From Alphaproteobacteria bacterium (GTDB taxonomy: Bacteria; Pseudomonadota; Alphaproteobacteria; MPNO01; UBA2964), in contig JBMYRG010000008.1 of assembly GCA_049602055.1 (NCBI GenBank), positions 20,618 to 84,617 on the forward strand: 64,000 bases of DNA, in the 5' to 3' direction. Shown in pieces: positions 1 to 64,000 of this stretch. Numbering within the stretch: position 1 is the first letter of the stretch; every line of letters begins with the position of its first letter. The translations under genes were made by a program, and so were the position numbers. The notes below the pieces were generated by a model. That model ran no database searches. It saw nothing but the letters and a program-made list of their open reading frames with translations, and was not told the origin of the DNA.

Positions 1-226
1 CCATCGCCTGTGGCTTAACCGCAAATACGATGATGTTGGGCATAAACCCTGGCTCCAGCTCTTGCAGCGATTCGACAACCGTAACTTCGAACTGGTCGCG
101 AAGCGCATCAGCGCCATACGGCTCCACAACAGCAACATTCGTAGGGTCAATGTCACGACCGAGCCATCCCGCGAGCAATGCACCACCCATTTTCCCACAA
201 CCGACGAGGAGTAATTTCTGTTCCAC
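1..226 (-). CDS. proC: Pyrroline-5-carboxylate reductase, N-terminal part (runs off window start; not in ORF track)
   Basis: Manual translation from GTG at 226: MEQKLLLVGCGKMGGALLAGWL...IIVFAVKPQAM, with the GxGxMG Rossmann and AVKPQ motifs. GGAGAAGGA RBS-like sequence upstream. Confidence 0.93.
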   Translation of the reverse strand, partial: MEQKLLLVGCGKMGGALLAGWLGRDIDPTNVAVVEPYGADALRDQFEVTVVESLQELEPGFMPNIIVFAVKPQAM

Positions 227-331
227 TATCCTTCTCCACAATTATTATATGGCGCTGTGACCAATAATAACCGGCCCTGCTCAATTGGCGACCCTAGTAG
301 CACGGTTTGATAAGGAGAAAAATGTTGTCGG

Positions 332-838
332 TTAGGCCTCGCCAACAGTGTCGATCATCGCTGCATCAAAAGCTTCTTCCGGCGTCTTGCCGCCCCAGAC
401 CACATAATTAAAAGCGGGATAAAACCTTTCACTTTCAACCAAAGCAATTTCCACCAGATCTTCAACCTGTTCTACGCTCGCACCGGAGGCACCCCGCAAT
501 AGCATAGAGTGCCGAAATACTGGCAGTCCACGGTCCGCCCACAAATCGAAATGACCAACTGCCAACTGCTCGTTTACCCGTGCCATAAGGTCATTAAATG
601 GCGCCCGTCGATGGTCTGGTACGGTTAACTCAAAGGCGCAGGCAAAATGCATCGCGCTGATATCATCCAACCAGGAAAAGAACAGACGATAATCCGTCCA
701 CCGCCCTGTTATTTCTGCAGCTATTTCGTAATCGGCTGACCGTTCAAAGGTCCACCCCTGCGCACCCGCAATCTGCTCAATCAGATCAATCGGGTTCGTG
801 GTAACCTGAATCGTATCTTTTACTGCGGTTACCGCCAT
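332..838 (-). CDS. YbjN-domain protein
   Basis: NPIDLIEQIA...W.F.R...EI; GHFDLW...PVFRHSMLLRG; CE/SERFYPAF..V.WGGK pattern. Usual position upstream of proC. Start moved to ATG 838. Confidence 0.85.
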   Translation of the reverse strand: MAVTAVKDTIQVTTNPIDLIEQIAGAQGWTFERSADYEIAAEITGRWTDYRLFFSWLDDISAMHFACAFELTVPDHRRAPFNDLMARVNEQLAVGHFDLWADRGLPVFRHSMLLRGASGASVEQVEDLVEIALVESERFYPAFNYVVWGGKTPEEAFDAAMIDTVGEA

Positions 839-1012
839 TTGAAACCCCTTAAATACGCGAAATCGATCAGCTACCAACCTTAATCCGTGAAGATATTGTG
901 TCGGTATGATCGTTTACTACCATATATAGGGTGCCAAAAGCAGAGTCGAGGTGCAAGGGCAGAATTACCCCATGGAGTCGGTTTCTGTGGAAAACTATTA
1001 GATAATTTTAGG

Positions 1013-1339
1013 TCAGGTCTTTTTAGCTTTAGGTGTTTTGCGGACCGATGTTTTTTTAGCTGGCGTGGACTCTACTCGAGCGGCCTCTAACCTCTCCAGC
1101 CTTTTAGCGAGCTCTTCCTGTTCTGCACGCGCGCGGGCGGCCATTTCCTTTACGGCATCAAATTCGTCCCGTGTCACAAGATCGAATTTAGACAACATGC
1201 GTTCTACCTGTTGCCGAACCAGGGTTTCAACTTCCCGCCGTACACCTTCGAGTGTGCCGACAGCGCCACCCGCCAACTTAGCCGCATCATCGAAAATTCG
1301 GTTCCGGGTTTGCATGTTCATCACTCCTGATCTCATCAA
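1013..1339 (-). CDS. ubiK: Accessory factor UbiK / BMFP family coiled-coil protein
   Basis: DLVTRDEFDAVKEMAARARAEQEELAKRLERLEA signature; Lys-rich tail; start uncertain. Confidence 0.85.
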   Translation of the reverse strand: MMRSGVMNMQTRNRIFDDAAKLAGGAVGTLEGVRREVETLVRQQVERMLSKFDLVTRDEFDAVKEMAARARAEQEELAKRLERLEAARVESTPAKKTSVRKTPKAKKT

Positions 1340-1508
1340 CGTCGTCGCTCGAGTATGTCCTCAGCCATAATGTGGGGCAAGCGATCCTCAGTGCAATGTT
1401 AAATCACGTTGATGTTAGGTGCTGTACAATTTAATTTCCCCGTGCTTAATCACGATAAATGCGACATTTTTCTTAAAAATTGACCTTGCTGGGGCGGAAC
1501 GAAAAACC

Positions 1509-3200
1509 ATGGCTCAAACAGAATACAAATCCGACATCGACATTGCCCGCGAAGCCAACATGCGGCCTGTTATCGAAATTGCGAATGAACGCTTCGGCAT
1601 TCCAGCCGAACATCTCGACCCCTATGGTCACTACAAAGCAAAATTGTCACTCGATCATGTCGCAACATTGCCAGAACGACCGGATGCCAAACTCATCCTG
1701 GTAACGGCGATGACCCCGACAGCGGCCGGGGAAGGTAAAACCACAACCACTGTTGGGCTGGGTGATGGGCTAAACAGAATCGGAAAAAACGCATCGATAT
1801 GTTTAAGGGAGCCCTCTCTTGGTCCTTGTTTTGGGATGAAAGGCGGCGCTGCGGGCGGTGGTTATGCACAGGTCGTGCCGATGGAAGAGATCAACCTTCA
1901 CTTCACCGGTGATTTTCATGCCATCGGGACCGCCAACAACTTACTTTCCGCCCTGATCGATAATCACATTTACTGGGCACAGGAGCCTGCATTAGACCTC
2001 CGCCGTGTAACCTGGCGGCGCGTCGTTGATATGAATGACCGAGCCCTCCGCTCAATCGTCACCTCGCTCGGTGGTGTCGCAAATGGTTTCCCCAAGGAAG
2101 CCGGTTTCGACATCACTGTGGCATCGGAGGTCATGGCTATTTTCTGCCTCGCGACAAGTATCGAAGACTTGAACAACCGCTTGGCAAAAATTGTGGTCGG
2201 CCAAACACGGGATCGCAAACCGGTTTATGCAAGCGACCTAAAAGCAGACGGCCCCATGACAGCGCTTCTTAAAGACGCCATCAAGCCAAACCTCGTTCAG
2301 ACTTTGGAAAATAATCCGGCCTTCGTGCATGGCGGGCCCTTTGCCAATATTGCGCATGGTTGTAACTCTGTGATCGCGACAAAAACCGCCTTAAAACTGT
2401 CTGATTATGTCGTGACAGAAGCAGGATTTGGTGCCGATCTAGGTGCCGAGAAATTCTTCGATATCAAATGCCGTAAGGCCGGCCTAACGCCACATGCAGC
2501 GGTCGTCGTTGCCACCGCACGGGCTTTGAAGATGCATGGTGGCGTCAAAAAAGAAGATCTCGGTAATGAAAATCTCGACGCCTTGCAAAAAGGCCTCGAT
2601 AACCTGTCCCGTCACGTCAGCAATGTGAAGGGATTTGGTGTTCCAGCCGTTGTCGCTATCAACCGCTTCGTTACCGATAGCGATGCGGAGATTAACATGA
2701 TCCGCGAACGCTGTGCCGAACAGGGCGTTGAGGCTATCGATTGCACCCATTGGTCTAACGGAGGTGCCGGTACAGAAGAGCTCGCCCATAAGGTTGTGGA
2801 GCTCGCCGACGGCAATGACGGGTCGTCCTTCAAGCATCTCTACGAAGACGATTTACCCTTATGGGACAAGATTGAGACCATCGCGCAAAAGATTTATGGC
2901 GCTAGCGAGATCGTCGCCGACCAGAAAATTCGAAACCAAATACGAGACCTTGAAAACGAAGGTGCAGGCAAATTCCCAATATGTGTCGCCAAGACACAGT
3001 ACAGCTTCTCAACGGATGCCAATCTCAAGAACGCACCCAGTGATCACGTTGTTCAGATCAGGGAAGTCAGGCTTGCAAATGGGGCCGAGTTCCTGGTTGT
3101 CGTCTGCGGCGATATTATGACAATGCCAGGGCTGCCGCGTGTTCCGGCGGCGCATGACATCAAGGTCGATGAAAAAGGCAACATCACCGGTCTATTTTGA
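1509..3200 (+). CDS. fhs: Formate--tetrahydrofolate ligase
   Basis: [48 protein letters not shown] and IMTMPGLP motifs. Start moved to ATG 1509. Confidence 0.97.
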
Positions 3201-3291
3201 GTTTGGGGCCACGACAACTACGCCTTTTCTTGAAGCAATGCACGACGGTCCCTATAACTAAAGGGGTCGCAATGCCTGATGGACTGAAAAA

Positions 3292-4284
3292 ATGATCCTA
3301 GTTACTGGTGGTGCCGGCTTTATCGGATCCAACCTTGTCGCGGGGCTTGAAGCTGCCGGTGCAAACAATCTTGTGATCTGTGATATTCTCGGCACTGACG
3401 ACAAATGGCGTAACATCGCCAAACGTGACCTCGCCGATCTGATTAAACCCGACGAAATCCTGTCTTATGTGGACAGCAACGCCAGTCAGATCGAAGCAAT
3501 CTTCCACCTCGGAGCAATATCAGCGACGACCGAAACAGACGCTGATCTTATTATCGACAATAATTTCCGACTTTCCCGAGATCTTTGGACACACTGTGCG
3601 AAATATCGAATCCCGCTAATCTATGCCTCGTCAGCGGCCACTTACGGGGACGGCGCGGCTGGTTTTGTTGATGACGCTACACGGGAACATCTTTCACGCT
3701 TAAGACCTCTCAACGCCTATGGTTGGAGCAAGCACTTATTCGACCGCTGGGTCGCCCGTATATTGGAAACCGGTTCCGCGGACCAGTCACCACCACAATG
3801 GGCGGGGCTAAAGTTTTTCAATGTGTATGGCCCCAACGAATATCACAAAGAGGGACAAGTCAGCGTCGCTTTAAAAAACTACAAGGAAATTTCTGCTGGT
3901 GGGCCCGCTGTCCTGTTCCGGTCTCACAATCCTAATTATAGCGATGGCGGCCAAAGCCGCGACTTTGTCTGGGTTGGAGATTGCGTGGATGTCATGCTTT
4001 GGCTTAAGGAAAATTCATCGGTGACTGGGCTCTTTAATCTAGGAACCGGAAAAGCGCGGAGCTTTGCCGACCTCGCCACCGCCATATTCAATGCCGCCGG
4101 TATCTCCCCCGAAATTCAATTCATCGACACGCCACTCGCGATCCGCGACAAATATCAGTATTTCACCGAAGCTAAAATGAACCAGCTGCGAGACGCGGGC
4201 TACGCAGCACCTTTCACCAGCCTGGAAGATGGCGTCTCACAATATGTACGCAACTTCCTCGCGACAGAAGACCCCTATATTTAA
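3292..4284 (+). CDS. hldD: ADP-L-glycero-D-manno-heptose 6-epimerase
   Basis: TGGAGFIGSN, FHLGAISATTE, YASSAATYG, PLNAYGWSK, FFNVYGPNEYHK, KYQYFTEA. Confidence 0.93.
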   Translation: MILVTGGAGFIGSNLVAGLEAAGANNLVICDILGTDDKWRNIAKRDLADLIKPDEILSYVDSNASQIEAIFHLGAISATTETDADLIIDNNFRLSRDLWTHCAKYRIPLIYASSAATYGDGAAGFVDDATREHLSRLRPLNAYGWSKHLFDRWVARILETGSADQSPPQWAGLKFFNVYGPNEYHKEGQVSVALKNYKEISAGGPAVLFRSHNPNYSDGGQSRDFVWVGDCVDVMLWLKENSSVTGLFNLGTGKARSFADLATAIFNAAGISPEIQFIDTPLAIRDKYQYFTEAKMNQLRDAGYAAPFTSLEDGVSQYVRNFLATEDPYI

Positions 4285-4314
4285 TGCCGCTCCCGGCAAG
4301 AAGGTTATGAGGCC

Positions 4315-5106
4315 ATGTTTGCAATAGCGTTTCCGGCCATCGACCCAGTCGCATTGGAAATAGGGCCTGTAGTGGTTCGCTGGTATTCCCTTGCCTATGT
4401 CGCAGGAATATTACTCGGCTGGCGCTATATCATTGTCCTTGCCGCCAAGGCTAAAAATGGTGTTGAACGCGTGCATGTCGACGACTTCATCATCTGGGCC
4501 ACGCTAGGAATCATCTTGGGTGGCAGGCTTGGCTACGTCATTTTCTACAACCCGGTTTTCTTCGCCGAAAACCCGCTACTGATTTTCGCCATGTGGAAGG
4601 GCGGTATGTCATTTCATGGTGGTTTGATTGGCGTGATTACCGTTACATGGCTTTTTGCCCGAAAACGCAGCCTTCCTTTCCTGGGACTGGGGGACATGGT
4701 ATGTGCCGCCGCCCCAATCGGTCTGTTTTTTGGCCGAATTGCCAATTTTATTAATGGGGAACTCTTCGGCCGCGCCAGCGACGTTCCCTGGGCCATGGTC
4801 TTTCCACGCGGCGGCCCCACACCCCGCCACCCTAGCCAGCTCTACGAAGCCGGACTGGAAGGACTATTATTGTTCGGTGTGCTCGCGGTCCTGATTTACC
4901 GATATAAAGCACTGGATCGACCTGGGATGCTGATCGGTACATTCATGGCCGGATACGGCCTTTCGCGCTACTTGGTAGAATTCGTGCGTGAGCCAGACGC
5001 CCATTTGGGAACGCTTTATGGCATTGCGACAATGGGCCAGCTGCTATCACTCCCATTGATCCTTCTCGGCGCATGGTTGATCCACCGAGCCTGCCGACAA
5101 ACGTGA
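4315..5106 (+). CDS. lgt: Prolipoprotein diacylglyceryl transferase
   Basis: RWYSLAY, LGGRLGYV, GGMSFHGG, GRIANFINGEL, HPSQLYEA. Confidence 0.97.
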   Translation: MFAIAFPAIDPVALEIGPVVVRWYSLAYVAGILLGWRYIIVLAAKAKNGVERVHVDDFIIWATLGIILGGRLGYVIFYNPVFFAENPLLIFAMWKGGMSFHGGLIGVITVTWLFARKRSLPFLGLGDMVCAAAPIGLFFGRIANFINGELFGRASDVPWAMVFPRGGPTPRHPSQLYEAGLEGLLLFGVLAVLIYRYKALDRPGMLIGTFMAGYGLSRYLVEFVREPDAHLGTLYGIATMGQLLSLPLILLGAWLIHRACRQT

Positions 5107-6212
5107 CCCCGCTCGACGCCAAAATTCGAGAGCGTATAAAAGCTGACGGCCCGATCGCTGTATCAGAATTCATGGAGATCGCCCTAAGCGATCCAGATCG
5201 CGGTTACTATCAAACCCGTGATCCACTTGGCCAAGACGGTGATTTTGTTACCTCTCCCGAAATCAGCCAGGTTTTCGGCGAAATCATTGGATTGTGGTGT
5301 GCCATTACATGGCAAAACGCGGGGGCACCAGAAGATATCCACCTCGTCGAGCTCGGCCCCGGTCGCGGCACCCTCATGGCTGATATCCTGCGCACTGTTC
5401 AAAATGTCATGCCCGCTTTTGCAGAGGCGCTGAACGTACATTTAGTGGAGACGGGGACGGTCCTACGGCAGCAACAACAAGAAACATTAAATGCCAATCA
5501 GGTGACTTGGCATGACCGGTTTGAAACGATCCCATCCGGTCCAATCCTGATCGTCGCAAATGAATTTTTCGATGCCCTTCCAATCAAGCAATACAAAATG
5601 ACCGATAGGGGCTGGCAAGAACGCCAGATTACGATCGATCAAAAGCAAGGCAATCTCATATTTACAACTGGCGACTCACTGATCAACAAGAATATGGCCA
5701 TCCCCAATGAGCTTAGGACCGCCCCGCTCAACTCCCTGTTTGAGCGCTCAATAATAGGAGAGAAGATTACCAGTAGTATCGCTGAACGCATTGCGACAGA
5801 GGGGGGGGCAGCGTTGATCATTGATTATGGTCATGTTCGACCTGGCTTAGGTGACACGTTGCAGGCTGTAAAATCTCATAAATATCATGACCCGCTCGCG
5901 GCCATTGGTGAAGCAGACCTTACCGCTCATGTTGATTTCGCCGCTTTGGGTGAGGCCGCTAAAACAGCAGGGGCGATGGTACACGGCCCGATCTTTCAGG
6001 GAGAATTCCTGGTGTGCCTGGGAATCGAACAAAGAACAGCCGCACTCGCTGCGGCGGCGACAGATGATCAAGCAGATATATTGAAAAGTGGTTCCCGCCG
6101 CTTGATCGCCGCAGACGGCATGGGCACATTGTTTAAAGTAATGGCAATAACGTCTGTAACCGATAGCCTGCCAGCCGGGTTCGAGAACGACGATATCGGA
6201 GACGCTTTATGA
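5073..6212 (+). CDS. MidA/NDUFAF7-family SAM-dependent methyltransferase
   Basis: GYY...DPLG..GDFVTSPEISQVFGE, VELGPGRGTLM, ANEFFDALP, DLTAHVDF; follows lgt. Confidence 0.93.
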   Translation: MVDPPSLPTNVTPLDAKIRERIKADGPIAVSEFMEIALSDPDRGYYQTRDPLGQDGDFVTSPEISQVFGEIIGLWCAITWQNAGAPEDIHLVELGPGRGTLMADILRTVQNVMPAFAEALNVHLVETGTVLRQQQQETLNANQVTWHDRFETIPSGPILIVANEFFDALPIKQYKMTDRGWQERQITIDQKQGNLIFTTGDSLINKNMAIPNELRTAPLNSLFERSIIGEKITSSIAERIATEGGAALIIDYGHVRPGLGDTLQAVKSHKYHDPLAAIGEADLTAHVDFAALGEAAKTAGAMVHGPIFQGEFLVCLGIEQRTAALAAAATDDQADILKSGSRRLIAADGMGTLFKVMAITSVTDSLPAGFENDDIGDAL

Positions 6213-7003
6213 CTCCTGAAACTAATGAAGATTTGCCAGTTATTCGGGCCAAAGCACTGTCTGAATACCCAAGAATAAACCATGCATTCTTTACGCGGCA
6301 GGGCGGCGTCAGCACCGGCATGTACAGCTCACTCAATTGCGGTCCCGGGTCAGGCGACAATGCAGAAAATGTCAGCGAAAACCGACGCCGTGTAAGTAAA
6401 AAAATGGGAGTCGCTCCTGCCTCCCTTATGTCTGTCTACCAGGTACATGGGACAGACGTCGTCACAGTGGATGAACCATGGGATCGCCATGCCGCGCCGC
6501 AGGCAGACGGCATGGTGACATCAAGACTGGGGCTGGCTTTAGGAATTCTAACTGCTGACTGCACGCCGGTTTTGCTAGCAGACCAGCAAGCCGGCGTAAT
6601 CGGCGCATGCCATGCCGGGTGGCGGGGCGCTCTTGATGGCATCATTGAAGCAACTGTTATCGCGATGGAAGAATTAGGGGCAAGACGGGATCAAATCAAC
6701 GCCGCTATCGGCCCCTGTATTGCGCAGAAATCCTACCAGGTCGGTTTGGAATTCAGAGAACAGTTTGTCGCCAATGACACCCAATTTTCTGATTTTTTCA
6801 TCGATGATGATGCCACCCATTTGCGCTTCGACCTCGCCGGATTTGTCGAGCTCATGTTGGAACGCTCGGAGATCGCAAATTTTGAGAACGTAAACATAGA
6901 TAACTGCACGGAAACCAAGATGCTATTTAGTTATCGTCGAACGACGTTAGCCGGCGAAATAGACTATGGTCGAGGCATCTCCGCCATTTCACTTAGAGAT
7001 TAA
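6209..7003 (+). CDS. pgeF: Peptidoglycan editing factor / YfiH (purine nucleoside phosphorylase, laccase-domain) protein
   Basis: FFTRQGGVS, QVHG, LTADCTPVL, HAGWRG, FSYRR. Confidence 0.93.
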   Translation: MTPETNEDLPVIRAKALSEYPRINHAFFTRQGGVSTGMYSSLNCGPGSGDNAENVSENRRRVSKKMGVAPASLMSVYQVHGTDVVTVDEPWDRHAAPQADGMVTSRLGLALGILTADCTPVLLADQQAGVIGACHAGWRGALDGIIEATVIAMEELGARRDQINAAIGPCIAQKSYQVGLEFREQFVANDTQFSDFFIDDDATHLRFDLAGFVELMLERSEIANFENVNIDNCTETKMLFSYRRTTLAGEIDYGRGISAISLRD

Positions 7004-7063
7004 CCCTCATGCCACATCTGATAATCTTTATATTGGCATGTCTGATTGGTCTGGTAGCCAGCT

Positions 7064-7984
7064 GTGTCATCCTTTGAACTTCGATCACACCTCTTACTCA
7101 TAACGGCATCAATCCTTCTGGTTATGACCTTGGTGGCCTGCCAGCCCGCCCCAACACCGTTTGCTCATACGCCAGGACAAGGTGATCCAATTATTTCCGA
7201 GCGCCCGGATATCGCCGGCGTTACCGTCAGGCCAATCAACGGCCTAACAAAACGACAATCCGATGCTCTCTCAAAGGCAATGGTCAACGCATTTATGGCG
7301 ATGGAAATTCCCGCAGCGACCACCGGCGAAAACCGCCGAAGCAGGTTCGTTGACGGTACTGCCAAAATCATCAGCTCGGCCAAGACCCAAATGGCGATTC
7401 AGATCGAATGGACGCTCACCGATTCGCTGGGACGAGCATTAGAGACACACAAAAGTCGTCACAGGATCAACCGAGAAAGCTGGGACCACCCGAATCCCAA
7501 ATCACTTTCTTCCTGGGCAAAACAACCTGCACAACAATTTTCTCGCCGAATTCTGGGGCCACGCCCCAATGAGAAACGCAGCCAATCTGTCTCGTTACCC
7601 CGCTTACACGTATGGCCAGTCGACGGCATAGATGGCTCCAGGGCGACGACATTGCAGCGCGCCATGGAACGAGCCCTGAGTCAGCGAAAATTTGTGGTTT
7701 TAAAAGGACTTGAAGGTGCCGCACTCATCATTGCCGGTTCCGTCTCATTGGGGACTGCCCGCGGGGGAAGCCAGCCGATTGAGATCAACTGGTCTGTTCT
7801 CGACACGAAAGGGAAACAGGTCGGTAAGCTCGATCAGAAAAACTCAGTCGCTGTTTCCACCATAAAAAATCGTTGGCAAAACCTGTCCTCGATCATTACC
7901 CAAAACGCTGCCGGCGGCGTCAGTGAGATTGTCGACCGCCTGCCGGTAGAAAGTTTTCCACAGGACAAAAAAACCCGTCGCTAA
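7064..7984 (+). CDS. Hypothetical lipoprotein with two related halves
   Basis: Hydrophobic leader ending LVAC (lipobox-like); long ORF in frame between pgeF and prs. Confidence 0.7.
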   Translation: MSSFELRSHLLLITASILLVMTLVACQPAPTPFAHTPGQGDPIISERPDIAGVTVRPINGLTKRQSDALSKAMVNAFMAMEIPAATTGENRRSRFVDGTAKIISSAKTQMAIQIEWTLTDSLGRALETHKSRHRINRESWDHPNPKSLSSWAKQPAQQFSRRILGPRPNEKRSQSVSLPRLHVWPVDGIDGSRATTLQRAMERALSQRKFVVLKGLEGAALIIAGSVSLGTARGGSQPIEINWSVLDTKGKQVGKLDQKNSVAVSTIKNRWQNLSSIITQNAAGGVSEIVDRLPVESFPQDKKTRR

Positions 7985-8092
7985 ACCGGGAGGGATCGTT
8001 TACACACTTGGCAGGCACTGGTAAATTCTGCGTGCCTTTGGCATTCGCAATTTCGTCACCTCCGGGGGGATGGTGACACGGGGAAAGTCCGG

Positions 8093-9037
8093 ATGAAAAT
8101 CGTCGCGTGTAATAGTAATCGCCCGCTAGCGGAAGCGATTGCTGCCTATCTCAATCTATCACTTTGTAAAGCCACCATTCGCCGTTTTTCGGATATGGAA
8201 TGTTTCGTTGAAATAGACGAAAATGTACGTGGCGAAGATGTATTCGTTGTTCAGTCAACATCCTATCCGGCAAACGACAACCTTATGGAGTTGCTGGTTT
8301 GTATTGATGCGCTGCGACGAGGGTCTGCACGCCGCATCACCGCTGTTATTCCGTATTTTGGCTACGCCCGACAGGACCGTAAGTCTGGCCCAAGAACGCC
8401 GATCTCTGCCAAACTGGTGGCAAACCTGATCACAGAGGCCGGGGTGGATCGCGTTCTAACGCTTGATCTCCATGCCGGCCAGATCCAGGGCTTCTTCGAT
8501 ATTCCAGTGGATAATCTGTTTGCTGCACCAGTGTTCTTGCGAGACATAAAACAGACTTATGATTGTGACAACTTGACACTCGTCTCCCCCGATGTGGGTG
8601 GCGTGTTGCGCGCGCGCGCGATTGCCAAGCCTCTCGATGCAGATTTAGCCATTATTGACAAACGCCGGGAACGCGCCGGAGTTTCAGAGGTTATGCATAT
8701 CATCGGCGATGTTACTGGTGCTGACTGTATCGTTGTCGACGATATCGTTGATTCCGCGGGCACGCTTTGTAACGCCGCAGTTGCCCTTATGGATGCTGGG
8801 GCTAAATCTGTTTCAGCCTACATCACGCACGGCGTTTTATCCGGTGGTGCTGTTTCCAGAGTATCCTCCTCACCACTTGAGAGCATGGTCACAACAGACA
8901 GCATTCAAGGCACTGAGGCCGTCCGCGTTTCACAAAATGTGCGGCAAATTTCGATTGCCCCGCTTATGGGAGAAGCAATCGCCCGGATTAGCGAGGAAAA
9001 ATCCGTGTCTAGTTTGTTTGACTATTCCGCCGCATAA
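8093..9037 (+). CDS. prs: Ribose-phosphate pyrophosphokinase
   Basis: [46 protein letters not shown]. Confidence 0.98.
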
Positions 9038-9128
9038 GACTAAAACCCATCGCCCCCGTCATTTTGGCGGGATTTTATACGTCGGCACCCCTGGAGGCAG
9101 GCGTTAACACTAATTATGGAGAAACGGC

Positions 9129-9812
9129 ATGGCCGAAGTTCAAACCATTGCCGCGGCATCTCGCGAACGGGCTGGAAAGGGGACCGCCCGGGCTGCACGC
9201 CGCGCCGGACAAATCCCGGCTGTTATATACGGCAATAAAGAAGAACCCCTGTTAATTACCGTCGACCGCACCCGGTTGGAGCAAGAACTGGGCAAAAGTG
9301 GATTCTTTATCCGTCTTCTGGATATTGAAGTCGATGGCACATCCCATCGGGTCTTGCCTCGGGATACGCAGTATCACCCGGTGACAGATCGCCCGCTGCA
9401 TGTTGATTTTCTGCGCTATTCAGCAGATCGTAAGCTGACCGTTGAAATACCGGTACATTTCACGAATGAGGACGATTCCCCAGGCTTGAAATCGGGCGGT
9501 GTTCTCAACGTTGTGCGCCATGCGATTGAAGTATTGTGCGTTGCTGATGCCATTCCTGATGCGTATGAGATTGATCTCACCGGGTTGGAAGTTGGCGATT
9601 CAATTCATGCCAGCACTTTGACTCTGTCAGATGGCGTTGAGCTAACGATCACTGATCGCGACTTCACCATTGCAACCATCGCTGCACCAACAGTCATGGC
9701 TGTAGAAGAAGAAGTCGAGGGCGAAGAAGGTGTCGAAGGCGAAGAGAGTACCGAGGGCGAAGCAGCCGAAAGTGCAGAAGCTGGCGACGACAATGCGGAG
9801 GGTGGAGAGTAA
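9129..9812 (+). CDS. rplY: 50S ribosomal protein L25 / Ctc (long form)
   Basis: GKGTARAARRAGQIPAVIYG, HPVTDRPLHVDF, GLKSGG; acidic tail; prs-rplY-pth-ychF synteny. Confidence 0.97.
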   Translation: MAEVQTIAAASRERAGKGTARAARRAGQIPAVIYGNKEEPLLITVDRTRLEQELGKSGFFIRLLDIEVDGTSHRVLPRDTQYHPVTDRPLHVDFLRYSADRKLTVEIPVHFTNEDDSPGLKSGGVLNVVRHAIEVLCVADAIPDAYEIDLTGLEVGDSIHASTLTLSDGVELTITDRDFTIATIAAPTVMAVEEEVEGEEGVEGEESTEGEAAESAEAGDDNAEGGE

Positions 9813-9842
9813 GTCTCTCCCCGTCCCTAAACCGGAGGCACC

Positions 9843-10478
9843 ATGTTGCTCCTGGTCGGCCTAGGAAACCCGGGTCAGGAATATGCTGGAAACCGACACA
9901 ATATCGGTGCCATGGCGGTGGACGAAATCGTTCGCTTCCATGGCTTCAGCGCGCCTAGAACGCGGTCCCGACCTCAAGGTGTTTTTAGCGAAGGAACCAT
10001 CGACGGCATCAAGGTTACAACGCTCAAACCATTGACTTATATGAATGAATCCGGGAAAGCGGTAGGCGACGCGATGCGCTACTGGCGCCTGAACCCTCAG
10101 GACATCTTTGTCTTGCATGACGAACTTGACCTGCCCCCAGCGAAGGTACGGGCTAAGCTCGGGGGCGGCCATGCTGGCCACAACGGCTTGCGCAGCATCG
10201 ATTCTCATATTGGAAAAGAGTACTGGCGAGTGCGCCTCGGCGTCGGTCACCCCGGAGACAAAGGACGCGTTACGGGGCATGTCCTGCGTGACTTTTCCAA
10301 AGCCGACAAGCAATGGTTAGACAAGACATTAGAGGCAGTCGCTGACGCGATCCCGCTTTTGCTAAACGGCGATGGCTCGGCCTTTACCACCCGCGTCGCG
10401 CTCTTGACCCAGCCGCCCAAGCCTAAAAAATCACAAGACGACGCTGATGCGTCCTCTGAGTCAAAGAAAGAAAGATAA
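9843..10478 (+). CDS. pth: Peptidyl-tRNA hydrolase
   Basis: LVGLGNPG..Y..NRHNIG, KPLTYMNESG, HDELD, GGHAGHNGLRSI. Confidence 0.98.
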   Translation: MLLLVGLGNPGQEYAGNRHNIGAMAVDEIVRFHGFSAPRTRSRPQGVFSEGTIDGIKVTTLKPLTYMNESGKAVGDAMRYWRLNPQDIFVLHDELDLPPAKVRAKLGGGHAGHNGLRSIDSHIGKEYWRVRLGVGHPGDKGRVTGHVLRDFSKADKQWLDKTLEAVADAIPLLLNGDGSAFTTRVALLTQPPKPKKSQDDADASSESKKER

Positions 10479-11578
10479 TGGGATTTACCTGCGGCATTGT
10501 CGGCCTTCCCAATGTAGGGAAATCGACCCTCTTCAACGCCCTCACCGCAACTATCGCGGCTCAAGCAGAAAACTATCCGTTCTGTACGATCGAACCAAAC
10601 GTCGGACGTATTGCGGTGCCTGACCCCCGCCTGGACCAGATTGCTGTCCTTGCGAAGTCCGCGAAGATCGTCCCCACGCAAATAGATTTTGCAGATATCG
10701 CGGGTTTGGTTAGGGGTGCCAGCACCGGTGAAGGACTCGGCAATCAATTCCTCGGGCATATTCGAGAGATGGACGCAGTCGCTCATGTCGTCCGCTGCTT
10801 CGAAGATGATAACATCACCCATGTCGACGGCCGTATTGATCCGATTAGCGATATTGAGACTATCGATACAGAATTGATGCTCGCCGATCTCGAAAGCCTC
10901 GAACGCCGTAGTGACGCGCTCGTGAAAAAATCACGAGGCAATGATAAGGAAGCCATCGCCACCCTCGCCATGGTCGAAAAAATCATCGAAGCCCTCAAAG
11001 AAGGTAAACCCGCCAGATCCGTCGCCTCGCAATTTGAAGACCAGGCCTTATTCCATGGGTTACAGCTTCTAACCGCCAAACCGGTAATGTATATCTGTAA
11101 CGTTGGCGAAGAGGATGCAGCTACCGGTAATGCCTATTCCGAACAGGTCGCGGCACGCGCGACAGAAGAAGGGGCCGTCGCTGTCATTATATCCGCCGCT
11201 ATCGAGGCAGAGATCGCTCAGCTCACCGACCTCGAGGAACGCGCCGAGTTCCTGGAATCTATTGGACTGAAAGAAACCGGTCTTTCACAGATTATCGCCG
11301 CTGGCTATCAGCTGCTCGGTTTGATTACCTACTTGACCGCAGGCCCAACAGAATCCCGTGCCTGGACAATTACTAAAGGCACAAAAGCCCCTCAAGCTGC
11401 CGCCGTTATTCATACCGATTTTGAACGCGGTTTTATCTGCGCAGAGACAATCGCGTTTGAAGATTATGTCAGCTGTAACGGTGAGGTCGGCGCCAAGGAA
11501 GCCGGCAAAATGCGTCAGGAAGGCCGAGACTATGTCGTTAAAGACGGCGACATTATTCTGTTCCGGTTCAATGTATAA
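10478..11578 (+). CDS. ychF: Redox-regulated ATPase YchF
   Basis: GIVGLPNVGKSTLFN, ENYPFCTIEPN, DIAGLV, GLGNQFL, IHTDFERGFI, YVVKDGD. Confidence 0.98.
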   Translation: MGFTCGIVGLPNVGKSTLFNALTATIAAQAENYPFCTIEPNVGRIAVPDPRLDQIAVLAKSAKIVPTQIDFADIAGLVRGASTGEGLGNQFLGHIREMDAVAHVVRCFEDDNITHVDGRIDPISDIETIDTELMLADLESLERRSDALVKKSRGNDKEAIATLAMVEKIIEALKEGKPARSVASQFEDQALFHGLQLLTAKPVMYICNVGEEDAATGNAYSEQVAARATEEGAVAVIISAAIEAEIAQLTDLEERAEFLESIGLKETGLSQIIAAGYQLLGLITYLTAGPTESRAWTITKGTKAPQAAAVIHTDFERGFICAETIAFEDYVSCNGEVGAKEAGKMRQEGRDYVVKDGDIILFRFNV

Positions 11579-11586
11579 CCAATAGT

Positions 11587-12156
11587 TCAGATAAAGCGGG
11601 CTGACTTTATCATCCGTTCTGCTTCTTCCGAATATTTGTCGTAATAGTACACAGCGGTACCGTAAGCCGCGATCAAGCTCAGACGGTTTTTATATACAGC
11701 ACCAACAAATAGACATTTAAAGTCCAACCCGTCTTTTGTCGTATAGGTGCAGTCAAATCTAAACCCGTCCTCGCTGCCAATCTTGTATGGCCTCAGGTTG
11801 ATAATTTTAAAATTACCTAAATTGCCGAGAGCCATAGAGGATTTAATTGCTTCAGCAATCTCTACAGCTGTCATACTGGATTTAAATTTGGGGGCTTTTT
11901 GTCCTTGAGGGAAAGAAAAGATCGATTCACCGTCTTCCAGGCCACCAAGCACCGCAATTCGTTGCAAACGAGCGCCATCAACCGTCAAAACGTCCCATTT
12001 CGTATAGCCGGAGATCAACGACCACTCATGCGTCGTTTCGACAATCAGGCGGTCCTGTAATGTTATAGGACCGGATTTAACGAGGGTAATAGAAGGACAG
12101 CCAGTTAGCAGGCCACAAAGGGCTGCGCAGCCCAATATTCTGAGTAATTGTTTCAT
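11587..12156 (-). CDS. Hypothetical lipoprotein (possible PsbP/DcrB-like fold)
   Basis: Lipobox LTGC; last gene of a tightly spaced three-gene minus-strand operon. Fold guess comes only from the beta-rich C-terminus and terminal helix. Confidence 0.65.
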   Translation of the reverse strand: MKQLLRILGCAALCGLLTGCPSITLVKSGPITLQDRLIVETTHEWSLISGYTKWDVLTVDGARLQRIAVLGGLEDGESIFSFPQGQKAPKFKSSMTAVEIAEAIKSSMALGNLGNFKIINLRPYKIGSEDGFRFDCTYTTKDGLDFKCLFVGAVYKNRLSLIAAYGTAVYYYDKYSEEAERMIKSARFI

Positions 12157-12158
12157 TT

Positions 12159-13409
12159 TTATCCGATCCTATTGACAATCGCTTCGATCATTAAGCGATC
12201 CTGTGATGATGGTGCTCGCCTTAGGTATTCACGAAACGCTTTCCGAGCCTCGTCAAATTTCTTCAACTTACGATAAATCAGCCCCATATATTTATGGACC
12301 TCTGGCGGATAATCCTTTTCCGCGATTGCCTTCGTATAAAACTCCAGGGCAGCAGTGAATTTTTTATCGGAAGTGTCTTCTTCATCCCCAGCTTCTTCAT
12401 CTTTAATCCGATGCAGTTCACCCCGAAAAAAGTTTAGTTCGCCCTTCGGAAGTCCGATATCAGCCAGCATTTCCATTAACTTATGCGCCCGGGCATACCG
12501 CCTTAATTGGGTCTCATCCCGTAAAAAGGTTGTGCGTCGCGGCGCCATAATTTTTTGATAGGCTAGCTGGTTGGTAACGCCTTCTCGTCCCTGTTCCTTG
12601 ATGACCTCATCGGCCAGCCTGGCAAGTGTATCTGCGCGTTCCTGGCTACTCGGGTGGCTGGCGAAAAACACAACTCTGTTCTTATTTTCGGGGTCAGCAT
12701 CTCGTTCTTTAATGAGCTGCTGCCAAATTCTGGATGCCTCTCGTGGGTCATATCCGGCCTTCGCCATAAGCTCTAACCCCAACCTGTCTGCTTCTCTTTC
12801 ATGATCCTGGCTATAGGCGGAGATGGACGCCATGGCTATGAGGGTTGCAACGTCTCCAAGGCCCGGAATGCCGACAGCGGCCAAACCAAACTGGACGATA
12901 ACCAGTGCGTTTGCCGTATCCTGCGTATTGCGAAAGCGCTGCATTCCATGGCGGCGTAAATAATGCGCAATCTCATGTCCGATGACGGCAGCCAATTGAG
13001 CTTCATTATGGGCTCTTAACAGCAGCCCCGTATTCACGATCATCATACCATTGGGATACATGGACGCGTTAAATAGTGGCAAATGCTGAATATAGACGCG
13101 AATGTCCTTGCAATAATCTCCAGCTAATTTACAGGCGATTTTGTAAACATATTGCTGGAGCTCTTTATCCCGAAACGTCGTTCCTGATGATTTGATCTGT
13201 TTCTCAATTTTCTCCACCGACATCCAGAGACCACCTTCAAGTGTATCCAAAGGCGGGCGTTCTCCTGGCGTCAGGTTTTGGACCGTTGATGCAGGAATTT
13301 GATCGGTTGATGGGTTTTCAATATCACCATCGCCAGAGGTCGTAACGCAGCCGCTCAGGAGACAGACGACAACGATGGGGACCGAAAATATGTCGAATAG
13401 ACGCGTCAT
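12159..13409 (-). CDS. M48-family zinc metalloprotease lipoprotein with C-terminal TPR-like repeats
   Basis: Lipobox LSGC; NASMYPNG; HEIAH (HExxH); YSQDHEREAD; FFASHP; TPR-like helices at C-terminus. Confidence 0.9.
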   Translation of the reverse strand: MTRLFDIFSVPIVVVCLLSGCVTTSGDGDIENPSTDQIPASTVQNLTPGERPPLDTLEGGLWMSVEKIEKQIKSSGTTFRDKELQQYVYKIACKLAGDYCKDIRVYIQHLPLFNASMYPNGMMIVNTGLLLRAHNEAQLAAVIGHEIAHYLRRHGMQRFRNTQDTANALVIVQFGLAAVGIPGLGDVATLIAMASISAYSQDHEREADRLGLELMAKAGYDPREASRIWQQLIKERDADPENKNRVVFFASHPSSQERADTLARLADEVIKEQGREGVTNQLAYQKIMAPRRTTFLRDETQLRRYARAHKLMEMLADIGLPKGELNFFRGELHRIKDEEAGDEEDTSDKKFTAALEFYTKAIAEKDYPPEVHKYMGLIYRKLKKFDEARKAFREYLRRAPSSQDRLMIEAIVNRIG

Positions 13410-13411
13410 TT

Positions 13412-14185
13412 TTAGCTAGGAAGTTCTTTCATCAATACTTTGACAGTTTCTTGAGCTTCTTCAGGCGTTCTCAAATCGCCAGTGCCCCGTGTTACGCGAT
13501 TGAACCAAACAACTTTCCCGGTACGGAGATCGACAAGGGAAGCAAACCCCAACTGTTGCCCGCCAGGTAACCCCACACCAAACACGAGCGCGGCTACGAA
13601 GATCGTCGCCGCACGCCCGGCAGACGCATAGCTATCCCGCATATATACGAATAAGGCGTAATCAGCCTTGGTTGTTTCTCTTAACTTTTTCACACCCGGA
13701 CCTAAAGTCCACGTTAGCTTACCCTCTTTGGTGGGAAGGGGCTGGATGGACTGAAACAACATTTCGGTCCCAACCGCGCTATGAAGTTTAATCAGCTGTG
13801 TATGAAGCCGTGCGTTATCGCTACCGGGCGACGGCTCCGCATAGGGTAGCAACTCACTTTTCTTGCCAGAGAAGACGTCTTTTATCCCTGTTTCGAGATT
13901 TATTTTTGCCTTCTCAGTCCAAGCAGCTTTGGGTTCAAGTATTCCACTGGCACCTTGCTCACTAAGTTCTACATCAATTGGCATAAACAAGACGGAAAGC
14001 GGTTTGGGGCCACGCTCAAACTTTTCAATGTTCCTGATATGCGTCGTAACGCAACCAGAAAGAACTAACATCGAACAGCAAAGAAACGCTATGCCCCGTA
14101 CACTCCGTGATTGAATTCTTATCCCCAGCTCTCCCAACTTTTGGTAAACTCTAAATCCGTAAAAAGAGAATGTCGATAGAGACAA
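13412..14185 (-). CDS. Hypothetical lipoprotein (start uncertain; possibly 14122)
   Basis: Lipobox LSGC; alpha/beta pattern; first gene of the M48 operon. Confidence 0.7.
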   Translation of the reverse strand: MSLSTFSFYGFRVYQKLGELGIRIQSRSVRGIAFLCCSMLVLSGCVTTHIRNIEKFERGPKPLSVLFMPIDVELSEQGASGILEPKAAWTEKAKINLETGIKDVFSGKKSELLPYAEPSPGSDNARLHTQLIKLHSAVGTEMLFQSIQPLPTKEGKLTWTLGPGVKKLRETTKADYALFVYMRDSYASAGRAATIFVAALVFGVGLPGGQQLGFASLVDLRTGKVVWFNRVTRGTGDLRTPEEAQETVKVLMKELPS

Positions 14186-14307
14186 GCACGAAAAAAGAGA
14201 GCTTGGTATTCTTCACCACGCATTGCACATACTGTCATCAACGTTTAAAAAAGCCGGTCTATAGTTTTGACCGCGAATCTGTCGCGGTGCCTTTCAGGGA
14301 GAGAAAA

Positions 14308-14979
14308 ATGGGATCTATGACCGAACTAACCACAGCCGATGGCCATACGCTTGGCGCCTACAAGGCAGAACCGTCAGGCTCTGCCAAAGGTGGCGTTGTC
14401 GTCATTCAGGAAATTTTTGGAGTCAATCAGCACATCAAGAACCTCGTCGATGAATTCGCCAAGAATGGATATGTCGCTATCGCACCAGCTTTGTTTGACC
14501 GTAAGGAAAAAGGCCTTGAGCTCGGCTATGGTCAGGATGACTTTGGCAAGGGCCGTGACACACGCGGCAGTCTCGATGATGACGGAATTCAGAACGACGT
14601 TCAGGCTGCCATCAACGACGTTTCAAGCGCCGGTAAAGTCGGCATTGTTGGCTATTGCTTCGGTGGCTATGTCAGCTGGCTTGCGGCTTGCAAATGCGAT
14701 GGCCTGGCAGCGGCATCAACCTTCTATGGCGGTGGCATCCATGCCAAGCGCGATGACACACCGAAAGTGCCCGTGATCTTTAACTTTGGTGACAAAGACG
14801 GCGGTATCCCGCTGAACCAGGTTGCTGAGATCAAGGAAGCCCACCCCGACATCCCCTGCTACGTCTATGACGACGCGGGACACGGCTTCTGCTGTGACGA
14901 CCGGGAAAGCTACAATCAGGGTGCATGCGAACGCGCTCACAAGCGGACACTTGACCATTTCGGCCAACATGTCGGCTGA
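14308..14979 (+). CDS. Dienelactone hydrolase family protein
   Basis: VVVIQEIFGVN, GYCFGG nucleophile elbow, D and HGF triad residues; GGGAGAG RBS before ATG 14308. Confidence 0.93.
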   Translation: MGSMTELTTADGHTLGAYKAEPSGSAKGGVVVIQEIFGVNQHIKNLVDEFAKNGYVAIAPALFDRKEKGLELGYGQDDFGKGRDTRGSLDDDGIQNDVQAAINDVSSAGKVGIVGYCFGGYVSWLAACKCDGLAAASTFYGGGIHAKRDDTPKVPVIFNFGDKDGGIPLNQVAEIKEAHPDIPCYVYDDAGHGFCCDDRESYNQGACERAHKRTLDHFGQHVG

Positions 14980-15003
14980 TTGCTGTTAGGTAATTTAGAG
15001 ACG

Positions 15004-15034
15004 AAGCCCCGGCCCGCAAGGTCCGGGGCTTTTT
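15004..15034. terminator. Probable bidirectional intrinsic terminator
   Basis: AAGCCCCGG-N10-CCGGGGCTTTTT between convergent genes. Confidence 0.8.
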
Positions 15035-15035
15035 C

Positions 15036-17081
15036 CTATCTTAACGAGGCCGCGATATTGCCACCATCCACCGTGACAATCGCCGCCGTCGTCTTTTCCG
15101 CCAGTGCTAAATCAAGGAATGCCTTGGCAACGTCCTCGGCCAAGACCTCACGGCCCAGCAAATTACCGCCCATATATTCGGCTTCCGAAACACCACGTGC
15201 CTGCGAGCGGACCGCTATCATCTCATCATCGAGCAAACCCGTGCGAATACGATCAGCATTAACAGCGTTAGATCGAATGCCATCGGAACCGTAATCCAAC
15301 GCATATTGTTTCATGAGGAACAAGGTCGCTGCTTTCGGTAGCCCGTACGGTCCAAAATCAGGACCCGGGTTAATCGCCTGCTTGGATGTATTGAACAGCA
15401 AGCATCCACCAGTGCCTTGCGCCTTCATAATGCCGACAGCGGCCTTGGCAACCGATTGATGCGCAAAGAAATTTAACTCGAAGCTCTCGCGCAAAATCTC
15501 ATCATCGACCTCACCAATTTTCCCCTGCCATGCTGCGCCGGCGTTGGATACCAACAGATCAAGGCCACCGAAACGCTCACAGATTGTATCGAAGGCTTGC
15601 GATACAGAAACTGTATCAGTGACATCACAGGCGAGACCTAACCCACCAATTGCGTTAGCTACCTCCTGAGCGGCAACCTCGTCACGATCGAGGACAACCA
15701 CAACGGCACCAGCTGCAGCAAAGGCTCGTGCCGTCGCCGCGCCAATGCCAGACCCGCCACCAGTTATGGCCGCGATTTGTCGTTGCAGAGGTTTTTCCGC
15801 CGATTTCCCGAGTTTGGCCTGTTCGAGTGACCAGTATTCAATATCGAAAATATCCGCCTCCGGAATGACCTCATAGCTACCCATCGCCTCAACATCAGTG
15901 ATCACATCGATATTTGTTTCTGCCAGATCGGCCGCAACTGATGCGGCACCAGCGCTATTGCCGAGGCCAAACAACCCGACACCCGGCACCAGAATAACCC
16001 GCGGCATTGGGTCAAGTTCGGTCTTTGGCGTCGCCTGAGTTTTATTATTGCGTGCAAAATAGGCGTGATACTCAGCAATGTAACTCTCGACGGCTTCGCG
16101 GGCCCCCGCAGCAAATTCTTCAAGCTTGCCCGCCTCTGGCACGGGCGTAACGAGCGGGTTTGGTTTCGTCCGAATAACATGATCCGGGGTCACAGTTCCC
16201 TGCTGACTAAACCGTCCTAAATTAGCATCAGCAACATAGTTAATGATCGCCTCATTGGTCCGAAAATCCATAACCAGGCGCTGCGCATTAGTACCGGTTT
16301 CCATCGCACATAGCCCCCGAAGAATAGGGGCAATTTGCGCCACTGAAGCCATCTGAGCTGGCATCTCAATGCTCGAAAAACTGCGAGATCGCCGTTTTTC
16401 GATCTCAGATTCCGCAAGCGAGACCATCTCGATCATGCGTTCATAGGATTCCTGAGCCGTATCTCCAAAACTGAAAATGCCGTGTTTGAGGAGGATCAAC
16501 CCCTCAACAACAGCGTCCTGTTCAAATACCTCTTTGGCTTTCTTTGCCAGAGCAAAGCCCGGCATAATATAGGGAACGTACCCCATGCGATTACCAAATA
16601 CCTCTCGGCAAATATCGTCACCACCTTCCTGATCTGTCAGTGCCAGGACGGCATTGGCATGTGTATGATCAACAAATTTGTGCGGCAAAAAGGCATGCAG
16701 CAGGGTCTCAACTGACGGATTCGGTGCAGATGAATCCAATAGATTGATCCGCTGGGCATTGACCATGCCCTCATCGGACAATGTAGAAAGGGCCGCCAGC
16801 TGCCGGATAGCCTCCAACCGAACCGCCGGCAGTCCGGGAGGTTCTATATCACCCAGGTCCCAGCCAGATCCTTTGACGCAAAGAACATCGGTGTCTTGCC
16901 CTAGCATATCCGGCATCGTCGTTTTCACGGAGGTATTGCCGCCACCATGGAGTACCAGCCTGGGTTCGCCGCCGAGCAGGCGCGAAGTGTAAACCCGCAG
17001 GGCAACGTCCTGATTTACTTCATTGCTCGTAAATTGAGCGATATAGCTTTCTGCATCTTTATCGGACCAGAGATTTTTCAT
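15036..17081 (-). CDS. Bifunctional class II aldolase / short-chain dehydrogenase (RhaEW-like architecture)
   Basis: N-terminal: HGGGNTSVK, KGSG, PSVETLLH, DHTHA, KHG (Zn aldolase motifs). C-terminal: TGGGSGIG, LDRD, NAG, S...YGLPK (intact SDR motifs). Confidence 0.9.
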   Translation of the reverse strand: MKNLWSDKDAESYIAQFTSNEVNQDVALRVYTSRLLGGEPRLVLHGGGNTSVKTTMPDMLGQDTDVLCVKGSGWDLGDIEPPGLPAVRLEAIRQLAALSTLSDEGMVNAQRINLLDSSAPNPSVETLLHAFLPHKFVDHTHANAVLALTDQEGGDDICREVFGNRMGYVPYIMPGFALAKKAKEVFEQDAVVEGLILLKHGIFSFGDTAQESYERMIEMVSLAESEIEKRRSRSFSSIEMPAQMASVAQIAPILRGLCAMETGTNAQRLVMDFRTNEAIINYVADANLGRFSQQGTVTPDHVIRTKPNPLVTPVPEAGKLEEFAAGAREAVESYIAEYHAYFARNNKTQATPKTELDPMPRVILVPGVGLFGLGNSAGAASVAADLAETNIDVITDVEAMGSYEVIPEADIFDIEYWSLEQAKLGKSAEKPLQRQIAAITGGGSGIGAATARAFAAAGAVVVVLDRDEVAAQEVANAIGGLGLACDVTDTVSVSQAFDTICERFGGLDLLVSNAGAAWQGKIGEVDDEILRESFELNFFAHQSVAKAAVGIMKAQGTGGCLLFNTSKQAINPGPDFGPYGLPKAATLFLMKQYALDYGSDGIRSNAVNADRIRTGLLDDEMIAVRSQARGVSEAEYMGGNLLGREVLAEDVAKAFLDLALAEKTTAAIVTVDGGNIAASLR

Positions 17082-17089
17082 CGTACTTC

Positions 17090-18181
17090 CTATCTATTCT
17101 CCGGATAGAGGCCCAACAACCCTTCTGTTGTCGCCTCGCAAATACCGCGTTCCGTAATCAAACGGGTGACCAGCCGCGCCGGTGTTACATCAAACCCGTA
17201 ATTCGCAGCTGCACTCCCCGGCGGCGTAACCGAAACGGTTTCTATCGTTCCCTGCGCTGTTCTGCCAGTGATGCTCGTAACCTCCGCAGGATCACGTTCT
17301 TCAATCGGAATATCTCGACCGTTGCTAATCGTCCAGTCTATCGTTGGCCCTGGCAGCCCAACATAGAACGGCACGTCATTGTCTCGCGCCGCCAGGGCTT
17401 TCAGATAAGTACCGATTTTATTGGCTACATCTCCAGAAGCTGTCGTCCGGTCGGTTCCAGTGATCAAAAGATCGATATCACCCTGTTGCATGACATGCCC
17501 ACCCGCATTATCGACGATAACTGTATGCGGCACGCCGTGCTGACCCAGCTCCCAGGCGGTAAGTCCTGCGCCCTGATTGCGGGGTCGGGTTTCATCGACC
17601 CAGACATGCACCGGTATCTCTTGTTCATGAGCGACATAGATGGGCGCCGTCGCAGTCCCCCAATCGACTGTTGCCAGCCAACCGGCATTACAATGCGTCA
17701 AAATATTGACCGGACGGCTCCGATCTATTTTATCCCACGCATCACGAACGAGTTGCACGCCATGGTCACCAATGGAGCGACACATCGCGACATCTTCATC
17801 ACAAATTTCTGCTGCCCGACGGTAGGCAGCTTCTATCCGGTCACCCGCCGCGAGTGGTTCAAGGGTCGCTTTCATATCGTCGAGTGCCCAGCGTAAATTC
17901 ACCGCCGTGGGGCGGGTCTGAAGAAGAAGGTTATAGGCAGACTGCAATGCCCCGTCAGTGGCGTCTGCGCGAACCGCAAGGCATATGCCATATGCCGCTG
18001 TCGCACCGATCAGTGGCGCGCCACGGACCTGCATGGAGCGTATTGCATGCGCCGCCTCCTCAACTGAATTCAGAGCGCGCGTTATAAACTCATGAGGTAG
18101 CCGGGTTTGATCAATGATCTCGACAGTTTCGCCATTATCGGCAAGCCAAATTGTCCGGAATGGCACACCATCGACGTTCAT
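17090..18181 (-). CDS. mtnA: S-methyl-5-thioribose-1-phosphate isomerase
   Basis: [60 protein letters not shown]. Confidence 0.96.
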
Positions 18182-19065
18182 TGGCGTAACACCCGCCCGG
18201 CAATGACGTCGAGCTTCTCGGTCATTTTGGGATCACGGGCCTCAGGAGCCGTTATAATCGCGACATCCAGGGCGTTGTGGCAGCCGGCCTCGCAAAGGGT
18301 CGACCGCCCACCGATCAACGGAGCCAAATTAACCACCAATTGTTTCGCAGCGGCGGCGTTCTCGATCAACACTTTGATGACCGTTTCTACAGTGACGTCG
18401 TCATGATCCTGATGCCAGCAATCATAATCTGTAACCATTGCGACGGTCGCGTAACATATCTCTGCTTCGCGAGCGAGCTTGGCTTCCGGCATGTTGGTCA
18501 TGCCAATCACGTCACAACCCCAACTCCGATAGAGCTTGCTTTCCGCCCGGGTAGAAAACTGTGGCCCCTCCATCACCAGATAGGTGCCATCGCGTACCGT
18601 CTCATTCGACAGCCCCCCAGCAGCTCGCTCGATCAGGTTACCAAGACGTTGACAGGCGGGATCAGCCATCGATACATGCGCCACCAGCCCATCGCCAAAA
18701 AAACTTTTTTCGCGGGCAAATGTCCGGTCAATAAACTGATCAACTATAACAAATGTCCCTGGGGGCAATTCTTCCTTCAAAGACCCGACGGCACTGAGCG
18801 AAATAATCTCTGTGCAACCAGCCCGTTTCATAGCTTCGATATTAGCTCGAAAATTTAGCCTGCTTGGGGGCACTTTATGTCCCCGGCCATGGCGTGGCAA
18901 AAACACGACCTGCTGGCCATCAAGTTCGCCAAACAAGAGATCATCCGACGGTGCGCCGAAGGACGTTTCGATCGTTTCCCAACGCGTATTAGAAAGTCCA
19001 TCAATGTTGTAGAGACCGCTACCACCAATAACGCCCAATACAGGGGGGCTCGCTGTATCTGTCAT
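18178..19065 (-). CDS. mtnP: S-methyl-5'-thioadenosine phosphorylase
   Basis: [57 protein letters not shown]. Confidence 0.96.
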
Positions 19066-19083
19066 AAACTTTCAACGTTCCAT

Positions 19084-19116
19084 AAAAAAACCGGCGATGA
19101 AATTTCACCGCCGGTT
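19084..19116 (-). terminator. Intrinsic terminator downstream of petABC
   Basis: Stem AACCGGCG.TGAA/TTCA.CGCCGGTT followed by a U-tract on the minus strand. Confidence 0.8.
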
Positions 19117-19163
19117 CATTTATCATAGTAGAGGCATCAGCACGAGAGCCAACGCCTGCCTAT

Positions 19164-19925
19164 TTAATGGAGGTCTGACCAAACCTTACGTTTCACGCCA
19201 TAAAGCAAACCTGTCAGAATAAGCAGGAACAGGATCACTTTGACCCCCATCCGCTTGCGCCACTCAAGCTCTGGCTCAGCGGCCCAGGCGAGGAACGTCG
19301 TTACATCGTGCGCCATTTGAGAAACCGTCGCTTTGGTCTTGTCTGCGTATTCAACTGCACCTTCGCTAAGCGGCGGTGCCATTGCGATTTGATTACCCGC
19401 GAAATAGAGATTGTAGGACATACCCTCCGCGAGCTTCTTCTCTTTTGGTGGCTCTTTGTAGCCTGAGAGGAGCGCGTGTACGTAATCCGCACCACCTACT
19501 CTTGCTTTGGTCATAAGCGTCAAATCCGGTGGATAGGCACCGTTATTGCCTGCGCGCGCAGCCTCCTCATTTGGAAAAGGTTTAACAAACCGGTCGCTCG
19601 GTCGAGCAGGACGTTGAAACATCTCGCCTTCATCATTCGGGCCGTCAGTGACCTCCTTGGCAGCCGCAATCTTTTTCACGTGATCTTCGGTGAAGCCGAT
19701 ATCCATCAGATTCCGATAGGCCAACAAGCGTACCGAATGGCAAGCGGCACAAACCTCGTTATAGACTTGAAAGCCACGCTGTAGGGCTCCACGATCAAAC
19801 GTGCCAAAGAGACCCGAGAATGACCATTCCTGCTTGGGTGGTTTCACAGCATCACCTGCCGCCATGGTACCGCTGGACGAGAGAACAGCAACAGCCGCGA
19901 CAACGCTAATCAAAGATTTGCGCAT
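19164..19925 (-). CDS. petC: Cytochrome c1 (bc1 complex)
   Basis: Signal peptide, QRGFQVYNEVCAACH, YPPDL, Met ligand in IAMAPPL, C-terminal TM helix. Confidence 0.98.
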   Translation of the reverse strand: MRKSLISVVAAVAVLSSSGTMAAGDAVKPPKQEWSFSGLFGTFDRGALQRGFQVYNEVCAACHSVRLLAYRNLMDIGFTEDHVKKIAAAKEVTDGPNDEGEMFQRPARPSDRFVKPFPNEEAARAGNNGAYPPDLTLMTKARVGGADYVHALLSGYKEPPKEKKLAEGMSYNLYFAGNQIAMAPPLSEGAVEYADKTKATVSQMAHDVTTFLAWAAEPELEWRKRMGVKVILFLLILTGLLYGVKRKVWSDLH

Positions 19926-21226
19926 CAGGCCTTCTCCATCGGCTTCGCACTGGCGGCAGAGGATAAACCCCCACCCCCTTTCAGTACTGGCTCACTAATA
20001 CTTGTTGGCAAAGGTTTGGTTTTTTCGAAGAAACCCAGCAACGGAAGGATGACGATAAAGTGCAGGAAGTAATAAGCCGTCGCCGCCTGGGAGATATATG
20101 TCCAGGGTTCCTCTGCTGGCTTCGCGCCGCAAATTCCGAGAATGATACAATCGATAACCAGCAACCAGAAGAATTGCTTATATAAAGGCCGGAAACGGGC
20201 ACTCCTAACTGGTGAGTGATCGAGCCATGGCAGGATAAACAGCACCATGATTGACGCAAACATCGCCAACACGCCAGCCAACTTGGCTGACATCAACCAT
20301 GAAATTGGGAGATAAATGAGGGCATCTGCAGTGAACGACCGCAAAATTGCGTAGAACGGGAGGAAATACCATTCAGGCACGATATGTGGCGGCGTCACCA
20401 GCGGGTTGGCCTCGATGTAATTATCAGGGTGTCCAAGGAAGTTCGGTGCGAAGAACACAAACCCGAAGAACAGAACCAAAAAAACCCCTAAACCGAACAA
20501 GTCCTTGACCGTATAATAAGGGTGGAACGGGATCGTATCCTGCGGTGACTTTGTATCGATGCCAATCGGATTGTTTGAGCCGTGCTGATGTAGCGCCACA
20601 ATATGAAGCACAATGATCCCCACCAAAACAAATGGTAATAAATAATGCAGGCTAAAGAACCGGTTCAACGTTGGGTTATCAACCGAGAAACCGCCCCAAA
20701 GCAGTGTAACTATAGAGTCACCAACAACGGGGATTGCCGAAAACAGATTGGTAATAACCGTCGCGCCCCAGAAACTCATTTGCCCCCAGGGAAGCACATA
20801 CCCAAGGAAGGCTGTCGCCATCATGATCAACAGGATAACAACGCCCAAAATCCACAAAATCTCGCGGGGCGACTTATAGGATCCAAAATACATTCCTCTG
20901 AAGATATGGATGAATACCACGATAAAGAAGGCCGACGCACCGTTCATATGAACATAGCGGATTAACCAGCCATAATTGACGTCGCGCATAATACGCTCGA
21001 TTGAATCAAAGGCGTAAGCGGTATGCGCCGTATAGTGCATCGCCAGCACAATACCGGTGACAATCATGATCACCAGAATGATTCCGGCAAGGGAACCGAA
21101 GTTCCAAAAGTAATTCAAATTCTTGGGCGTGGGGTACTCATGAAGCTCATGCTCCATGAATGAAAAAACCGGCAGCCGGTAGTCGATCCAGGCTACGATT
21201 GGGTTTTTAAACTTTGAATCGCTCAT
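19925..21226 (-). CDS. petB: Cytochrome b (bc1 complex)
   Basis: [35 protein letters not shown] motif. Confidence 0.99.
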
Positions 21227-21237
21227 CCAGTTTTCTC

Positions 21238-21801
21238 CTAACCGATTTTAACGAGCTTGTCCGACAAGAACTTGTATGCCGGGACCGGAAGATTTTTGGG
21301 TGCGGGTCCTTTGCGGATCCGCCCTGATGTATCGTAATGAGAGCCATGGCACGGGCAGAACCAGCCGCCAAACTCGCCTTTTAATTCGCCTTGCTTGGTG
21401 CCTGACGGAATGCAACCCAGGTGAGTGCAGACGCCGACCACAATCAACCATTCTGGTTTCTGCGCCCGCTTTGCATCGGTTTCAGGGTCTGGAAGGTTGG
21501 CAAGGTCGACGCCGCCCGCTGCTTCTATCTGTGCCTTGGTCCGACGCACGATAAAGACTGGCTTACCCTGCCATTTAACCAAAATTCTTTGGCCGGGCTT
21601 GATGGGTTCCAGATTGACCTCAGTCGTGGATGCCGCCAGCGTATCCGCCGCCGGGTTCATCTGATCAATAAGTGGCCACGCCGCAGCAGCAGCACCAAAG
21701 GCACCAAAGGCCCCGGTAGCCAGCATCAGAAAATCACGTCTGGTTTCGCCTTCTTCGGCGCCGTGAGTGCCATCTCCGGCCGTATCAGCAGAACTCGCCA
21801 T
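21238..21801 (-). CDS. petA: Rieske iron-sulfur subunit (bc1 complex)
   Basis: Tat motif RRDFL, CTHLGC and CPCHGS boxes. Start moved to ATG 21801. Confidence 0.98.
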
Positions 21802-21982
21802 TATGTCCCTCTTGGTTATATCCGCGCACTGGTCGCGGCTCTGCAAACGTACCAGATATCATTAACGTACCAGTAGATTCAAACACTGCGGCCTTACGCC
21901 GCAGCAAGCCTGGAACGCTAGCAATACGTGCCCTTGTAACGGGGCACGGGTATAATCGACAACAACCTTAATGCAAAGGTCA

Positions 21983-21998
21983 TTAACCGATCATTAAC
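21983..21998 (+). promoter_or_regulatory. CtrA-type binding box TTAA-N7-TTAAC
   Basis: TTAAccgatcaTTAAC is an exact match to the alphaproteobacterial CtrA consensus, in the petA/trmL divergent intergenic region. Confidence 0.45.
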
Positions 21999-21999
21999 T

Positions 22000-22470
22000 A
22001 TGCGAATAGCGCTTTACCAACCTGATATCCCTCAAAATACCGGCACCATCCTGAGGATGGCTGCCTGCATGAATGTCGGTGTGGACATTATCGAACCTTG
22101 TGGCTTTGTTCTGGACGACAGGCGGCTGCGGCGATCTGGCATGGACTATCTCGATCAGGTCGATTTAACGCGCCATATCTCATGGGATCATTTTTACAAA
22201 AACTGTTCCGAAAGGGGTGATCGGCTTATTTTGCTGACCACGTCAGGAGACGTTCCCTATTGCGACTTTGCATTCCAACCCAATGACAGGTTGCTGTTGG
22301 GCAGAGAAAGTGCAGGTGCCCCTCCTGAAGTGCACGAGGCGGCGCTTGCCAGGCTACGAATCCCTATGGCAAACGGAACGAGATCGCTGAATATTGCCAT
22401 GGCTAGTGCAATGGTGTTGGGTGAAGCCTTAAGACAGACAAATCGATTTGTCACAGGAATTTCAGAATGA
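22000..22470 (+). CDS. trmL: tRNA (cytidine(34)-2'-O)-methyltransferase (SPOUT)
   Basis: [27 protein letters not shown]...RSLN. Confidence 0.95.
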
Positions 22471-23333
22471 CCCGGACACTCGACGAAAAAAAGGCTGTCG
22501 CGACCGAATGGTTTGCCGAACTTCGAGACCTAATCTGTGCGGAGTTTGAGGCCATAGAACAAGAGGGCGGGGCCGGAAACTCAGAAGCACCGCCCGGAAA
22601 GTTCCAGCGCAAAACATGGGATCGGCAGGATCATACCGGCGCAGATGGTGGTGGCGGGACGATGTCAGTCATGCACGGACGCGTATTTGAAAAAGTCGGG
22701 GTCAATATTTCAGCGGTCCATGGCGAATTCTCCCCAGAGTTTCGCAAAGAAATTCCCGGCGCAGAGGAGAACCCCGAGTTTTGGGCGGCCGGCATTTCTT
22801 TAGTCGCCCATATGAGTTCGCCACTGGTTCCCGCCGTTCATATGAACACGCGTTTTATTTCGACCTCAAAATCATGGTTTGGCGGCGGAACGGATTTAAC
22901 ACCGATGCTCGCCGACGAAGCCGCCGCCAGTGAATTCCATACAGCGCTAAAGGAAGTATGTGACGCCCATGATGGTGCCTATTATGAAAAATTCAAAAAA
23001 TGGTGTGATGAGTATTTTTATCTTCCGCATCGTGAGGAACCTCGCGGCATCGGCGGAATCTTTTACGATTATGTTGATTCAGGAGATTGGGAAGCAGACT
23101 TTGCCTTCACTCAAAACGTCGGGCGTATATTCCTAGAAACCTATCCTTCGATTGTAAGGACCCGCAAAGATCAAGACTGGACAGCAGACCAGCGAGAACA
23201 GCAGCTGGTAAAACGCGGACGCTACGTGGAATTTAATCTCCTGCATGACCGCGGCACAAAATTTGGACTTAAAACCGGAGGCAATGTCGAAGCAATTTTG
23301 ATGTCTATGCCTCCTGTCGCTAAATGGCCGTGA
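22467..23333 (+). CDS. hemF: Oxygen-dependent coproporphyrinogen III oxidase
   Basis: [50 protein letters not shown]. Confidence 0.97.
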
Positions 23334-23397
23334 CAGGCTGGCTATCTGTTATTGGGTCGCTATAGTAGCGACCAGAAAACTAAATTCTGGAGGGGTT

Positions 23398-23943
23398 ATA
23401 AGACGCTTCGCGGTACTCACAGCGACATTACTTTTTACAGCAATCTCGAGCGCGGCACAGGCTGCACAACCTAATCTTACGATTGACCCCTTTTTTGGCA
23501 CCTTCAACGGCGGCGGCGTTTCAGAAAATGCGGATAGCATCTATTTTGCAACAACCGCGCGCGATTTCGATGTCAAAATTGCGCCCGCCGGTAACGGTTT
23601 CAAAATCGACTGGATCAGTGTCATTCGCAAAGGCGGCGATCCTAGCAAGCCGAACATCCGTAGACGTCAAAGTTCCAAAACGCTGCGTCCTACAGACAAT
23701 CCCAGAACATTTCATTGCAAGTCGAGCGGCGATCCTCTGAAGGGCCAGGAGCTATGTTGGGCCAACATCACCGGCTCCACGCTCTCACTCTTTTTAATTC
23801 GTGTGAACAAAGAGGGCACATACGCCATACAACAATATGACCGTACGCTTTCAGGCACTGGCATGAAAATCGTTTTCAAAAGTACGCGTAGCGGCGAAAG
23901 AGTCCGAACCGTCACGGGAAGGTTGGTTAAGACCGCTCGGTGA
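23398..23943 (+). CDS. Hypothetical secreted protein, 181 aa, apparent ATA start (missed by ORF track)
   Basis: GGAGG RBS, then ATA, then an open frame of 182 codons: (M)RRFAVLTATLLFTAISSAAQA-AQPNLTIDPFFGTFNGGG...RTVTGRLVKTAR. Classic signal peptide; fills the hemF-cca gap. Confidence 0.75.
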   Translation: MRRFAVLTATLLFTAISSAAQAAQPNLTIDPFFGTFNGGGVSENADSIYFATTARDFDVKIAPAGNGFKIDWISVIRKGGDPSKPNIRRRQSSKTLRPTDNPRTFHCKSSGDPLKGQELCWANITGSTLSLFLIRVNKEGTYAIQQYDRTLSGTGMKIVFKSTRSGERVRTVTGRLVKTAR

Positions 23944-25159
23944 CAAGTGACTGCAAATAGCTGAGGCAAGAGTTACGATCCGCTTCAAAGTCACCAGCGA
24001 CCCACCAATCTTCAACCTGCCCCAGTAATTCGCCTATTTCATTTCCAAAGGGCACACCCAGATCTACAACATCCTGCCCTTTAATTGAGAAGGGCGGCAC
24101 CGGTTTCGTTTGGGAAAGCGGCCTCAAACTCAACCAATCCTGGTCAGGGGTCCGAGCCGCCCCAATCAGGATAAGTTCATCAAATAGCGCCGGCCCGAGC
24201 CGATACAGCGCCACCCGGTTTTGTTTCAAATCAAATCCAGGGTCAGGTCGAATCTCGGGGTCGCAAAGGCGAAAAAACTGATCACGATCAACGTTTGAAA
24301 ATTTCAGCCGTGCGGCGAGAGCGCGGGCGCCCCCCTCATCAAGATCCACGATTGAGGCAAGACGTCTCAAATAGTCAGGGTCAACCTCAGCGGTAACTTC
24401 CGCCTTTATCAAATTGGATAAACGATCACTGCGAACAACCTCCGGAAGGAGATGGGAAAGAACATCATTCGTCACCATGAGATCAAAAGACGGGCCGGGA
24501 TCCGGGGCCAGAAGCAAACGTGACAATTCTCTCCATACCCGCTCCACAGACAAAGTAGCGATTTGCGGTGCCATCTCTCGGCAAGCCAATATGGCCTCCC
24601 GATCAGCCGCCCCGATACCGTAATGGGCATAGAACCGAAAGAACCGCAGTAATCTTAAGACATCTTCTTCGATCCGCGCGCGTGCATTACCGACAAATCG
24701 AATACGTCCTTCATTGAGATCAGCCAGTCCACCCACTGGGTCAAACACCGTGCCATCTGGGTCACAGTAAAGGGCGTTCACCGTTAAATCCCGACGAGCG
24801 GCGTCCTCTTGCCAGTCGGCGGTATAGATCACGCGCGCGTGTCGTCCATCTGTTTCCACATCGCGCCGCAGCGTTGTTATTTCAAACGGAATTCCATCGC
24901 AGATCGCCGTGACGGTTCCATGATCAATACCGGTTGGAATCGCCCTCAAGCCTGCCTTTTCGATAAGCTCTATTACCTGCTCAGGTCTCTCCGGCGTAGC
25001 GATATCAATATCTTTGACAGGAAGACCAAGCAAAGCGTCACGGACGCAACCACCAACGAACCGGGCAGGTTGTCCCCCAGCCATTAAAGCTTTCATAACC
25101 ACCTGGGTCTGCGCCTGAGCCATCCAGCTATGTAGATCGATAGAGGCGGCAGGTTTCAT
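23927..25159 (-). CDS. cca: CCA tRNA nucleotidyltransferase / poly(A) polymerase family
   Basis: FVGGCVRD, DIDIAT, EITTLRRD, DAARRDLTVNAL, EDVLRLLRFFRF. CCA versus poly(A) activity is not resolved from sequence alone. Confidence 0.88.
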   Translation of the reverse strand: MKPAASIDLHSWMAQAQTQVVMKALMAGGQPARFVGGCVRDALLGLPVKDIDIATPERPEQVIELIEKAGLRAIPTGIDHGTVTAICDGIPFEITTLRRDVETDGRHARVIYTADWQEDAARRDLTVNALYCDPDGTVFDPVGGLADLNEGRIRFVGNARARIEEDVLRLLRFFRFYAHYGIGAADREAILACREMAPQIATLSVERVWRELSRLLLAPDPGPSFDLMVTNDVLSHLLPEVVRSDRLSNLIKAEVTAEVDPDYLRRLASIVDLDEGGARALAARLKFSNVDRDQFFRLCDPEIRPDPGFDLKQNRVALYRLGPALFDELILIGAARTPDQDWLSLRPLSQTKPVPPFSIKGQDVVDLGVPFGNEIGELLGQVEDWWVAGDFEADRNSCLSYLQSLVTERS

Positions 25160-25174
25160 TGGCCGAAGCCTTCG

Positions 25175-25396
25175 TCAGAAATCAAGAAGTTCGGGATAAG
25201 CGATGATGGTAAAAACCGAAATAATCGTTAGCGAGCCACCCGACAGGATGAGCCACGGCCAGGGTAATGGCTCCCAATCCTCACGGGCAATTGCCTTGGA
25301 CCCTCCGAGTTTCGGAGGAGCAAAAGCGCGCCATAAAATATAAAGCCCGGTTGGCGTTACCAGCGGTACTACAAACAATAAAACCAAGCGGATCAT
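25175..25396 (-). CDS. Small two-TM membrane protein (DUF6111-like)
   Basis: MIRLVLLFVVPLVTPTGLYILW...PWPWL; sits between nudL and cca in the same operon. Confidence 0.7.
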   Translation of the reverse strand: MIRLVLLFVVPLVTPTGLYILWRAFAPPKLGGSKAIAREDWEPLPWPWLILSGGSLTIISVFTIIAYPELLDF

Positions 25397-25995
25397 GCGT
25401 TCCTCACCATCTTCCCCAATTCAACCAGAATGCGGGCCGTCAGACCCCATATATAGTGATCATTATAAGGCATCACATAATATTCCCGCGATTTTCCGCG
25501 TTCGTCACGTTTTTCCAGCCGATGATTGGCAGGATCCAACACGAAGTCCATCGGCACTTCAAACACTTTGGCGACTTCGGAGGGATCTGGCGACAGAGAT
25601 ATAGGCGGTTGGATCAATCCAACAACAGGCATAACCCGATATCCAGTCCCTGTGTCCCGCGCATTCATCCGTCCCAAAACATCTATCATTGACGCGGAAA
25701 GCCCAATTTCCTCTTCGGTTTCACGAAGCGCCGTCTCTTCAGGCGTCACTTCTCCGGGCTCAACCCTCCCACCAGGAAAGGCGATCTGTCCCGCATGATC
25801 CGACATGGTTTCCGTTCTTTGTGTCAGGAGAACCGTCATCCCCTCCGCCCGCTCGATCAGCGGCACAAGAACGGCCGCCGAGCGCAGTGACGTCTCCCGC
25901 CCTGCTACCGAAGGCGCAGGCCAAATATTGCCTGGCGCATAGGGGTTGGGCCCGACACCAAGGCCCGCAAAAATTGTAGTCAGAAGATCACGCAT
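25393..25995 (-). CDS. nudL: CoA pyrophosphatase, Nudix family
   Basis: AAVLVPL, LLTQRT...HAGQIAFPGG, ALRETEEEIG, EVAKVFEVP, YIWGLTA. Confidence 0.9.
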   Translation of the reverse strand: MRDLLTTIFAGLGVGPNPYAPGNIWPAPSVAGRETSLRSAAVLVPLIERAEGMTVLLTQRTETMSDHAGQIAFPGGRVEPGEVTPEETALRETEEEIGLSASMIDVLGRMNARDTGTGYRVMPVVGLIQPPISLSPDPSEVAKVFEVPMDFVLDPANHRLEKRDERGKSREYYVMPYNDHYIWGLTARILVELGKMVRNA

Positions 25996-26015
25996 TATTC
26001 CTACCAGCGGTCATT

Positions 26016-26591
26016 TCAATCCGCTTGGCCCAACGTAAAACAAGTACCATTACTCCAAACACCCAGGACCGTTCTACCTTCGCCTGGTATTTCGACGGCC
26101 AGTTCCACTAAGTCATAGAAAACGGCTCGTGTGATTAAGGCTTCAATTCCTTCTCTCACCTTAAGGTAAGGTGATGGCTCACCCGTCTCGGAATCAATCA
26201 CGACTCTGATGCGATTCTCAGGGCCGGCAATCACAATATCGTCAACATTGGTTCTGAACGACAAACGCTGATTTAGTTTTTCACCTTCCACCGACATTTC
26301 AACGGCCTGAAAGGGCGCATCTTCGACTTGAATTCGGCATTTTTCGACCGGCGTTTCTAGCCAGAAGTCCCCTTGATCATCGCGTTTTAAAATCGAACCA
26401 AACAATTTTACGAGTTGTTTTCGTTCAATGGGCGAGCCATGATAATTCCAAGTTCCGTCACGGGCGATACGCATATCAATATCGCCGCAAAATAGCTGGC
26501 CGTTCGGTTCACCGGATTTGTCGCCAAGAAGACGACCCTCAAGCGAGTCCTTCAACTCGTCGCCGGGACTACTGGTAAGTGACTTATCCAT
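26016..26591 (-). CDS. DUF1285 domain protein
   Basis: CGDIDMRIARDGTWNYHGSPI, LVKLFGSILK, LETPVEKCRIQVEDAPF, FRTNVDD. Confidence 0.85.
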   Translation of the reverse strand: MDKSLTSSPGDELKDSLEGRLLGDKSGEPNGQLFCGDIDMRIARDGTWNYHGSPIERKQLVKLFGSILKRDDQGDFWLETPVEKCRIQVEDAPFQAVEMSVEGEKLNQRLSFRTNVDDIVIAGPENRIRVVIDSETGEPSPYLKVREGIEALITRAVFYDLVELAVEIPGEGRTVLGVWSNGTCFTLGQAD

Positions 26592-26621
26592 GGTGCACCG
26601 CCTGCGTCATGGAGACTCTAT

Positions 26622-27653
26622 ATGGCTGAAACAGAATCCCTAACTCAATCCACCAGTCCTGGAGAAGAACCCCCTGCCCGTCTCGTCGCAGAAATCGATT
26701 CACTGGGCCAACGTATAGCCCTCGTTCGCGACCGGATTGGCCGGATAATTTTTGGCCAGAACCAAGTGATCGACGAAACTCTTATCACGCTGCTCGCTGG
26801 CGGTCACGTTTTGTTAATCGGCTTTCCCGGCCTCGGTAAAACGCGATTAGTCGAAACGTTAGGAACCGTCCTCGGGCTCGATGACAAAAGGGTTCAATTC
26901 ACGCCTGATTTAATGCCTGCGGATATTCTTGGTTCCGAAATTCTTGATGAAGGAGAAGACGGTACAAGACGGTCTTTTCGCTTTATCGAAGGACCAGTTT
27001 TCTGCCAGTTGGTAATGGCTGATGAAATCAACCGTGCCAGCCCAAGAACCCAATCAGCCCTGTTACAAGCGATGCAGGAGAAAACCGTTTCAGTTGCAGG
27101 TCAGAATCACGCTCTACCGAACCCATTTCATGTCCTTGCCACCCAGAATCCGCTGGAGCAGGAAGGTACGTACCCGTTGCCTGAAGCACAACTTGATCGG
27201 TTTCTCATGCAGGTCGATGTAAGCTACCCATCAGAAGAAGCCGAGCGTGAAATACTTTTGGCTACAACGGGATCAGAAGCTGCAACCCCGGAGCAGGTGC
27301 TTACGGCAGATGATCTGATTTCAGCACAACGGCTGGTGCGTCAAATTCCAGTCGGCGATAGTGTTGTACAATCAATCCTCAACCTCGTGCGATCAGCGCG
27401 TCCTACCGAAAGCGCGTTACCCGAGATTCGGGATCATGTTGCATGGGGCCCCGGCCCACGTGCTAGCCAGGCTCTTATGCTAGCGTGCCGTGCACGCGCT
27501 TTATTGGATGGTCGCTACGCGCCATCCATTGATGACGTCGTCGCATTGTCGAAACCGGTGCTGCGACATCGCATGGCACTCAGCTTCGCGGCCCGGGCCG
27601 ATGGCATAACCATTGATGAGGTAATTGAACGGCTTTGCGCTCCTTTGGCCTAA
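26622..27653 (+). CDS. moxR: MoxR-family AAA+ ATPase
   Basis: Walker A GFPGLGKT, RVQFTPDLMPAD, Walker B ADEINRASPRTQSALL, ATQNPLEQEGTYPLPEAQLDRF. Confidence 0.95.
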   Translation: MAETESLTQSTSPGEEPPARLVAEIDSLGQRIALVRDRIGRIIFGQNQVIDETLITLLAGGHVLLIGFPGLGKTRLVETLGTVLGLDDKRVQFTPDLMPADILGSEILDEGEDGTRRSFRFIEGPVFCQLVMADEINRASPRTQSALLQAMQEKTVSVAGQNHALPNPFHVLATQNPLEQEGTYPLPEAQLDRFLMQVDVSYPSEEAEREILLATTGSEAATPEQVLTADDLISAQRLVRQIPVGDSVVQSILNLVRSARPTESALPEIRDHVAWGPGPRASQALMLACRARALLDGRYAPSIDDVVALSKPVLRHRMALSFAARADGITIDEVIERLCAPLA

Positions 27654-28558
27654 AACTCGTGGGCCTCAGCAATCGGGAAGCTGAACGTCCAGCGTCGATC
27701 AGACAACGAGCAGAGGAAACAGCTGCTCGTTTGCCTCCTTTGTTGGTCGCTGCCGAACGCATTGCTGCTACCGTTGCGCAAGGAGTCCACGGCCGTCGCC
27801 GTGTTGGCCAGGGAGAATCGTTTTGGCAATTTCGGCGTTACCAACAGGGCGACAACGTCCAAAGGATTGACTGGCGACAGTCAGCAAAGCGCGAACACCT
27901 CTATATTCGGGAAAATGAATGGGAAGCGGCTCAGAGCGTCTGGGTGTGGCTAGATCGTTCGACATCCATGAAATATCACTCCGACGACGGATTACCAGAC
28001 AAGGCTGATCGTGCTGCGGTTCTCATGCTGGCGCTGGCCTCCCTTCTCATCCGGGGCGGAGAACGCATCACCCTCCTTGGGTCCGGAATCCCACCGTCGA
28101 ATGGCCGCGCCGTTATGGACAGGCTCGTCGCCTCTATTTCCACCGCCTTTGACCGGGAACAAAGTGCCCCGCCGCTGGAGCCTCTCCCGCGTTACGCCCG
28201 GGTCGTTATGATATCTGACTTCCTGACGCCGCCCGCAGAAATCGAAGAGACGTTACGCGGCTTTGCGTCTCTAGGCGTGCGCGGTCATCTTTTGCAAATT
28301 TTCGATCCCGCCGAACGAAGCCTGCCGTTTTCCGGTCGCGTGCGCTTCGAAGGTTTGGAAGACGAGGGGGCGGCGCTGATCGGTCGTGTTGAAGCCGTGA
28401 GAACAGAGTATGTGCAGCTCATGGAGAAACACCGGCGCGCAATCGAAGACATTGCCCGCAATCTGGGATGGAGTTGTCTCGCGCACGCCACTGATCAGCC
28501 ACCGCAAACAGCGTTGCTCGCACTTTACAATGCTCTAACAGAAACGCCGGGAGCATAA
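27635..28558 (+). CDS. DUF58 (vWA-like) protein
   Basis: GVHGRRRVGQGESFWQFRRY, IDWRQSAK, DRSTSM MIDAS-like; follows moxR. Confidence 0.9.
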   Translation: MRSFGLKLVGLSNREAERPASIRQRAEETAARLPPLLVAAERIAATVAQGVHGRRRVGQGESFWQFRRYQQGDNVQRIDWRQSAKREHLYIRENEWEAAQSVWVWLDRSTSMKYHSDDGLPDKADRAAVLMLALASLLIRGGERITLLGSGIPPSNGRAVMDRLVASISTAFDREQSAPPLEPLPRYARVVMISDFLTPPAEIEETLRGFASLGVRGHLLQIFDPAERSLPFSGRVRFEGLEDEGAALIGRVEAVRTEYVQLMEKHRRAIEDIARNLGWSCLAHATDQPPQTALLALYNALTETPGA

Positions 28559-28561
28559 GCA

Positions 28562-31363
28562 ATGCTTGACCTGGGACCTCTCGTATTTACCGCCCCCTGG
28601 TTATTGACGGCACTCGCCGCGTTGCCAGTTCTATGGTGGTTACTGCGGGTGACACCGCCCGCTCCATTGGTTCGTGCCTTCCCGCCCTTGCGCTTTTTAC
28701 TCGCGCTACAGCCACAAGAAGAAACACCAGCCAGAACCCCGCTTTGGCTGATTCTGTTGCGCATGCTGATCGCGGCTTTGATCATCCTTGGTCTTGCCCA
28801 TCCGGTATGGAATCAGGGTAAGCAGCTTTATGGAAGTGGACCCCTGATTCTGGTTGTGGACGATGGCTGGGCCGCAGCACCAGCATGGCAAAAACGATTG
28901 GATACAATTGAAAATCTTGTCGACCAGGCAGATCGCGAGGGGCGCGCTGTACGGGTTCTGATGACGGCGAAGCAACCTCGTTCTGGGTCCAGCTATATTA
29001 GCGACCTGATGCGCCCCGCAGAGGCACGTCAGTTACTCCGTCGAATCAAACCCAAACCATGGCCAACAGATCGACGGTCAGCGTTAAATGCCCTCAAAAA
29101 CCTAACAGTGAGCGGTTCAGCACATGTCGCCTGGTTATCAGATGGCTTAAACGATGCAGGCGCTGCATCTCTCATGGATCGATTACGCGAACTTGGTGCC
29201 TTGCGGATTTACCGCGAACCTTCTGTCGCACTAGCAAAGACCCTAACCCAGCCACGGACAGTGACAGGCGGATTGGCCTTTCCGGTCCAACGGGTGACTG
29301 GCCCCCTCAGCAGCTCTGAGGTTCAGGTAAGGCTATTTGATGAAGATGGTCGCCTTTTGGGCCGTGAGAAAGCCTTGTTTGATCAAGAAAAATCGACTGC
29401 TGAAGCCCGTTTTAAATTGCCTCCCGATATTCGTAACCGGGCTGCGAGGGCCGAGATAGAAGGGGAAGACAGTGCCGGTGCTGTGTTTCTCCTGGATGAA
29501 CGGTGGCGACGTCGCCCTGTCGGCATTGCTGTTGGCGGGCTCACCGAAGGATCGGTGCCCCTTTTAAGCGACGATTACTATTTGAAACGCGCTCTCGATC
29601 CTTTTAGCGATGTTAGAACTGGTACGATCAGCGATCTAACAAAACTAAAGTTGGCTATGATCGTATTGGCTGACATCGGGAAACTCAGCAAACCTCAGTC
29701 AGACTCATTGCTTTCCTGGATAAATAAAGGTGGGGTTCTCGTTCGCTTTGCAGGGCCTCGCATGGCCCAGGGCGTTGACCAACTGGTACCGGTACAACTA
29801 CGCGGCGGCGGACGAGCGCTAGGCGGCACGATGTCCTGGACGACACCGGCCAAGCTCATGCCCTTCGAAGATAAAAGCCCCTTTGCCGGTCTCCCAATCC
29901 CTACCGACATCCGAATAAATCGCCAGGTTCTGGCGCAACCCACGCTGGATTTAAACGGCAAGACCTGGGCTCGATTGACTGACGGGACACCCCTCGTCAC
30001 CGCGGAAAGGAATGGAAATGGCTGGCTCGTCCTGGTCCATACCACTGCGAATACCGAGTGGTCCAACCTGCCGCTTTCGGGCCTTTTCGTCGGCATGATG
30101 CAACGTATTGCCGCCCTAAGCCTTGGCGTTAGCGGTGACGGCGGCGCGACCAGCTTCCCTCCACTACAGATAATGGATGGGTTTGGTGTCTTAGGGGAGC
30201 CATCCTCGGCATCCGTTGCCATCCCTGGGAAATCGTTTTCCAAAGCCATTGCGGGACCCAAGACACCGCCGGGGTATTACGGCAAAGGGGAAACACGTCG
30301 CGCGCTTAATTTGGCGTCGTCCGTTCGTAGCCTGTCGCCGTTAATTAATATTCCTGTCGGTGTCGAAACCGTCGATTATACGATCACAACGGGAATAGAT
30401 GCTAAACCGTGGCTGCTGCTCGTCGCACTCATACTCCTGATCGCTGATTTGGTCATAAGCTACATATTGCGCGGCTTGGGTGTCGGCATTGTTTCCACGT
30501 CCACGCCAAAGAGCAGCGCGATCGGCCGCATTGCTGGAATTACCGTTCTGCTTGTCGCAAGTCTTACCTTTTTTGCGTCGCCAACTTTTGCTCAGACGAC
30601 AATACCGTCAAAACCCACATTCTCCCTGGACCCAGAGGAACGATTTGCCCTGCACGCAACATCGGAAACGCGGCTTGCCTATGTGCTCACAAATGATGCC
30701 ACCATCGATTCTGTAAGCCGTGCTGGGTTAGTAGGTCTTACAGACATTTTGCGACGCCGAACTGCCGTCGAAGCGGGGACACCAATTGGCGTGGATATCG
30801 AACGGGACGAGTTGGCGTTTTTCCCGTTACTTTACTGGCCGGTCTCCCTTAGGCAACGTCCCTTGTCCGACAACGCTATCGAAAAACTTAACGCATACCT
30901 GAGAACCGGCGGTACCGTTTTATTTGATACGCGAGAACAATCAAAGCTCACCTTTGACCCCTTTGGGAGTGGTGGTGCCGAGGCCACCAAGCTTCGTTCC
31001 ATGTTGCGCGAGCTTGATATCCCGGCATTGATCCCCGTGCCGACAGACCACGTCATCAACAAGGCGTTCTATTTGCTAAAGGGTTATCCCGGTCGCTGGC
31101 GCGGCGGGACGGTTTGGGTCGAGCGGCGCGGCGGCCGTCACAATGACGGTGTTTCCTCGGTATTAATTGGTAGCAATGATTGGGCCGGTGCTTGGGCAGT
31201 CGACCAACAGGGTTCGCCAATGTTTCCAGTCTCGCCTGATGGTGAACGTCAGCGAGAATTTGCCTACCGGTTTGGCGTTAACTGGGTGATGTATGCCCTG
31301 ACCGGCAACTACAAAACTGATCAGGTTCATGTGCCGTCGATTATTGAACGTCTTGGGCAGTAG
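28562..31363 (+). CDS. BatA N-terminal anchor + vWA-like + DUF4159 membrane protein
   Basis: N-terminal LPVLWWLLR.TPP..FP.LRFL (BatA), VDDGWAA; C-terminal FFPLLYWP, GGTVLFD, SNDWAGAWA, YALTGNYKTDQVH. Confidence 0.85.
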   Translation: MLDLGPLVFTAPWLLTALAALPVLWWLLRVTPPAPLVRAFPPLRFLLALQPQEETPARTPLWLILLRMLIAALIILGLAHPVWNQGKQLYGSGPLILVVDDGWAAAPAWQKRLDTIENLVDQADREGRAVRVLMTAKQPRSGSSYISDLMRPAEARQLLRRIKPKPWPTDRRSALNALKNLTVSGSAHVAWLSDGLNDAGAASLMDRLRELGALRIYREPSVALAKTLTQPRTVTGGLAFPVQRVTGPLSSSEVQVRLFDEDGRLLGREKALFDQEKSTAEARFKLPPDIRNRAARAEIEGEDSAGAVFLLDERWRRRPVGIAVGGLTEGSVPLLSDDYYLKRALDPFSDVRTGTISDLTKLKLAMIVLADIGKLSKPQSDSLLSWINKGGVLVRFAGPRMAQGVDQLVPVQLRGGGRALGGTMSWTTPAKLMPFEDKSPFAGLPIPTDIRINRQVLAQPTLDLNGKTWARLTDGTPLVTAERNGNGWLVLVHTTANTEWSNLPLSGLFVGMMQRIAALSLGVSGDGGATSFPPLQIMDGFGVLGEPSSASVAIPGKSFSKAIAGPKTPPGYYGKGETRRALNLASSVRSLSPLINIPVGVETVDYTITTGIDAKPWLLLVALILLIADLVISYILRGLGVGIVSTSTPKSSAIGRIAGITVLLVASLTFFASPTFAQTTIPSKPTFSLDPEERFALHATSETRLAYVLTNDATIDSVSRAGLVGLTDILRRRTAVEAGTPIGVDIERDELAFFPLLYWPVSLRQRPLSDNAIEKLNAYLRTGGTVLFDTREQSKLTFDPFGSGGAEATKLRSMLRELDIPALIPVPTDHVINKAFYLLKGYPGRWRGGTVWVERRGGRHNDGVSSVLIGSNDWAGAWAVDQQGSPMFPVSPDGERQREFAYRFGVNWVMYALTGNYKTDQVHVPSIIERLGQ

Positions 31364-31375
31364 GAAACGAATGGC

Positions 31376-33442
31376 ATGATCACCATCGATTTCTCACCAC
31401 TATTCCCCTGGGCGATCCTAATTACGCTCGCCATACTATCGACCGTACTGTTGGGTTATGGGATATACCGTCGCGCCCGCGGCATTGCCTGGCGCTCCGC
31501 CGCTCTGGTCGGTCTCTTGCTTGCGTTATCCAATCCCGTCGCCATTGAGAAAGATCGCGATGCAAAACCCGATATACTGGCCGTTGTCGTCGATGATTCG
31601 ACAAGCCAAAAACTAGGCAATCGACCCGCTGTCTCAGCCGATGCCTTATCCCATATCGAAAAAACCGTCCCCAATCTGCGGAATATCGAGTTACGCGTAA
31701 TTAGGGCAGGCGCCTCTGATGCAGCGCGTGGGCCAGTAGATGGCACCCGGCTCTTCAAGGCCCTGGAACGTGCGACGGCGGATATTCCACAATCGCGCAT
31801 GGCCGGCACAATCTTTATTACAGATGGCCAGGTACATGACGTTCATGATGCCAACGCAGGGGATTCGCTAGCCGGGCCCGTTCACGTACTTCTGACCGGT
31901 AAGCGCAAGGAATTTGACCGCCGGATTATTATAAAGAGTGTCCCGAAATACGGCATCGTCGACAAGGAGGTCGAACTTACGATCCGAATTGACGACACGC
32001 AAACACCTGAAGATAATGTGCCCGTATCGATAGTGCAGGACGGCGGCCCTCCCAAACAGATCAGCGTACCTATAGGGCGCGACCATACCGTCAAAGTGAT
32101 ATTAGGTCATGCAGGCGCTAACATCCTCCAACTGGAGGTGCAAAGCGTCCCTGGCGAATTAACACCGATAAACAATCGAGCCGTTGTATCAATAAACGGT
32201 GTCAGGGAACGACTCCGCGTGCTGCTTGTTTCTGGGGAGCCTCATCCCGGCGAACGGGTTTGGCGGAACCTGCTAAAAGCTGACCCCTCCGTTGACCTCG
32301 TGCACTTTACAATCCTGCGCCCGCCAGAAAAGCAAGACATGACACCTGTCAGGGAACTGTCGCTTATCGCATTTCCCATCCGCGAGCTCTTCGAAGTCAA
32401 ACTAAATGACTTTGACCTCGTCATTTTTGACCGCTACCGCCGTCGCGGCGTGCTGCCGTCGATTTATATCGACAATGTCTCCCGCTATGTAGAAAACGGT
32501 GGTGCCGTGCTCGAAGCCGCAGGACCCGAATTTGCCGGAAACGAGACGTTATATCAGTCACCGTTGGGTCGTATTCTTCCTGGTGAACCCACCGGGGTCG
32601 TCCTGACAGGCGGGCTCCGCGCTAAACTTACCAAAACCGGACAACGGCACAGTGTGACGGCCGATTTACCAGGCGCCGGGATCGGCGAAGAACTTCCACG
32701 CTGGGGAAAATGGTTCCGGCAGGTTGAGGTTATCAAACGCAGCGGCAGAACGCTTATGAGTGGCACGTCTGGCAAGCCAATATTAATCGTCAACCGGGTT
32801 CAAAAAGGCCGTGTCGCCCAGCTGATGAGCGACCAAATCTGGTTGTGGGCCCGCGGATTAGGCGGCGGCGGCCCGCATGCTGAATTGCTGCGACGTCTCG
32901 CGCATTGGCTCATGAAAGAGCCTGAGCTCGAAGAGAACGCCTTACGGGCACAGATGGAAGGCAACAAGCTGGCAATTACGCGGCGCAGCGTTGATCCGGA
33001 TACAACACCCGTTGAAGTGACCATGCCTTCCGGACAAACAACGTCTGTGACGCTAACCTCTGGGGCGGGTGGACGAGCCAAAGCCCTGATCCCAGTTGCA
33101 GAAACAGGGATCTATAAAGTCACGGATCGCAATCGTACAGCCCTGGCTGCCGTCGGCAATCTTAATCCTTTGGAATTTTCGGATATGAGGACGACGGATC
33201 GGCGGTTCCGCGCCCTGAGTAAAGCGACCGGCGGTGGCATTATATGGATGGAAGACGGCGCACCTGATCTTCGCCGCGTCAAACCCGAACGGGCCTCCGC
33301 TGGACGCGATTGGTTAGGCCTTCTCGACAACCAAAACTTTGCGGTTAAGAGCGTCCGCGAAGTACCATTGCTACCGGGTTTCGTCGTCCTTCTTCTTGCC
33401 CTCGGGACATTGCTTATGGCTTGGCGCGCAGAGGGCCGTTAG
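31376..33442 (+). CDS. Membrane protein with vWA-like and class I glutamine-amidotransferase-like domains
   Basis: N-terminal TM helices, VDDSTSQ, FITDGQVHD, GEPHPGERVWRNLLK, DLVHFTILRPP; C-terminal TM. Confidence 0.8.
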   Translation: MITIDFSPLFPWAILITLAILSTVLLGYGIYRRARGIAWRSAALVGLLLALSNPVAIEKDRDAKPDILAVVVDDSTSQKLGNRPAVSADALSHIEKTVPNLRNIELRVIRAGASDAARGPVDGTRLFKALERATADIPQSRMAGTIFITDGQVHDVHDANAGDSLAGPVHVLLTGKRKEFDRRIIIKSVPKYGIVDKEVELTIRIDDTQTPEDNVPVSIVQDGGPPKQISVPIGRDHTVKVILGHAGANILQLEVQSVPGELTPINNRAVVSINGVRERLRVLLVSGEPHPGERVWRNLLKADPSVDLVHFTILRPPEKQDMTPVRELSLIAFPIRELFEVKLNDFDLVIFDRYRRRGVLPSIYIDNVSRYVENGGAVLEAAGPEFAGNETLYQSPLGRILPGEPTGVVLTGGLRAKLTKTGQRHSVTADLPGAGIGEELPRWGKWFRQVEVIKRSGRTLMSGTSGKPILIVNRVQKGRVAQLMSDQIWLWARGLGGGGPHAELLRRLAHWLMKEPELEENALRAQMEGNKLAITRRSVDPDTTPVEVTMPSGQTTSVTLTSGAGGRAKALIPVAETGIYKVTDRNRTALAAVGNLNPLEFSDMRTTDRRFRALSKATGGGIIWMEDGAPDLRRVKPERASAGRDWLGLLDNQNFAVKSVREVPLLPGFVVLLLALGTLLMAWRAEGR

Positions 33443-33454
33443 CCCCCCTTTTTA

Positions 33455-34102
33455 TTATGATGCTCGCCGCAATCGCAGGGTAGGCGACCATTTTGGCTTT
33501 CTCATATGATCACCAAAAGACAGAGACATAATATTAAAGCTGATACTCATCCGGTCATCGCCTGAATGATTGGCTGGGACACCGTGCGTCAGCCAGGCCG
33601 GAAATATAATCAGCCTGCCGACTTTTCCCTCCATCGACACCTCATTTCCGGTATAGATATTGTCTTCCTTAACCGACGGTGAAACTACCGAAGCCTGCGG
33701 CCTCGGATCTGAAAAGAAAATTCTGTCTGATCCTTCTCCGGTTTTGACGTAATAGACCCCCGACAGATAATTGTTGGGATGAGTATGGGGCGTGTTAATA
33801 CCGCCGACAGGGTTGATATTGGCCCAACATCCCGTGATCTCAAAAAGCTTTTCAATTCCTAAAAAATTCAACGCCCCCTTAACAGATGTTCCGATCAGGG
33901 CAATTATTTCGGCAAACTCTTCGAACTCATACAGATCGGTATCAGTCTGGAACGTTCCCTCTGGGGGCACAATTGGACAGTGTTCAATAAGGGATGCGAG
34001 CCCAGCTTTGATTTCCTTATTCACCGGCACAAAGACTTCCTCGACAAAATCGACGACCCAAAGAGGTGTCGGAAATAAGTCATGAATGTTTGTTTCTGGC
34101 AT
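33455..34102 (-). CDS. TIGR02466-like putative 2OG-Fe(II) oxygenase
   Basis: LFPTPLW, WANIN, HTHPNNYLSGVYYV, FPAWLTHGV, RMSISFN. Confidence 0.8.
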   Translation of the reverse strand: MPETNIHDLFPTPLWVVDFVEEVFVPVNKEIKAGLASLIEHCPIVPPEGTFQTDTDLYEFEEFAEIIALIGTSVKGALNFLGIEKLFEITGCWANINPVGGINTPHTHPNNYLSGVYYVKTGEGSDRIFFSDPRPQASVVSPSVKEDNIYTGNEVSMEGKVGRLIIFPAWLTHGVPANHSGDDRMSISFNIMSLSFGDHMRKPKWSPTLRLRRAS

Positions 34103-34160
34103 TTAGTTTTTTTGAACGCTTTCCGAAGTTGAAAATTTACGCGTAATGCACGTTTAGAGA

Positions 34161-34781
34161 TTAATTATTCCATCGCAACGACTCCGGCATGAAGTAAAGC
34201 TGATCCTGACCATCTGGTGCCTGACGATGACAATCGGCGCAGAACCGCTTTTTAGAAGAACCCGCTCCGTTCGTAACTCCAACGACCTCGCCATTTGGTT
34301 CATTCACCACAAAGAGCCAGTCTTTTGATCGCGGATTAAATCCCTGCTCCCTTTTTTCCAATAGAAACATGGGGCCCGACATAACCTCGCCCGTCTCAGT
34401 CACGGCGAAGCTGTCTTTGACAATAATCGCCCCTTCGGGAAACGGCTTTTCGGATTGAAAGATTCCATAGTCCCGCGCCAGGTCATTGGCGTAATGATTA
34501 ACGAAGCGTTGACCATGGACAGCAGATCGGTCCGGTTCCCTATTCGGCCGCCGCCAACTCTGAAAGGATGCTGTCACAGGATTTCCCAAATTCATATATT
34601 GCCGACGCAGTGTATCTTTTATGGATTGATATTCCGCCTTTGCCCGCGCACCACTCAGCATTGCCGGGTCAGCAACCATCATATGCGTGCCCGTTGTTAA
34701 CGGTCGCTCATCCGCTTTAAGTGATAACCCTATGAATGCCATTCCAAGTCCGGCAATGCAGGTGGCCCAGCGAAACACCAT
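34161..34781 (-). CDS. Cytochrome P460 / c'-beta family periplasmic protein
   Basis: Signal peptide, FPEGAIIVKDS, DWLF, single C-terminal CADCH heme motif. Start moved to ATG 34781. Confidence 0.75.
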   Translation of the reverse strand: MVFRWATCIAGLGMAFIGLSLKADERPLTTGTHMMVADPAMLSGARAKAEYQSIKDTLRRQYMNLGNPVTASFQSWRRPNREPDRSAVHGQRFVNHYANDLARDYGIFQSEKPFPEGAIIVKDSFAVTETGEVMSGPMFLLEKREQGFNPRSKDWLFVVNEPNGEVVGVTNGAGSSKKRFCADCHRQAPDGQDQLYFMPESLRWNN

Positions 34782-35051
34782 GCTCTTCCGTCCTCTTTGT
34801 GCCACCGCAAAACAAAGTGATGAGAAAGAACGGGGCCGGACCAAATAGGACCGAAACCTGCGAGGTACAGACCGGTTACCTGTGAGGGGCTGGTCCATAC
34901 GGTCGATCATCCGGAATATCACGTGGGGCTTGGGAAACTGATCTCCGTACCAGGCGGCGATCTGATCTAACAGTTATGGGCCAGACAGCCCGCTACGACC
35001 AATCAAATAGGCTTCAATTCGGTGTTACTTGCCACAGCGCCCTTCAAACAA

Positions 35052-35076
35052 CAATGGCGCCACGTGGGCGCCATTG
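35052..35076. terminator. Hairpin downstream of first dctM (probable terminator)
   Basis: CAATGGCGCC-acgtg-GGCGCCATTG perfect 10-bp stem; U-tract weak. Confidence 0.6.
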
Positions 35077-35102
35077 CGTGATCGAATCGAGCTTTTTTAT
35101 GG

Positions 35103-36416
35103 CTATCCCATAAGGCTGGGCAACCAGAGGGCTATCTGAGGCCACTGAACCATCAACAGAATCAAAATGGCATCACATACTAGGAACGGGAAGGCCGAAG
35201 CCGCCACCTGATACAAGGTGGTGCCTTTCGGCGCCACACCCAGCATAACGTATAACAAGAGCCCGAATGGCGGTGTCGTCCCCGCCATTTCAAATGTCAT
35301 GAGCACGAACAGGCCGAACCAGATCAGATCGAAACCGAGCTGTTCCGCAAGCGGGAAAAAGATCGGCACTGTGATCAACATCATTGAGGTTGCATCCATA
35401 AACATGCCGAGGGCAATCAGGATGAAGAACATCAACAATAGAATCCAATATTTGGATATCTCAAAACTAATCGCCCATTTGAGAAGTCCGGCACTCGCCC
35501 CGGAAAAAGCCAGAAGCTGGCTAAAGACCGTTGAACTCATAATGATAAAGAACACCATTGCACCGACCTTTACGGTCGCTTCCACAGCAGTCTTTATCGC
35601 CGTGAAGGTCAGAACCCGAAAACCAATCGCCACAATGATGACACCGAATACGCCGAAGGCAGCGGCTTCCGTCGGCGTCGCCCAACCGAGAATGATGAAG
35701 CCAACCACCATAAAGACAATAATGCCCATCGGCAGGATGTTGATACAAACCAGTTTAATGCGTTCCCCGATCGACGGCATTTCAACATCATAGGCAGGAG
35801 CCGATTCAGGGTTCATCTTGAGTTGTATCAAGATCATGATCGAATACAGACCCGCCAAAAGGAAGCCCGGAATAAAGCCCGCGATCAAGAGTTTGCCAAC
35901 ATCGATACTGGCAACCGATGCCAGTAGAACGCCCAGTGCCGACGGTGGTATGATCATAGCCAGACCGCCCGTCCCCAGGATTGGTCCCATCGACATTTGC
36001 CAATTATAGCCGCGCTTTTGCATCTCCGGGACCATCAAGGAACCGAGCATCGCCGTATTCGCCATGCTGGAACCAGTCAATGTCGAGAACAGGGAACCAC
36101 CGGCAACTGTCAGGAAACATAAGCGTCCGGGCAGTTTTCCAAACAGAACGTCCAGCCCGTCGAACACCCTGATGGCCAGCCCTGTATGGAAAAACAGAGC
36201 CCCCATCATAATAAACATCGGGACTGGCCCGAGGGTAAATCGCGTTATCAACTGCGTTGAATTATCTGCGATCTGAATCCAGCCGGACGTACTGCCGTAG
36301 AAAATAATAACGCCGATAATGTTGGTAATAATGAATGTGAAAGCGACAGGAACGCCCAGCGCCATGAAAAAGATGACCATCCCTATAAGGGTGGCAAGAG
36401 CCCAATACCATTCCAT
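35103..36416 (-). CDS. dctM: TRAP transporter large permease (system 1)
   Basis: PMFIMMG, GTGGLAMIIPPS, LLIAGFIPG, ATPTEAAA, GMFMD, TPPFG. Confidence 0.95.
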   Translation of the reverse strand: MEWYWALATLIGMVIFFMALGVPVAFTFIITNIIGVIIFYGSTSGWIQIADNSTQLITRFTLGPVPMFIMMGALFFHTGLAIRVFDGLDVLFGKLPGRLCFLTVAGGSLFSTLTGSSMANTAMLGSLMVPEMQKRGYNWQMSMGPILGTGGLAMIIPPSALGVLLASVASIDVGKLLIAGFIPGFLLAGLYSIMILIQLKMNPESAPAYDVEMPSIGERIKLVCINILPMGIIVFMVVGFIILGWATPTEAAAFGVFGVIIVAIGFRVLTFTAIKTAVEATVKVGAMVFFIIMSSTVFSQLLAFSGASAGLLKWAISFEISKYWILLLMFFILIALGMFMDATSMMLITVPIFFPLAEQLGFDLIWFGLFVLMTFEMAGTTPPFGLLLYVMLGVAPKGTTLYQVAASAFPFLVCDAILILLMVQWPQIALWLPSLMG

Positions 36417-36928
36417 CAGACGTTTTCCCGTTCTTGAATTGATTGACTATACATATCGTCTATCCCCACCAAAAACCGGCAGAACTCTATTGCGCACATA
36501 AAGAAGCAAAACGGCATGGGTACAAAAAGTATCCAGATTGGAATTTCGAAGCTCCGCATATCCAATTCACCGGAAATCAAAGATTCCTGCAGTAAAATAA
36601 CCAGGTGATACCCATAGATGCAGCAACCAATGATACAGAGCACATAGACCAATTTCGCAACCGCTGTTTTTATAACCGGCGGCAGAAACTGAGTTACGGC
36701 ATCAATAAAAACGTGGCCCTTTATGCGCAGCAGATAAGGTGCGGCAAGCATCGTGAACCACAGCAAGATATATTCGACCGTCGTTAGAATGAAAATAAAT
36801 GGCTCTAGGCCGGTAATACGCATGAGCACATCAACGACAATCATGACGAAGGCCGCGAATATCGCGATACCCGCCAATCCCGCCATGCCATGCAGTAGTT
36901 TGTTATATGCATTAATGATTATATTCAC
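36416..36928 (-). CDS. dctQ: TRAP transporter small permease (system 1)
   Basis: Four TM helices, DVLMR, EY, GHVFID; coupled to dctM. Confidence 0.9.
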   Translation of the reverse strand: MNIIINAYNKLLHGMAGLAGIAIFAAFVMIVVDVLMRITGLEPFIFILTTVEYILLWFTMLAAPYLLRIKGHVFIDAVTQFLPPVIKTAVAKLVYVLCIIGCCIYGYHLVILLQESLISGELDMRSFEIPIWILFVPMPFCFFMCAIEFCRFLVGIDDMYSQSIQERENV

Positions 36929-37105
36929 GGTAGAATCCCCGCCTGTTAAATTTTATTGCCTCTATTAAGGACGAAAACGAACAAGGACTCAACGGCTATA
37001 ACAATAATATGGCTTTTATCATATTTGAAAAATTATTCCGCTATTGAAGAAAGAGAAATTAAGCGCTTAAACTGGATGAGAAATCAGATTGGCGGAGCCA
37101 CTGCG

Positions 37106-37942
37106 ATGTCAGTCAAAATCACCCCTCTCTCCCCTGCTATCGGTGCCGAGATTCATGGTGTCGATTTAAGCAAACCAGTCTCAGCCGACGTTCAACAGAT
37201 ACTTCTCAGGGCCTGGCACGAAAACGTGCTCATTCTGTTTCGCAATCAAAACATTTCAGATGACGAATTATTGTCCAGCAGTGACTGGATTGGCCCGCTT
37301 GGCGCGCGATCACGGCCGACAGACCGACGCCCGGAACCTGACCCCTACATCATGCTGGTCTCAAATATACGTAAAAATGGAGAACTCATCGGTTCCTTGC
37401 CGGATGGTGAAATGTGGTTTCATCATGACATGGCGTTTGTGGATGTCCCGCACAAAGCTACTTTCCTCTATTCAGTTGAGGTCCCGAAAACTGGCGGCAA
37501 CACAAAGTTCGTTAATATGTATAAGGCCCATGACATTCTTCCAGACCGCTTAAAAAAAGCTCTGGAAGGCAAACGCGTTATGCAAATTTTTGACTATAAA
37601 GAGACCAGCCAGCCTGATCTGAGCGAGTTAGACAAAGTCAAACATGCCTGGCACCCAGCCGTGGTGCAGCACCCCGATACCGGTCGAAAAGCGCTTTATG
37701 TGAATCGGCTGATGTCTGCGACGTTTGATGGGATGCCTCATGACGAGGCGAAGGCCCTTATTGCGGAAGTCATCGCCTATGCCGAAGACCCTTCGATCAT
37801 TTACGAACATATTTGGCAGCCGGGAGATTTCTTGGTCTGGGACAATCGTTGCTCAACCCACGCCCGCACGGACTTTCCACCGACGGAGCGCCGTCTGCTC
37901 AAGCGCGGCATGTTAGAAGGCGCGCCGTTGATCGCAGCATAG
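37106..37942 (+). CDS. TauD/TfdA-family 2-oxoglutarate-dependent dioxygenase
   Basis: IGAEIHGVDL, WFHHD (HxD), GGNTKF, HPAVVQHPDTGRKALYVN, WQPGDFLVWDNRCSTHAR. Start moved to ATG 37106. Confidence 0.92.
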   Translation: MSVKITPLSPAIGAEIHGVDLSKPVSADVQQILLRAWHENVLILFRNQNISDDELLSSSDWIGPLGARSRPTDRRPEPDPYIMLVSNIRKNGELIGSLPDGEMWFHHDMAFVDVPHKATFLYSVEVPKTGGNTKFVNMYKAHDILPDRLKKALEGKRVMQIFDYKETSQPDLSELDKVKHAWHPAVVQHPDTGRKALYVNRLMSATFDGMPHDEAKALIAEVIAYAEDPSIIYEHIWQPGDFLVWDNRCSTHARTDFPPTERRLLKRGMLEGAPLIAA

Positions 37943-37980
37943 TGATCTAGAGTCCCACCTCACATTGGCCAATTTTATTA

Positions 37981-37995
37981 TGGCCTTACAATTGC
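37981..37995 (+). promoter_or_regulatory. Possible sigma-54 (-24/-12) promoter or symmetric operator upstream of dctP
   Basis: TGGCCTTACAATTGC has GG-N10-GC spacing; it is also part of the palindrome ATGGC-N9-GCCAT. Confidence 0.35.
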
Positions 37996-38155
37996 CATAT
38001 TTGATTCTTACCGTTTAGGGGTACTTGATCATGAAGTCACACAAGCACGCTGCCCTACGAACAAAATCGAATATTGACAAAATTGTTACCGGCGGGTGAA
38101 GTGTCTGCGCTGATATCCTACTATTAGATAGAAGAAGAGTTAAGGGAGAGAATTT

Positions 38156-39148
38156 ATGAGTAATTTGAGATTTTCCAGCCTAGCACTTGGTATTTCAGCG
38201 GTCGCCATGATGGCGGGTGCTGCTGCCGAAGCTGCAAAGCTGAATGTGACAACAAGTCTGACACGTACGCATGATCAGGTTGTTGCCTATTTTGATTTAA
38301 TGCATACACCTATGAATAAAGCCAACGGTCCTGTTACCCTGAATTACAAGGGTGGTCCGGAAGTTATTCCAAACCGTAAACAGGGTGCTGCCCTGAAACG
38401 TGGCGTTGTGGACATGATGTTTGGCCCAAGCGGATATTATGCTGGCTTGGTACCCTGCGCGCGGGTTGTAGCCCTTTCAACACAACCTCAGTCGGTTATC
38501 CGCAAAAACGGCGGCTGGGATGTTCTTCAGAAATGCTGGAAGGATGGCCTTAACTCTCGGCTTTTGGCCCACCCATTTTACAACTCCGGTAACTTCCACA
38601 TCTATCTTATCGATCCTCCGCGGAAAGATAAGAAAACCGGTTTGAGCCTCAAAGGTTACAAGATGCGCTCCACCGCGCTATATCATCCTTTCATGAAGGC
38701 AATGGGCGCTGTGCCGATCAACATTTCTCCCGGCGACGTGTATACGTCGCTTGAGCGTGGTGTTGTTAAAGGCCTGGCATGGCCAGAAGGTGGCATCCAT
38801 CGCTATGGTTGGACCAAATACATCAAATATCGCGTTGGACCTGGATTCTGGCGTTCGTCAACGACTGCCGCCATCAATCTTGATGTCTACAACAAGCTGA
38901 CGAAGAAAGAGAAAGACTATATTGATGCTTGGGGCCTCAAATTCGAGAAAGAAAGCACGCCTTATATGCGTAAGCTTGCTGATGCGGATAACAAGAAGGT
39001 CTTCGCGGATGGCGTTAAGGTTGTCGACCTACAGGGTGATGTTGGTGCAGCTTTCACCAAGACTGTCATGGATTCGACATGGGCCGCAGCCTCAAAGAAA
39101 GTCGATCCAAAGGTATTTGCTGAACTGAAAAAATATCTACTAAAATAG
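38156..39148 (+). CDS. dctP: TRAP substrate-binding protein (system 1)
   Basis: Signal peptide, GGPEVIP, LKRGVVD, LKGYKMR (carboxylate-binding Arg), VYTSLERGVV. Confidence 0.88.
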   Translation: MSNLRFSSLALGISAVAMMAGAAAEAAKLNVTTSLTRTHDQVVAYFDLMHTPMNKANGPVTLNYKGGPEVIPNRKQGAALKRGVVDMMFGPSGYYAGLVPCARVVALSTQPQSVIRKNGGWDVLQKCWKDGLNSRLLAHPFYNSGNFHIYLIDPPRKDKKTGLSLKGYKMRSTALYHPFMKAMGAVPINISPGDVYTSLERGVVKGLAWPEGGIHRYGWTKYIKYRVGPGFWRSSTTAAINLDVYNKLTKKEKDYIDAWGLKFEKESTPYMRKLADADNKKVFADGVKVVDLQGDVGAAFTKTVMDSTWAAASKKVDPKVFAELKKYLLK

Positions 39149-39184
39149 ATGTGGCTTAATCACGCAAATAGCGTGATGCACGGG

Positions 39185-39214
39185 AAAGGCGCTCTGGAAA
39201 CAGAGCGCCTTTTT
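39185..39214. terminator. Bidirectional intrinsic terminator
   Basis: AAAGGCGCTCTG-gaaa-CAGAGCGCCTTTTT between convergent dctP and ABC ATPase genes. Confidence 0.88.
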
Positions 39215-39228
39215 CTATGGCGAGAGCT

Positions 39229-39930
39229 TTATACGCCCAGATATTGATGTTGTATGTCGGGATGCGCCAATAGCGCCTCTGACGTGCCTGACCAGACAAC
39301 CTGGCCTTTTTCGATGATATAATGCCGGTCAGCAATGCGGGTCAGTGCGGCGACATTTTTATCGATAACCAGAATAGATTGCCCCTGCGCTTTCAGGTCT
39401 TCAAGACATTGCCATATTTCAGTTCGGATTTGCGGCGCCAGTCCTTCCGTTGCTTCGTCGAGGATCAGAAGTTTAGGGTTGGTCATTAACGCGCGGCCGA
39501 TTGCCAGCATTTGCTGCTCGCCACCTGACAGCTCGTTCCCCATACCATTGATCCGCGCTGCTAGAGACGGGAATCGTGTGAGAATCTTATCCAAGGTCCA
39601 CGGATCCGCATTTTCTGCCAGATTATGCGCCGTCGCGACGAGGTTCTCCCGGACGGTTAAATTGGGAAAAATCTGTCGGCCCTCCGGCACCAAGCCAATG
39701 CCGAGCTTTGCTATTTCATGTGACGGCCGATCAGAGATTTGTTGATCTTCAAAATGCGTTACACCACCGTGCGGCTGCATCAGACCCATGATCGACCGTA
39801 TTGTTGTCGTCTTGCCCATCCCGTTGCGGCCCATCAGAGTCACCACTTCACCAGCATTTACCTCCAGCGACATGCCAAACAGCACCTGGCTGGTGCCGTA
39901 AGAAGACTCTATGGCCTCGACTCGTAACAT
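39229..39930 (-). CDS. Branched-chain-type ABC transporter ATPase (LivF-like)
   Basis: GRNGMGKTT, LVPEGRQIF, LSGGEQQMLAIGRAL, LILDEATEGLAP. Confidence 0.93.
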   Translation of the reverse strand: MLRVEAIESSYGTSQVLFGMSLEVNAGEVVTLMGRNGMGKTTTIRSIMGLMQPHGGVTHFEDQQISDRPSHEIAKLGIGLVPEGRQIFPNLTVRENLVATAHNLAENADPWTLDKILTRFPSLAARINGMGNELSGGEQQMLAIGRALMTNPKLLILDEATEGLAPQIRTEIWQCLEDLKAQGQSILVIDKNVAALTRIADRHYIIEKGQVVWSGTSEALLAHPDIQHQYLGV

Positions 39931-40688
39931 CAGTTTGCCGTCCCCTCATCTCCGAGATAAGCGGTACGCACCTCCTCGTTAGCGCGAATTTCATCCGGCA
40001 TCCCGGAAGCAATCGAGTTGCCATAAACCAGAACGGTTATCTGATCAGCCAGGGCGAAAACTGCATCCATGTCATGTTCAATCAACAGGATCGTGTGATC
40101 CCCCTTCAGCCTATTAAGAATCGATACCATCTTTTGTGATTCTTCCGCGCCCATCCCTGCCATAGGTTCATCGAGTAACAGCAGCTTTGGTTTTGTCGCC
40201 AGCGCCATCGCAATTTCAAGCTGCCGATGCTCACCATGAGACAGGTTACGCGCCGTAATATTGGCGCGGTCCGCCAGCCCTACCGTCTCCAGAGCGGCCA
40301 AGGCTGGTTCATAGAGGCGCGCTTCTTCACGCGCTGCACGCCAGAATCTGAATGAATGGCCGTCGTGTGCCTGTACCGCCAGGGCGACATTTTCCAGTGC
40401 GGTGAACTCATGAAAGATACTGGTAATCTGAAATGTTCTGGCGATACCGCGCCGCGAGCGCGCCGGTGGCGCCATTCCGGAAATATCTTCACCGTCAAAA
40501 AGGACGCGGCCTGAATCGGAATTCAGGGCACCGGCAAGCTGCGCAATCATCGTCGTCTTGCCAGCCCCATTCGGGCCAATGACAGCATGGATTTTGCCGG
40601 TCTCCACCGATAGCGAAAGGTCGTCCGTAGCAAGAACACCACCAAAACTTTTCCTCAGCTTTTCGACTTTCAGGACTATGTCAGCCAT
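39930..40688 (-). CDS. Branched-chain-type ABC transporter ATPase (LivG-like)
   Basis: GPNGAGKTT, RTFQ, LSHGEHRQLEIA, LLDEPMAG, IEHDM. Confidence 0.93.
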   Translation of the reverse strand: MADIVLKVEKLRKSFGGVLATDDLSLSVETGKIHAVIGPNGAGKTTMIAQLAGALNSDSGRVLFDGEDISGMAPPARSRRGIARTFQITSIFHEFTALENVALAVQAHDGHSFRFWRAAREEARLYEPALAALETVGLADRANITARNLSHGEHRQLEIAMALATKPKLLLLDEPMAGMGAEESQKMVSILNRLKGDHTILLIEHDMDAVFALADQITVLVYGNSIASGMPDEIRANEEVRTAYLGDEGTAN

Positions 40689-41637
40689 CGTCTTCCTCCG
40701 ATGACCCGCGTTTCTCTAGGAAACCAAGTAACCCGCCGCGCGCAAACAATACAACAAGGATAAGGAACGGGCCGAAGATTAACTGCCAATATTCGGTGAC
40801 ACCGGACAGCGCTTCTTCCAACAAAATAAAAACCAGCGCACCGACGATGGGCCCTGCCAGGCTACCCATCCCGCCGAGCAATACCATAATGATAAGATCG
40901 CCAGAGCGGGTCCAATGCATCATGTCTGGATTGACGAAATCGGTATGATTAGCAAGCAATATGCCGGCCAGCCCCGCCATCACGCCAGCAATAACGAAAG
41001 CGGTCAGTTGATACCGAAAAACCGGAAATCCAATCGCCTGCATGCGGGTTTCGTTGGAACGCGCGCCCTGAATAACCATTCCGAAACGTGAATTAACCAG
41101 CCGTTTGCAAATCCAAAGACACAGGAGAAGCAGTACGAAAATAAGGTAATAAAGGCTGTTTTTGTCACCGAGATCAATCAGACCCGAAAAATCGCTCGGC
41201 TCGGCAAGTGGCAAACCGTCATCCCCGCCATAGCGATCCAGGCTAACACCGAGAAAATACATCATCTGGGCCAAGGCCAGCGTGATCATAATAAAGTACA
41301 CGCCACGGGTTCGCAGACTGATCGCGCCAAAAATAAACGCAAACACAGCACAGGCCAGTAATGCCAAAGGCCATTGGATGAATCCGGTGACAAGCTCATG
41401 CTCAGCACAGATGCCAATCACATAGGCCCCAATGCCAACAAAGACCGCATGACCAAAACTGATCATCCCGCCATACCCCATGATAAGGTTCAGGCTCAGC
41501 GCGCCGATGGCGAGGATCATCATCCGCCGACCGAGGTCGAGATAAAATGGCACTTCAGTTATCGAAGCAATATAGGGCACGATCGCCAACAGGGCGAAGG
41601 TAACGATTAAGACCAGAGTCTCGCGGCGGCGTAACAT
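40681..41637 (-). CDS. Branched-chain-type ABC transporter permease (LivM-like)
   Basis: LNLIMGYGGMISFGHA, YFIMITLA, SRFG, LLGGMGSLAGP. Confidence 0.92.
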   Translation of the reverse strand: MLRRRETLVLIVTFALLAIVPYIASITEVPFYLDLGRRMMILAIGALSLNLIMGYGGMISFGHAVFVGIGAYVIGICAEHELVTGFIQWPLALLACAVFAFIFGAISLRTRGVYFIMITLALAQMMYFLGVSLDRYGGDDGLPLAEPSDFSGLIDLGDKNSLYYLIFVLLLLCLWICKRLVNSRFGMVIQGARSNETRMQAIGFPVFRYQLTAFVIAGVMAGLAGILLANHTDFVNPDMMHWTRSGDLIIMVLLGGMGSLAGPIVGALVFILLEEALSGVTEYWQLIFGPFLILVVLFARGGLLGFLEKRGSSEEDDG

Positions 41638-41640
41638 CCC

Positions 41641-42564
41641 TTAGCCACTCCGTGCCGGAAAAAGGCCCTGTGGCCGAAAGAACAGTACCAGTGCCATCAA
41701 GATATAAATCAGCATAGACGCTGCCGCTGGTGCCGCTGTTTCTGCTGCATTTACCGGCAGGAAGAGTTTGAACAGGTCATCCAGAAATGACCGTCCCATA
41801 ATCTCGATCACTCCGATTAACAGGGCGCCGACAAAGGCACCCCGGATAGACCCGATACCGCCGATCACAATCACCACCAGCACCTGAATCAGGATGTTTT
41901 CGCCCATCCCGATAGTGGCGGCAAAAATCGGCCCCGCCATGGCACCCGCTAAGGCTGCCAACGCTGCGCCGAGTCCAAACACCAATGTGAATATCTTTTT
42001 TATATCAATACCCAAGGCACCAACCATTTCGCGGTTCGACGCCCCGGCACGAATCAACATGCCTATTTTGGTTTTCACCACAAGGATGTATAGAAAACCT
42101 GCAACGGCCAGCCCAACACCGATAACCAGAATACGGTAGAGCGGCAGAGGAATGCTGAACAGTGTCACAGACTGATTCAGGATACTCGGCAATGGAACTT
42201 CAATCCCCGCAGGCCCCCAAATCAACCGGACCAGCTCATTAAAGAACAGGATCATCCCGAAAGTTGCCAACACCTGATCGAGATGTCCCCGATCATAGAG
42301 TTTTCGAAGGATAACAACTTCCAGGAATATGCCGACAATCAGTGTCGCGGGAAGCGCAACAGCAATCCCCAGCAAAAAAGAATCTGTTGCCAAAGCAACC
42401 GTCGCCGCAATATAGGCCCCCAACATATAGAGCGATCCATGTGCCAGGTTCATCATATCCATGATGCCGAACACCAGGGTTAACCCGGCCGCAAGCAGAA
42501 ACAGCAATATGCCGTACTGGACTCCGTTAAAGAGTTGCTCAAAAAGAAGGTGAGGATCGACCAT
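41641..42564 (-). CDS. Branched-chain-type ABC transporter permease (LivH-like)
   Basis: NG, GLTLVFGIMDMMNLAHG, GMLIRAG, VVIVIGGIGS. Confidence 0.92.
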   Translation of the reverse strand: MVDPHLLFEQLFNGVQYGILLFLLAAGLTLVFGIMDMMNLAHGSLYMLGAYIAATVALATDSFLLGIAVALPATLIVGIFLEVVILRKLYDRGHLDQVLATFGMILFFNELVRLIWGPAGIEVPLPSILNQSVTLFSIPLPLYRILVIGVGLAVAGFLYILVVKTKIGMLIRAGASNREMVGALGIDIKKIFTLVFGLGAALAALAGAMAGPIFAATIGMGENILIQVLVVIVIGGIGSIRGAFVGALLIGVIEIMGRSFLDDLFKLFLPVNAAETAAPAAASMLIYILMALVLFFRPQGLFPARSG

Positions 42565-42589
42565 TGAATAAACGTATTAGAACGTGAAA

Positions 42590-42611
42590 CGGGGACGCAG
42601 TTGCGTCCCCG
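42590..42611 (-). other. Intercistronic hairpin between ABC binding-protein gene and permease
   Basis: CGGGGACGCA-gt-TGCGTCCCCG perfect inverted repeat; such hairpins typically stabilise the SBP message or attenuate downstream genes. Confidence 0.65.
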
Positions 42612-42632
42612 CCACTAGACTAACAACCTAAA

Positions 42633-43832
42633 CTACCAGGTCTTCTTCATCTTGCATTTGCTTGCATAGACGTCCTGATGATTGGAGTAGACTTTCTGCT
42701 CAATCTTTGTGGTCCATTTGCCGTCGGCATCGGCAACCACTTTACGCAGATAGAAATCCTGGATCGGAAAATGGTTGTTGCCGTAAACATATTTGCCACG
42801 GACAGAACCATAGTCAGCCTTGCGGAAAGCAGCCCGCATCGTATCCATTTTCTTGAGATCACCACCGGCCGCCCGGACAGCGCTATCGATCAACATGATC
42901 GAATCATAGCTTTGGGCGCCATAATGAGACGGGTAGCTGCCGAACTTCTTGCGATAGTCCGCAACGAACTTCTTGTTCACCGGCGTATCAAGGTCAGGTG
43001 CCCAAAACTGAGTCGAAAATGTCCCCAATACGTTGGTCAGCTTGGCCTGCTGCATTTTTGGCAGGCTCAAGGAATCCACACTGAACACCGAATAAAGCGG
43101 GGTTTTTGTCAGCCCAGCCTGCGCATACTGGCGCATAAAGGCGTTCGTTGCGCGCCCAGGATAGAAGATGAAAACACCATCTGCCTTGGAAGCACGCGCC
43201 TTGGCGAGTTCAGCTGAGAAATCAAGCTGAGTTGGCCATTTGGTCAGGTCTTTACCGAGGATCTTGCCTTTAAAGGTGCGTTCCACACCGGCTACCATAT
43301 CGCGGCCCGCGGCATAGTTTGGCGCAACAATATAGAGGCTCTTCACCCCGCGCTTGTTGAGCACTTCACCCATCGCCATCGGCACCTGGTCATTCTGCCA
43401 GGAGGTCGAGAAAATATTCTTGTGGCAAAGACGACCAGCAATCTTCGATGTACCAGCGTTGGAAATAATCAGGAACTTGCCGGCTTTTACAACGCTGTTA
43501 CGCGATGCCAGAACAACATGAGACCAGATAAAGCCCGACATAATGTCGACCTTGTCTTTATGCAACAGCTTTTCTGTTTTCTGTTTACCGACTTCCGGTT
43601 TGACTTGGTCATCTTCAAAAAGAACCTTTACCGGAACACCGCCCATTTTGTTGCCAAGATGATCGAGCGCAATCTGCACAGAATTGCGCATATCCTTGCC
43701 AATGACACCCGCTCCGCCGGAGAGAGTTGTTACAAACCCGATTTTTATTTCCTTGGCTTTCGCTGCCATCGCCTGCGGAGCGGCTAACGCAAGCGCGAGC
43801 GCTGAAACGCCTAAAACAAGTGTCTTTTTCAT
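42633..43832 (-). CDS. ABC transporter substrate-binding protein (Liv-like fold; aromatic-acid-binding type suspected)
   Basis: Signal peptide, IKIGFVTTLSG, EDDQVKPE, SNAG, NYAAG, LDFSAEL, GRYVYGNNHFPIQ-like C-terminus (GKYVYGNNHFPIQDFY). Confidence 0.88.
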   Translation of the reverse strand: MKKTLVLGVSALALALAAPQAMAAKAKEIKIGFVTTLSGGAGVIGKDMRNSVQIALDHLGNKMGGVPVKVLFEDDQVKPEVGKQKTEKLLHKDKVDIMSGFIWSHVVLASRNSVVKAGKFLIISNAGTSKIAGRLCHKNIFSTSWQNDQVPMAMGEVLNKRGVKSLYIVAPNYAAGRDMVAGVERTFKGKILGKDLTKWPTQLDFSAELAKARASKADGVFIFYPGRATNAFMRQYAQAGLTKTPLYSVFSVDSLSLPKMQQAKLTNVLGTFSTQFWAPDLDTPVNKKFVADYRKKFGSYPSHYGAQSYDSIMLIDSAVRAAGGDLKKMDTMRAAFRKADYGSVRGKYVYGNNHFPIQDFYLRKVVADADGKWTTKIEQKVYSNHQDVYASKCKMKKTW

Positions 43833-43969
43833 TTTCGACTTCTCCCATATTCGATAATTACAGGGTTAAATTGCCCCCTGCATTGGAATCTCGCAGATAG
43901 TAACGTATGAGCGTGATCTGCCAACCGTCAATTTGTCACAACGAAACTTTGTAGAGATATCGAGTGGCC

Positions 43970-44764
43970 TCACTCACCCTCCAGAACAGCCCGGACACCG
44001 TCCTGATTTTCACTCCCCCGCGCTTCCATGAGCGTCAGGAAGTCAGGAATAAACCAATCTGTCATGGCTGTCTTAAACGAGGGACGGGCGCGAATTCGGG
44101 TGAACCAGTCTGCGACCCCGGGGCGTGCATCAAACAGCCAGTCCTGCTGAAGATGTGAAACCCGGTTTACATAAGGTGTAAACGCGATATCCGCCAAGGA
44201 GTAGGTATCTCCAGCCATCCAGTCACCCTCGCCGAGCGCCTTTTCCATATCATCCAGCATCTTTACCACCCGTTTTATCGCTGGTTTGAAGAATGACGAC
44301 TCAACACCCTTCATGACGTTCTCGTTCATACGGGCGCGCTTTCCAGGATCAACATACCCATCGAGCGTTTCTTTCAACTGTTCCGGCGTTTTGCCTTCCA
44401 TGAATTGATAGCGAAAAGCGATACAGGCGCTAATCGTTGCGCTCGCCGCGTGTAACCCTTCATCAAGCTGTTTCACCCAAATCCGCATCTTCGCGCATTC
44501 ATAGGGTGATTCCGGCCGCAATGAAGGCTCTGGAAACACCGTGTCGAGATATTCATCGATAACGGCAGACTCATAGATGACCTTGCCATCATGGATAATT
44601 GTCGGCACCACGCCATTTGGGTTAAGCGCGAGGTAATCAGGATGATGCTGGTCGCGGGCACGCAGATTAAAATGATGCGAAGTAAATTCCTGACCTTTTT
44701 CTGCAAGCGTAATGCGAACCTTCTGCGAGCAGGTCGACATCCCATTATGATAGAGCTCAATCAT
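43970..44764 (-). CDS. Glutathione S-transferase family protein (STCSQK type), copy 1
   Basis: LYHNGMSTCSQKVR, LNPNGVVPT, ESAVIDEYLD, SLADIA. Start moved to ATG 44764. Confidence 0.9.
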   Translation of the reverse strand: MIELYHNGMSTCSQKVRITLAEKGQEFTSHHFNLRARDQHHPDYLALNPNGVVPTIIHDGKVIYESAVIDEYLDTVFPEPSLRPESPYECAKMRIWVKQLDEGLHAASATISACIAFRYQFMEGKTPEQLKETLDGYVDPGKRARMNENVMKGVESSFFKPAIKRVVKMLDDMEKALGEGDWMAGDTYSLADIAFTPYVNRVSHLQQDWLFDARPGVADWFTRIRARPSFKTAMTDWFIPDFLTLMEARGSENQDGVRAVLEGE

Positions 44765-44858
44765 CTCAATTCCTTTTTGTCTCTCGCTATAATTGCGTAA
44801 CATTGAATTGCGGCGGATTATCGTGCAAACAGCGCATTCAGACAACGGAGTGAAATTT

Positions 44859-45893
44859 ATGAGTACCCGCCTTTTGCCGACGACAGTGGTTGGCAGCTAT
44901 GTACAGCCTGACTGGCTGGTTGATCGCGACATGCTCAAGGCCATCGTCCCACCCCGTGTCCGTGCCCATGAAATATGGCGTATCGCGCCTGACCAGCTTG
45001 AAGAAGCCCAAGATGCCGCGACGCTTGCCGCAATTCACGATATGGAACGCGCCGGTATTGATGTCATCACGGACGGGGAAATTCGCCGCGAAAGCTATTC
45101 TAACCGGTTTGCCACTGCCCTCGAGGGTGTCGATATCGATAATCCTGCGGAGGTACCAGGTCGTTCCGGGCGCCCGATCCTTGTTCCACGCATTACCGGC
45201 GAGATTAAACGCACAGGCCCTATCGAAACCCGCGACGTAGAGTTCTTTCGGGCCAATACCGACCTAAAAATCAAGATTACGCTCCCTGGCCCGTTTACAA
45301 TGACCCATACAGCTGTCGATGAGCATTATGGGGACGATGAAGCCTGTGCAATGGCGCTCGCCGAAGCCGTCAATCAAGAGGTACGAGATTTATTTGCCGC
45401 TGGTGCTGACGTGGTGCAAATAGACGAACCATGGATGCAAGCGAAACCAGAACAAGCAAAACGTTTTGCGGTCAAGGTCATCAATAAAGCGCTCGAGGGC
45501 GCTACGGGAACAACCGCCGTCCATATGTGTTTTGGCTATGCCCACGCGGTCAAGGATAAGCCCAACGGCTACTCCTTCCTGCCAGAGCTTGCTGCCTGCA
45601 ATGCCGACCAGATTTCAATCGAAGCGGCACAGCCCGGCCTCGATCACGCCGCCCTGGATGCTCTTCAGAACAAAAAAATAATAGTTGGCGTTCTTGATCT
45701 AGGCGACGAAAACATTGAAACCCCGGACATGATCGCAGGACGCATTCGAGCTGCCTTGGAACATGTTTCCGCAGACCAGATGATAGTCGCCCCTGACTGC
45801 GGCATGAAATATCTCAGCCGCCCGGTCGCCTTCGGCAAGCTCAAAGCCATGGCCGAAGGCGCTGCGATCGTGCGGGCTGAGCTAGAGAGCTAA
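44859..45893 (+). CDS. Core (single-barrel) cobalamin-independent methionine synthase-like protein
   Basis: TTVVGSY, ITDGEIRRESY, KITLPGPFT, QIDEP, Zn ligands HMC, E and PDCG; no N-terminal folate barrel. Start moved to ATG 44859. Confidence 0.85.
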   Translation: MSTRLLPTTVVGSYVQPDWLVDRDMLKAIVPPRVRAHEIWRIAPDQLEEAQDAATLAAIHDMERAGIDVITDGEIRRESYSNRFATALEGVDIDNPAEVPGRSGRPILVPRITGEIKRTGPIETRDVEFFRANTDLKIKITLPGPFTMTHTAVDEHYGDDEACAMALAEAVNQEVRDLFAAGADVVQIDEPWMQAKPEQAKRFAVKVINKALEGATGTTAVHMCFGYAHAVKDKPNGYSFLPELAACNADQISIEAAQPGLDHAALDALQNKKIIVGVLDLGDENIETPDMIAGRIRAALEHVSADQMIVAPDCGMKYLSRPVAFGKLKAMAEGAAIVRAELES

Positions 45894-45900
45894 AACGCGC

Positions 45901-46818
45901 CTATTTCTTCTTCTTTGCTGTTTTCTTAGCCCGTATACGGGTTGTCGGTGTTGCAGAACTTGATGCCTTGCGTCTGGCCGCCTTTTTGAGATCAAGCTGC
46001 CCCAACCCCGGACGATAACTCTTTTCATCAAGAAATTGCCGCATGCCCTCGTCTCGGCCAGGGATTTTATCGGTCATTTTGCAGGCCTGATTCTTCACCG
46101 TCAGATAATCATCAGCCTCATTGACCCCCATCCGGCGTACGGCTCGGATCGCTTCCTTGGTGTAGCGCATCGCGTTGGGGCTTTTGGTCATGAGCTTTTT
46201 AGCAAGTTTAACCGTCTCCGCTTTGAGTTTAGACGCCGGGACCGAGTAGTTTACCAATCGAATTTTTTCAGCCGTTTTGCCATCGAACGGATCGCCGGTG
46301 ACAGCGTAGTACAAGGCGTCGCGATAGCTCAGCACATCGGCAACATTCCAACTCACAATGCCACCAGGGATAATCCCCCAATTCACTTCCGACAGACCAA
46401 AGGTCGCGGCGTGCGACGAGATCGCGAAATCACAAGCGCAGAGCTGGGTGAATGCGCCGCCAAAACAATATCCGTTGACCATCGCAATCGTTGGTTTCGG
46501 GAAGTTAACCAGTTTTTCCCAACGCCACGCATGCGAAGCCTTCTGGGTACGAACCCGGTTAATCGCGTCTTTCTCATTGGCCCGGAAATAGAGCGCGAGA
46601 TCCTGGCCCGCCGAAAAAGCCTTCCCCGCCCCAGTCAACACAAGCACTTGAGTATCCGGATCTTCTCCCAGCATATCGAGCGCTTCATTCATCTCAAAAT
46701 GCAGTTCAGGACTCATCGCATTGCGTTTTTCAGGCCGGTTAAGGATCAACCAGGTGATGCCCTTTTGAGCCCCTTTGCCTTTTTCGATTAGAACCGTATT
46801 AAATTTCTTTGCAGCCAT
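45901..46818 (-). CDS. Hydroxycinnamoyl-CoA hydratase-lyase (HCHL/Ech)-like crotonase
   Basis: LNRPEKRNAMSP, AG.DL..YFR, KPTIAMVNGYCFGG, FGLSEVNWGI, DYL..K, GMRQFLDEKSYRPGL closely follow Pseudomonas HCHL as I recall it. Confidence 0.8.
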   Translation of the reverse strand: MAAKKFNTVLIEKGKGAQKGITWLILNRPEKRNAMSPELHFEMNEALDMLGEDPDTQVLVLTGAGKAFSAGQDLALYFRANEKDAINRVRTQKASHAWRWEKLVNFPKPTIAMVNGYCFGGAFTQLCACDFAISSHAATFGLSEVNWGIIPGGIVSWNVADVLSYRDALYYAVTGDPFDGKTAEKIRLVNYSVPASKLKAETVKLAKKLMTKSPNAMRYTKEAIRAVRRMGVNEADDYLTVKNQACKMTDKIPGRDEGMRQFLDEKSYRPGLGQLDLKKAARRKASSSATPTTRIRAKKTAKKKK

Positions 46819-46958
46819 AATTTATGCCTCATTTTCCTGTTTTAAGTGATATGGCGCGAACGTTATCAGCCGCATGAATGCTCATCAAGAAGAGCCGTCG
46901 CTTGACCCGCAGGGCCGAGCCCCACAAAATCGCTTCTTAAATTCAGGGAGCAGCGAAG

Positions 46959-48155
46959 ATGAAAACCGCCATCGTTAATATCAAGACCATCGTCACCGGA
47001 GACTGGCGCAAACCATTTGCCAAAGGTGATTCCATTCTGATGGATAAGGGAAAAATCCGAAAAATTGGCACACTCAACAAAGCGGAGTTGAAAAGCTGTG
47101 ATGTTGTTATCGATGCCAATAAGACGACAGCCTGTCCCGGGTTAATCGACTCCCAGGTTCACATCGCCTTTGGTGACTACACGCCACGACAAAAAACCGT
47201 TGGGTTTATCGAAAGCTATCTCCACGGCGGTGTAACGAGTTGCCTGTCTGCCAGTGAGGTTCATGTGCCCGGTCGACCGACCGACCCTGAGGGGGTAAAG
47301 GCACTTGCCGTCGCAGCAAAAAAGAGTTTCGACAATCTTCGACCGGGCGGCTCACGCGTCTATGGCGGTTGCATCATTCTGGAACCCGGCCTCACCCAGA
47401 AAGATTTCAACGAGGTTGCCCAAAAAGGGATCTGGTTTGCCAAGGCGGGCTTTGGTGCCGTGAAAACACCATTTGATTACACGCCCTTGGTCAGAATGGC
47501 CCAAAAGGCCGGTATGCTGGTCAATTGCCATACCGGCGGTGCGTCAATTCCAGGTTCTTCGCCAATCATTGGCAAGCATCTAATGGATATGCGCCCGGAC
47601 GTCTCGTTTCATATTAATGGTGGGCCCATTGCGATGCCGGATGAAGATTTCCCAATGATCGTAAAGGAAACTGAAATTGCGCTACAGATATGCCAAGCCG
47701 GTAATATCCGTACCGCTTTGATGTGCCTCGATCTAGCTGTTGAGAATGATCAGTTTGACCGCTTTTTGATTGCCACAGACACCCCAACGGGCACCGGTGT
47801 CATGCCGCTTGGAATGATCAAATCTGTGACCGAGATGGCTACCCTTTCTGATTACCCTGCCGAATGGATGCTGGCCGCCGCCACCGGCAGCGTCGCCAAA
47901 ATCTACGGCCTCAACTCCGGCTTTATTAAACGCGGCAAGGACGCCGATATTTTATTGATTGATGCCCCGCTGGGTGGCAGCAAGAAGACGGCGCTCGAAG
48001 CCATCAAGCATGGTGATCTCGCCGCCGTCGGTGCCGTCATTACCGATGGTATTCCAAGGTTTGTCGGACGCAGCCGCAATACACCACCGACCACTCGTAC
48101 GGTCCGAACCATCAGAAACAATGTTCCCTTCGATTTCTCCGGTGCCGCGCATTAA
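46959..48155 (+). CDS. Enamidase-like amidohydrolase
   Basis: GDYTPRQKT, LHGGVT, HVPGRP, ILEPGLT, HTGG.SIPGS, HINGGP, D.P.GTG..PLG, SRNTPP follow Eubacterium barkeri enamidase as I recall it. Confidence 0.82.
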   Translation: MKTAIVNIKTIVTGDWRKPFAKGDSILMDKGKIRKIGTLNKAELKSCDVVIDANKTTACPGLIDSQVHIAFGDYTPRQKTVGFIESYLHGGVTSCLSASEVHVPGRPTDPEGVKALAVAAKKSFDNLRPGGSRVYGGCIILEPGLTQKDFNEVAQKGIWFAKAGFGAVKTPFDYTPLVRMAQKAGMLVNCHTGGASIPGSSPIIGKHLMDMRPDVSFHINGGPIAMPDEDFPMIVKETEIALQICQAGNIRTALMCLDLAVENDQFDRFLIATDTPTGTGVMPLGMIKSVTEMATLSDYPAEWMLAAATGSVAKIYGLNSGFIKRGKDADILLIDAPLGGSKKTALEAIKHGDLAAVGAVITDGIPRFVGRSRNTPPTTRTVRTIRNNVPFDFSGAAH

Positions 48156-48166
48156 GGAACACCCCC

Positions 48167-48742
48167 ATGCATATCCGAAAAATTGTCACCGCTGTTGAAG
48201 AAACATTCAGTGAAGCGGGACAAAACGCCGATACGCCGCTGCGCAAGGTTGCGGTCATTGCCGTCGTCAAAAATCCATATGCCGGTGCCTCGTATGAAGA
48301 AGACCTGTCTTCCTTGACAGATGCAAGCGAAGCGCTCGGCAAACAGATTACCAATATGGCAGCAGCCGCAATGAAACCCTACGCGATGGAAAGCTATGGC
48401 AAAGCGTCCGTCGTTGGTACAGCAGGTGAGCAACAGCACGGCTCCGCTATGGTCACAACGATCTATGGGAATGTGATGCGTGAAGCTGCCAATGGTGGCG
48501 CTGCCTGGATTTCCTCGACATCAAAACGAATAGCGCCCGGAGGCATCATCGATGTCCCACTCGCCCATAAAGACGCGCTCTATGTTCGGTCACATTACGA
48601 CACGATGACCGTGATGATCCCCGACGCGCCACTGCCCGATGAAATAGCGGTTATCTGCTGCTATGCCAATCGCGGCCAGCTCAATTCCCGTATTGGAGGG
48701 CTGGAAGCAAAAGACATCAAAGGCGAAGACGGTTTGACCTAG
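48167..48742 (+). CDS. DUF1185 (amino acid synthesis family) protein
   Basis: IRKIVT, AVIAVVKNPYAG, ESYGKASVVG..GEQQH, DVPLAHKD, RSHYDT, DAPLPDEI. Confidence 0.85.
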   Translation: MHIRKIVTAVEETFSEAGQNADTPLRKVAVIAVVKNPYAGASYEEDLSSLTDASEALGKQITNMAAAAMKPYAMESYGKASVVGTAGEQQHGSAMVTTIYGNVMREAANGGAAWISSTSKRIAPGGIIDVPLAHKDALYVRSHYDTMTVMIPDAPLPDEIAVICCYANRGQLNSRIGGLEAKDIKGEDGLT

Positions 48743-48860
48743 GGCTGCACACTGACGGCAAAGAGACAATGCGTCTGAATTTTTAGTGACTTCGGGTCAC
48801 ATAACAATCTCGTTAAATCTAACGATGGAAATGTCGCTTAGTCTTTTACGGCTATCGCAA

Positions 48861-48893
48861 AAAGAAACGGTCCGGTGCACCCCACCGGACCGT
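48861..48893 (-). terminator. Intrinsic terminator downstream of second dctM
   Basis: ACGGTCCGGTG-caccc-CACCGGACCGT 11-bp stem with adjacent A-tract on the plus strand. Confidence 0.82.
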
Positions 48894-48931
48894 CATCTTC
48901 TAACGTGCAGACGGACTCCGCCTGCCTCCCC

Positions 48932-50245
48932 CTAAGTCCCCATAAGGCTGGGCAGATACAACGCCACACCGGGTGCAATTACGAGAATGATGATCAGGAC
49001 CAGGTCACAGAACAGGTATGGCAACGCTGCCATCGCGACCTCGCCCAGGGTCGTCTCCTTGACCATCCCTAACATGATAAATAACAACAATCCGAAGGGC
49101 GGCGTCGTCGCACTCATTTCAAGAGACATAAGAACAATCAGCGAGAACCAGATTGGGTCATAGCCAAGCGAGATCGCCAACGGATAAAAGATCGGCACGG
49201 TGATCAACATCATCGAAACCTGGTCCATAAACATCCCCAGCATAATCAACACCAAGAACATACAGGTCAGGATCAAGAGCGGCGAGACATCGAAACCTGT
49301 TGCCCAGCCGACCAACCCCCGGCTCGCACCGGACATTGATAAAAGCTGACTAAATACCGTCGAGTTCATCAAGATGAAGAAGACCATACCGGCAACACGG
49401 ATCGTACCCTGCAAGGATGTCTTAAAGGCCGTCCAGGTAAACACCCGCCGTGCTACAGCCAGGATAACTACCCCGACAACGCCGAATGACGCGGACTCAG
49501 ATGGCGTTGCCCAACCAAGAACGATAAAGCCAATGACCATAAAGACCACCAGCCCCATCGGCAGGATGTTGACACAAATCTGGTAGATCTTTTCTTTCCA
49601 GGTCGTCGGCTCCACGTCATAACTTGGCGCTGATTCCGGATTCTTCCAAAGCATGAACGTAATCATCAGAGCATAAAGCACGGCCAGCAGAATCCCGGGC
49701 AACAGTCCGGCGATCAACAAACGACCAACATCAACTTGAGCTATACTGGCCAGAAGGACACCCAGCGAGGAAGGCGGAATGATCATCGCAAGCCCACCGG
49801 TGCCAAGGATCGGCCCCATCGACATCTTTTTACTGTAACCACGACGGGTCATTTCAGGGACCAGAAGCGATCCCAGCATAGCCGTATTGGCCATCGTTGA
49901 CCCCGTCAGGGTCGAAAACAGTGAACCACCAATAACGGTCAGATAACACAGTCGACCCGGGATTTTACCGAGCAGCTTGTCAAGGGCATCAAAGACCCTG
50001 ATTGCTAGTCCCGTATGGAAAAACAGCGACCCCATCAAAATAAACATCGGGATCGGCGACAGTGTAAATGACGTGATCAGATTGGTGGCATTGTCAGCAA
50101 TTTGCGGCAATACCGGCCAGCCGCCGGAAAACACGAAAATACCGATCACATTGGTGATCATGAAGGTGAAAGCGACAGGGAAGCCTAGAGCCATCCCTGC
50201 AACAACACAGCCTAGTAACAGGCCGCCAGATTCATACCATTCCAT
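48932..50245 (-). CDS. dctM: TRAP transporter large permease (system 2), paralogue of 35103-36416
   Basis: MEWY start, MANTAMLGSL, MGPILGTGGLAMIIPPS, TTPPFGLLL shared with system 1. Confidence 0.95.
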   Translation of the reverse strand: MEWYESGGLLLGCVVAGMALGFPVAFTFMITNVIGIFVFSGGWPVLPQIADNATNLITSFTLSPIPMFILMGSLFFHTGLAIRVFDALDKLLGKIPGRLCYLTVIGGSLFSTLTGSTMANTAMLGSLLVPEMTRRGYSKKMSMGPILGTGGLAMIIPPSSLGVLLASIAQVDVGRLLIAGLLPGILLAVLYALMITFMLWKNPESAPSYDVEPTTWKEKIYQICVNILPMGLVVFMVIGFIVLGWATPSESASFGVVGVVILAVARRVFTWTAFKTSLQGTIRVAGMVFFILMNSTVFSQLLSMSGASRGLVGWATGFDVSPLLILTCMFLVLIMLGMFMDQVSMMLITVPIFYPLAISLGYDPIWFSLIVLMSLEMSATTPPFGLLLFIMLGMVKETTLGEVAMAALPYLFCDLVLIIILVIAPGVALYLPSLMGT

Positions 50246-50247
50246 GA

Positions 50248-50766
50248 CTAAACGCCGTCCTTAACTTCGCCCAGATCGTACGAGTAGTAGGACCGAAGAC
50301 CCACGAGATACATGCAAAACTCAAATGCAACGAGCAAAAAACACAATGGTAATGGCAGGAACTGCAACCAGTACGGCATATCGACGCCACGAACATCAAG
50401 TTCACCACCGACCCAGTAATCCGCGAAAATACCCCAGCACAAATAGGCAAACAGGAAGGATACTGCAGCGCAAACCAAATAGATAACTTTGGCGAGCGGT
50501 TGCCGGACAGAATCCGGCAAAGCCGCCACCAAAGCTTCAATGACGACATGTCCACGCTCGCGGACTAGCCACGGAGCGGAACACATCGCCATATAGAGAA
50601 GTGCATACTCAACGACCGATGATGTGAAGAGCGGTGGGCGGTAGCCCAAAGTCCTGATCGACACATCAATCGTAATCATCAGGAACATGCAGGGGATAAG
50701 AGCACAGGCGAACCAAGACAGTGCCGTACTCGTTTTCCCGAGCATTAAATCAAAAGTCTGTAACAA
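50248..50766 (-). CDS. dctQ: TRAP transporter small permease (system 2)
   Basis: Four TM helices, DVSIR, VEY, GHVVIE. Confidence 0.9.
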   Translation of the reverse strand: MLQTFDLMLGKTSTALSWFACALIPCMFLMITIDVSIRTLGYRPPLFTSSVVEYALLYMAMCSAPWLVRERGHVVIEALVAALPDSVRQPLAKVIYLVCAAVSFLFAYLCWGIFADYWVGGELDVRGVDMPYWLQFLPLPLCFLLVAFEFCMYLVGLRSYYSYDLGEVKDGV

Positions 50767-50801
50767 TGGACTTTCCTTTTATCGTTGGTATGCAGACAGG
50801 T

Positions 50802-51842
50802 TTACTGCTTCAAACGCGTGTCACCCAGATCCATCTGACGGTCGGGTTTTCCTGGCGTGTAAAGAAGAGGCTTAAGCTGATCGTGGTATTTAGACCGGGT
50901 CTTCAGCTCCTTCCAGATTTCAGCATGAGCGATATCCAGATATTTCTGGGCAGTTTTGCCCGTCAGCTGAATGTCAATGATGCCCTGTTTCTTGACCAGG
51001 ACTTCTTCCGCCAAACGCTCTTTTTCAACGAATTTAACCGAGGTGTTTTCATACTCAAGGGCAACTTTCTCAAGAAAGGACTTTTCTTTCTTGGTCAATT
51101 TAGCCCAAGAGGCGAGATTAACCGTTACGACCTGGTTCGTCTGATAGAAGTTTGGCTGTACCCGATACTTAATAACGGGGCCGAGACCAATTGCCATCAC
51201 TGAGCTATCGGTCATGCCGAAGCCCTGAACCGTGCCGCGCTGCATAGCGGTAATGATTTCGCTCGATTTGATGTTAATGGTCGTCGCACCAAGGGCCCGG
51301 AACAATGGGCGATAGGTACCAGTCGCCCGCATCTTAACGCCACGAAGATCAGGCAGACCGTCTTTGTCCATTTTAGGCTTAATGCCGAGGAACATGTTGT
51401 AAGACGTCATGTTCTCGCCCCAGGCGAGGAGATGGGCACCAGCCTTTTCCGCATAGATTTTCTGCAATAAAGCAAAACCACCATTGGCACGAAGGGCACG
51501 AGGGCCTTTATTGGCAGCCAAAAGGCCATAGCCTTCAGGAACTGTACCAATGTAATACGCAGTTGGTGCGCTAAGAACGTCGAACTGTCCACGTTTAAGC
51601 GCTGAAGCAGCCTTACGTGGCGGTACAACTTCCTGTCCACCGAGATATTTCATCTGCACATTGCCCTTACCTTGGGCATTAACGGCACCGATGAAATTTT
51701 TGATATAGGATTTGGCGAGAATGTTTGTTTGCTGCAGAGCCGTAACCGTTGTGAGGGTTGTCTCGGCGACCACAGGTGACGTTGAGATCACGGCGGCTGC
51801 TGCAACAGCAATCGCGCCCATCCCAGTTTTTACGGAAATCAT
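50802..51842 (-). CDS. dctP: TRAP substrate-binding protein (system 2, copy A)
   Basis: Signal peptide, GGQEVVPPRKA, LKRGQFD, LRGVKMR, AMQRGTV. Confidence 0.9.
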   Translation of the reverse strand: MISVKTGMGAIAVAAAAVISTSPVVAETTLTTVTALQQTNILAKSYIKNFIGAVNAQGKGNVQMKYLGGQEVVPPRKAASALKRGQFDVLSAPTAYYIGTVPEGYGLLAANKGPRALRANGGFALLQKIYAEKAGAHLLAWGENMTSYNMFLGIKPKMDKDGLPDLRGVKMRATGTYRPLFRALGATTINIKSSEIITAMQRGTVQGFGMTDSSVMAIGLGPVIKYRVQPNFYQTNQVVTVNLASWAKLTKKEKSFLEKVALEYENTSVKFVEKERLAEEVLVKKQGIIDIQLTGKTAQKYLDIAHAEIWKELKTRSKYHDQLKPLLYTPGKPDRQMDLGDTRLKQ

Positions 51843-51947
51843 CTTGTACTCCCTAATTTCAATTCAATTATTCAGTCGTGATTAAAAAACAAAGCAATTG
51901 GCCAAGAATAAATCCCGCCTTTTAAAATTTGTCATTCATCCCGCGGC

Positions 51948-51976
51948 ATACTGAACGGACTCTTTTTTGTTGTCAA
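51948..51976 (-). promoter_or_regulatory. Sigma-70-type promoter for dctP copy A
   Basis: TTGACA-N17-CAGTAT on the minus strand, with hexamers and spacing identical to the element before copy B. Confidence 0.65.
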
Positions 51977-52028
51977 ACACGCTCTATAACAACGTTATGA
52001 CGAGATATCCCCAGCAAATTTTTTACAT

Positions 52029-52062
52029 AAAAAAACGGCACCAACCTAAAGGCTGACGCCGT
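52029..52062 (-). terminator. Intrinsic terminator between the tandem dctP genes
   Basis: Minus-strand RNA ACGGCGUCAGCC-UUUA-GGUUGGUGCCGU (12 bp with G-U pairs) followed by a U-tract. Confidence 0.8.
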
Positions 52063-52102
52063 CTTTTAATCGATAGATCTCTTAATTGAGATCAACCAGA
52101 AT

Positions 52103-53146
52103 TTAGCGTTTCTGATCAAGCATACGACCCGTATCAACCTGACGGTTAGGCTTGCCAGGCTTGTATAGAAGTGGCTTCAGTTGGTCGTGGAACTTCGACC
52201 GTTTCTTCAGCTCTTTCCAGATTTCGCCGTGAGCGATATCGAGATATTTCTGAGCAGCGGCACCCTTCAGAACCACATCCTTGATACCAGCCTTCTTCAG
52301 CTGCAGTTCTTCGGCCAGACGGGTCTTTTCAACAAACTTCACAGAAGCAGTCTCATATATGACGGCCTGAGCGTTGAGAAAATCCTTCTGCTTTTTGGTC
52401 AATGAATCCCAGGTCTTTGGGTTAACCGTCAGCACCTGGTTCGTCTGATAGAAGTTTGGCAAAACACGGTATTTTGTAACCTTGTCGAGGCCCAATGAAA
52501 TAACCGACACATCAGTAAATCCGTAACCATCGACAGTACCGCGCTGAATTGCAGTGATCACTTCCGAAGACTTGATATTAATCGTGGTCGCACCGAGCGC
52601 CCTGAAAAGAGGACGATAGGTACCGGTCGCCCGCATCTTGTAACCTGTAAGATTTGGAATTCCGTCAGCACCAAGCTTCGGCGCTTTGTGAAGATACATG
52701 TGATAGGACGTCATGCTCTCGCCCCAGGCTAGAAGGTGAGAACCGGCCTTCTCTTTATAAATCTTCTGCAGCAGAGCAAATCCACCGTTCTTACGGAGAA
52801 CCTTGGGACCCTGATTTGAAGCGAGAATGCCATAGCCCTCGGGAACCGTCCCGATATAATAGGCTGTCGGGCAAGCCAGCATGTCAAACTGACCACGCTT
52901 AAGAGCTGCAGCAGCTTTACGCGGTGGCACTACTTCCTGACCACCGACATAATTAATCTTGACGATACCCTTACCTGCCGCATTTACCGGCTTCATAAAA
53001 GTCTGCAAAAAGCTCTGCGCAATAACGTTGGTCTGTTGAAGACCAGTCACGGCATTCAGCGTCCGCTCTGCAGCAAAAGCTGAACCACCCGCTAAGGCGA
53101 CCGTTGCAGCTGCCGCCGCAAAAATTCCTGAATTCAATATTTTCAT
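52103..53146 (-). CDS. dctP: TRAP substrate-binding protein (system 2, copy B)
   Basis: Close paralogue of 50802-51842 (for example PTAYYIGTVPEGYG, KMRATGTYRPLFRALGATTINIKSSE). Confidence 0.9.
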   Translation of the reverse strand: MKILNSGIFAAAAATVALAGGSAFAAERTLNAVTGLQQTNVIAQSFLQTFMKPVNAAGKGIVKINYVGGQEVVPPRKAAAALKRGQFDMLACPTAYYIGTVPEGYGILASNQGPKVLRKNGGFALLQKIYKEKAGSHLLAWGESMTSYHMYLHKAPKLGADGIPNLTGYKMRATGTYRPLFRALGATTINIKSSEVITAIQRGTVDGYGFTDVSVISLGLDKVTKYRVLPNFYQTNQVLTVNPKTWDSLTKKQKDFLNAQAVIYETASVKFVEKTRLAEELQLKKAGIKDVVLKGAAAQKYLDIAHGEIWKELKKRSKFHDQLKPLLYKPGKPNRQVDTGRMLDQKR

Positions 53147-53222
53147 AAATGTCTCCCTATAGAACGTTTACATTCAGCGGTTTATAGACCGCAGAATTGG
53201 TTTAAACCTGAAATGCGGCAAA

Positions 53223-53251
53223 ATACTGGCGGGACTGTGGCGCGATGTCAA
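53223..53251 (-). promoter_or_regulatory. Sigma-70-type promoter for dctP copy B
   Basis: TTGACA-N17-CAGTAT on the minus strand, at the end of ubiD. Confidence 0.65.
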
Positions 53252-53268
53252 TTAAATGAACCTTCAAA

Positions 53269-54924
53269 TTAAAAGGTTTCTTTTTCGTCCCAGCCAGCCT
53301 CCGCATCGCGCACAGACGTTTCGGGCACCAGACCCTTTTGCTGCCGTTGCAATGTGCGAGCGCCATTCTCCAGATAATCACCCGCGGCTGCGCGTTCAGC
53401 GGCGTCAGCCCAGTCCTGCGTCCAGTCACCAAGCGAATAGCCGAACCAGGGTGGCGTCGGACGAACTGGTGGCAGACCGAGTTTGTTCCATAGCTTGAGA
53501 CCACGCTCCATATATTCCTGGGTCGGAAGCGCGACAGGCGGCATATCACTTTTCATTGTCGCATCAATGAGCAAAGTCGAATCTTCTTCGCCAGTGTGTT
53601 CGCGCTTGGGGCCATGCCCCTGGCCGCGATGTGCCAGCGTTAGAACATCGTCAACCGGGTTAAGGCGATAGGCAATCGCCCAAAGCAAGGCATCGGCATT
53701 GTCGGGGTCGATATCTTCGTTCACCGCGATACAGACCTTGCTGCAGTCACCTTTGAAGTAGGCTGAGCCATAAAGAGCCCGCCAAATCTCGGTTTTCGGC
53801 GTGTCTCTTTCGACCGTAATGATAGTGACTCGCAACAATCCCGTCAGAGGTTCATGCAGCGAGACCTTTTTAACTCCCTTAATTCCCAACGCATCGCGAA
53901 GATGGGCCAGGAACAGCGGTTCATAAGCCACGCGCTTTATGACACTCGATTCAGAAGGCGCCGCCTGACTTATATAAGAGGTGAGGACAGCATCTTTGCG
54001 ATGCGTAATAGCGGTCACCTGCATCGGCATATTGAATTCTTCGAGCGCAACATGGCCGTGGCTTTCACCAAACGGACCTTCAGGCTCAACCATCTCGGTA
54101 TCGATAATGCCTTCGATAACCAATTCTGCTTCTGCAGGCACCATCAGATCAACAGTCCGTGCCCTGACCATATTAATAGGTGCGCCAGCGAGACCACCGG
54201 CCACCCCAACCTCATCGATATCAAGCGGAAGTTTCTGGGGGCCCATAAAGGCGACGACTGGTGGGCAACCAAGAACGATAGCCACCGGCATTTTCTTTTC
54301 GCCGCGCGCCTGATGCTTTTTGTAGTGGGCATAACCGCCGGCACCACCAACCCGCGTTGCCATGCGGACGACCATACGATCAGACGCTTTTAAGGCTGCC
54401 CGGTACGTCCCCATATTCTGAACACCTGTTTCCGGATCGCGGGTTACAACATTCGTTGAAGTTAATGTCGGTGCGGCGTCAAAACCCGGGGTCGAAACCG
54501 GGATCGGCAGTGAGTCGATGCCGTTTCCTTCACCCAGCAGCGCGTCACCTTCAATGATTACCTCGTGACAGGGCGCGTCTTCGACAATCACCGGGTCGAC
54601 AGGATTATTAATCGCCGTATCCCATTTGGCGCCGATCTCATCAACGGGTGCCTGCATACCGACACTATATATGTCCTGATTTGCGGCCAGCGCGCCGACC
54701 ACGATCGGCAGATCATATTTGCGCCCTTTGGCATTCACGACATTCGTGAACAAAAACGCCCTGCGTTCGCTTTCCTTAAGACCGCCAACAAACTGCCACC
54801 GCACCAGCGCATGCATTTCGGCATCTTTATCGACGGGATCATCGACAGTGATCAAAAGCCCCGCCTCATCGAGGGCTTTAATGTGGTCATGAAGATCGCG
54901 ATAGTCTCGTTTAGGGCTGGTCAT
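53269..54924 (-). CDS. UbiD-family (prFMN-dependent) decarboxylase
   Basis: DLHDHIKALDEAGLL, NMGTYR (catalytic Arg), VPAEAELVIEG, EGPFGE (catalytic Glu pair), IAVNEDID, LLWAI..R. Confidence 0.92.
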   Translation of the reverse strand: MTSPKRDYRDLHDHIKALDEAGLLITVDDPVDKDAEMHALVRWQFVGGLKESERRAFLFTNVVNAKGRKYDLPIVVGALAANQDIYSVGMQAPVDEIGAKWDTAINNPVDPVIVEDAPCHEVIIEGDALLGEGNGIDSLPIPVSTPGFDAAPTLTSTNVVTRDPETGVQNMGTYRAALKASDRMVVRMATRVGGAGGYAHYKKHQARGEKKMPVAIVLGCPPVVAFMGPQKLPLDIDEVGVAGGLAGAPINMVRARTVDLMVPAEAELVIEGIIDTEMVEPEGPFGESHGHVALEEFNMPMQVTAITHRKDAVLTSYISQAAPSESSVIKRVAYEPLFLAHLRDALGIKGVKKVSLHEPLTGLLRVTIITVERDTPKTEIWRALYGSAYFKGDCSKVCIAVNEDIDPDNADALLWAIAYRLNPVDDVLTLAHRGQGHGPKREHTGEEDSTLLIDATMKSDMPPVALPTQEYMERGLKLWNKLGLPPVRPTPPWFGYSLGDWTQDWADAAERAAAGDYLENGARTLQRQQKGLVPETSVRDAEAGWDEKETF

Positions 54925-54937
54925 TCTTGTGTACTCT

Positions 54938-54967
54938 TATGGCAAATCATCCAATTAACTTGCCATA
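54938..54967. promoter_or_regulatory. Inverted repeat (candidate operator) between divergent ubiD and Mo-hydroxylase operons
   Basis: TATGGCAA-N14-TTGCCATA. Confidence 0.45.
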
Positions 54968-54982
54968 CCATACGGCGGCGTA

Positions 54983-55011
54983 TTGACAACCCCCTAGCGG
55001 CTCCATATCCA
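54983..55011 (+). promoter_or_regulatory. Possible sigma-70 promoter of Mo-hydroxylase operon
   Basis: TTGACA-N17-TATCCA. Confidence 0.45.
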
Positions 55012-55046
55012 TGCAGGAGATGCGTTCAAAGTGATTAGAAAGACCG

Positions 55047-55928
55047 ATGAAAGCAGCCAGTTTCGACTATGTCCGCGTTGCCTCTATTGAGGAGGCCTGC
55101 CAGGCCTTGGCTGACGGCGGCGAAGATGCCCGTATTATCGCGGGTGGCCAGACCATGATCCCGTTAATGGCCATGCGCCTTGCCCGGCCATCCCTGCTGA
55201 TCGACATAAATGACGTTAGCGAACTTGCCGGTATTTCAGTAGACGGCGACCATCTCGTAATAAGAGCGGGCACCCGCCAGTATGATACCCTTGCCTCCGA
55301 AACCGTAAAATCGCAACTTCCCTTGCTCGCAGACGCGCTATCACATGTCGGACATACTCAGACCCGCAATCGCGGCACTGTCGGCGGCAGTCTCGTCAAT
55401 GCCGACCCGTCCGCCGAAATCCCCTTAATCGCGCAAACACTCGATGCAACGATTGTTGCGCAAAGCACCCGCAGCCAACGAACAATTGCGGCGAGTGACT
55501 TTTTCGAATCTGCGATGGCGACAACTCTCGCGCCGGATGAATGCCTTGTTGAAGTTCGATTCCCAATCTGGCCATCCGAGAATACCGGCTTCGGGTTTCA
55601 CGAAGTCAGCATCCGCGACAGTGACTTCGCGCTGGCAGCGGCAGCAGCGCAGACGACGTTGGATGGCAATGGCAAATGCCAGAAATTAGCGGTCGCTATC
55701 TGCGGTGCTTCTCCTGCCGCGTTAAGGCTGACCGGCGTTGAAGGGACTCTGGTTGGCGGCGATCTCAATGACGATGCCATCAAAACCACCTGCGCCAATA
55801 TTGACGATCTCATTGATCCGCAATCCGACGTCCACGCTGATGCTGCCTATCGTGGCCGCGTTGCCAAGGTGATGGCGCGACGCGCAATTAGCGATGCGCG
55901 TGACCGGGCAAATGGAATTCTGGCATGA
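55047..55928 (+). CDS. Molybdenum hydroxylase FAD-binding (medium) subunit
   Basis: MKAASFDY, IAGGQTMIP, RNRGTVGGSL, ADPSAE, DAAYR. Confidence 0.95.
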   Translation: MKAASFDYVRVASIEEACQALADGGEDARIIAGGQTMIPLMAMRLARPSLLIDINDVSELAGISVDGDHLVIRAGTRQYDTLASETVKSQLPLLADALSHVGHTQTRNRGTVGGSLVNADPSAEIPLIAQTLDATIVAQSTRSQRTIAASDFFESAMATTLAPDECLVEVRFPIWPSENTGFGFHEVSIRDSDFALAAAAAQTTLDGNGKCQKLAVAICGASPAALRLTGVEGTLVGGDLNDDAIKTTCANIDDLIDPQSDVHADAAYRGRVAKVMARRAISDARDRANGILA

Positions 55929-56407
55929 GCGAACATAAAATCACTCTTACTGTAAATGGACGCGAGATGTCAGGCCACGCTGAAGCACGGCTGACATTGG
56001 TTGATTTTTTACGTGATGTGTTGGGACAGACCGGTACGCATATCGGCTGCGAACATGGCGTCTGCGGCGCCTGCTCAGTGGTTATGGACGGCAAACCAGT
56101 CCGCTCCTGTTTGATGTTTGCCGTCATGGCGGATGGTCATGACATCATGACCGTTGAGGGCCTGGAAGGTCCCGAAGGTGAACTCAGCCCGCTGCAGGAC
56201 GCGTTCTGGGAAAACCACGCAATGCAGTGCGGCTACTGCACACCGGGCATGTTGATCGCAACCCATACATTGTTGCAGGAAAATCCCAATCCAAACGAAG
56301 CTGAAATTCGCGAAGCCATTGGGGGGAATTTGTGCCGTTGCACTGGCTATCAGCAGATTGTCGAAGCCGTTCAGATGACGGCCAAGAAATTGCGGGCGGC
56401 AACATAA
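55925..56407 (+). CDS. Molybdenum hydroxylase 2x[2Fe-2S] (small) subunit
   Basis: GCEHGVCGACSV, SC, QCGYCTPG, NLCRCTGY. Confidence 0.97.
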   Translation: MSEHKITLTVNGREMSGHAEARLTLVDFLRDVLGQTGTHIGCEHGVCGACSVVMDGKPVRSCLMFAVMADGHDIMTVEGLEGPEGELSPLQDAFWENHAMQCGYCTPGMLIATHTLLQENPNPNEAEIREAIGGNLCRCTGYQQIVEAVQMTAKKLRAAT

Positions 56408-58806
56408 TGCCTGATACCAATGCCTCACCGGAATACCGCTATATCACCAAGAAGCGTCGCGTTACTGAGGACCGCCGCTTTATCACCGGACGCGGCAACT
56501 TCGCCGCCGATTATAATATGCCTGGCATGTTGCATGTCGCGATGGTCACCAGCCCCTATACTTGCGCCGAAATCAAAGGCATCAATGCCGAGGCGGCGCT
56601 CGCCTTACCCGGCGTTCGCTATGTCCTGACCGGGGCAGAGCTGTTCGAAAACATCAACCCGCTACTATCCGGCCTAGACCTACCCAAGGTTAAACGCATT
56701 CCGCTGGCGCATGAACGAGCGCGCTATGCCGGAGAATGGGTCGCTGCCGTGGTTGCCGAAACCCGTCATATCGCGGAAGACGCCGTCGAGCTGGTGGAGG
56801 TGGATTACAATCCGATTGAATTTGTTATCGACCCGGAAAAAGCGATGCTGCCAGACGCGCCGCTGGTCCACCCGCAACATGGCAGCAACATTCTGTGCGA
56901 TAAAACCTGGGTGTGGGGTGATGTCGATGACGATTTTGAGTCCGCACCGCATTCGCTTGCTTTCCGCGCCCGTTGGAGCCGTTGCTCGACAGTTCCGATA
57001 GAGACCTTCGTTGTCACCGCGAAATGGGATGAAGGCAAAGAGGTCCTCGATGTCTGGGCTTCGATTCAGATGCCGAAATATCCCGAGCAAATCGCCCGCG
57101 CCCTCAGCCTGCCGGTAAACGCCATTAATGTTCATTTCGACGTTGATGTTGGCGGTTCTTACGGTCTCAAACGCGGCATTCGGCAGACCGTGATCGTCAG
57201 CTATCTGACCCGTAAGCTACGCGCGCCGGTGCGTTTCAACGAAGATCGTCTTGAGAATATGTCTGGCGGCGAAATGCATGGCCCTGACCGTATCTTCGAT
57301 ATGGAAGTCGCCTTTGATGATGACGGCATCATGCATTCACTCAAGATAAAGGCCACGGATGACGCTGGATGCTATCCCGGTCGGGCGCCTCTGCAACTCG
57401 GTAAACCGGTTAGTGCCATTGTCGGGCCCTATAGGATCAAGAGCGCGTCCTATACCGCCATTTCTGTAACAACAAACAAGACCAGCCAGGAAGCTGTCCG
57501 TGGCTTTGGGCAGGCCCCGACCAATTTTGCCATTGAAGTAATGGTCGACAAGGTCGCGCGCAAACTTGGGATCGACCGTGACGAGGTACGCCGCCGCAAT
57601 TTGATCCGCGCTGATGAGTTCCCGTACCGAATTCCGTCAGGTTCCGAATATGACAGTGGCGATTACCATACCGTCCTCGACAAGCTGCAAGAATCTGCGG
57701 GTTGGCAGGAACTCCTGGCTAAACGCGATGCGATCAGAGCTGAGGGCAAACTTGCCGGACTTGGCATCTCAACCTGCCTCGAACCGTCCGGCGGCAACTC
57801 GTCCTTCGAGCCATTCTTTAATCCGAAAAACGACACGACAACCTGGATGGAATCCTGCTTGATCAAGGTCGATATGTTGGGATCAATTACCGCCTTGATG
57901 GGAACTTCGACATCAGGCCAGGGGCACGAAACACTCCTGTCCGCCGTGATTGGTGAAGTCCTCGAACGCGACCCGGACACGATCCGCGGCGTACATGCAG
58001 AATCTCTGGGCGCCCTGCCCTCCAACAGCCCCGTTGGCAGCCGTATGGCAATTATGCTTGGCGGTGCGGCAGCAGGTGCCGCAGAGAAAATCAAGAAACA
58101 GCTTCTCGAAATAGCGGCCCATAATTTCCAGCTACCGGTCGACCGGCTGATCTATGACGGTGGCGATATCTCGGTCGATGGCGACCCAGACAAAGTCATG
58201 AGCTGGAATCTGCTGATCGATATTGCCCATCGCCAATATCATAAAATGCCCCTGGGATCAGAACCGGGCCTGCAGGCGCAGCATACCTGGGAGGTTCCAA
58301 CTGGCGGTGCATTACCCGCCGAAGACGGCACTGTACAAATGTATCCCTGCTACGCTTTTGAGGCTCATATTCCGCTAATTTCAATTGATCCGGAAACCGG
58401 TCAGGTGGAAATCCTCGATTACCATATGGGTCATGATTGTGGCACAGTGCTAAATCCCGACATCGTGCGTGGCATGACCTTTGGCGGCATCGCCCACGGC
58501 ATCGGCGCGGCTTTGTATGAAAAATTCGAATATGACGAAGGCGGCCAGCATTTATCAGGCTCGTTTATGGATTACCTACTGCCTTCGTCGCATGAAATTC
58601 CCCATGTCGAGATGATCAAACATTACACACCATCGCCTCTGACCACGTTTGGTCAGAAGGGGTCGGGTGAATCCGGTTATCTCGGCGCACCAGCCGCTAT
58701 CGCCAGCGCTGTCAATGACGCGCTGGCACCACTTGGGAAATCTATCGAAACCCTACCGATGCGAGTTCGTGATATCGAGGCCCTGCTCAATGGGCAAATT
58801 GAATAA
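56407..58806 (+). CDS. Molybdenum hydroxylase molybdopterin (large) subunit, xanthine-dehydrogenase family, not CO dehydrogenase
   Basis: ED.RFITGRG, VGGSYG.K, active-site loop EAVRGFGQ, GQGHET, GGIAHGIG, DYLLP, KGSGE. ATG 56407 overlaps the stop of the small subunit. Confidence 0.93.
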   Translation: MPDTNASPEYRYITKKRRVTEDRRFITGRGNFAADYNMPGMLHVAMVTSPYTCAEIKGINAEAALALPGVRYVLTGAELFENINPLLSGLDLPKVKRIPLAHERARYAGEWVAAVVAETRHIAEDAVELVEVDYNPIEFVIDPEKAMLPDAPLVHPQHGSNILCDKTWVWGDVDDDFESAPHSLAFRARWSRCSTVPIETFVVTAKWDEGKEVLDVWASIQMPKYPEQIARALSLPVNAINVHFDVDVGGSYGLKRGIRQTVIVSYLTRKLRAPVRFNEDRLENMSGGEMHGPDRIFDMEVAFDDDGIMHSLKIKATDDAGCYPGRAPLQLGKPVSAIVGPYRIKSASYTAISVTTNKTSQEAVRGFGQAPTNFAIEVMVDKVARKLGIDRDEVRRRNLIRADEFPYRIPSGSEYDSGDYHTVLDKLQESAGWQELLAKRDAIRAEGKLAGLGISTCLEPSGGNSSFEPFFNPKNDTTTWMESCLIKVDMLGSITALMGTSTSGQGHETLLSAVIGEVLERDPDTIRGVHAESLGALPSNSPVGSRMAIMLGGAAAGAAEKIKKQLLEIAAHNFQLPVDRLIYDGGDISVDGDPDKVMSWNLLIDIAHRQYHKMPLGSEPGLQAQHTWEVPTGGALPAEDGTVQMYPCYAFEAHIPLISIDPETGQVEILDYHMGHDCGTVLNPDIVRGMTFGGIAHGIGAALYEKFEYDEGGQHLSGSFMDYLLPSSHEIPHVEMIKHYTPSPLTTFGQKGSGESGYLGAPAAIASAVNDALAPLGKSIETLPMRVRDIEALLNGQIE

Positions 58807-58840
58807 ACCACACTGACAAACATATCCTGGGAGAGAAGAG

Positions 58841-59563
58841 ATGAGCGATGAGCTGCTGATTAAACAAAACGGACGCATTCTGGAGGCAACCCTCAACCGC
58901 GAAGACGGCGCCTGTTCAGATGCAATGGCTGCCGAACTCTCCGCCGCCATGCTTGCCGCGCATGAAACCTCCGACATGGTTCTGCTCCGCAGTGCCGGAC
59001 CGGATTTCTGCACCGGACGCGCCCGCAACGCCGATGCCGGCAAGCCTGACCCGGAAGCCTATGCCCGCCGCAAAGAATATGACTCGATCTTCAATTGCTA
59101 CAAAGCAATCCGCAATGCTCAGGTGCCAATTGTCGGTGTCATCGAAGGCCGTTGCATGGGCTTTGGCACAGCCGTCGCCGCATTGTGCGACGTGTCATTC
59201 GCCAGCAGCACGGCAACCTTTAATATCCCAGAGATCGCCCACAACGTCATGCCAACCATGGTGATGTCGGCGCTCTATGACCGGATCAATCGCAACGCCA
59301 TCATGTGGATGACCTATACGACACAGTTTATAGATGCAGACCGCGCACTGAATTATGGCTTCATCAGCCAGGTTGTCGATGCGGACAAACTCAATGCCGA
59401 AGTCGATCAGTTCTGCGAGACCCTGTTGAGCCGACCGCGCCCGGCGATTCTGGGACTCAAGGAATATCTCCACGTCGCACCGAAGATGGACGAGCTTGGT
59501 GCCATTGATTACGGTCGTGCATTGCATTCCATGGTCAATACTGCGGCCGACATGAAAAAATAG
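58841..59563 (+). CDS. Atypical crotonase (enoyl-CoA hydratase/isomerase superfamily)
   Basis: TLNR, VPIVGVIEGRCMGFG, CDVSFAS, FNIPE, A..AL.YGFISQVV. Confidence 0.85.
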   Translation: MSDELLIKQNGRILEATLNREDGACSDAMAAELSAAMLAAHETSDMVLLRSAGPDFCTGRARNADAGKPDPEAYARRKEYDSIFNCYKAIRNAQVPIVGVIEGRCMGFGTAVAALCDVSFASSTATFNIPEIAHNVMPTMVMSALYDRINRNAIMWMTYTTQFIDADRALNYGFISQVVDADKLNAEVDQFCETLLSRPRPAILGLKEYLHVAPKMDELGAIDYGRALHSMVNTAADMKK

Positions 59564-59572
59564 AGGTCTATT

Positions 59573-60571
59573 ATGATCGTCGATACCCATGCCCATTACC
59601 TTCCCCAGGCAATGCTGGAGGGTTTAAACAATCGTGGCTCGGATTTTCCCAATATCGACTGTCTGAATGAGGACAATGTCTGGAAGCTCGGCTTCTCAGG
59701 TGGACCCCTAACAAGACCAATCCTGCCCGGGCTGCGTCAGAGCGACACCCGGCTGCAATGGATGGACGATCAAAAGATCGACGCGATGGTATGCGGTGGC
59801 TGGCTCGACAGCTTCGGATATGAAATCCCGGATGCTGAGGGCAAACGCTGGAGCCAGTTCATCAATGAGCATCTGCTGAAGGCCTGTTCCGAGTCGGATC
59901 GCTTTGCGCCGCTCTGCAGTGTACCATTGCAAAACGGCAGGATGGCGGCAGAGGTTCTGGAAGAAGCCCTCAATGCTGGTTTCCATGGCGCGATGATTGG
60001 TACTCAGCCCAAGGGCGGCGAAGGCAATCTCGACGATCCAGACCTCGATCCATTTTGGGAGGTTGCCTCAGACCGTAAGGCCGCGATTTATCTGCACCCG
60101 ATGTTTGGCTGTGGTGATCCACGTTTGCTGGATTACGCGCTGATAAACACGGTTGGGCGCGGAATAGACACCATTACCGCAATGTCTCGCCTGATCTTTG
60201 CCGGTCATCTGCAAAAATATTCCGGCATGAATTTTGTTCTCAGCCATGGCGGCGGCGGGCTTCCGTTTCTCCTCGGTCGATTGCAGATGAACCACGACCA
60301 CAATCCTGAATGGGGCAATCCTCGGGCCAGCCTGGACGCCTGCTATTACGACACGGTGGTCAATGACGTAAAAACCCTGGAATTCGTTTGCAAAGTATTC
60401 GGCGCGGGAAAAGTCATGATGGGATCAGATTACCCCTTTGCCTTTGGCGATCTGGAACCACGCAAAATCATTGAAGCGGCTGACCTCACAGACAGCGACA
60501 AGCAAAGCATCCTCGGTGATGTCGCAGAACGTATCTTCCATCTCGAAGATTGCGGCTGCGCCCATAGCTAG
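59573..60571 (+). CDS. Amidohydrolase_2-family (ACMSD/LigW/LigJ-like) decarboxylase or hydratase
   Basis: DTHAH (HxH), MDDQKID, LDDPDLDPFWE, YLHP, LSHGGG.LP, GSDYPF. Confidence 0.88.
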   Translation: MIVDTHAHYLPQAMLEGLNNRGSDFPNIDCLNEDNVWKLGFSGGPLTRPILPGLRQSDTRLQWMDDQKIDAMVCGGWLDSFGYEIPDAEGKRWSQFINEHLLKACSESDRFAPLCSVPLQNGRMAAEVLEEALNAGFHGAMIGTQPKGGEGNLDDPDLDPFWEVASDRKAAIYLHPMFGCGDPRLLDYALINTVGRGIDTITAMSRLIFAGHLQKYSGMNFVLSHGGGGLPFLLGRLQMNHDHNPEWGNPRASLDACYYDTVVNDVKTLEFVCKVFGAGKVMMGSDYPFAFGDLEPRKIIEAADLTDSDKQSILGDVAERIFHLEDCGCAHS

Positions 60572-60593
60572 GACTAAACGTATACCGAAATAT

Positions 60594-60626
60594 CGGCGGC
60601 CCGAATTATTCGGTGCCGCCGTTTTT
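60594..60626 (+). terminator. Intrinsic terminator inside the Mo-hydroxylase gene string
   Basis: CGGCGGCCCGAA-tta-TTCGG(t)GCCGCCG followed by TTTTT. Confidence 0.75.
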
Positions 60627-60677
60627 CGTTCTAACGTTCCGCGCTATGCTTGTGGCCAATAGGAAAAGGAGAGCGCG

Positions 60678-62210
60678 GTGAGTGACACAGCAATATTGAT
60701 CAAAGGTGGCCGGGTGATGACCCCTGAGGCCGATCCACATGTCCCTGCCATTCAGGATGTTCTGATCGAAAATCAAAACATCACTGAAATTGGTTCCAAC
60801 CTGACCGCACCGAATGGTACCGAAATCATCGATGCCACGGACCGGCTCGTCATTCCCGGTTTTATTAACGCGCATTACCATTCGCATGACACGCTTGGCA
60901 AAGGCGTGATGGAAGAAACGCCACTTGAAACCTGGCGTTTGTTGGCCCTACCACCCGCCTACCCCAAACGCAGCCGCGAAGAGATCAAGGCGCGGACGCT
61001 CCTGGGCGCATTAGAATGTTTGCGGTCAGGTATGACCTGCGTGCAGGACATGGTGACGCTCTACCCGTTCGATCCCGAGCATCTCGAAGCTGTGATTGAA
61101 GCTTATGAAGAGATCGGAATTCGCGCCGTCGTTGGACTGCAATATGGCGACATCAAGGGCATCGACACGATCCCGTTCTGGCGCGAGGTGTTCCCGGAAG
61201 AGTTTCACGACCGGCTCACCACCGCCGCGGAGCCCGACAAGAAGTTCGACCAGCTCGGCCATTTTATCGATACATATCTCAACAATGACGCCATCAGTGA
61301 CCGTATTGGCTGGGCGCTGGGCCCATCAGCGCCGGAGCGCTGCTCTAGTGAGCTGATCGCCCGCACGGTTGAATTATCCGAAAAGCATGACCTGCCAATC
61401 TTTACCCATATATATGAGTCCAAAGGCATGGCCCTTCAGGCGCGCCGGGAATACCCGCAACATGGCGGCTCGTTGATCCGGCGTCTCAAGGAAGAAGGCT
61501 TACTCGGACCGCGACTCAATCTGGCGCATAGCGTTTGGCTGTTGCCGGAAGAGATCGACATGCTCGGTGAAACCGGTACCAATGTCGTGATCAACCCGCT
61601 GAGCAATACCAAGCTCAAGAGCGGTATCCCGCCGATCCTCGGATTGCAGGAAGCCGGGGTCAGCCTCGGCATTGGCTGCGACAACTGTTCGTGCAGCGAT
61701 GCCCAGAACATGTTTCAGGCGATGAAGCTTTTCTGTCTGATGGTCGCCGTCAGCAATCACGCGCCGAGCCCTGCGCAATCAGGGGCTGCTTTTACCGCCG
61801 CCACGACTGGCGGCGCCCACGCCATTCGCCGGGATGACCTTGGCAAAATTGCGGTCGGGGCCAAGGCAGATATCACGCTGCTGAATCTCACCGATCCATC
61901 TTACATCCCGCTTAACAGCGCCACCCGTCAGGTCGTCTACACCGAAGGCGGGCGCGGGGTAAAAACCGTTATCATCGACGGCAGAGTGATCATCCAGGAT
62001 GGAAGATTACAGACCATGGATGAAGAAGCGCTGATCGCCCAAATCATGGAGGTCGTGCCTAAGTTCCAGAAAGATTATGCCGAGATCAAAGCGCGGGTCG
62101 AAGGCATGAAACCCTATCTCGACGAAGCGCATCGTCGTATCTGGAGAGAAGATGTCGGGATTGATCGTATTTATCACGACAGCCAGCACGCCAACGCGCC
62201 CCGGTTTTAG
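60678..62210 (+). CDS. Atz/Trz-like mononuclear amidohydrolase (deaminase/dechlorinase family)
   Basis: PGFINAHYHS (HxH), GPSAPERCS, THIYE (HxxE), LAHSVW, NPLSNTKL.SG, GCDN. Confidence 0.88.
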   Translation: MSDTAILIKGGRVMTPEADPHVPAIQDVLIENQNITEIGSNLTAPNGTEIIDATDRLVIPGFINAHYHSHDTLGKGVMEETPLETWRLLALPPAYPKRSREEIKARTLLGALECLRSGMTCVQDMVTLYPFDPEHLEAVIEAYEEIGIRAVVGLQYGDIKGIDTIPFWREVFPEEFHDRLTTAAEPDKKFDQLGHFIDTYLNNDAISDRIGWALGPSAPERCSSELIARTVELSEKHDLPIFTHIYESKGMALQARREYPQHGGSLIRRLKEEGLLGPRLNLAHSVWLLPEEIDMLGETGTNVVINPLSNTKLKSGIPPILGLQEAGVSLGIGCDNCSCSDAQNMFQAMKLFCLMVAVSNHAPSPAQSGAAFTAATTGGAHAIRRDDLGKIAVGAKADITLLNLTDPSYIPLNSATRQVVYTEGGRGVKTVIIDGRVIIQDGRLQTMDEEALIAQIMEVVPKFQKDYAEIKARVEGMKPYLDEAHRRIWREDVGIDRIYHDSQHANAPRF

Positions 62211-62214
62211 GACA

Positions 62215-62973
62215 TCAACCTCCCGCGTTAAGAGGCGTCATTTCGAGAAATTCGGAAACACGTGTGCCTTCATAAAAGGCGGTTTGAAAAGCGGGGCGCG
62301 CCTGCATACGATCATACCAATCAACAACCGTTGGCAGATCGGACCACAATGATGCGTATCCCAGATCGGCCATCCGGTCGATTAGCGGCGCCACAATGAT
62401 GTCTGCTAAGGTATAAGCTTCGCCCATCAACCACGGTCCTTCCGCGGTTAGCGCGCGATCCATCCGTTCGCAGGTTTGCCGGAGCTGGTCCATCGAGGCT
62501 TTTACTTCCACATCAGAAAAACCCGTACGCCCCATCTTCTCAAAGAAGTGTTTGCGCAGGGGTCTGGGGCCAGCCTCCTCCTCAAGAAACTGCTCATCAT
62601 CTAGCCCATGGAAACGCGGCAGGAACACCATATTAAAAGACGGCACCCGAACGGCGGCTGTCGGCACTTCTTCCATAAACCGCATCCAGGCTCGCATCCG
62701 GGCGAGCTCCGCAGGGTCCTGGGGGACCAGCGGGGGATCAGGAAACACCTCGTCGATATATTCGCAAATCACGCTGGAATCGATGATTACCGTTCCGCCA
62801 TGAACAAGGGTTGGGACGACCCCATTGGGATTGAGCTTCAGATATTCTGGCGAGATTTGATCTTTCTTGCCGAGATCAAGTAGATGATCGGTCCATTCCA
62901 ATCCCTTTTCCGCCATACAGATTCTGACTTTCTGGCTACAGGTTGAGTGGCGGGCATTGTAAAGCTCAAGCAT
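62215..62973 (-). CDS. Glutathione S-transferase family protein (STCSQK type), copy 2
   Basis: LYNARHSTCSQKVR, LNPNGVVPTL, DSSVICEYID, TLADI. Confidence 0.9.
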   Translation of the reverse strand: MLELYNARHSTCSQKVRICMAEKGLEWTDHLLDLGKKDQISPEYLKLNPNGVVPTLVHGGTVIIDSSVICEYIDEVFPDPPLVPQDPAELARMRAWMRFMEEVPTAAVRVPSFNMVFLPRFHGLDDEQFLEEEAGPRPLRKHFFEKMGRTGFSDVEVKASMDQLRQTCERMDRALTAEGPWLMGEAYTLADIIVAPLIDRMADLGYASLWSDLPTVVDWYDRMQARPAFQTAFYEGTRVSEFLEMTPLNAGG

Positions 62974-63141
62974 ATTGGTTCTTTCACAATAGTCATTTCC
63001 AGCACGATACGGGAATCAGCAGAACGCTTCGAGAGGCAATCTCAGACGGGGCTCCCCGTCTCTTGAAAATTGGGTTATTTTGTTTTCACAAAAATTACGG
63101 GGCCGGTATCGGTACCCAGAATTCGATATAGGGAGTGAGAG

Positions 63142-64000
63142 ATGAGCCGGTTAGACCGCTGCTATAACATTGCCGATTTACGGGAAGTTGCCGAAAGCCG
63201 CCTGCCAAAGGGTGTTTTCGACTATATCGACAAAGGCACAGAAGACATGCAATCGCTCGGCAATAACCGTTCGGCGATGACCGACATCAAACTCCTGAAC
63301 CGGGTCATTACGGATATTTCCGATGTTCAGTTAGAGGCAGAGATTTTTGGCGCCAGTGCCGCCATGCCGCTGGCGATTGCGCCAACGGGAACAGCGGGAC
63401 TGGCCTGGTATGAAGGTGAATTTGAACTCGCAAAGGCTGCTGCCGCTGCGGGCGTCCCCTTCTCGCTCGCCACCGGCTCCAACACACCGATGGAAAAGCT
63501 TGCCAATGAAGCCGGTGGGCGGCTGTGGATGCAGCTTTATATGTGGAAGGAAAAACATTATTCGGACGAGCTGGTCAAAAAAGCGGCGCGCAACGGATTT
63601 GAAGCCTTGCTGTGGACAGTAGATATCGGCCATGGCGCGAACCGCGAGCACAATCTACGCAATGGCTTTGCAACGCCGTACGTACTGAACGCAAAATCGG
63701 TCGTCGACATGCTGCGCCATCCGACCTGGCTTTCTACTGTGATGGGGCGCTATTTCATGAATGGTGGGATGCCGAAGCATGTAAATTACCCCGAAGGCTA
63801 TCAGATGCCAATCACGGGAAATGTCTCCAAGCTAGGCGACAAGAAACCAACCACCAAGCGAGCCGACCAACTGTCGTGGGACGACGTCGATCGGCTACGC
63901 GATATTTTCCCTGGCAAACTTCTGATCAAAGGCATTATGCGCGCCGATGACGCCGAAGAAGCGATTGAGCATGGTGTCGATGGTATTGTCGTCTCCAACC
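63142..64000 (+). CDS. FMN-dependent alpha-hydroxy-acid oxidase/dehydrogenase (LldD/MdlB family), truncated by window end; not in ORF track
   Basis: Manual translation from ATG 63142: MSRLDRCYNIADLREVAESRLPKGVFDYIDKG...PLAIAPTG...WMQLY...LWTVD...NREHNLRNGF...GKLLIKGI...DGIVVSN. Confidence 0.93.
   Translation, partial: MSRLDRCYNIADLREVAESRLPKGVFDYIDKGTEDMQSLGNNRSAMTDIKLLNRVITDISDVQLEAEIFGASAAMPLAIAPTGTAGLAWYEGEFELAKAAAAAGVPFSLATGSNTPMEKLANEAGGRLWMQLYMWKEKHYSDELVKKAARNGFEALLWTVDIGHGANREHNLRNGFATPYVLNAKSVVDMLRHPTWLSTVMGRYFMNGGMPKHVNYPEGYQMPITGNVSKLGDKKPTTKRADQLSWDDVDRLRDIFPGKLLIKGIMRADDAEEAIEHGVDGIVVSN

Follow-up and report, generated by a model that had tools for sequence, protein, structure and literature searches.

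Within the window (the whole 64-kb stretch of DNA that was analysed, from a marine alphaproteobacterium, its own sequence being seen repeatedly in many seawater and estuary metagenomes), ORF coordinates and spacing place mtnP, mtnA and a gene for a 681-residue fusion protein, in that order, in one tight minus-strand unit (Table 1). The preliminary description had proposed a single operon here, and its gene coordinates proved exact: the mtnP stop codon and the mtnA start codon overlap by 4 nt (ATGA), and 8 nt separate the mtnA stop codon from the ATG of the fusion gene, with a Shine-Dalgarno sequence (AGGAAG) just 5′ of that ATG. The upstream hairpin splits petABC from the mtn unit. The hairpin between the convergent fusion and dienelactone hydrolase genes is likely, judging from its sequence, to be a bidirectional terminator that closes the unit.

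Table 1. Features of the mtnP–mtnA–fusion locus, with positions numbered along the window.
Feature	Coordinates	Strand	Remarks
Terminator-like hairpin	19088..19117	-	13-bp stem plus T-run; after petC; 22 nt before mtnP start codon
mtnP, S-methyl-5'-thioadenosine phosphorylase, 295 aa	18178..19065	-	NF006492, PF01048; first gene of the unit
mtnA, 5-methylthioribose-1-phosphate isomerase, 363 aa	17090..18181	-	TIGR00512, PF01008
Bifunctional aldolase/SDR fusion, 681 aa	15036..17081	-	NF006192 clade; third and last in the unit
Fusion aa 1-230, RhaE-type class II aldolase domain	16392..17081	-	PDB 3m4r match, E 1e-52, 41% identity
Fusion aa 231-430, conserved middle region	15792..16391	-	strands plus two long helices
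Fusion aa 431-681 and stop codon, classical NAD-type SDR domain	15036..15791	-	GxxxGxG, D465, NAG, S566, Y579, K583
GC-rich hairpin between convergent fusion and dienelactone hydrolase genes	15005..15030	.	read from sequence

MtnP matches the equivalog model NF006492 at 503 bits (cut-off 437), and MtnA matches TIGR00512 at 411 bits (cut-off 279). The unit thus contains what is expected of a DHAP shunt cluster: an MTA phosphorylase gene, an adjoining MtnA gene and a class II aldolase in the same operon. Among all window ORFs of 150 residues or more, Pfam scans found no second Aldolase_II (PF00596) domain, no ARD or enolase-phosphatase, none of mtnB, mtnC, mtnD, mtnW or mtnX (and hence none of the partner genes of the MtnB dehydratase route, mtnC or mtnW/X and mtnD) and no rhamnose genes, including rhaA, rhaB, rhaI, rhaM and rhaS. 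The earlier statement that mtnB/C/D and rhamnose genes are missing from the window therefore stands.

In the fusion protein, residues 30–225 match Aldolase_II (PF00596, E 2.9e-22) and residues 435–617 match adh_short (E 1e-35). The conserved region between them still accompanies the aldolase domain in a 462-residue homologue without SDR that is encoded on S. meliloti pSymB. When three clades were aligned, the catalytic motifs of both domains were intact and invariant or nearly so, which bears out the initial reading of the aldolase Zn/phosphate motifs and the SDR S/YxxxK motifs. The aldolase domain has metal ligands H139/H141/H200 and E125 and phosphate-site residues N49, S72–G73 (within G71–S72–G73) and S123; the three metal histidines, catalytic acid and phosphate-binding Gly/Ser/Asn are those of the class II (metal-dependent) aldolase superfamily, and in a profile search the E/H/H/H residues align with the HTH/HG/ET motifs of 2irp, 1pvt and 3m4r. 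The SDR domain is of the classical kind, with a Rossmann fold, the TGxxxGxG motif (G441xxxG445xG447), the NAG motif (S512-N513-A514-G515) and the Ser-Tyr-Lys set (S566, Y579xxxK583); D465, the acidic residue after β2, suggests a preference for NAD. An AF2 model of the fusion (pLDDT 78.5) resembles 3m4r, a class II aldolase domain, as well as SDR structures, to which Foldseek gave the SDR domain a TM of about 0.85.

The best NCBIfam match, spanning residues 1–681 (model positions 1–685), is NF006192 (PRK08324.1-6), with 1065.4 bits against a cut-off of 639; the name of that family, ‘bifunctional aldolase/short-chain dehydrogenase’, contains no substrate. The characterised protein that it most resembles is RhaEW (B. 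subtilis YuxG, Chloroflexus Caur_2283; TIGR02632, RhaD_aldol-ADH), in which an L-rhamnulose-1-P aldolase and an NAD+-dependent L-lactaldehyde dehydrogenase form one polypeptide (PMC3870299). The two have in common the three-part architecture, a length of about 680–700 residues, the metal-site histidines and SDR catalytic residues and, as predicted for the mtn-linked protein, cleavage of a deoxy-ketose-1-P followed by aldehyde conversion on one polypeptide. They differ in sequence (only about 30% identity to the fusion inside a true rha locus, L081), in the residue at the E125 position (Asp in the RhaEW-type sequence) and in context: RhaEW is described as ‘always’ encoded in a rha locus (PMC3870299), whereas, unlike at L081, rha genes are absent from the window and not recurrent in the 80 related loci described below.

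Searched with phmmer against the PDB, the aldolase domain had 3m4r as its sole match; FucA and RhaD were reached only in the profile search, at E values of about 0.018–0.2. Since we expect the PDB to contain DrdA, FucA and RhaD (the latter two were indeed seen in the profile search), we did not accept the domain as an orthologue of Ald2/DrdA (FucA-like, EC 4.1.2.62). On sequence grounds it is of the RhaE type, a putative non-orthologous replacement of the Ald2/DrdA/FucA-type enzyme. The nearest solved structure, 3m4r, comes from a conserved protein of Thermoplasma acidophilum and is its N-terminal class II aldolase domain: the similarity covers the entire aldolase domain and includes the PSVET...HxH...KHG motifs, although that protein is archaeal, the entry comes from structural genomics with no function assigned, and only the N-terminal domain was solved. 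We found no published mention of an mtn-linked fusion in the literature.

Species-level genomes with a fusion of the NF006192 clade number at least about 590. Its gene context was surveyed in 80 species-level genomes/loci with fusions of the same clade (59–68% identity), mtn genes being sought within 10 kb. The comparison with mtnA/mtnP neighbourhoods that had been proposed at the outset was strongly positive: mtnA and/or mtnP lay within 10 kb in 48 of the 80 loci, always on the same strand, and one of them was immediately upstream of the fusion in 37. The gene less than 200 nt upstream was mtnA in 27 loci and mtnP in 10, and mtnP adjoins the fusion directly in 10 loci where mtnA is missing. 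Intergenic distances of 0–35 nt and stop/start overlaps are retained in many lineages. The linkage is scattered across the whole clade tree, persists in 19 loci without petB, remains collinear (mtnP–mtnA–fusion) where the block is inverted, and is also found on the Tistrella mobilis megaplasmid pTM3; apt, for salvage of the adenine that MtnP sets free, lies within 17 linked clusters and at no unlinked locus. These counts must be read with care, because 29 of the 48 linked loci have one inherited block in common (petABC-mtnP-mtnA-fusion-DLH-ychF), so that the events are not independent and the raw count overstates their number. Housekeeping neighbours with no functional link (petABC, ychF, pth) are as syntenic as the mtn genes, and 32 of the 80 loci, for example those of the Reyranella group, have no mtn gene within 10 kb; 30 of these share none of the tested neighbours.

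The same survey compared mtn with rha co-occurrence, also proposed beforehand, and found no recurrent rhamnose genes in the 80 loci; neither mtnC, mtnD, mtnW and mtnX nor kinase, isomerase or transporter genes of other sugar pathways recurred there. A FucA probe matched in one of the 80 loci, itself unlinked, and by this probe and the window Pfam scans the fusion is the sole class II aldolase near mtnA/mtnP. Two sister clades are found in sugar loci. One (about 30% identity) belongs to the rha locus. The other (about 50% identity), from Rhizobiaceae (for example Agrobacterium tumefaciens CP072308 and R. leguminosarum pRL4b2), has the same architecture and catalytic residues but is encoded between genes for a sugar ABC transporter, an FAD oxidase (DAO), an SDR, a glycerol-3-P-dehydrogenase-like protein and RpiB, with no mtn gene nearby. 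Context thus tracks clade.

Known DHAP shunts consist of MtnP (or MtnN plus MtnK), MtnA and Ald2/DrdA, and occur in Rhodospirillum rubrum, Rhodopseudomonas palustris, ExPEC E. coli and Bacillus thuringiensis (DrdK/I/A). The unit described here resembles them in its first two enzymes, in the aldolase superfamily (PF00596), in its predicted products (DHAP plus methylthioacetaldehyde or acetaldehyde) and in having the aldolase gene last in the cluster, which we take to be the order in R. rubrum as well. It differs in that its aldolase is not an orthologue of the Ald2/DrdA/FucA type and carries a middle region of about 200 residues and a fused NAD-type SDR, whereas in the known shunt the aldehyde-processing (reducing) enzyme is separate and still described as unknown (PMC13474568, a 2026 review; PMC5893883). 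The literature thus agrees with the preliminary description on the MtnP–MtnA–Ald2 shunt of R. rubrum and the coupling in RhaEW (PMC13474568, PMC5893883, PMC3870299), and on an aldehyde step that had no dedicated enzyme assigned to it (PMC13474568, PMC5893883).

We consider it fairly probable that mtnP–mtnA–fusion encodes a variant of this shunt, with 5-methylthio-/5-deoxy-ribulose-1-P as the substrate of the RhaE-type aldolase and the resulting aldehyde as that of the fused SDR; the earlier interpretation, a DHAP shunt with a built-in aldehyde step, is supported. The inputs of the three-gene operon would be the SAM by-products 5'-methylthioadenosine and 5'-deoxyadenosine. By family assignment, MtnP would phosphorolyse these nucleosides to adenine and 5-methylthio- or 5-deoxy-ribose-1-P, and MtnA would isomerise the ribose-1-P product to the ribulose-1-P. 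Gene context and homology to RhaE suggest that the aldolase domain would then yield DHAP and 2-(methylthio)acetaldehyde or acetaldehyde, and that the NAD-type SDR domain would convert the aldehyde immediately; we infer both the substrate of the fusion and the channelling of the aldehyde. The fusion would in this way stand in for a stand-alone Ald2/DrdA and supply the aldehyde-processing step. Stereochemistry counts against this reading. Relative to the substrate of RhaEW, the one expected here is inverted at C4, and its aldehyde lacks the 2-hydroxyl: L-rhamnulose-1-P is 3R,4S, whereas the ribulose-1-P derivatives, like fuculose-1-P, are 3R,4R, so that a change of C4 stereopreference relative to the characterised relative would be required.

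The direction of the last step can be argued by analogy. RhaW is the sole characterised relative, and Ca_RhaEW made lactate with NAD+ and was inactive with NADH (PMC3870299); for this reason we think that the SDR probably oxidises the aldehyde with NAD+ to 2-(methylthio)acetate or acetate, an acid being somewhat likelier than an alcohol. The equilibrium of aldol cleavage lies on the side of condensation (PMC6079011), and RhaEW made no DHAP without NAD+ (PMC3870299); aldehyde oxidation would likewise pull the unfavourable cleavage forward. The product seen in R. rubrum and R. palustris is the alcohol rather than the acid (PMC5893883), which counts against the oxidative direction. We advance only tentatively, as one possibility, that the NF006192 clade as a whole represents an ‘oxidative DHAP shunt’, through which many Alphaproteobacteria of sea and soil would dispose of MTA and 5'-deoxyadenosine as 2-(methylthio)acetate and acetate, with NADH formed.

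Were the SDR instead an NADH-dependent reductase, the aldolase step would be unchanged, 2-(methylthio)ethanol or ethanol would be formed, and the fusion would be the ‘alcohol dehydrogenase’ still missing from the classical shunt. As a sub-variant of the favoured reading, this has its share already included in the probability given to that reading, and on its own we hold it to be a lesser but real possibility: the known shunt yields those alcohols in vivo in R. rubrum, R. palustris and E. coli (PMC5893883, PMC10986504), most SDRs of the classical kind catalyse carbonyl/alcohol interconversion, and the solved SDR structures nearest to our domain are alcohol or ketone oxidoreductases. Against it stand the behaviour of Ca_RhaEW noted above, the NAD rather than NADP type of D465, which may be commoner in oxidative roles, and the presence of TsaC (8sy8), named as an aldehyde-oxidising SDR, among the nearest PDB sequence matches. 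A more serious departure would be a fusion whose substrate is a different ketose-1-phosphate with no relation to SAM by-products and whose mtn neighbourhood reflects inherited alphaproteobacterial gene order with no functional coupling. The 32 unlinked loci (30 of them without any tested neighbour), the unrelated petABC, ychF and pth in the linked block and the other sugar pathways served by further clades of the family all fit this account, which we nevertheless regard as rather unlikely: it does not readily explain why 0–35-nt spacings and overlapping codons are kept in many lineages, why the three genes keep their collinear order in inverted blocks and in loci without petB, why mtnP lies directly beside the fusion where mtnA is missing, or why genes for handling another sugar (kinase, isomerase, transporter) do not recur next to the clade.

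The remaining alternatives concern the aldolase chemistry. A dehydratase of the MtnB kind, with the SDR reducing its diketone product in an unusual branch of canonical methionine salvage, would have the fold and the metal site of class II aldolases, and in the profile search the E/H/H/H residues align with the Aquifex class 2 aldolase aq_1979 (2irp), which we take to be MtnB-like. Fusions of MtnB-like domains to downstream enzymes also exist: in Tetrahymena MtnBD and Arabidopsis DEP1 (PMC5893883, PMC6079011), as proposed here, an aldolase-fold enzyme for 5-methylthioribulose-1-P is joined to the enzyme of the next step. Those proteins, however, are dehydratases feeding an oxygen-dependent pathway, whereas the nearest characterised homologue of the mtn-linked fusion, RhaE, is a true aldolase, and mtnC/D/W/X are neither in the window nor recurrent in the 80 loci, which makes dehydration improbable. 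Least probable of all, and rejected here, is that the fusion is RhaEW itself, the rhamnulose-1-P aldolase/lactaldehyde dehydrogenase of rhamnose catabolism. The shared architecture and a TIGR02632 match of 483.4 bits could suggest it, and close relatives carry the IMG/JGI name ‘rhamnose utilization protein RhaD’, but that score is under the TIGR02632 cut-off of 567.75 while the NF006192 cut-off is passed, and the low identity to rha-locus fusions and the lack of rhaA/B/I/M/S, both in the window and as recurrent neighbours in the 80 loci, speak against it.

SAM chemistry inevitably gives rise to the by-products MTA and 5'-deoxyadenosine, both of them inhibitory, and the DHAP shunt is among the commonest bacterial routes for clearing them. 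The favoured reading, a DHAP-shunt variant, makes the NF006192 clade a concrete candidate for the aldehyde-processing step of this route and for its second, non-orthologous aldolase. If the oxidative direction is correct, the methylthio group would end as methylthioacetate and not as methylthioethanol, the precursor of methanethiol and ethylene, and the fusion would illustrate cleanly how an aldol cleavage that is unfavourable can be pulled along by a fused enzyme. An oxidative DHAP shunt, if true, would add a new organosulfur product to SAM metabolism and would correct a ‘rhamnose utilisation’ annotation in the genes of at least several hundred species.

In the window, the mtnP, mtnA and fusion ORFs run head-to-tail on the same strand, with the TGA of mtnP overlapping the ATG of mtnA (ATGA) and only 8 nt between the mtnA stop and the fusion ATG, just 5' of which lies AGGAAG. 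Given this spacing and the flanking hairpins, the three genes look like one transcription unit. The preliminary description had claimed this operon, its coordinates and its domains, and every particular was borne out by the ORFs, spacing and family matches. Because the petC-side hairpin is so close to the start of mtnP, any mtn promoter must overlap or precede it: either transcription of the unit relies on petABC read-through, or the hairpin is an attenuator. No riboswitch or other RNA was found between 13000 and 23000 (Rfam, E up to 1), the hairpin upstream of mtnP included, and a sigma-70 promoter scan gave fewer matches than in shuffled controls. The expression trace is weak, a single 249-nt exact metatranscriptome contig inside the fusion gene. 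Among window ORFs of at least 150 aa, Pfam detected no second class II aldolase, ARD dioxygenase, enolase-phosphatase or rhamnose gene, the last in agreement with the earlier claim that the window has no rhamnose genes.

Features of the mtnP-mtnA-fusion unit and other genes of the window
Feature	Position	Strand	Length	Evidence and remarks
mtnP, MTA phosphorylase	18178-19065	-	295 aa	NF006492 equivalog, 503 bits (cut-off 437); PF01048
mtnA, 5-methylthioribose-1-P isomerase	17090-18181	-	363 aa	TIGR00512, 411 bits (cut-off 279); PF01008
Fusion	15036-17081	-	681 aa	PF00596 Aldolase_II, aa 30-225; adh_short/adh_short_C2, aa 435-674
Terminator-like hairpin	19088-19117	-		13-bp stem and T-run; closes petABC, 22 nt before mtnP ATG
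GC-rich hairpin	15005-15030			between fusion and convergent dienelactone-hydrolase (DLH) gene
DLH, mechanical ORF	14170-14979	+	269 aa	relatives 223 aa
Three genes between ychF and DLH	11587-14185	-		two without Pfam match; one M48 peptidase with TPR repeats
ORF between polyphenol-oxidoreductase-like gene and prs	7064-7984	+	306 aa	no Pfam match (E up to 0.001)
Aerotolerance-operon-like (Bat) cluster	26622-33442			MoxR AAA ATPase, DUF58, BatA/DUF4159 (933 aa), 688-aa Pfam-less protein
Short MetE-like gene	43970-45893		366 aa	cobalamin-independent methionine synthase catalytic domain (Meth_synt_2) alone

Pattern scanning of a single genome for each species returned at least 593 relatives of the fusion. 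The best 80 (59-68% identity, chiefly Alphaproteobacteria) were retrieved together with flanks of 10 kb; neighbouring genes were called with a GC3-aware caller, since longest-ORF calling chose antisense ORFs in GC-rich loci. In 48 of these 80 loci, mtnA and/or mtnP lies within 10 kb of the fusion gene, on the same strand in every case and upstream in all but one. The end of mtnA is less than 200 nt from the fusion in 27 loci (typical gap 6-35 nt), and mtnP directly abuts it in 10 more. Restricting the count to the 58 loci whose flanks reach 3 kb or more in each direction leaves 34 linked; a pair of unrelated single-copy genes in an approximately 4-Mb genome would be expected to lie this close in roughly 0.5% of cases. 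Enrichment of homologues beside mtnA/mtnP had been named beforehand as a test of the proposal, and these counts speak strongly for it. Neighbour clustering also revealed 16-17 loci in which apt (adenine phosphoribosyltransferase) separates mtnP from mtnA, whereas the unlinked loci have no apt; no rhamnose genes recurred across the 80. A FucA probe, an approximate query that serves as a lead only, hit one ORF in one unlinked locus and none in the window. In a neighbor-joining tree of the fusions, linked loci occupy every deep branch, and groups that lack the linkage, Reyranella for example, branch from within them; mtn linkage is therefore the ancestral state of this clade.

Some neighbors were named by eye. 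In seven Rhizomicrobium-type clusters (e.g. L010, L030, L033, L038, L041, L047), a GST gene sits between apt and mtnA. In the unlinked Reyranella/Enhydrobacter loci (L004, L006, L011, L024-L026, L029, L034, L035, L046), gpt (xanthine-guanine phosphoribosyltransferase-like) precedes the fusion, frequently with a zinc-type ADH/quinone oxidoreductase gene next after gpt, and the genes that come after the fusion encode a TauD-family dioxygenase, an aldo-keto reductase and an amidohydrolase; here too, the fusion has a purine-salvage gene as a neighbor.

Part of the linkage signal is a single inherited block, petABC-mtnP-(apt)-mtnA-fusion-DLH-ychF-pth, which the window shares with an 89%-identical relative (L085): petB is also present in 29 of the 48 linked loci, and DLH and ychF in many. 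The fusion might serve an unrelated sugar pathway, its mtn neighborhood being inherited synteny. We consider this unlikely, though it deserves weight. Three observations count against hitch-hiking alone: petB is missing from 19 linked loci, the mtnP-mtnA-fusion order stays collinear where petB/hemF is inverted or on the other side, and the unit also occurs on megaplasmid pTM3 of the cultured Tistrella mobilis KA081020-065. More distant relatives do have other surroundings. A Rhizobiaceae clade of about 50% identity (L083, L087, L089) differs in having no mtn genes at the locus, where the fusion accompanies a FAD oxidase (DAO), a sugar ABC transporter, an SDR, a glycerol-3-P-dehydrogenase-like gene and rpiB in what looks like a candidate sugar or polyol pathway. 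On a Rhizobium plasmid, a fusion that shares about 30% identity and carries the annotation bifunctional rhamnulose-1-P aldolase/SDR is surrounded by rhaI, rhaM and rhaS together with genes for a sugar kinase and a DeoR regulator, unlike the mtn context of the window. Context therefore follows clade, as expected if every clade has its own ketose-1-P substrate.

The ychF-DLH gene trio is absent from the 89%-identical relative, where DLH directly abuts ychF, and is thus a lineage-specific insertion; the N-termini of its two Pfam-less members look lipoprotein-like by eye. The true DLH start is probably an internal Met near 14308; the 269-aa version would run into the beginning of the divergently oriented gene at 13412-14185. 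At the position of the 306-aa ORF, the same relative has a 234-aa gene, likewise without a Pfam match. A GST gene divergently overlaps the MetE-like gene, in a region where TRAP and ABC transporters otherwise abound.

The best curated family for the fusion is NF006192, 'bifunctional aldolase/short-chain dehydrogenase' (1065 bits, cut-off 639). In RhaEW (TIGR02632), rhamnulose-1-P aldolase (RhaE) is likewise fused to an NAD+-dependent lactaldehyde dehydrogenase (RhaW), but our protein scores below that rhamnose equivalog's cut-off (483 vs 567.75), is only about 30% identical to the rha-locus fusion, and has mtn rather than rha neighbors; we dropped the rhamnose reading on these grounds and regard a true RhaEW as very improbable. 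The aldolase and SDR motifs, previously described as intact, are present and kept across three clades at 100-30% identity: N49, G71-S72-G73, S123, H139, H141 and H200 in the aldolase domain, and G441/G445/G447, D465, N513-A514-G515, S566 (at least 90%), Y579 and K583 in the SDR domain, are invariant or near-invariant. E125 is near-invariant as well, and is Asp in the RhaEW-type sequence.

In a profile search with the aldolase domain, these residues fall on the ET...HTH...HG motifs of class II aldolases with known structures; 3m4r matched at E 4e-68, followed by 1pvt, 2irp, FucA (2opi) and RhaD at E 0.008-0.2. When aa 1-425 were used as a single-sequence phmmer query, 3m4r was the only PDB match. 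The domain is therefore a member of the class II superfamily, though far from FucA, DrdA, Ald2 and MtnB. MtnB-like dehydratase chemistry in this domain seems improbable to us. An AlphaFold alignment of 18 close homologues gave pLDDT 48.5 and was set aside; 36 sequences from three clades gave pLDDT 78.5 and pTM 0.78. With Foldseek, where SDR matches saturated the list for the full-length model, the C-terminal part resembles classical SDR structures (TM about 0.85); the N-terminal part matches 3m4r, the N-terminal Class II Aldolase domain of a conserved Thermoplasma acidophilum protein. The middle region (about 200 aa) is conserved. A 462-aa SDR-less protein of Sinorhizobium meliloti 1021 pSymB (L084:7863-9251), adjoining a sugar ABC transporter, is homologous to aa 1-424 (44% identity); since it keeps the middle region with the aldolase domain, the two belong together.

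The known DHAP shunt comprises MtnP (or MtnN plus MtnK), MtnA and the stand-alone class II aldolase Ald2/DrdA, and yields DHAP plus 2-methylthioacetaldehyde or acetaldehyde; its aldehyde-processing enzyme is still described as unknown (PMC13474568; earlier PMC5893883, PMC6302742). In the window, MtnP and MtnA would, by family assignment, supply 5-methylthio- or 5-deoxy-ribulose-1-P. The RhaE-type domain would then cleave C3-C4 at a metal site formed by H139/H141/H200, with E125 as acid/base, and the NAD-type SDR domain would convert the resulting aldehyde. For this, the domain would have to accept a substrate of 3R,4R (D-erythro, fuculose-like) configuration, whereas RhaE takes 3R,4S (L-threo).

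We modestly favor oxidation over reduction, with the hydrated aldehyde becoming methylthioacetate or acetate, because RhaW acts in exactly this way and irreversible removal of the aldehyde would drive an unfavorable cleavage. RhaEW with NAD+ turns L-rhamnulose-1-P into DHAP and L-lactate, is inactive with NADH, and without NAD+ gave no detectable DHAP or lactate (Rodionova et al., PMC3870299); the equilibrium of such aldol cleavages lies strongly toward condensation (Beaudoin et al., PMC6079011). In favor of oxidation, the closest PDB sequences include 8sy8, an SDR named 4-formylbenzenesulfonate dehydrogenase. A full-text literature search for methylthioacetate tied to MTA returned nothing relevant. 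A reductive SDR domain, a variant included in our estimate for the DHAP-shunt reading, is a minority possibility.

The linkage to mtn genes and the clade-specific context thus support, as a comparative-genomics prediction, the proposed DHAP-shunt variant in which the fusion cleaves the salvage intermediates and processes the aldehyde, and they sharpen it. Our full-text search found no paper tying this fusion family to MTA or 5'-deoxyadenosine (the supplements of North et al., 2017 PNAS and 2020 Mol Microbiol, may do so), nor any prior description of the arrangement, which is widespread. On comparative-genomic grounds, the fusion would be a non-orthologous aldolase, joined to the enzyme that acts directly after it, within a known pathway.

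Follow-up and report, generated by a model that had tools for sequence, protein, structure and literature searches.

The enamidase of E. barkeri nicotinate fermentation (Ena, EC 3.5.2.18, structure 2VUN) converts 6-oxo-1,4,5,6-tetrahydronicotinate to 2-formylglutarate and ammonia. This Glu-type enzyme is, to our knowledge, the only characterised member of its family, and we know of no assayed member of the clade described below, in which Lys takes the place of the metal-bridging Glu. Thousands of proteins in the databases are labelled 'enamidase'. In the amidohydrolase superfamily at large, a carboxylated bridging Lys on strand 4 is the classical state; Gln binds metals poorly and is seldom used as a ligand. 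Enamidase homologs have been described in the THON clusters of the proteobacteria Azorhizobium caulinodans and Bradyrhizobiaceae SG-6C (PMC3511419). Among the isoaspartyl dipeptidases, type I enzymes with Glu and type II enzymes with a carbamylated Lys do the same job (PMC7774594). DUF1185 (PF06684) proteins form hexamers in crystals (PMC2954203), and one of them, TgnF of trigonelline breakdown in Acinetobacter baylyi, is reported to stimulate semialdehyde turnover, according to a secondary citation in PMC7913881.

The locus studied here lies in a 64,000-nucleotide stretch (the window) of the genome of a marine alphaproteobacterium, in which a gene for an enamidase homolog is directly followed by a DUF1185 gene (Table 1).

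Table 1. Features of the enamidase-like locus and its surroundings
Feature	Position	Strand	Evidence or remark
Weak sigma-70-like promoter candidate (TTGACC, 17 nt spacer, CAAAAT)	46902..46930	+	9/12 matches
K-type enamidase-family amidohydrolase, 398 aa, Gln at first HxH position	46959..48155	+	PF01979
PF06684 (AA_synth, DUF1185) protein, 191 aa	48167..48742	+	PF06684 E 4e-64; 11-nt gap after enamidase-like gene
GC-rich hairpin, 12 pairs (8 GC), minus-strand T-run; likely terminator	48866..48894	.	Between convergent DUF1185 and dctM
TRAP transporter: dctM 48932-50245, dctQ 50248-50766, dctP 50802-51842, dctP 52103-53146	48932..53146	-	Pfam
UbiD-family decarboxylase, 551 aa	53269..54924	-	Pfam
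Three-subunit Mo-hydroxylase	55047-58806		Pfam

An enamidase homolog with Gln and Lys at metal-ligand positions

In HMMER searches, the product of the first gene matched 2VUN over its full length (residues 2-383, E 3.9e-100), the next-best match being far weaker (E 6e-17), and an NCBIfam search returned no model giving a name. The ligand positions, with roles taken from the HMMER alignment and from general superfamily knowledge, read Q66-H68-K162-H191-H218-D274, compared to H-H-E-H-H-D in the enamidase. Gln66, which together with His68 lies in PGLIDSQVHIAFGD, falls under the first His of DTHVHV of 2VUN, and Lys162, in WFAKAGFGAV, falls under the Glu of GEVGLG, immediately after a one-residue deletion. 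The remaining ligands His191 (CHTGG), His218 (FHINGG) and Asp274 (ATDTP) are the same as in 2VUN. The three observations made by a first-pass annotation from the letters alone, namely a His-to-Gln change in the first HxH motif, KAGFG at the position of the bridging Glu and conservation of the other His, His and Asp ligands, were thus all reproduced by the alignment.

The protein is homologous to Ena in sequence and fold over its full length but departs from the His-x-His/Glu/His/His/Asp ligand set at two positions. Its AlphaFold model (pLDDT 95.4) superimposes on 2VUN with TM scores of 0.93/0.96 and an rmsd of 1.7 A at 43% identity, a comparison that had been proposed as a check in that annotation. 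In this model, strands 62-67, 160-163, 187-191, 215-217 and 269-272 (strands 1, 4, 5, 6 and 8 of the (beta/alpha)8 barrel) carry or precede Gln66/His68, Lys162, His191, His218 and Asp274, respectively, so that the ligands are located at or just after the C-terminal strand ends, the usual sites in the superfamily. The strand-1 motif is QxH where the binuclear, carboxylated-Lys type of the superfamily has HxH, a motif that is present in sister sequences of the K-type clade.

Conservation and phylogeny of the ligand types

Among database homologs, 119/119 that share 66% identity or more have both Gln66 and Lys162. Gln is encoded by CAG in 21 loci and by CAA in 17, which indicates that the pattern is neither due to chance nor to a sequencing error. 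Three nested ligand states were found among 80 genome loci (HHE in 55, HHK in 18 and QHK in 7). In the K type, the stretch ahead of the strand-4 ligand is one residue shorter than in the Glu type and the Gly-Glu pair is missing. In the tree, a quick IQ-TREE version, the strand-4 Lys marks the entire sister clade of the canonical Glu type, and sequence comparison showed it to be invariant there. At least three changes between His and Gln are required, counted on SH-aLRT-supported branches only, and all of them fall inside the K clade. Column 66 is the only position separating the Q groups from the H groups, and when three independent Q/H contrasts were screened for changes accompanying H66Q, none emerged.

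The two exchanges differ in kind, Glu-to-Lys being a clade character and His-to-Gln a switch within that clade. For the possible carbamylated Lys of the first-pass annotation, the isoaspartyl dipeptidases provide a precedent (PMC7774594), but Gln and Lys do not form one joint remodelling of the metal centre. Since Gln toggles at least three times without a coupled change, it does not by itself mark a new substrate. The K type is a large, conserved and widespread subfamily that is abundant in marine and soil bacteria.

Because Gln is rarely found as a metal ligand, the alpha site may bind its metal less well or not at all. In E. coli NagA, the HxH motif reads QxN and a single metal occupies the beta site, and the window protein could likewise be a hydrolase of the same role in which Gln66 abolishes the alpha site. 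The strictly conserved replacement of a His ligand would suit such an enzyme, and the superfamily is known to include mononuclear enzymes (PMC7356986). However, His68, Asp274 and the bridging Lys162, which belong to the alpha site or bridge the metals, are invariant in the Q-type proteins, whereas a lost site should have allowed them to drift, and the H-type sisters show no other consistent difference. A single-metal enzyme is thus considered unlikely. The free switch at a primary metal ligand constitutes a natural experiment on the tolerance of the alpha site in binuclear amidohydrolases.

The DUF1185 partner and its exchange with RidA

The TAA codon of the enamidase-like gene ends at 48155 and an AGGA motif is found 8 nt 5' of the DUF1185 ATG at 48167, in agreement with the 11-nt spacing annotated earlier. 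The PF06684 match of 215.7 bits is well above the model cut-off of 27, and the protein matches the structures 2QTP (E 1e-40) and 3BYQ (E 5e-22) in sequence. Its model (pLDDT 96.3) has the PF06684 fold, with Z scores of 28.7 to 3BYQ and 22.1 to 2QTP. The best fold match outside DUF1185 is the Rid family protein PA0814 (Z 6.6 over 113 aligned residues), and at least seven further Rid/YjgF entries score Z 4.6-5.5, a range in which only a common arrangement may be meant. This similarity to the Rid fold is modest (Z 4.6-6.6) and its entries are interspersed with OmpA-like domains. PF06684 is the sole Pfam match of the protein, PF01042 and TIGR00004 gave none, and no NCBIfam model matched.

The neighbourhoods of related loci in genome and metagenome contigs were compared using our own ORF calling and clustering. 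Among the loci with enough flanking sequence, DUF1185 adjoins the enamidase gene in 12/15 loci with Gln and Lys (QK), 10/25 with His and Lys (HK) and 13/40 with His and Glu (HE), and it is found near the gene in 34/40 HE loci. Whether of HE, HK or QK type, enamidase homologs can have DUF1185 at a distance of up to 7 kb, nicotinate-type clusters included, and both gene orders exist. Cultured strains with a Q/K gene and DUF1185 are Pigmentiphaga kullae K24, Paraburkholderia lycopersici TNe-862 and Caballeronia sp. dw_19. A co-occurrence of DUF1185 with the Q/K variant, proposed earlier as a check, is therefore not specific, as the pairing spans the whole family.

In nine HK loci, the enamidase gene is preceded, at a distance of 0-56 nt, by a RidA-family gene (PF01042, TIGR00004), which takes the slot that DUF1185 often has elsewhere. 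All nine are without DUF1185, so that the two genes are mutually exclusive beside the enamidase gene. The RidA-bearing loci form one clade in the tree, which points to a single evolutionary event rather than several. In a deep-marine Q/K subgroup (13 contigs), neither DUF1185 nor RidA was found nearby; there the helper would be dispensable or encoded elsewhere.

Genomic context and paralogs

A GGGAG motif lies 9-13 nt before the ATG of the enamidase-like gene at 46959. The promoter in the 140-nt divergent intergenic region upstream is only a candidate, since such sigma-70-like matches are no more frequent than in shuffled sequences. The crotonase gene (45901-46818) and the MetE-like gene (44793-45893) further upstream were set aside as partners, since L090 and L091, loci of 91% identity, are without them. 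The TRAP genes also follow the pair in the close relatives L087-L090 and L095, and in L121, L126, L133 and L144 such genes are located ahead of the H/K enamidase gene. From these neighbourhoods, the TRAP system probably imports the carboxylate substrate of the pathway.

The UbiD and Mo-hydroxylase genes are 4.5-6.3 kb downstream of the pair. Orthologs of this UbiD adjoin K-type enamidase genes in unrelated loci, namely L094 (73% identity, convergent and directly adjacent), L015 of Caballeronia (51%) and L016 of Rhodoplanes, and a second UbiD type was found in L097-L102; the UbiD gene probably belongs to the same catabolic island. HpaB-type monooxygenases are found near the K-type enamidase in 15 HK and 2 QK loci. 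Other neighbours are FAD_binding_3 monooxygenases, a flavin reductase, a HIBADH-like semialdehyde reductase, an FAH-family hydrolase, UbiD, GntR/FCD regulators and TRAP genes. The neighbourhoods of the Q/K loci vary too widely to point to one substrate.

The flankers of canonical enamidases, an Hnr-like Fer4-domain reductase and its c6-like partner, were searched in the window by tblastn and no homolog was detected, so that the gene does not cluster with 6-hydroxynicotinate reductase together with a nicotinate dehydrogenase (Mo). The claimed absence of this reductase was thereby borne out, whereas the broader description of the locus as being without nicotinate genes applies to the Hnr-like gene but not to the nearby Mo-hydroxylase and UbiD genes. 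In 18/18 cases, the Hnr-like cluster (c4) accompanies an HHE copy, and none was found at the K-type loci of the sample.

The same genome contains a canonical HHE enamidase gene next to a Mo-hydroxylase large subunit and isochorismatases, as well as an Hnr-like gene and a tandem DUF1185; this canonical set is carried by contigs C52 and C19, outside the contig of the window. A K-type copy is present in 30/41 related genomes, most of which also hold a paralog of about 39% identity. Given the canonical paralog and the Hnr-like gene elsewhere in the genome and the lack of an Hnr-like gene at K-type loci, the product of the window gene is, from sequence comparison, unlikely to be the nicotinate enamidase, as the first-pass annotation had suspected.

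Nevertheless, the gene could encode a second, isofunctional enamidase of the nicotinate (THON) pathway, with Glu-to-Lys and His-to-Gln as neutral alternatives of one metal site. The 43-45% identity and near-identical fold to Ena, the interchangeability of Glu and carbamylated Lys among isoaspartyl dipeptidases, the toggling of His and Gln without coupled changes, the DUF1185 genes of nicotinate-type clusters and the Mo-hydroxylase 6 kb away are all consistent with it. On the other hand, K-type and HHE paralogs stand side by side in most relatives, the large subunit of the window Mo-hydroxylase is only 32-37% identical to those adjoining HHE enamidases, and O2-dependent flavin monooxygenases are found at K-type loci instead of the Hnr-like gene. 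Together with the canonical HHE copy and the Hnr-like gene elsewhere in the genome, this leaves little probability for an isofunctional enzyme.

Proposed function of the gene pair

We lean, with modest confidence, towards a pair consisting of a lactam or enamide hydrolase and an enamine-processing helper that acts on another N-heterocyclic acid. The product of 46959-48155 would be an active metal-dependent cyclic-amide hydrolase of the enamidase family, in which the strand-4 Lys replaces the metal-bridging Glu and, like its counterparts in dihydroorotase, hydantoinase and type II isoaspartyl dipeptidase, most likely carries a carboxyl group, the first HxH His being freely exchangeable with Gln inside the K subfamily. 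Its substrate would be an N-heterocyclic carboxylic acid different from the intermediate of nicotinate breakdown, probably readied beforehand by hydroxylation and/or decarboxylation, and the enzyme would cleave a C-N bond of its ring. The linear ring-opened product would be an enamine, and DUF1185, with its putative YjgF/chorismate-mutase-like fold, may speed its tautomerisation and the hydrolysis that releases ammonia and leaves an aldehyde or keto acid, a job done elsewhere by RidA-family proteins. DUF1185, the usual partner of the subfamily, would thus probably complete the reaction by taking off the amino group. In the source genome, the pair is probably supplied by the adjacent TRAP importer and would act together with the UbiD decarboxylase encoded a few kb downstream. 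An action of DUF1185 on the hydrolase product, already suggested in the first-pass annotation, agrees with the RidA-for-DUF1185 exchange in the HK loci. However, the E. barkeri enamidase is said to carry out the two steps unaided (PMC7356986), which counts against a helper role.

A hydroxylated pyrrole- or pyridine-carboxylate, in its lactam tautomeric form, is a candidate substrate. The catabolism of homarine, a marine candidate, was rejected, as its genes (homABCDER, PMC13236597) include no enamidase homolog. Pyrrole-2-carboxylate stays a suggestion: a reference list confirms that a two-component flavin monooxygenase exists for it, and a search for gene-level data found none.

The frequent HpaB or FAD_binding_3 monooxygenases at K-type loci also raise the possibility of an O2-dependent ring-cleaving enzyme on an amidohydrolase scaffold, acting right after a flavin monooxygenase. 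KpiC (3,4-dihydroxypyridine dioxygenase), a PF01979 protein whose closest characterised relative is the enamidase, catalyses such a step after a flavin monooxygenase (PMC7356986). Yet KpiC is 28% identical to Ena (PMC7356986), compared to 43-46% for the K-type clade, and by these figures it is placed outside this clade. Moreover, the full binuclear ligand set with the bridging Lys is retained, and the RidA/DUF1185 and HIBADH-like neighbours suit a hydrolysis leading from enamine to aldehyde, which makes an O2-dependent enzyme quite improbable. A catalytically dead relic or binding protein, for which only the weak ligand in place of one canonical ligand would speak, can be dismissed almost entirely in view of the five other invariant ligand positions, the pattern seen in 119/119 homologs with synonymous codon variation, the intact ORF tightly coupled to its DUF1185 partner and the retention of the gene in 30/41 related genomes.

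Returning to the hydrolase-helper pair, we tentatively extend the proposal to DUF1185/AA_synth proteins in general, which might be enamine (or enol) tautomerase-deaminases that stand in for RidA in finishing the ring openings of lactam hydrolases. With Lys-type enamidase homologs, they might form a widespread aerobic module opening hydroxylated N-heterocyclic acids, the first ligand, His or Gln, possibly tuning the bound metal. The K-type clade would then mark a route for nitrogen-ring compounds, with a bearing on the turnover of marine dissolved organic nitrogen. Since proteins labelled 'enamidase' fall into at least three ligand types that differ in gene context, inferring nicotinate catabolism from an enamidase gene alone is unsafe.

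Comparison with known systems

Ena and the window protein belong to the same family, share their fold over the full length and have four of the six ligand positions in common, and their chemistry, judged from sequence, is probably alike (cyclic enamide hydrolysis followed by ammonia loss). The window protein has Gln instead of the first His, Lys instead of the bridging Glu and a loop shorter by one residue, and its gene differs by the missing Hnr-like reductase, an aerobic-style context (flavin monooxygenases, UbiD, TRAP) and a separate canonical paralog. The enamidases of THON clusters are HHE proteins encoded beside a Mo-hydroxylase, an Hnr-like Fer4 protein and an ABC importer, whereas the K-type gene of the window is without these neighbours. 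The THON-matching loci of our sample do contain DUF1185, often as a tandem pair.

The isoaspartyl dipeptidases show the same strand-4 alternative of Glu and Lys, with the Gly-Glu loop feature in the Glu type, but belong to another family with another substrate, and Gln at the HxH motif is not reported for them (PMC7774594). TgnF and HcdD, the latter of the 7-hydroxycoumarin pathway, are PF06684 auxiliary proteins in heterocycle or lactone catabolism, as the window DUF1185 would be. Their partner enzymes are not enamidase homologs and no effect could be shown for HcdD; the step stimulated by TgnF is reported to yield or consume an aldehyde (as cited in PMC7913881).

The proteins of the RidA/YjgF family in catabolic operons offer a further parallel, as RutC of the Rut pathway is a small protein encoded beside a C-N hydrolase with an enamine product. 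2-Aminomuconate deaminase is another deaminase of this family in a catabolic operon. DUF1185 is about 60 residues longer and has no PF01042 match, but its fold may be related (Z up to 6.6), and the RidA-for-DUF1185 exchange provides a first testable biochemical hypothesis for PF06684, a family with two crystal structures and no known activity.

The enamidase-like protein and its ligands

The 398-aa product of the enamidase-like gene matched only the general amidohydrolase model PF01979 in Pfam, and no named NCBIfam model matched it. The single solved enamidase structure, 2VUN, was aligned to it over the full length using HMMER (E 3.9e-100). In this alignment the enamidase motif DTHVHV corresponds to DSQVHI, and GEVGLG to (A)KAGFG preceded by a one-residue deletion, while the downstream His, His and Asp ligands are unchanged; the first-pass annotation had described these motifs and the spacing to the DUF1185 gene correctly. 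2VUN also superposed on the AlphaFold model of the protein (pLDDT 95.4) with TM scores of 0.93/0.96 and an rmsd of 1.7 A, all other structures being far behind. The six ligand positions of the model (Q66, H68, K162, H191, H218 and D274) occupy the C-terminal ends of strands 1, 4, 5, 6 and 8, where amidohydrolase superfamily ligands are located. SQ[VI]H and AKAGFG were found in 119/119 database homologs with >=66% identity. The protein represents a real variant within an already known enzyme family, and this variant is strongly conserved.

Features of the window and of other contigs of the same genome
Feature	Location	Coordinates	Strand	Remarks
GST-like gene, longest ORF	window	43970-44845	-	TTG start
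MetE-like gene, longest ORF	window	44793-45893	+	TTG start
Enamidase-like gene	window	46959-48155	+	398 aa
PF06684 (AA_synth/DUF1185) gene	window	48167-48742	+	191 aa; starts 11 nt after enamidase-like stop; AGGA before start
Perfect 12-bp GC-rich hairpin	window	48866-48894		between convergent DUF1185 and dctM (TRAP) genes; T-run on minus strand
UbiD gene	window	53269-54924		belongs to neighbouring UbiD/Mo-hydroxylase module (with 55047-62210)
HHE enamidase	contig C52 (L149)	2456-7605		coordinates of the whole group: enamidase flanked by a Mo-hydroxylase large subunit on one side and a pair of isochorismatase-like genes on the other
Fer4-domain Hnr-like protein, ~290-aa partner, tandem DUF1185 pair	contig C19 (L148)	7094-10089
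Third paralog type and Mo-hydroxylase large subunit region	contig C31 (L150)	2941-4155 and 5403-7751

Paralogs and nicotinate-type clusters

Enamidase homologs and DUF1185 genes each number three in the genome, whose canonical nicotinate-type genes are divided between contigs C52 and C19. The Fer4-domain protein of C19 shows 62% identity to the ~500-aa gene flanking HHE enamidases (ligands H-H-E-H-H-D) elsewhere. A recurrent HHE set, consisting of Mo-hydroxylase subunits, enamidase, Fer4 protein, 290-aa protein, DUF1185 and often an ABC importer, was seen in Thermodesulfobacteriota, Acidobacteriota and Proteobacteria. In the genome-locus sample the Fer4 gene stands beside HHE copies only (18/18), and a search of the window found neither this Hnr-like gene nor its partner, in line with the reported lack of a 6-hydroxynicotinate reductase there. 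A K-type copy, with Lys at strand 4, is present in 30/41 related genomes, most of which also retain an HHE paralog (~39% identical), and this stable coexistence argues for different jobs. As had been supposed, the window protein, a paralog, is probably distinct from the nicotinate enamidase.

At strand 4 the third paralog type has 'VKFIFF', in which the Lys is shifted, and it lacks both Glu and AKxGFG. It is also seen in locus L083 and proteins P0163, P0193 and P0214 and is retained by many relatives (~36% identity), and another Mo-hydroxylase large subunit lies near it.

Neighbourhoods of the K-type genes

Neighbourhoods were compared in 35 Q/K and 36 H/K loci (Gln or His at the first HxH position). 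An HpaB-type oxygenase with flavin reductase was found in 15 H/K and 2 Q/K loci, and Pigmentiphaga L011 has FAD_binding_3 monooxygenases inside the operon, as L007 has them too. Other recurrent neighbours are GntR/FCD or MarR regulators, TRAP or NMT1-type importers, UbiD decarboxylases, an HIBADH-like semialdehyde reductase, a fumarylacetoacetate-hydrolase-family protein and a TPP enzyme. These neighbourhoods point to no single substrate; their common theme is an imported nitrogen-containing ring acid and its aerobic breakdown.

Orthologs of the window UbiD directly adjoin K-type enamidase genes in unrelated loci (L094, 73% identity; Caballeronia L015, 51%; Rhodoplanes L016), and the enamidase-like/DUF1185 pair and the UbiD/Mo-hydroxylase module therefore probably form one catabolic island. 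The upstream crotonase and MetE-like genes, considered as partners, do not occur in 91% identical loci and probably have no connection with the pair. The longest GST-like and MetE-like ORFs overlap head-to-head by 53 nt, and both genes probably begin at more internal positions. The hairpin downstream of the pair may terminate both the DUF1185 and dctM transcripts.

A Q/K subgroup of deep-marine origin (L101-L113, L123 and L125; ~67% identity) has as neighbours an HDAC-like deacetylase, a 536-aa second amidohydrolase, a nitrilase-family hydrolase and an NMT1-type ABC importer, with neither DUF1185 nor RidA nearby.

Pairing and possible role of DUF1185

No neighbour of enamidase homologs is more conserved than DUF1185, whatever the ligand type: it lies <=7 kb away in 52/80 genome loci, in either gene order. 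Where the flanks are long enough to judge, the two genes are immediate neighbours in 12/15 Q/K, 10/25 H/K and 13/40 H/E loci. The pairing is family-wide, and not special to the Q/K variant with which it had first been associated. Tandem DUF1185 paralogs are usual beside HHE enamidases (L046, L047, L050, L053, L055, L059, L060, L064, L067, L071, L072, L082 and L085), and at K-type loci the gene is single-copy.

Nine H/K loci have a gene of the RidA/YjgF family (PF01042; TIGR00004, 'Rid family detoxifying hydrolase') 0-56 nt upstream of the enamidase gene, and DUF1185 was found in 0/9 of them; these loci form one clade in the quick tree, and therefore reflect one replacement event. The DUF1185 model (pLDDT 96.3) matches both DUF1185 crystal structures, followed by PA0814 of the Rid family (Z 6.6) and by seven or more other Rid/YjgF entries at Z 4.6-5.5, mixed with OmpA-like domains, consistent with the published description of the family's fold as 'Bacillus chorismate mutase-like' (PMC2954203). 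TgnF, a DUF1185 protein, is cited as stimulating a step of trigonelline degradation that involves a semialdehyde (PMC7913881).

When a cyclic enamide is hydrolysed, the product is a linear enamine, which has to tautomerise and lose ammonia, and DUF1185 could be the helper that processes it. In other pathways enamine tautomerisation and ammonia loss are handled by RidA-type proteins, such as RutC and 2-aminomuconate deaminase. We propose this helper role because of the RidA replacement, the fold matches to Rid proteins, these RidA functions and the TgnF report; counting against it are the modest fold scores, the fact that the replacement is a single event and the deep-marine subgroup devoid of any helper.

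Evolution of the ligand states

Alignments of full-length 50%-identity representatives and of homologs from 80 genome loci revealed three nested ligand states: H-H-E-H-H-D in 55/80 loci, which is the E. barkeri enamidase pattern, marked by a Gly-Glu pair and a loop longer by one residue; H-H-K-H-H-D in 18/80; and Q-H-K-H-H-D in 7/80, plus the window. In a quick 70-sequence tree, one supported clade unites the K-type proteins. The Q-type proteins are not one group, the supported branches forcing at least three H/Q changes, in a Burkholderiales group, a soil group and the marine group containing the window protein. Position 66 is the sole column separating Q from H sequences in the three contrasts, and in this sample Q was found on the K background only. 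The Gln is encoded as CAG by 21 loci and as CAA by 17; with both codons in use, Gln is therefore maintained by selection.

The joint Q/K remodelling of the metal centre initially suggested was not borne out, as Lys is clade-wide and Gln toggles freely; Q66 is a change in one alpha-site ligand that recurs and is tolerated, and not part of a joint redesign. The accompanying idea of a carbamylated Lys gains from a published precedent, without the coupling to Gln. K162 is most likely the sign of a classical binuclear centre with a carboxylated Lys, because in the isoaspartyl dipeptidases, as in the enamidase homologs, Glu and Lys are alternatives inside one family: type I enzymes hold two zincs bridged by the Glu of a Gly-Glu pair in a bent loop, and type II enzymes use a carbamylated Lys as the bridge (PMC7774594).
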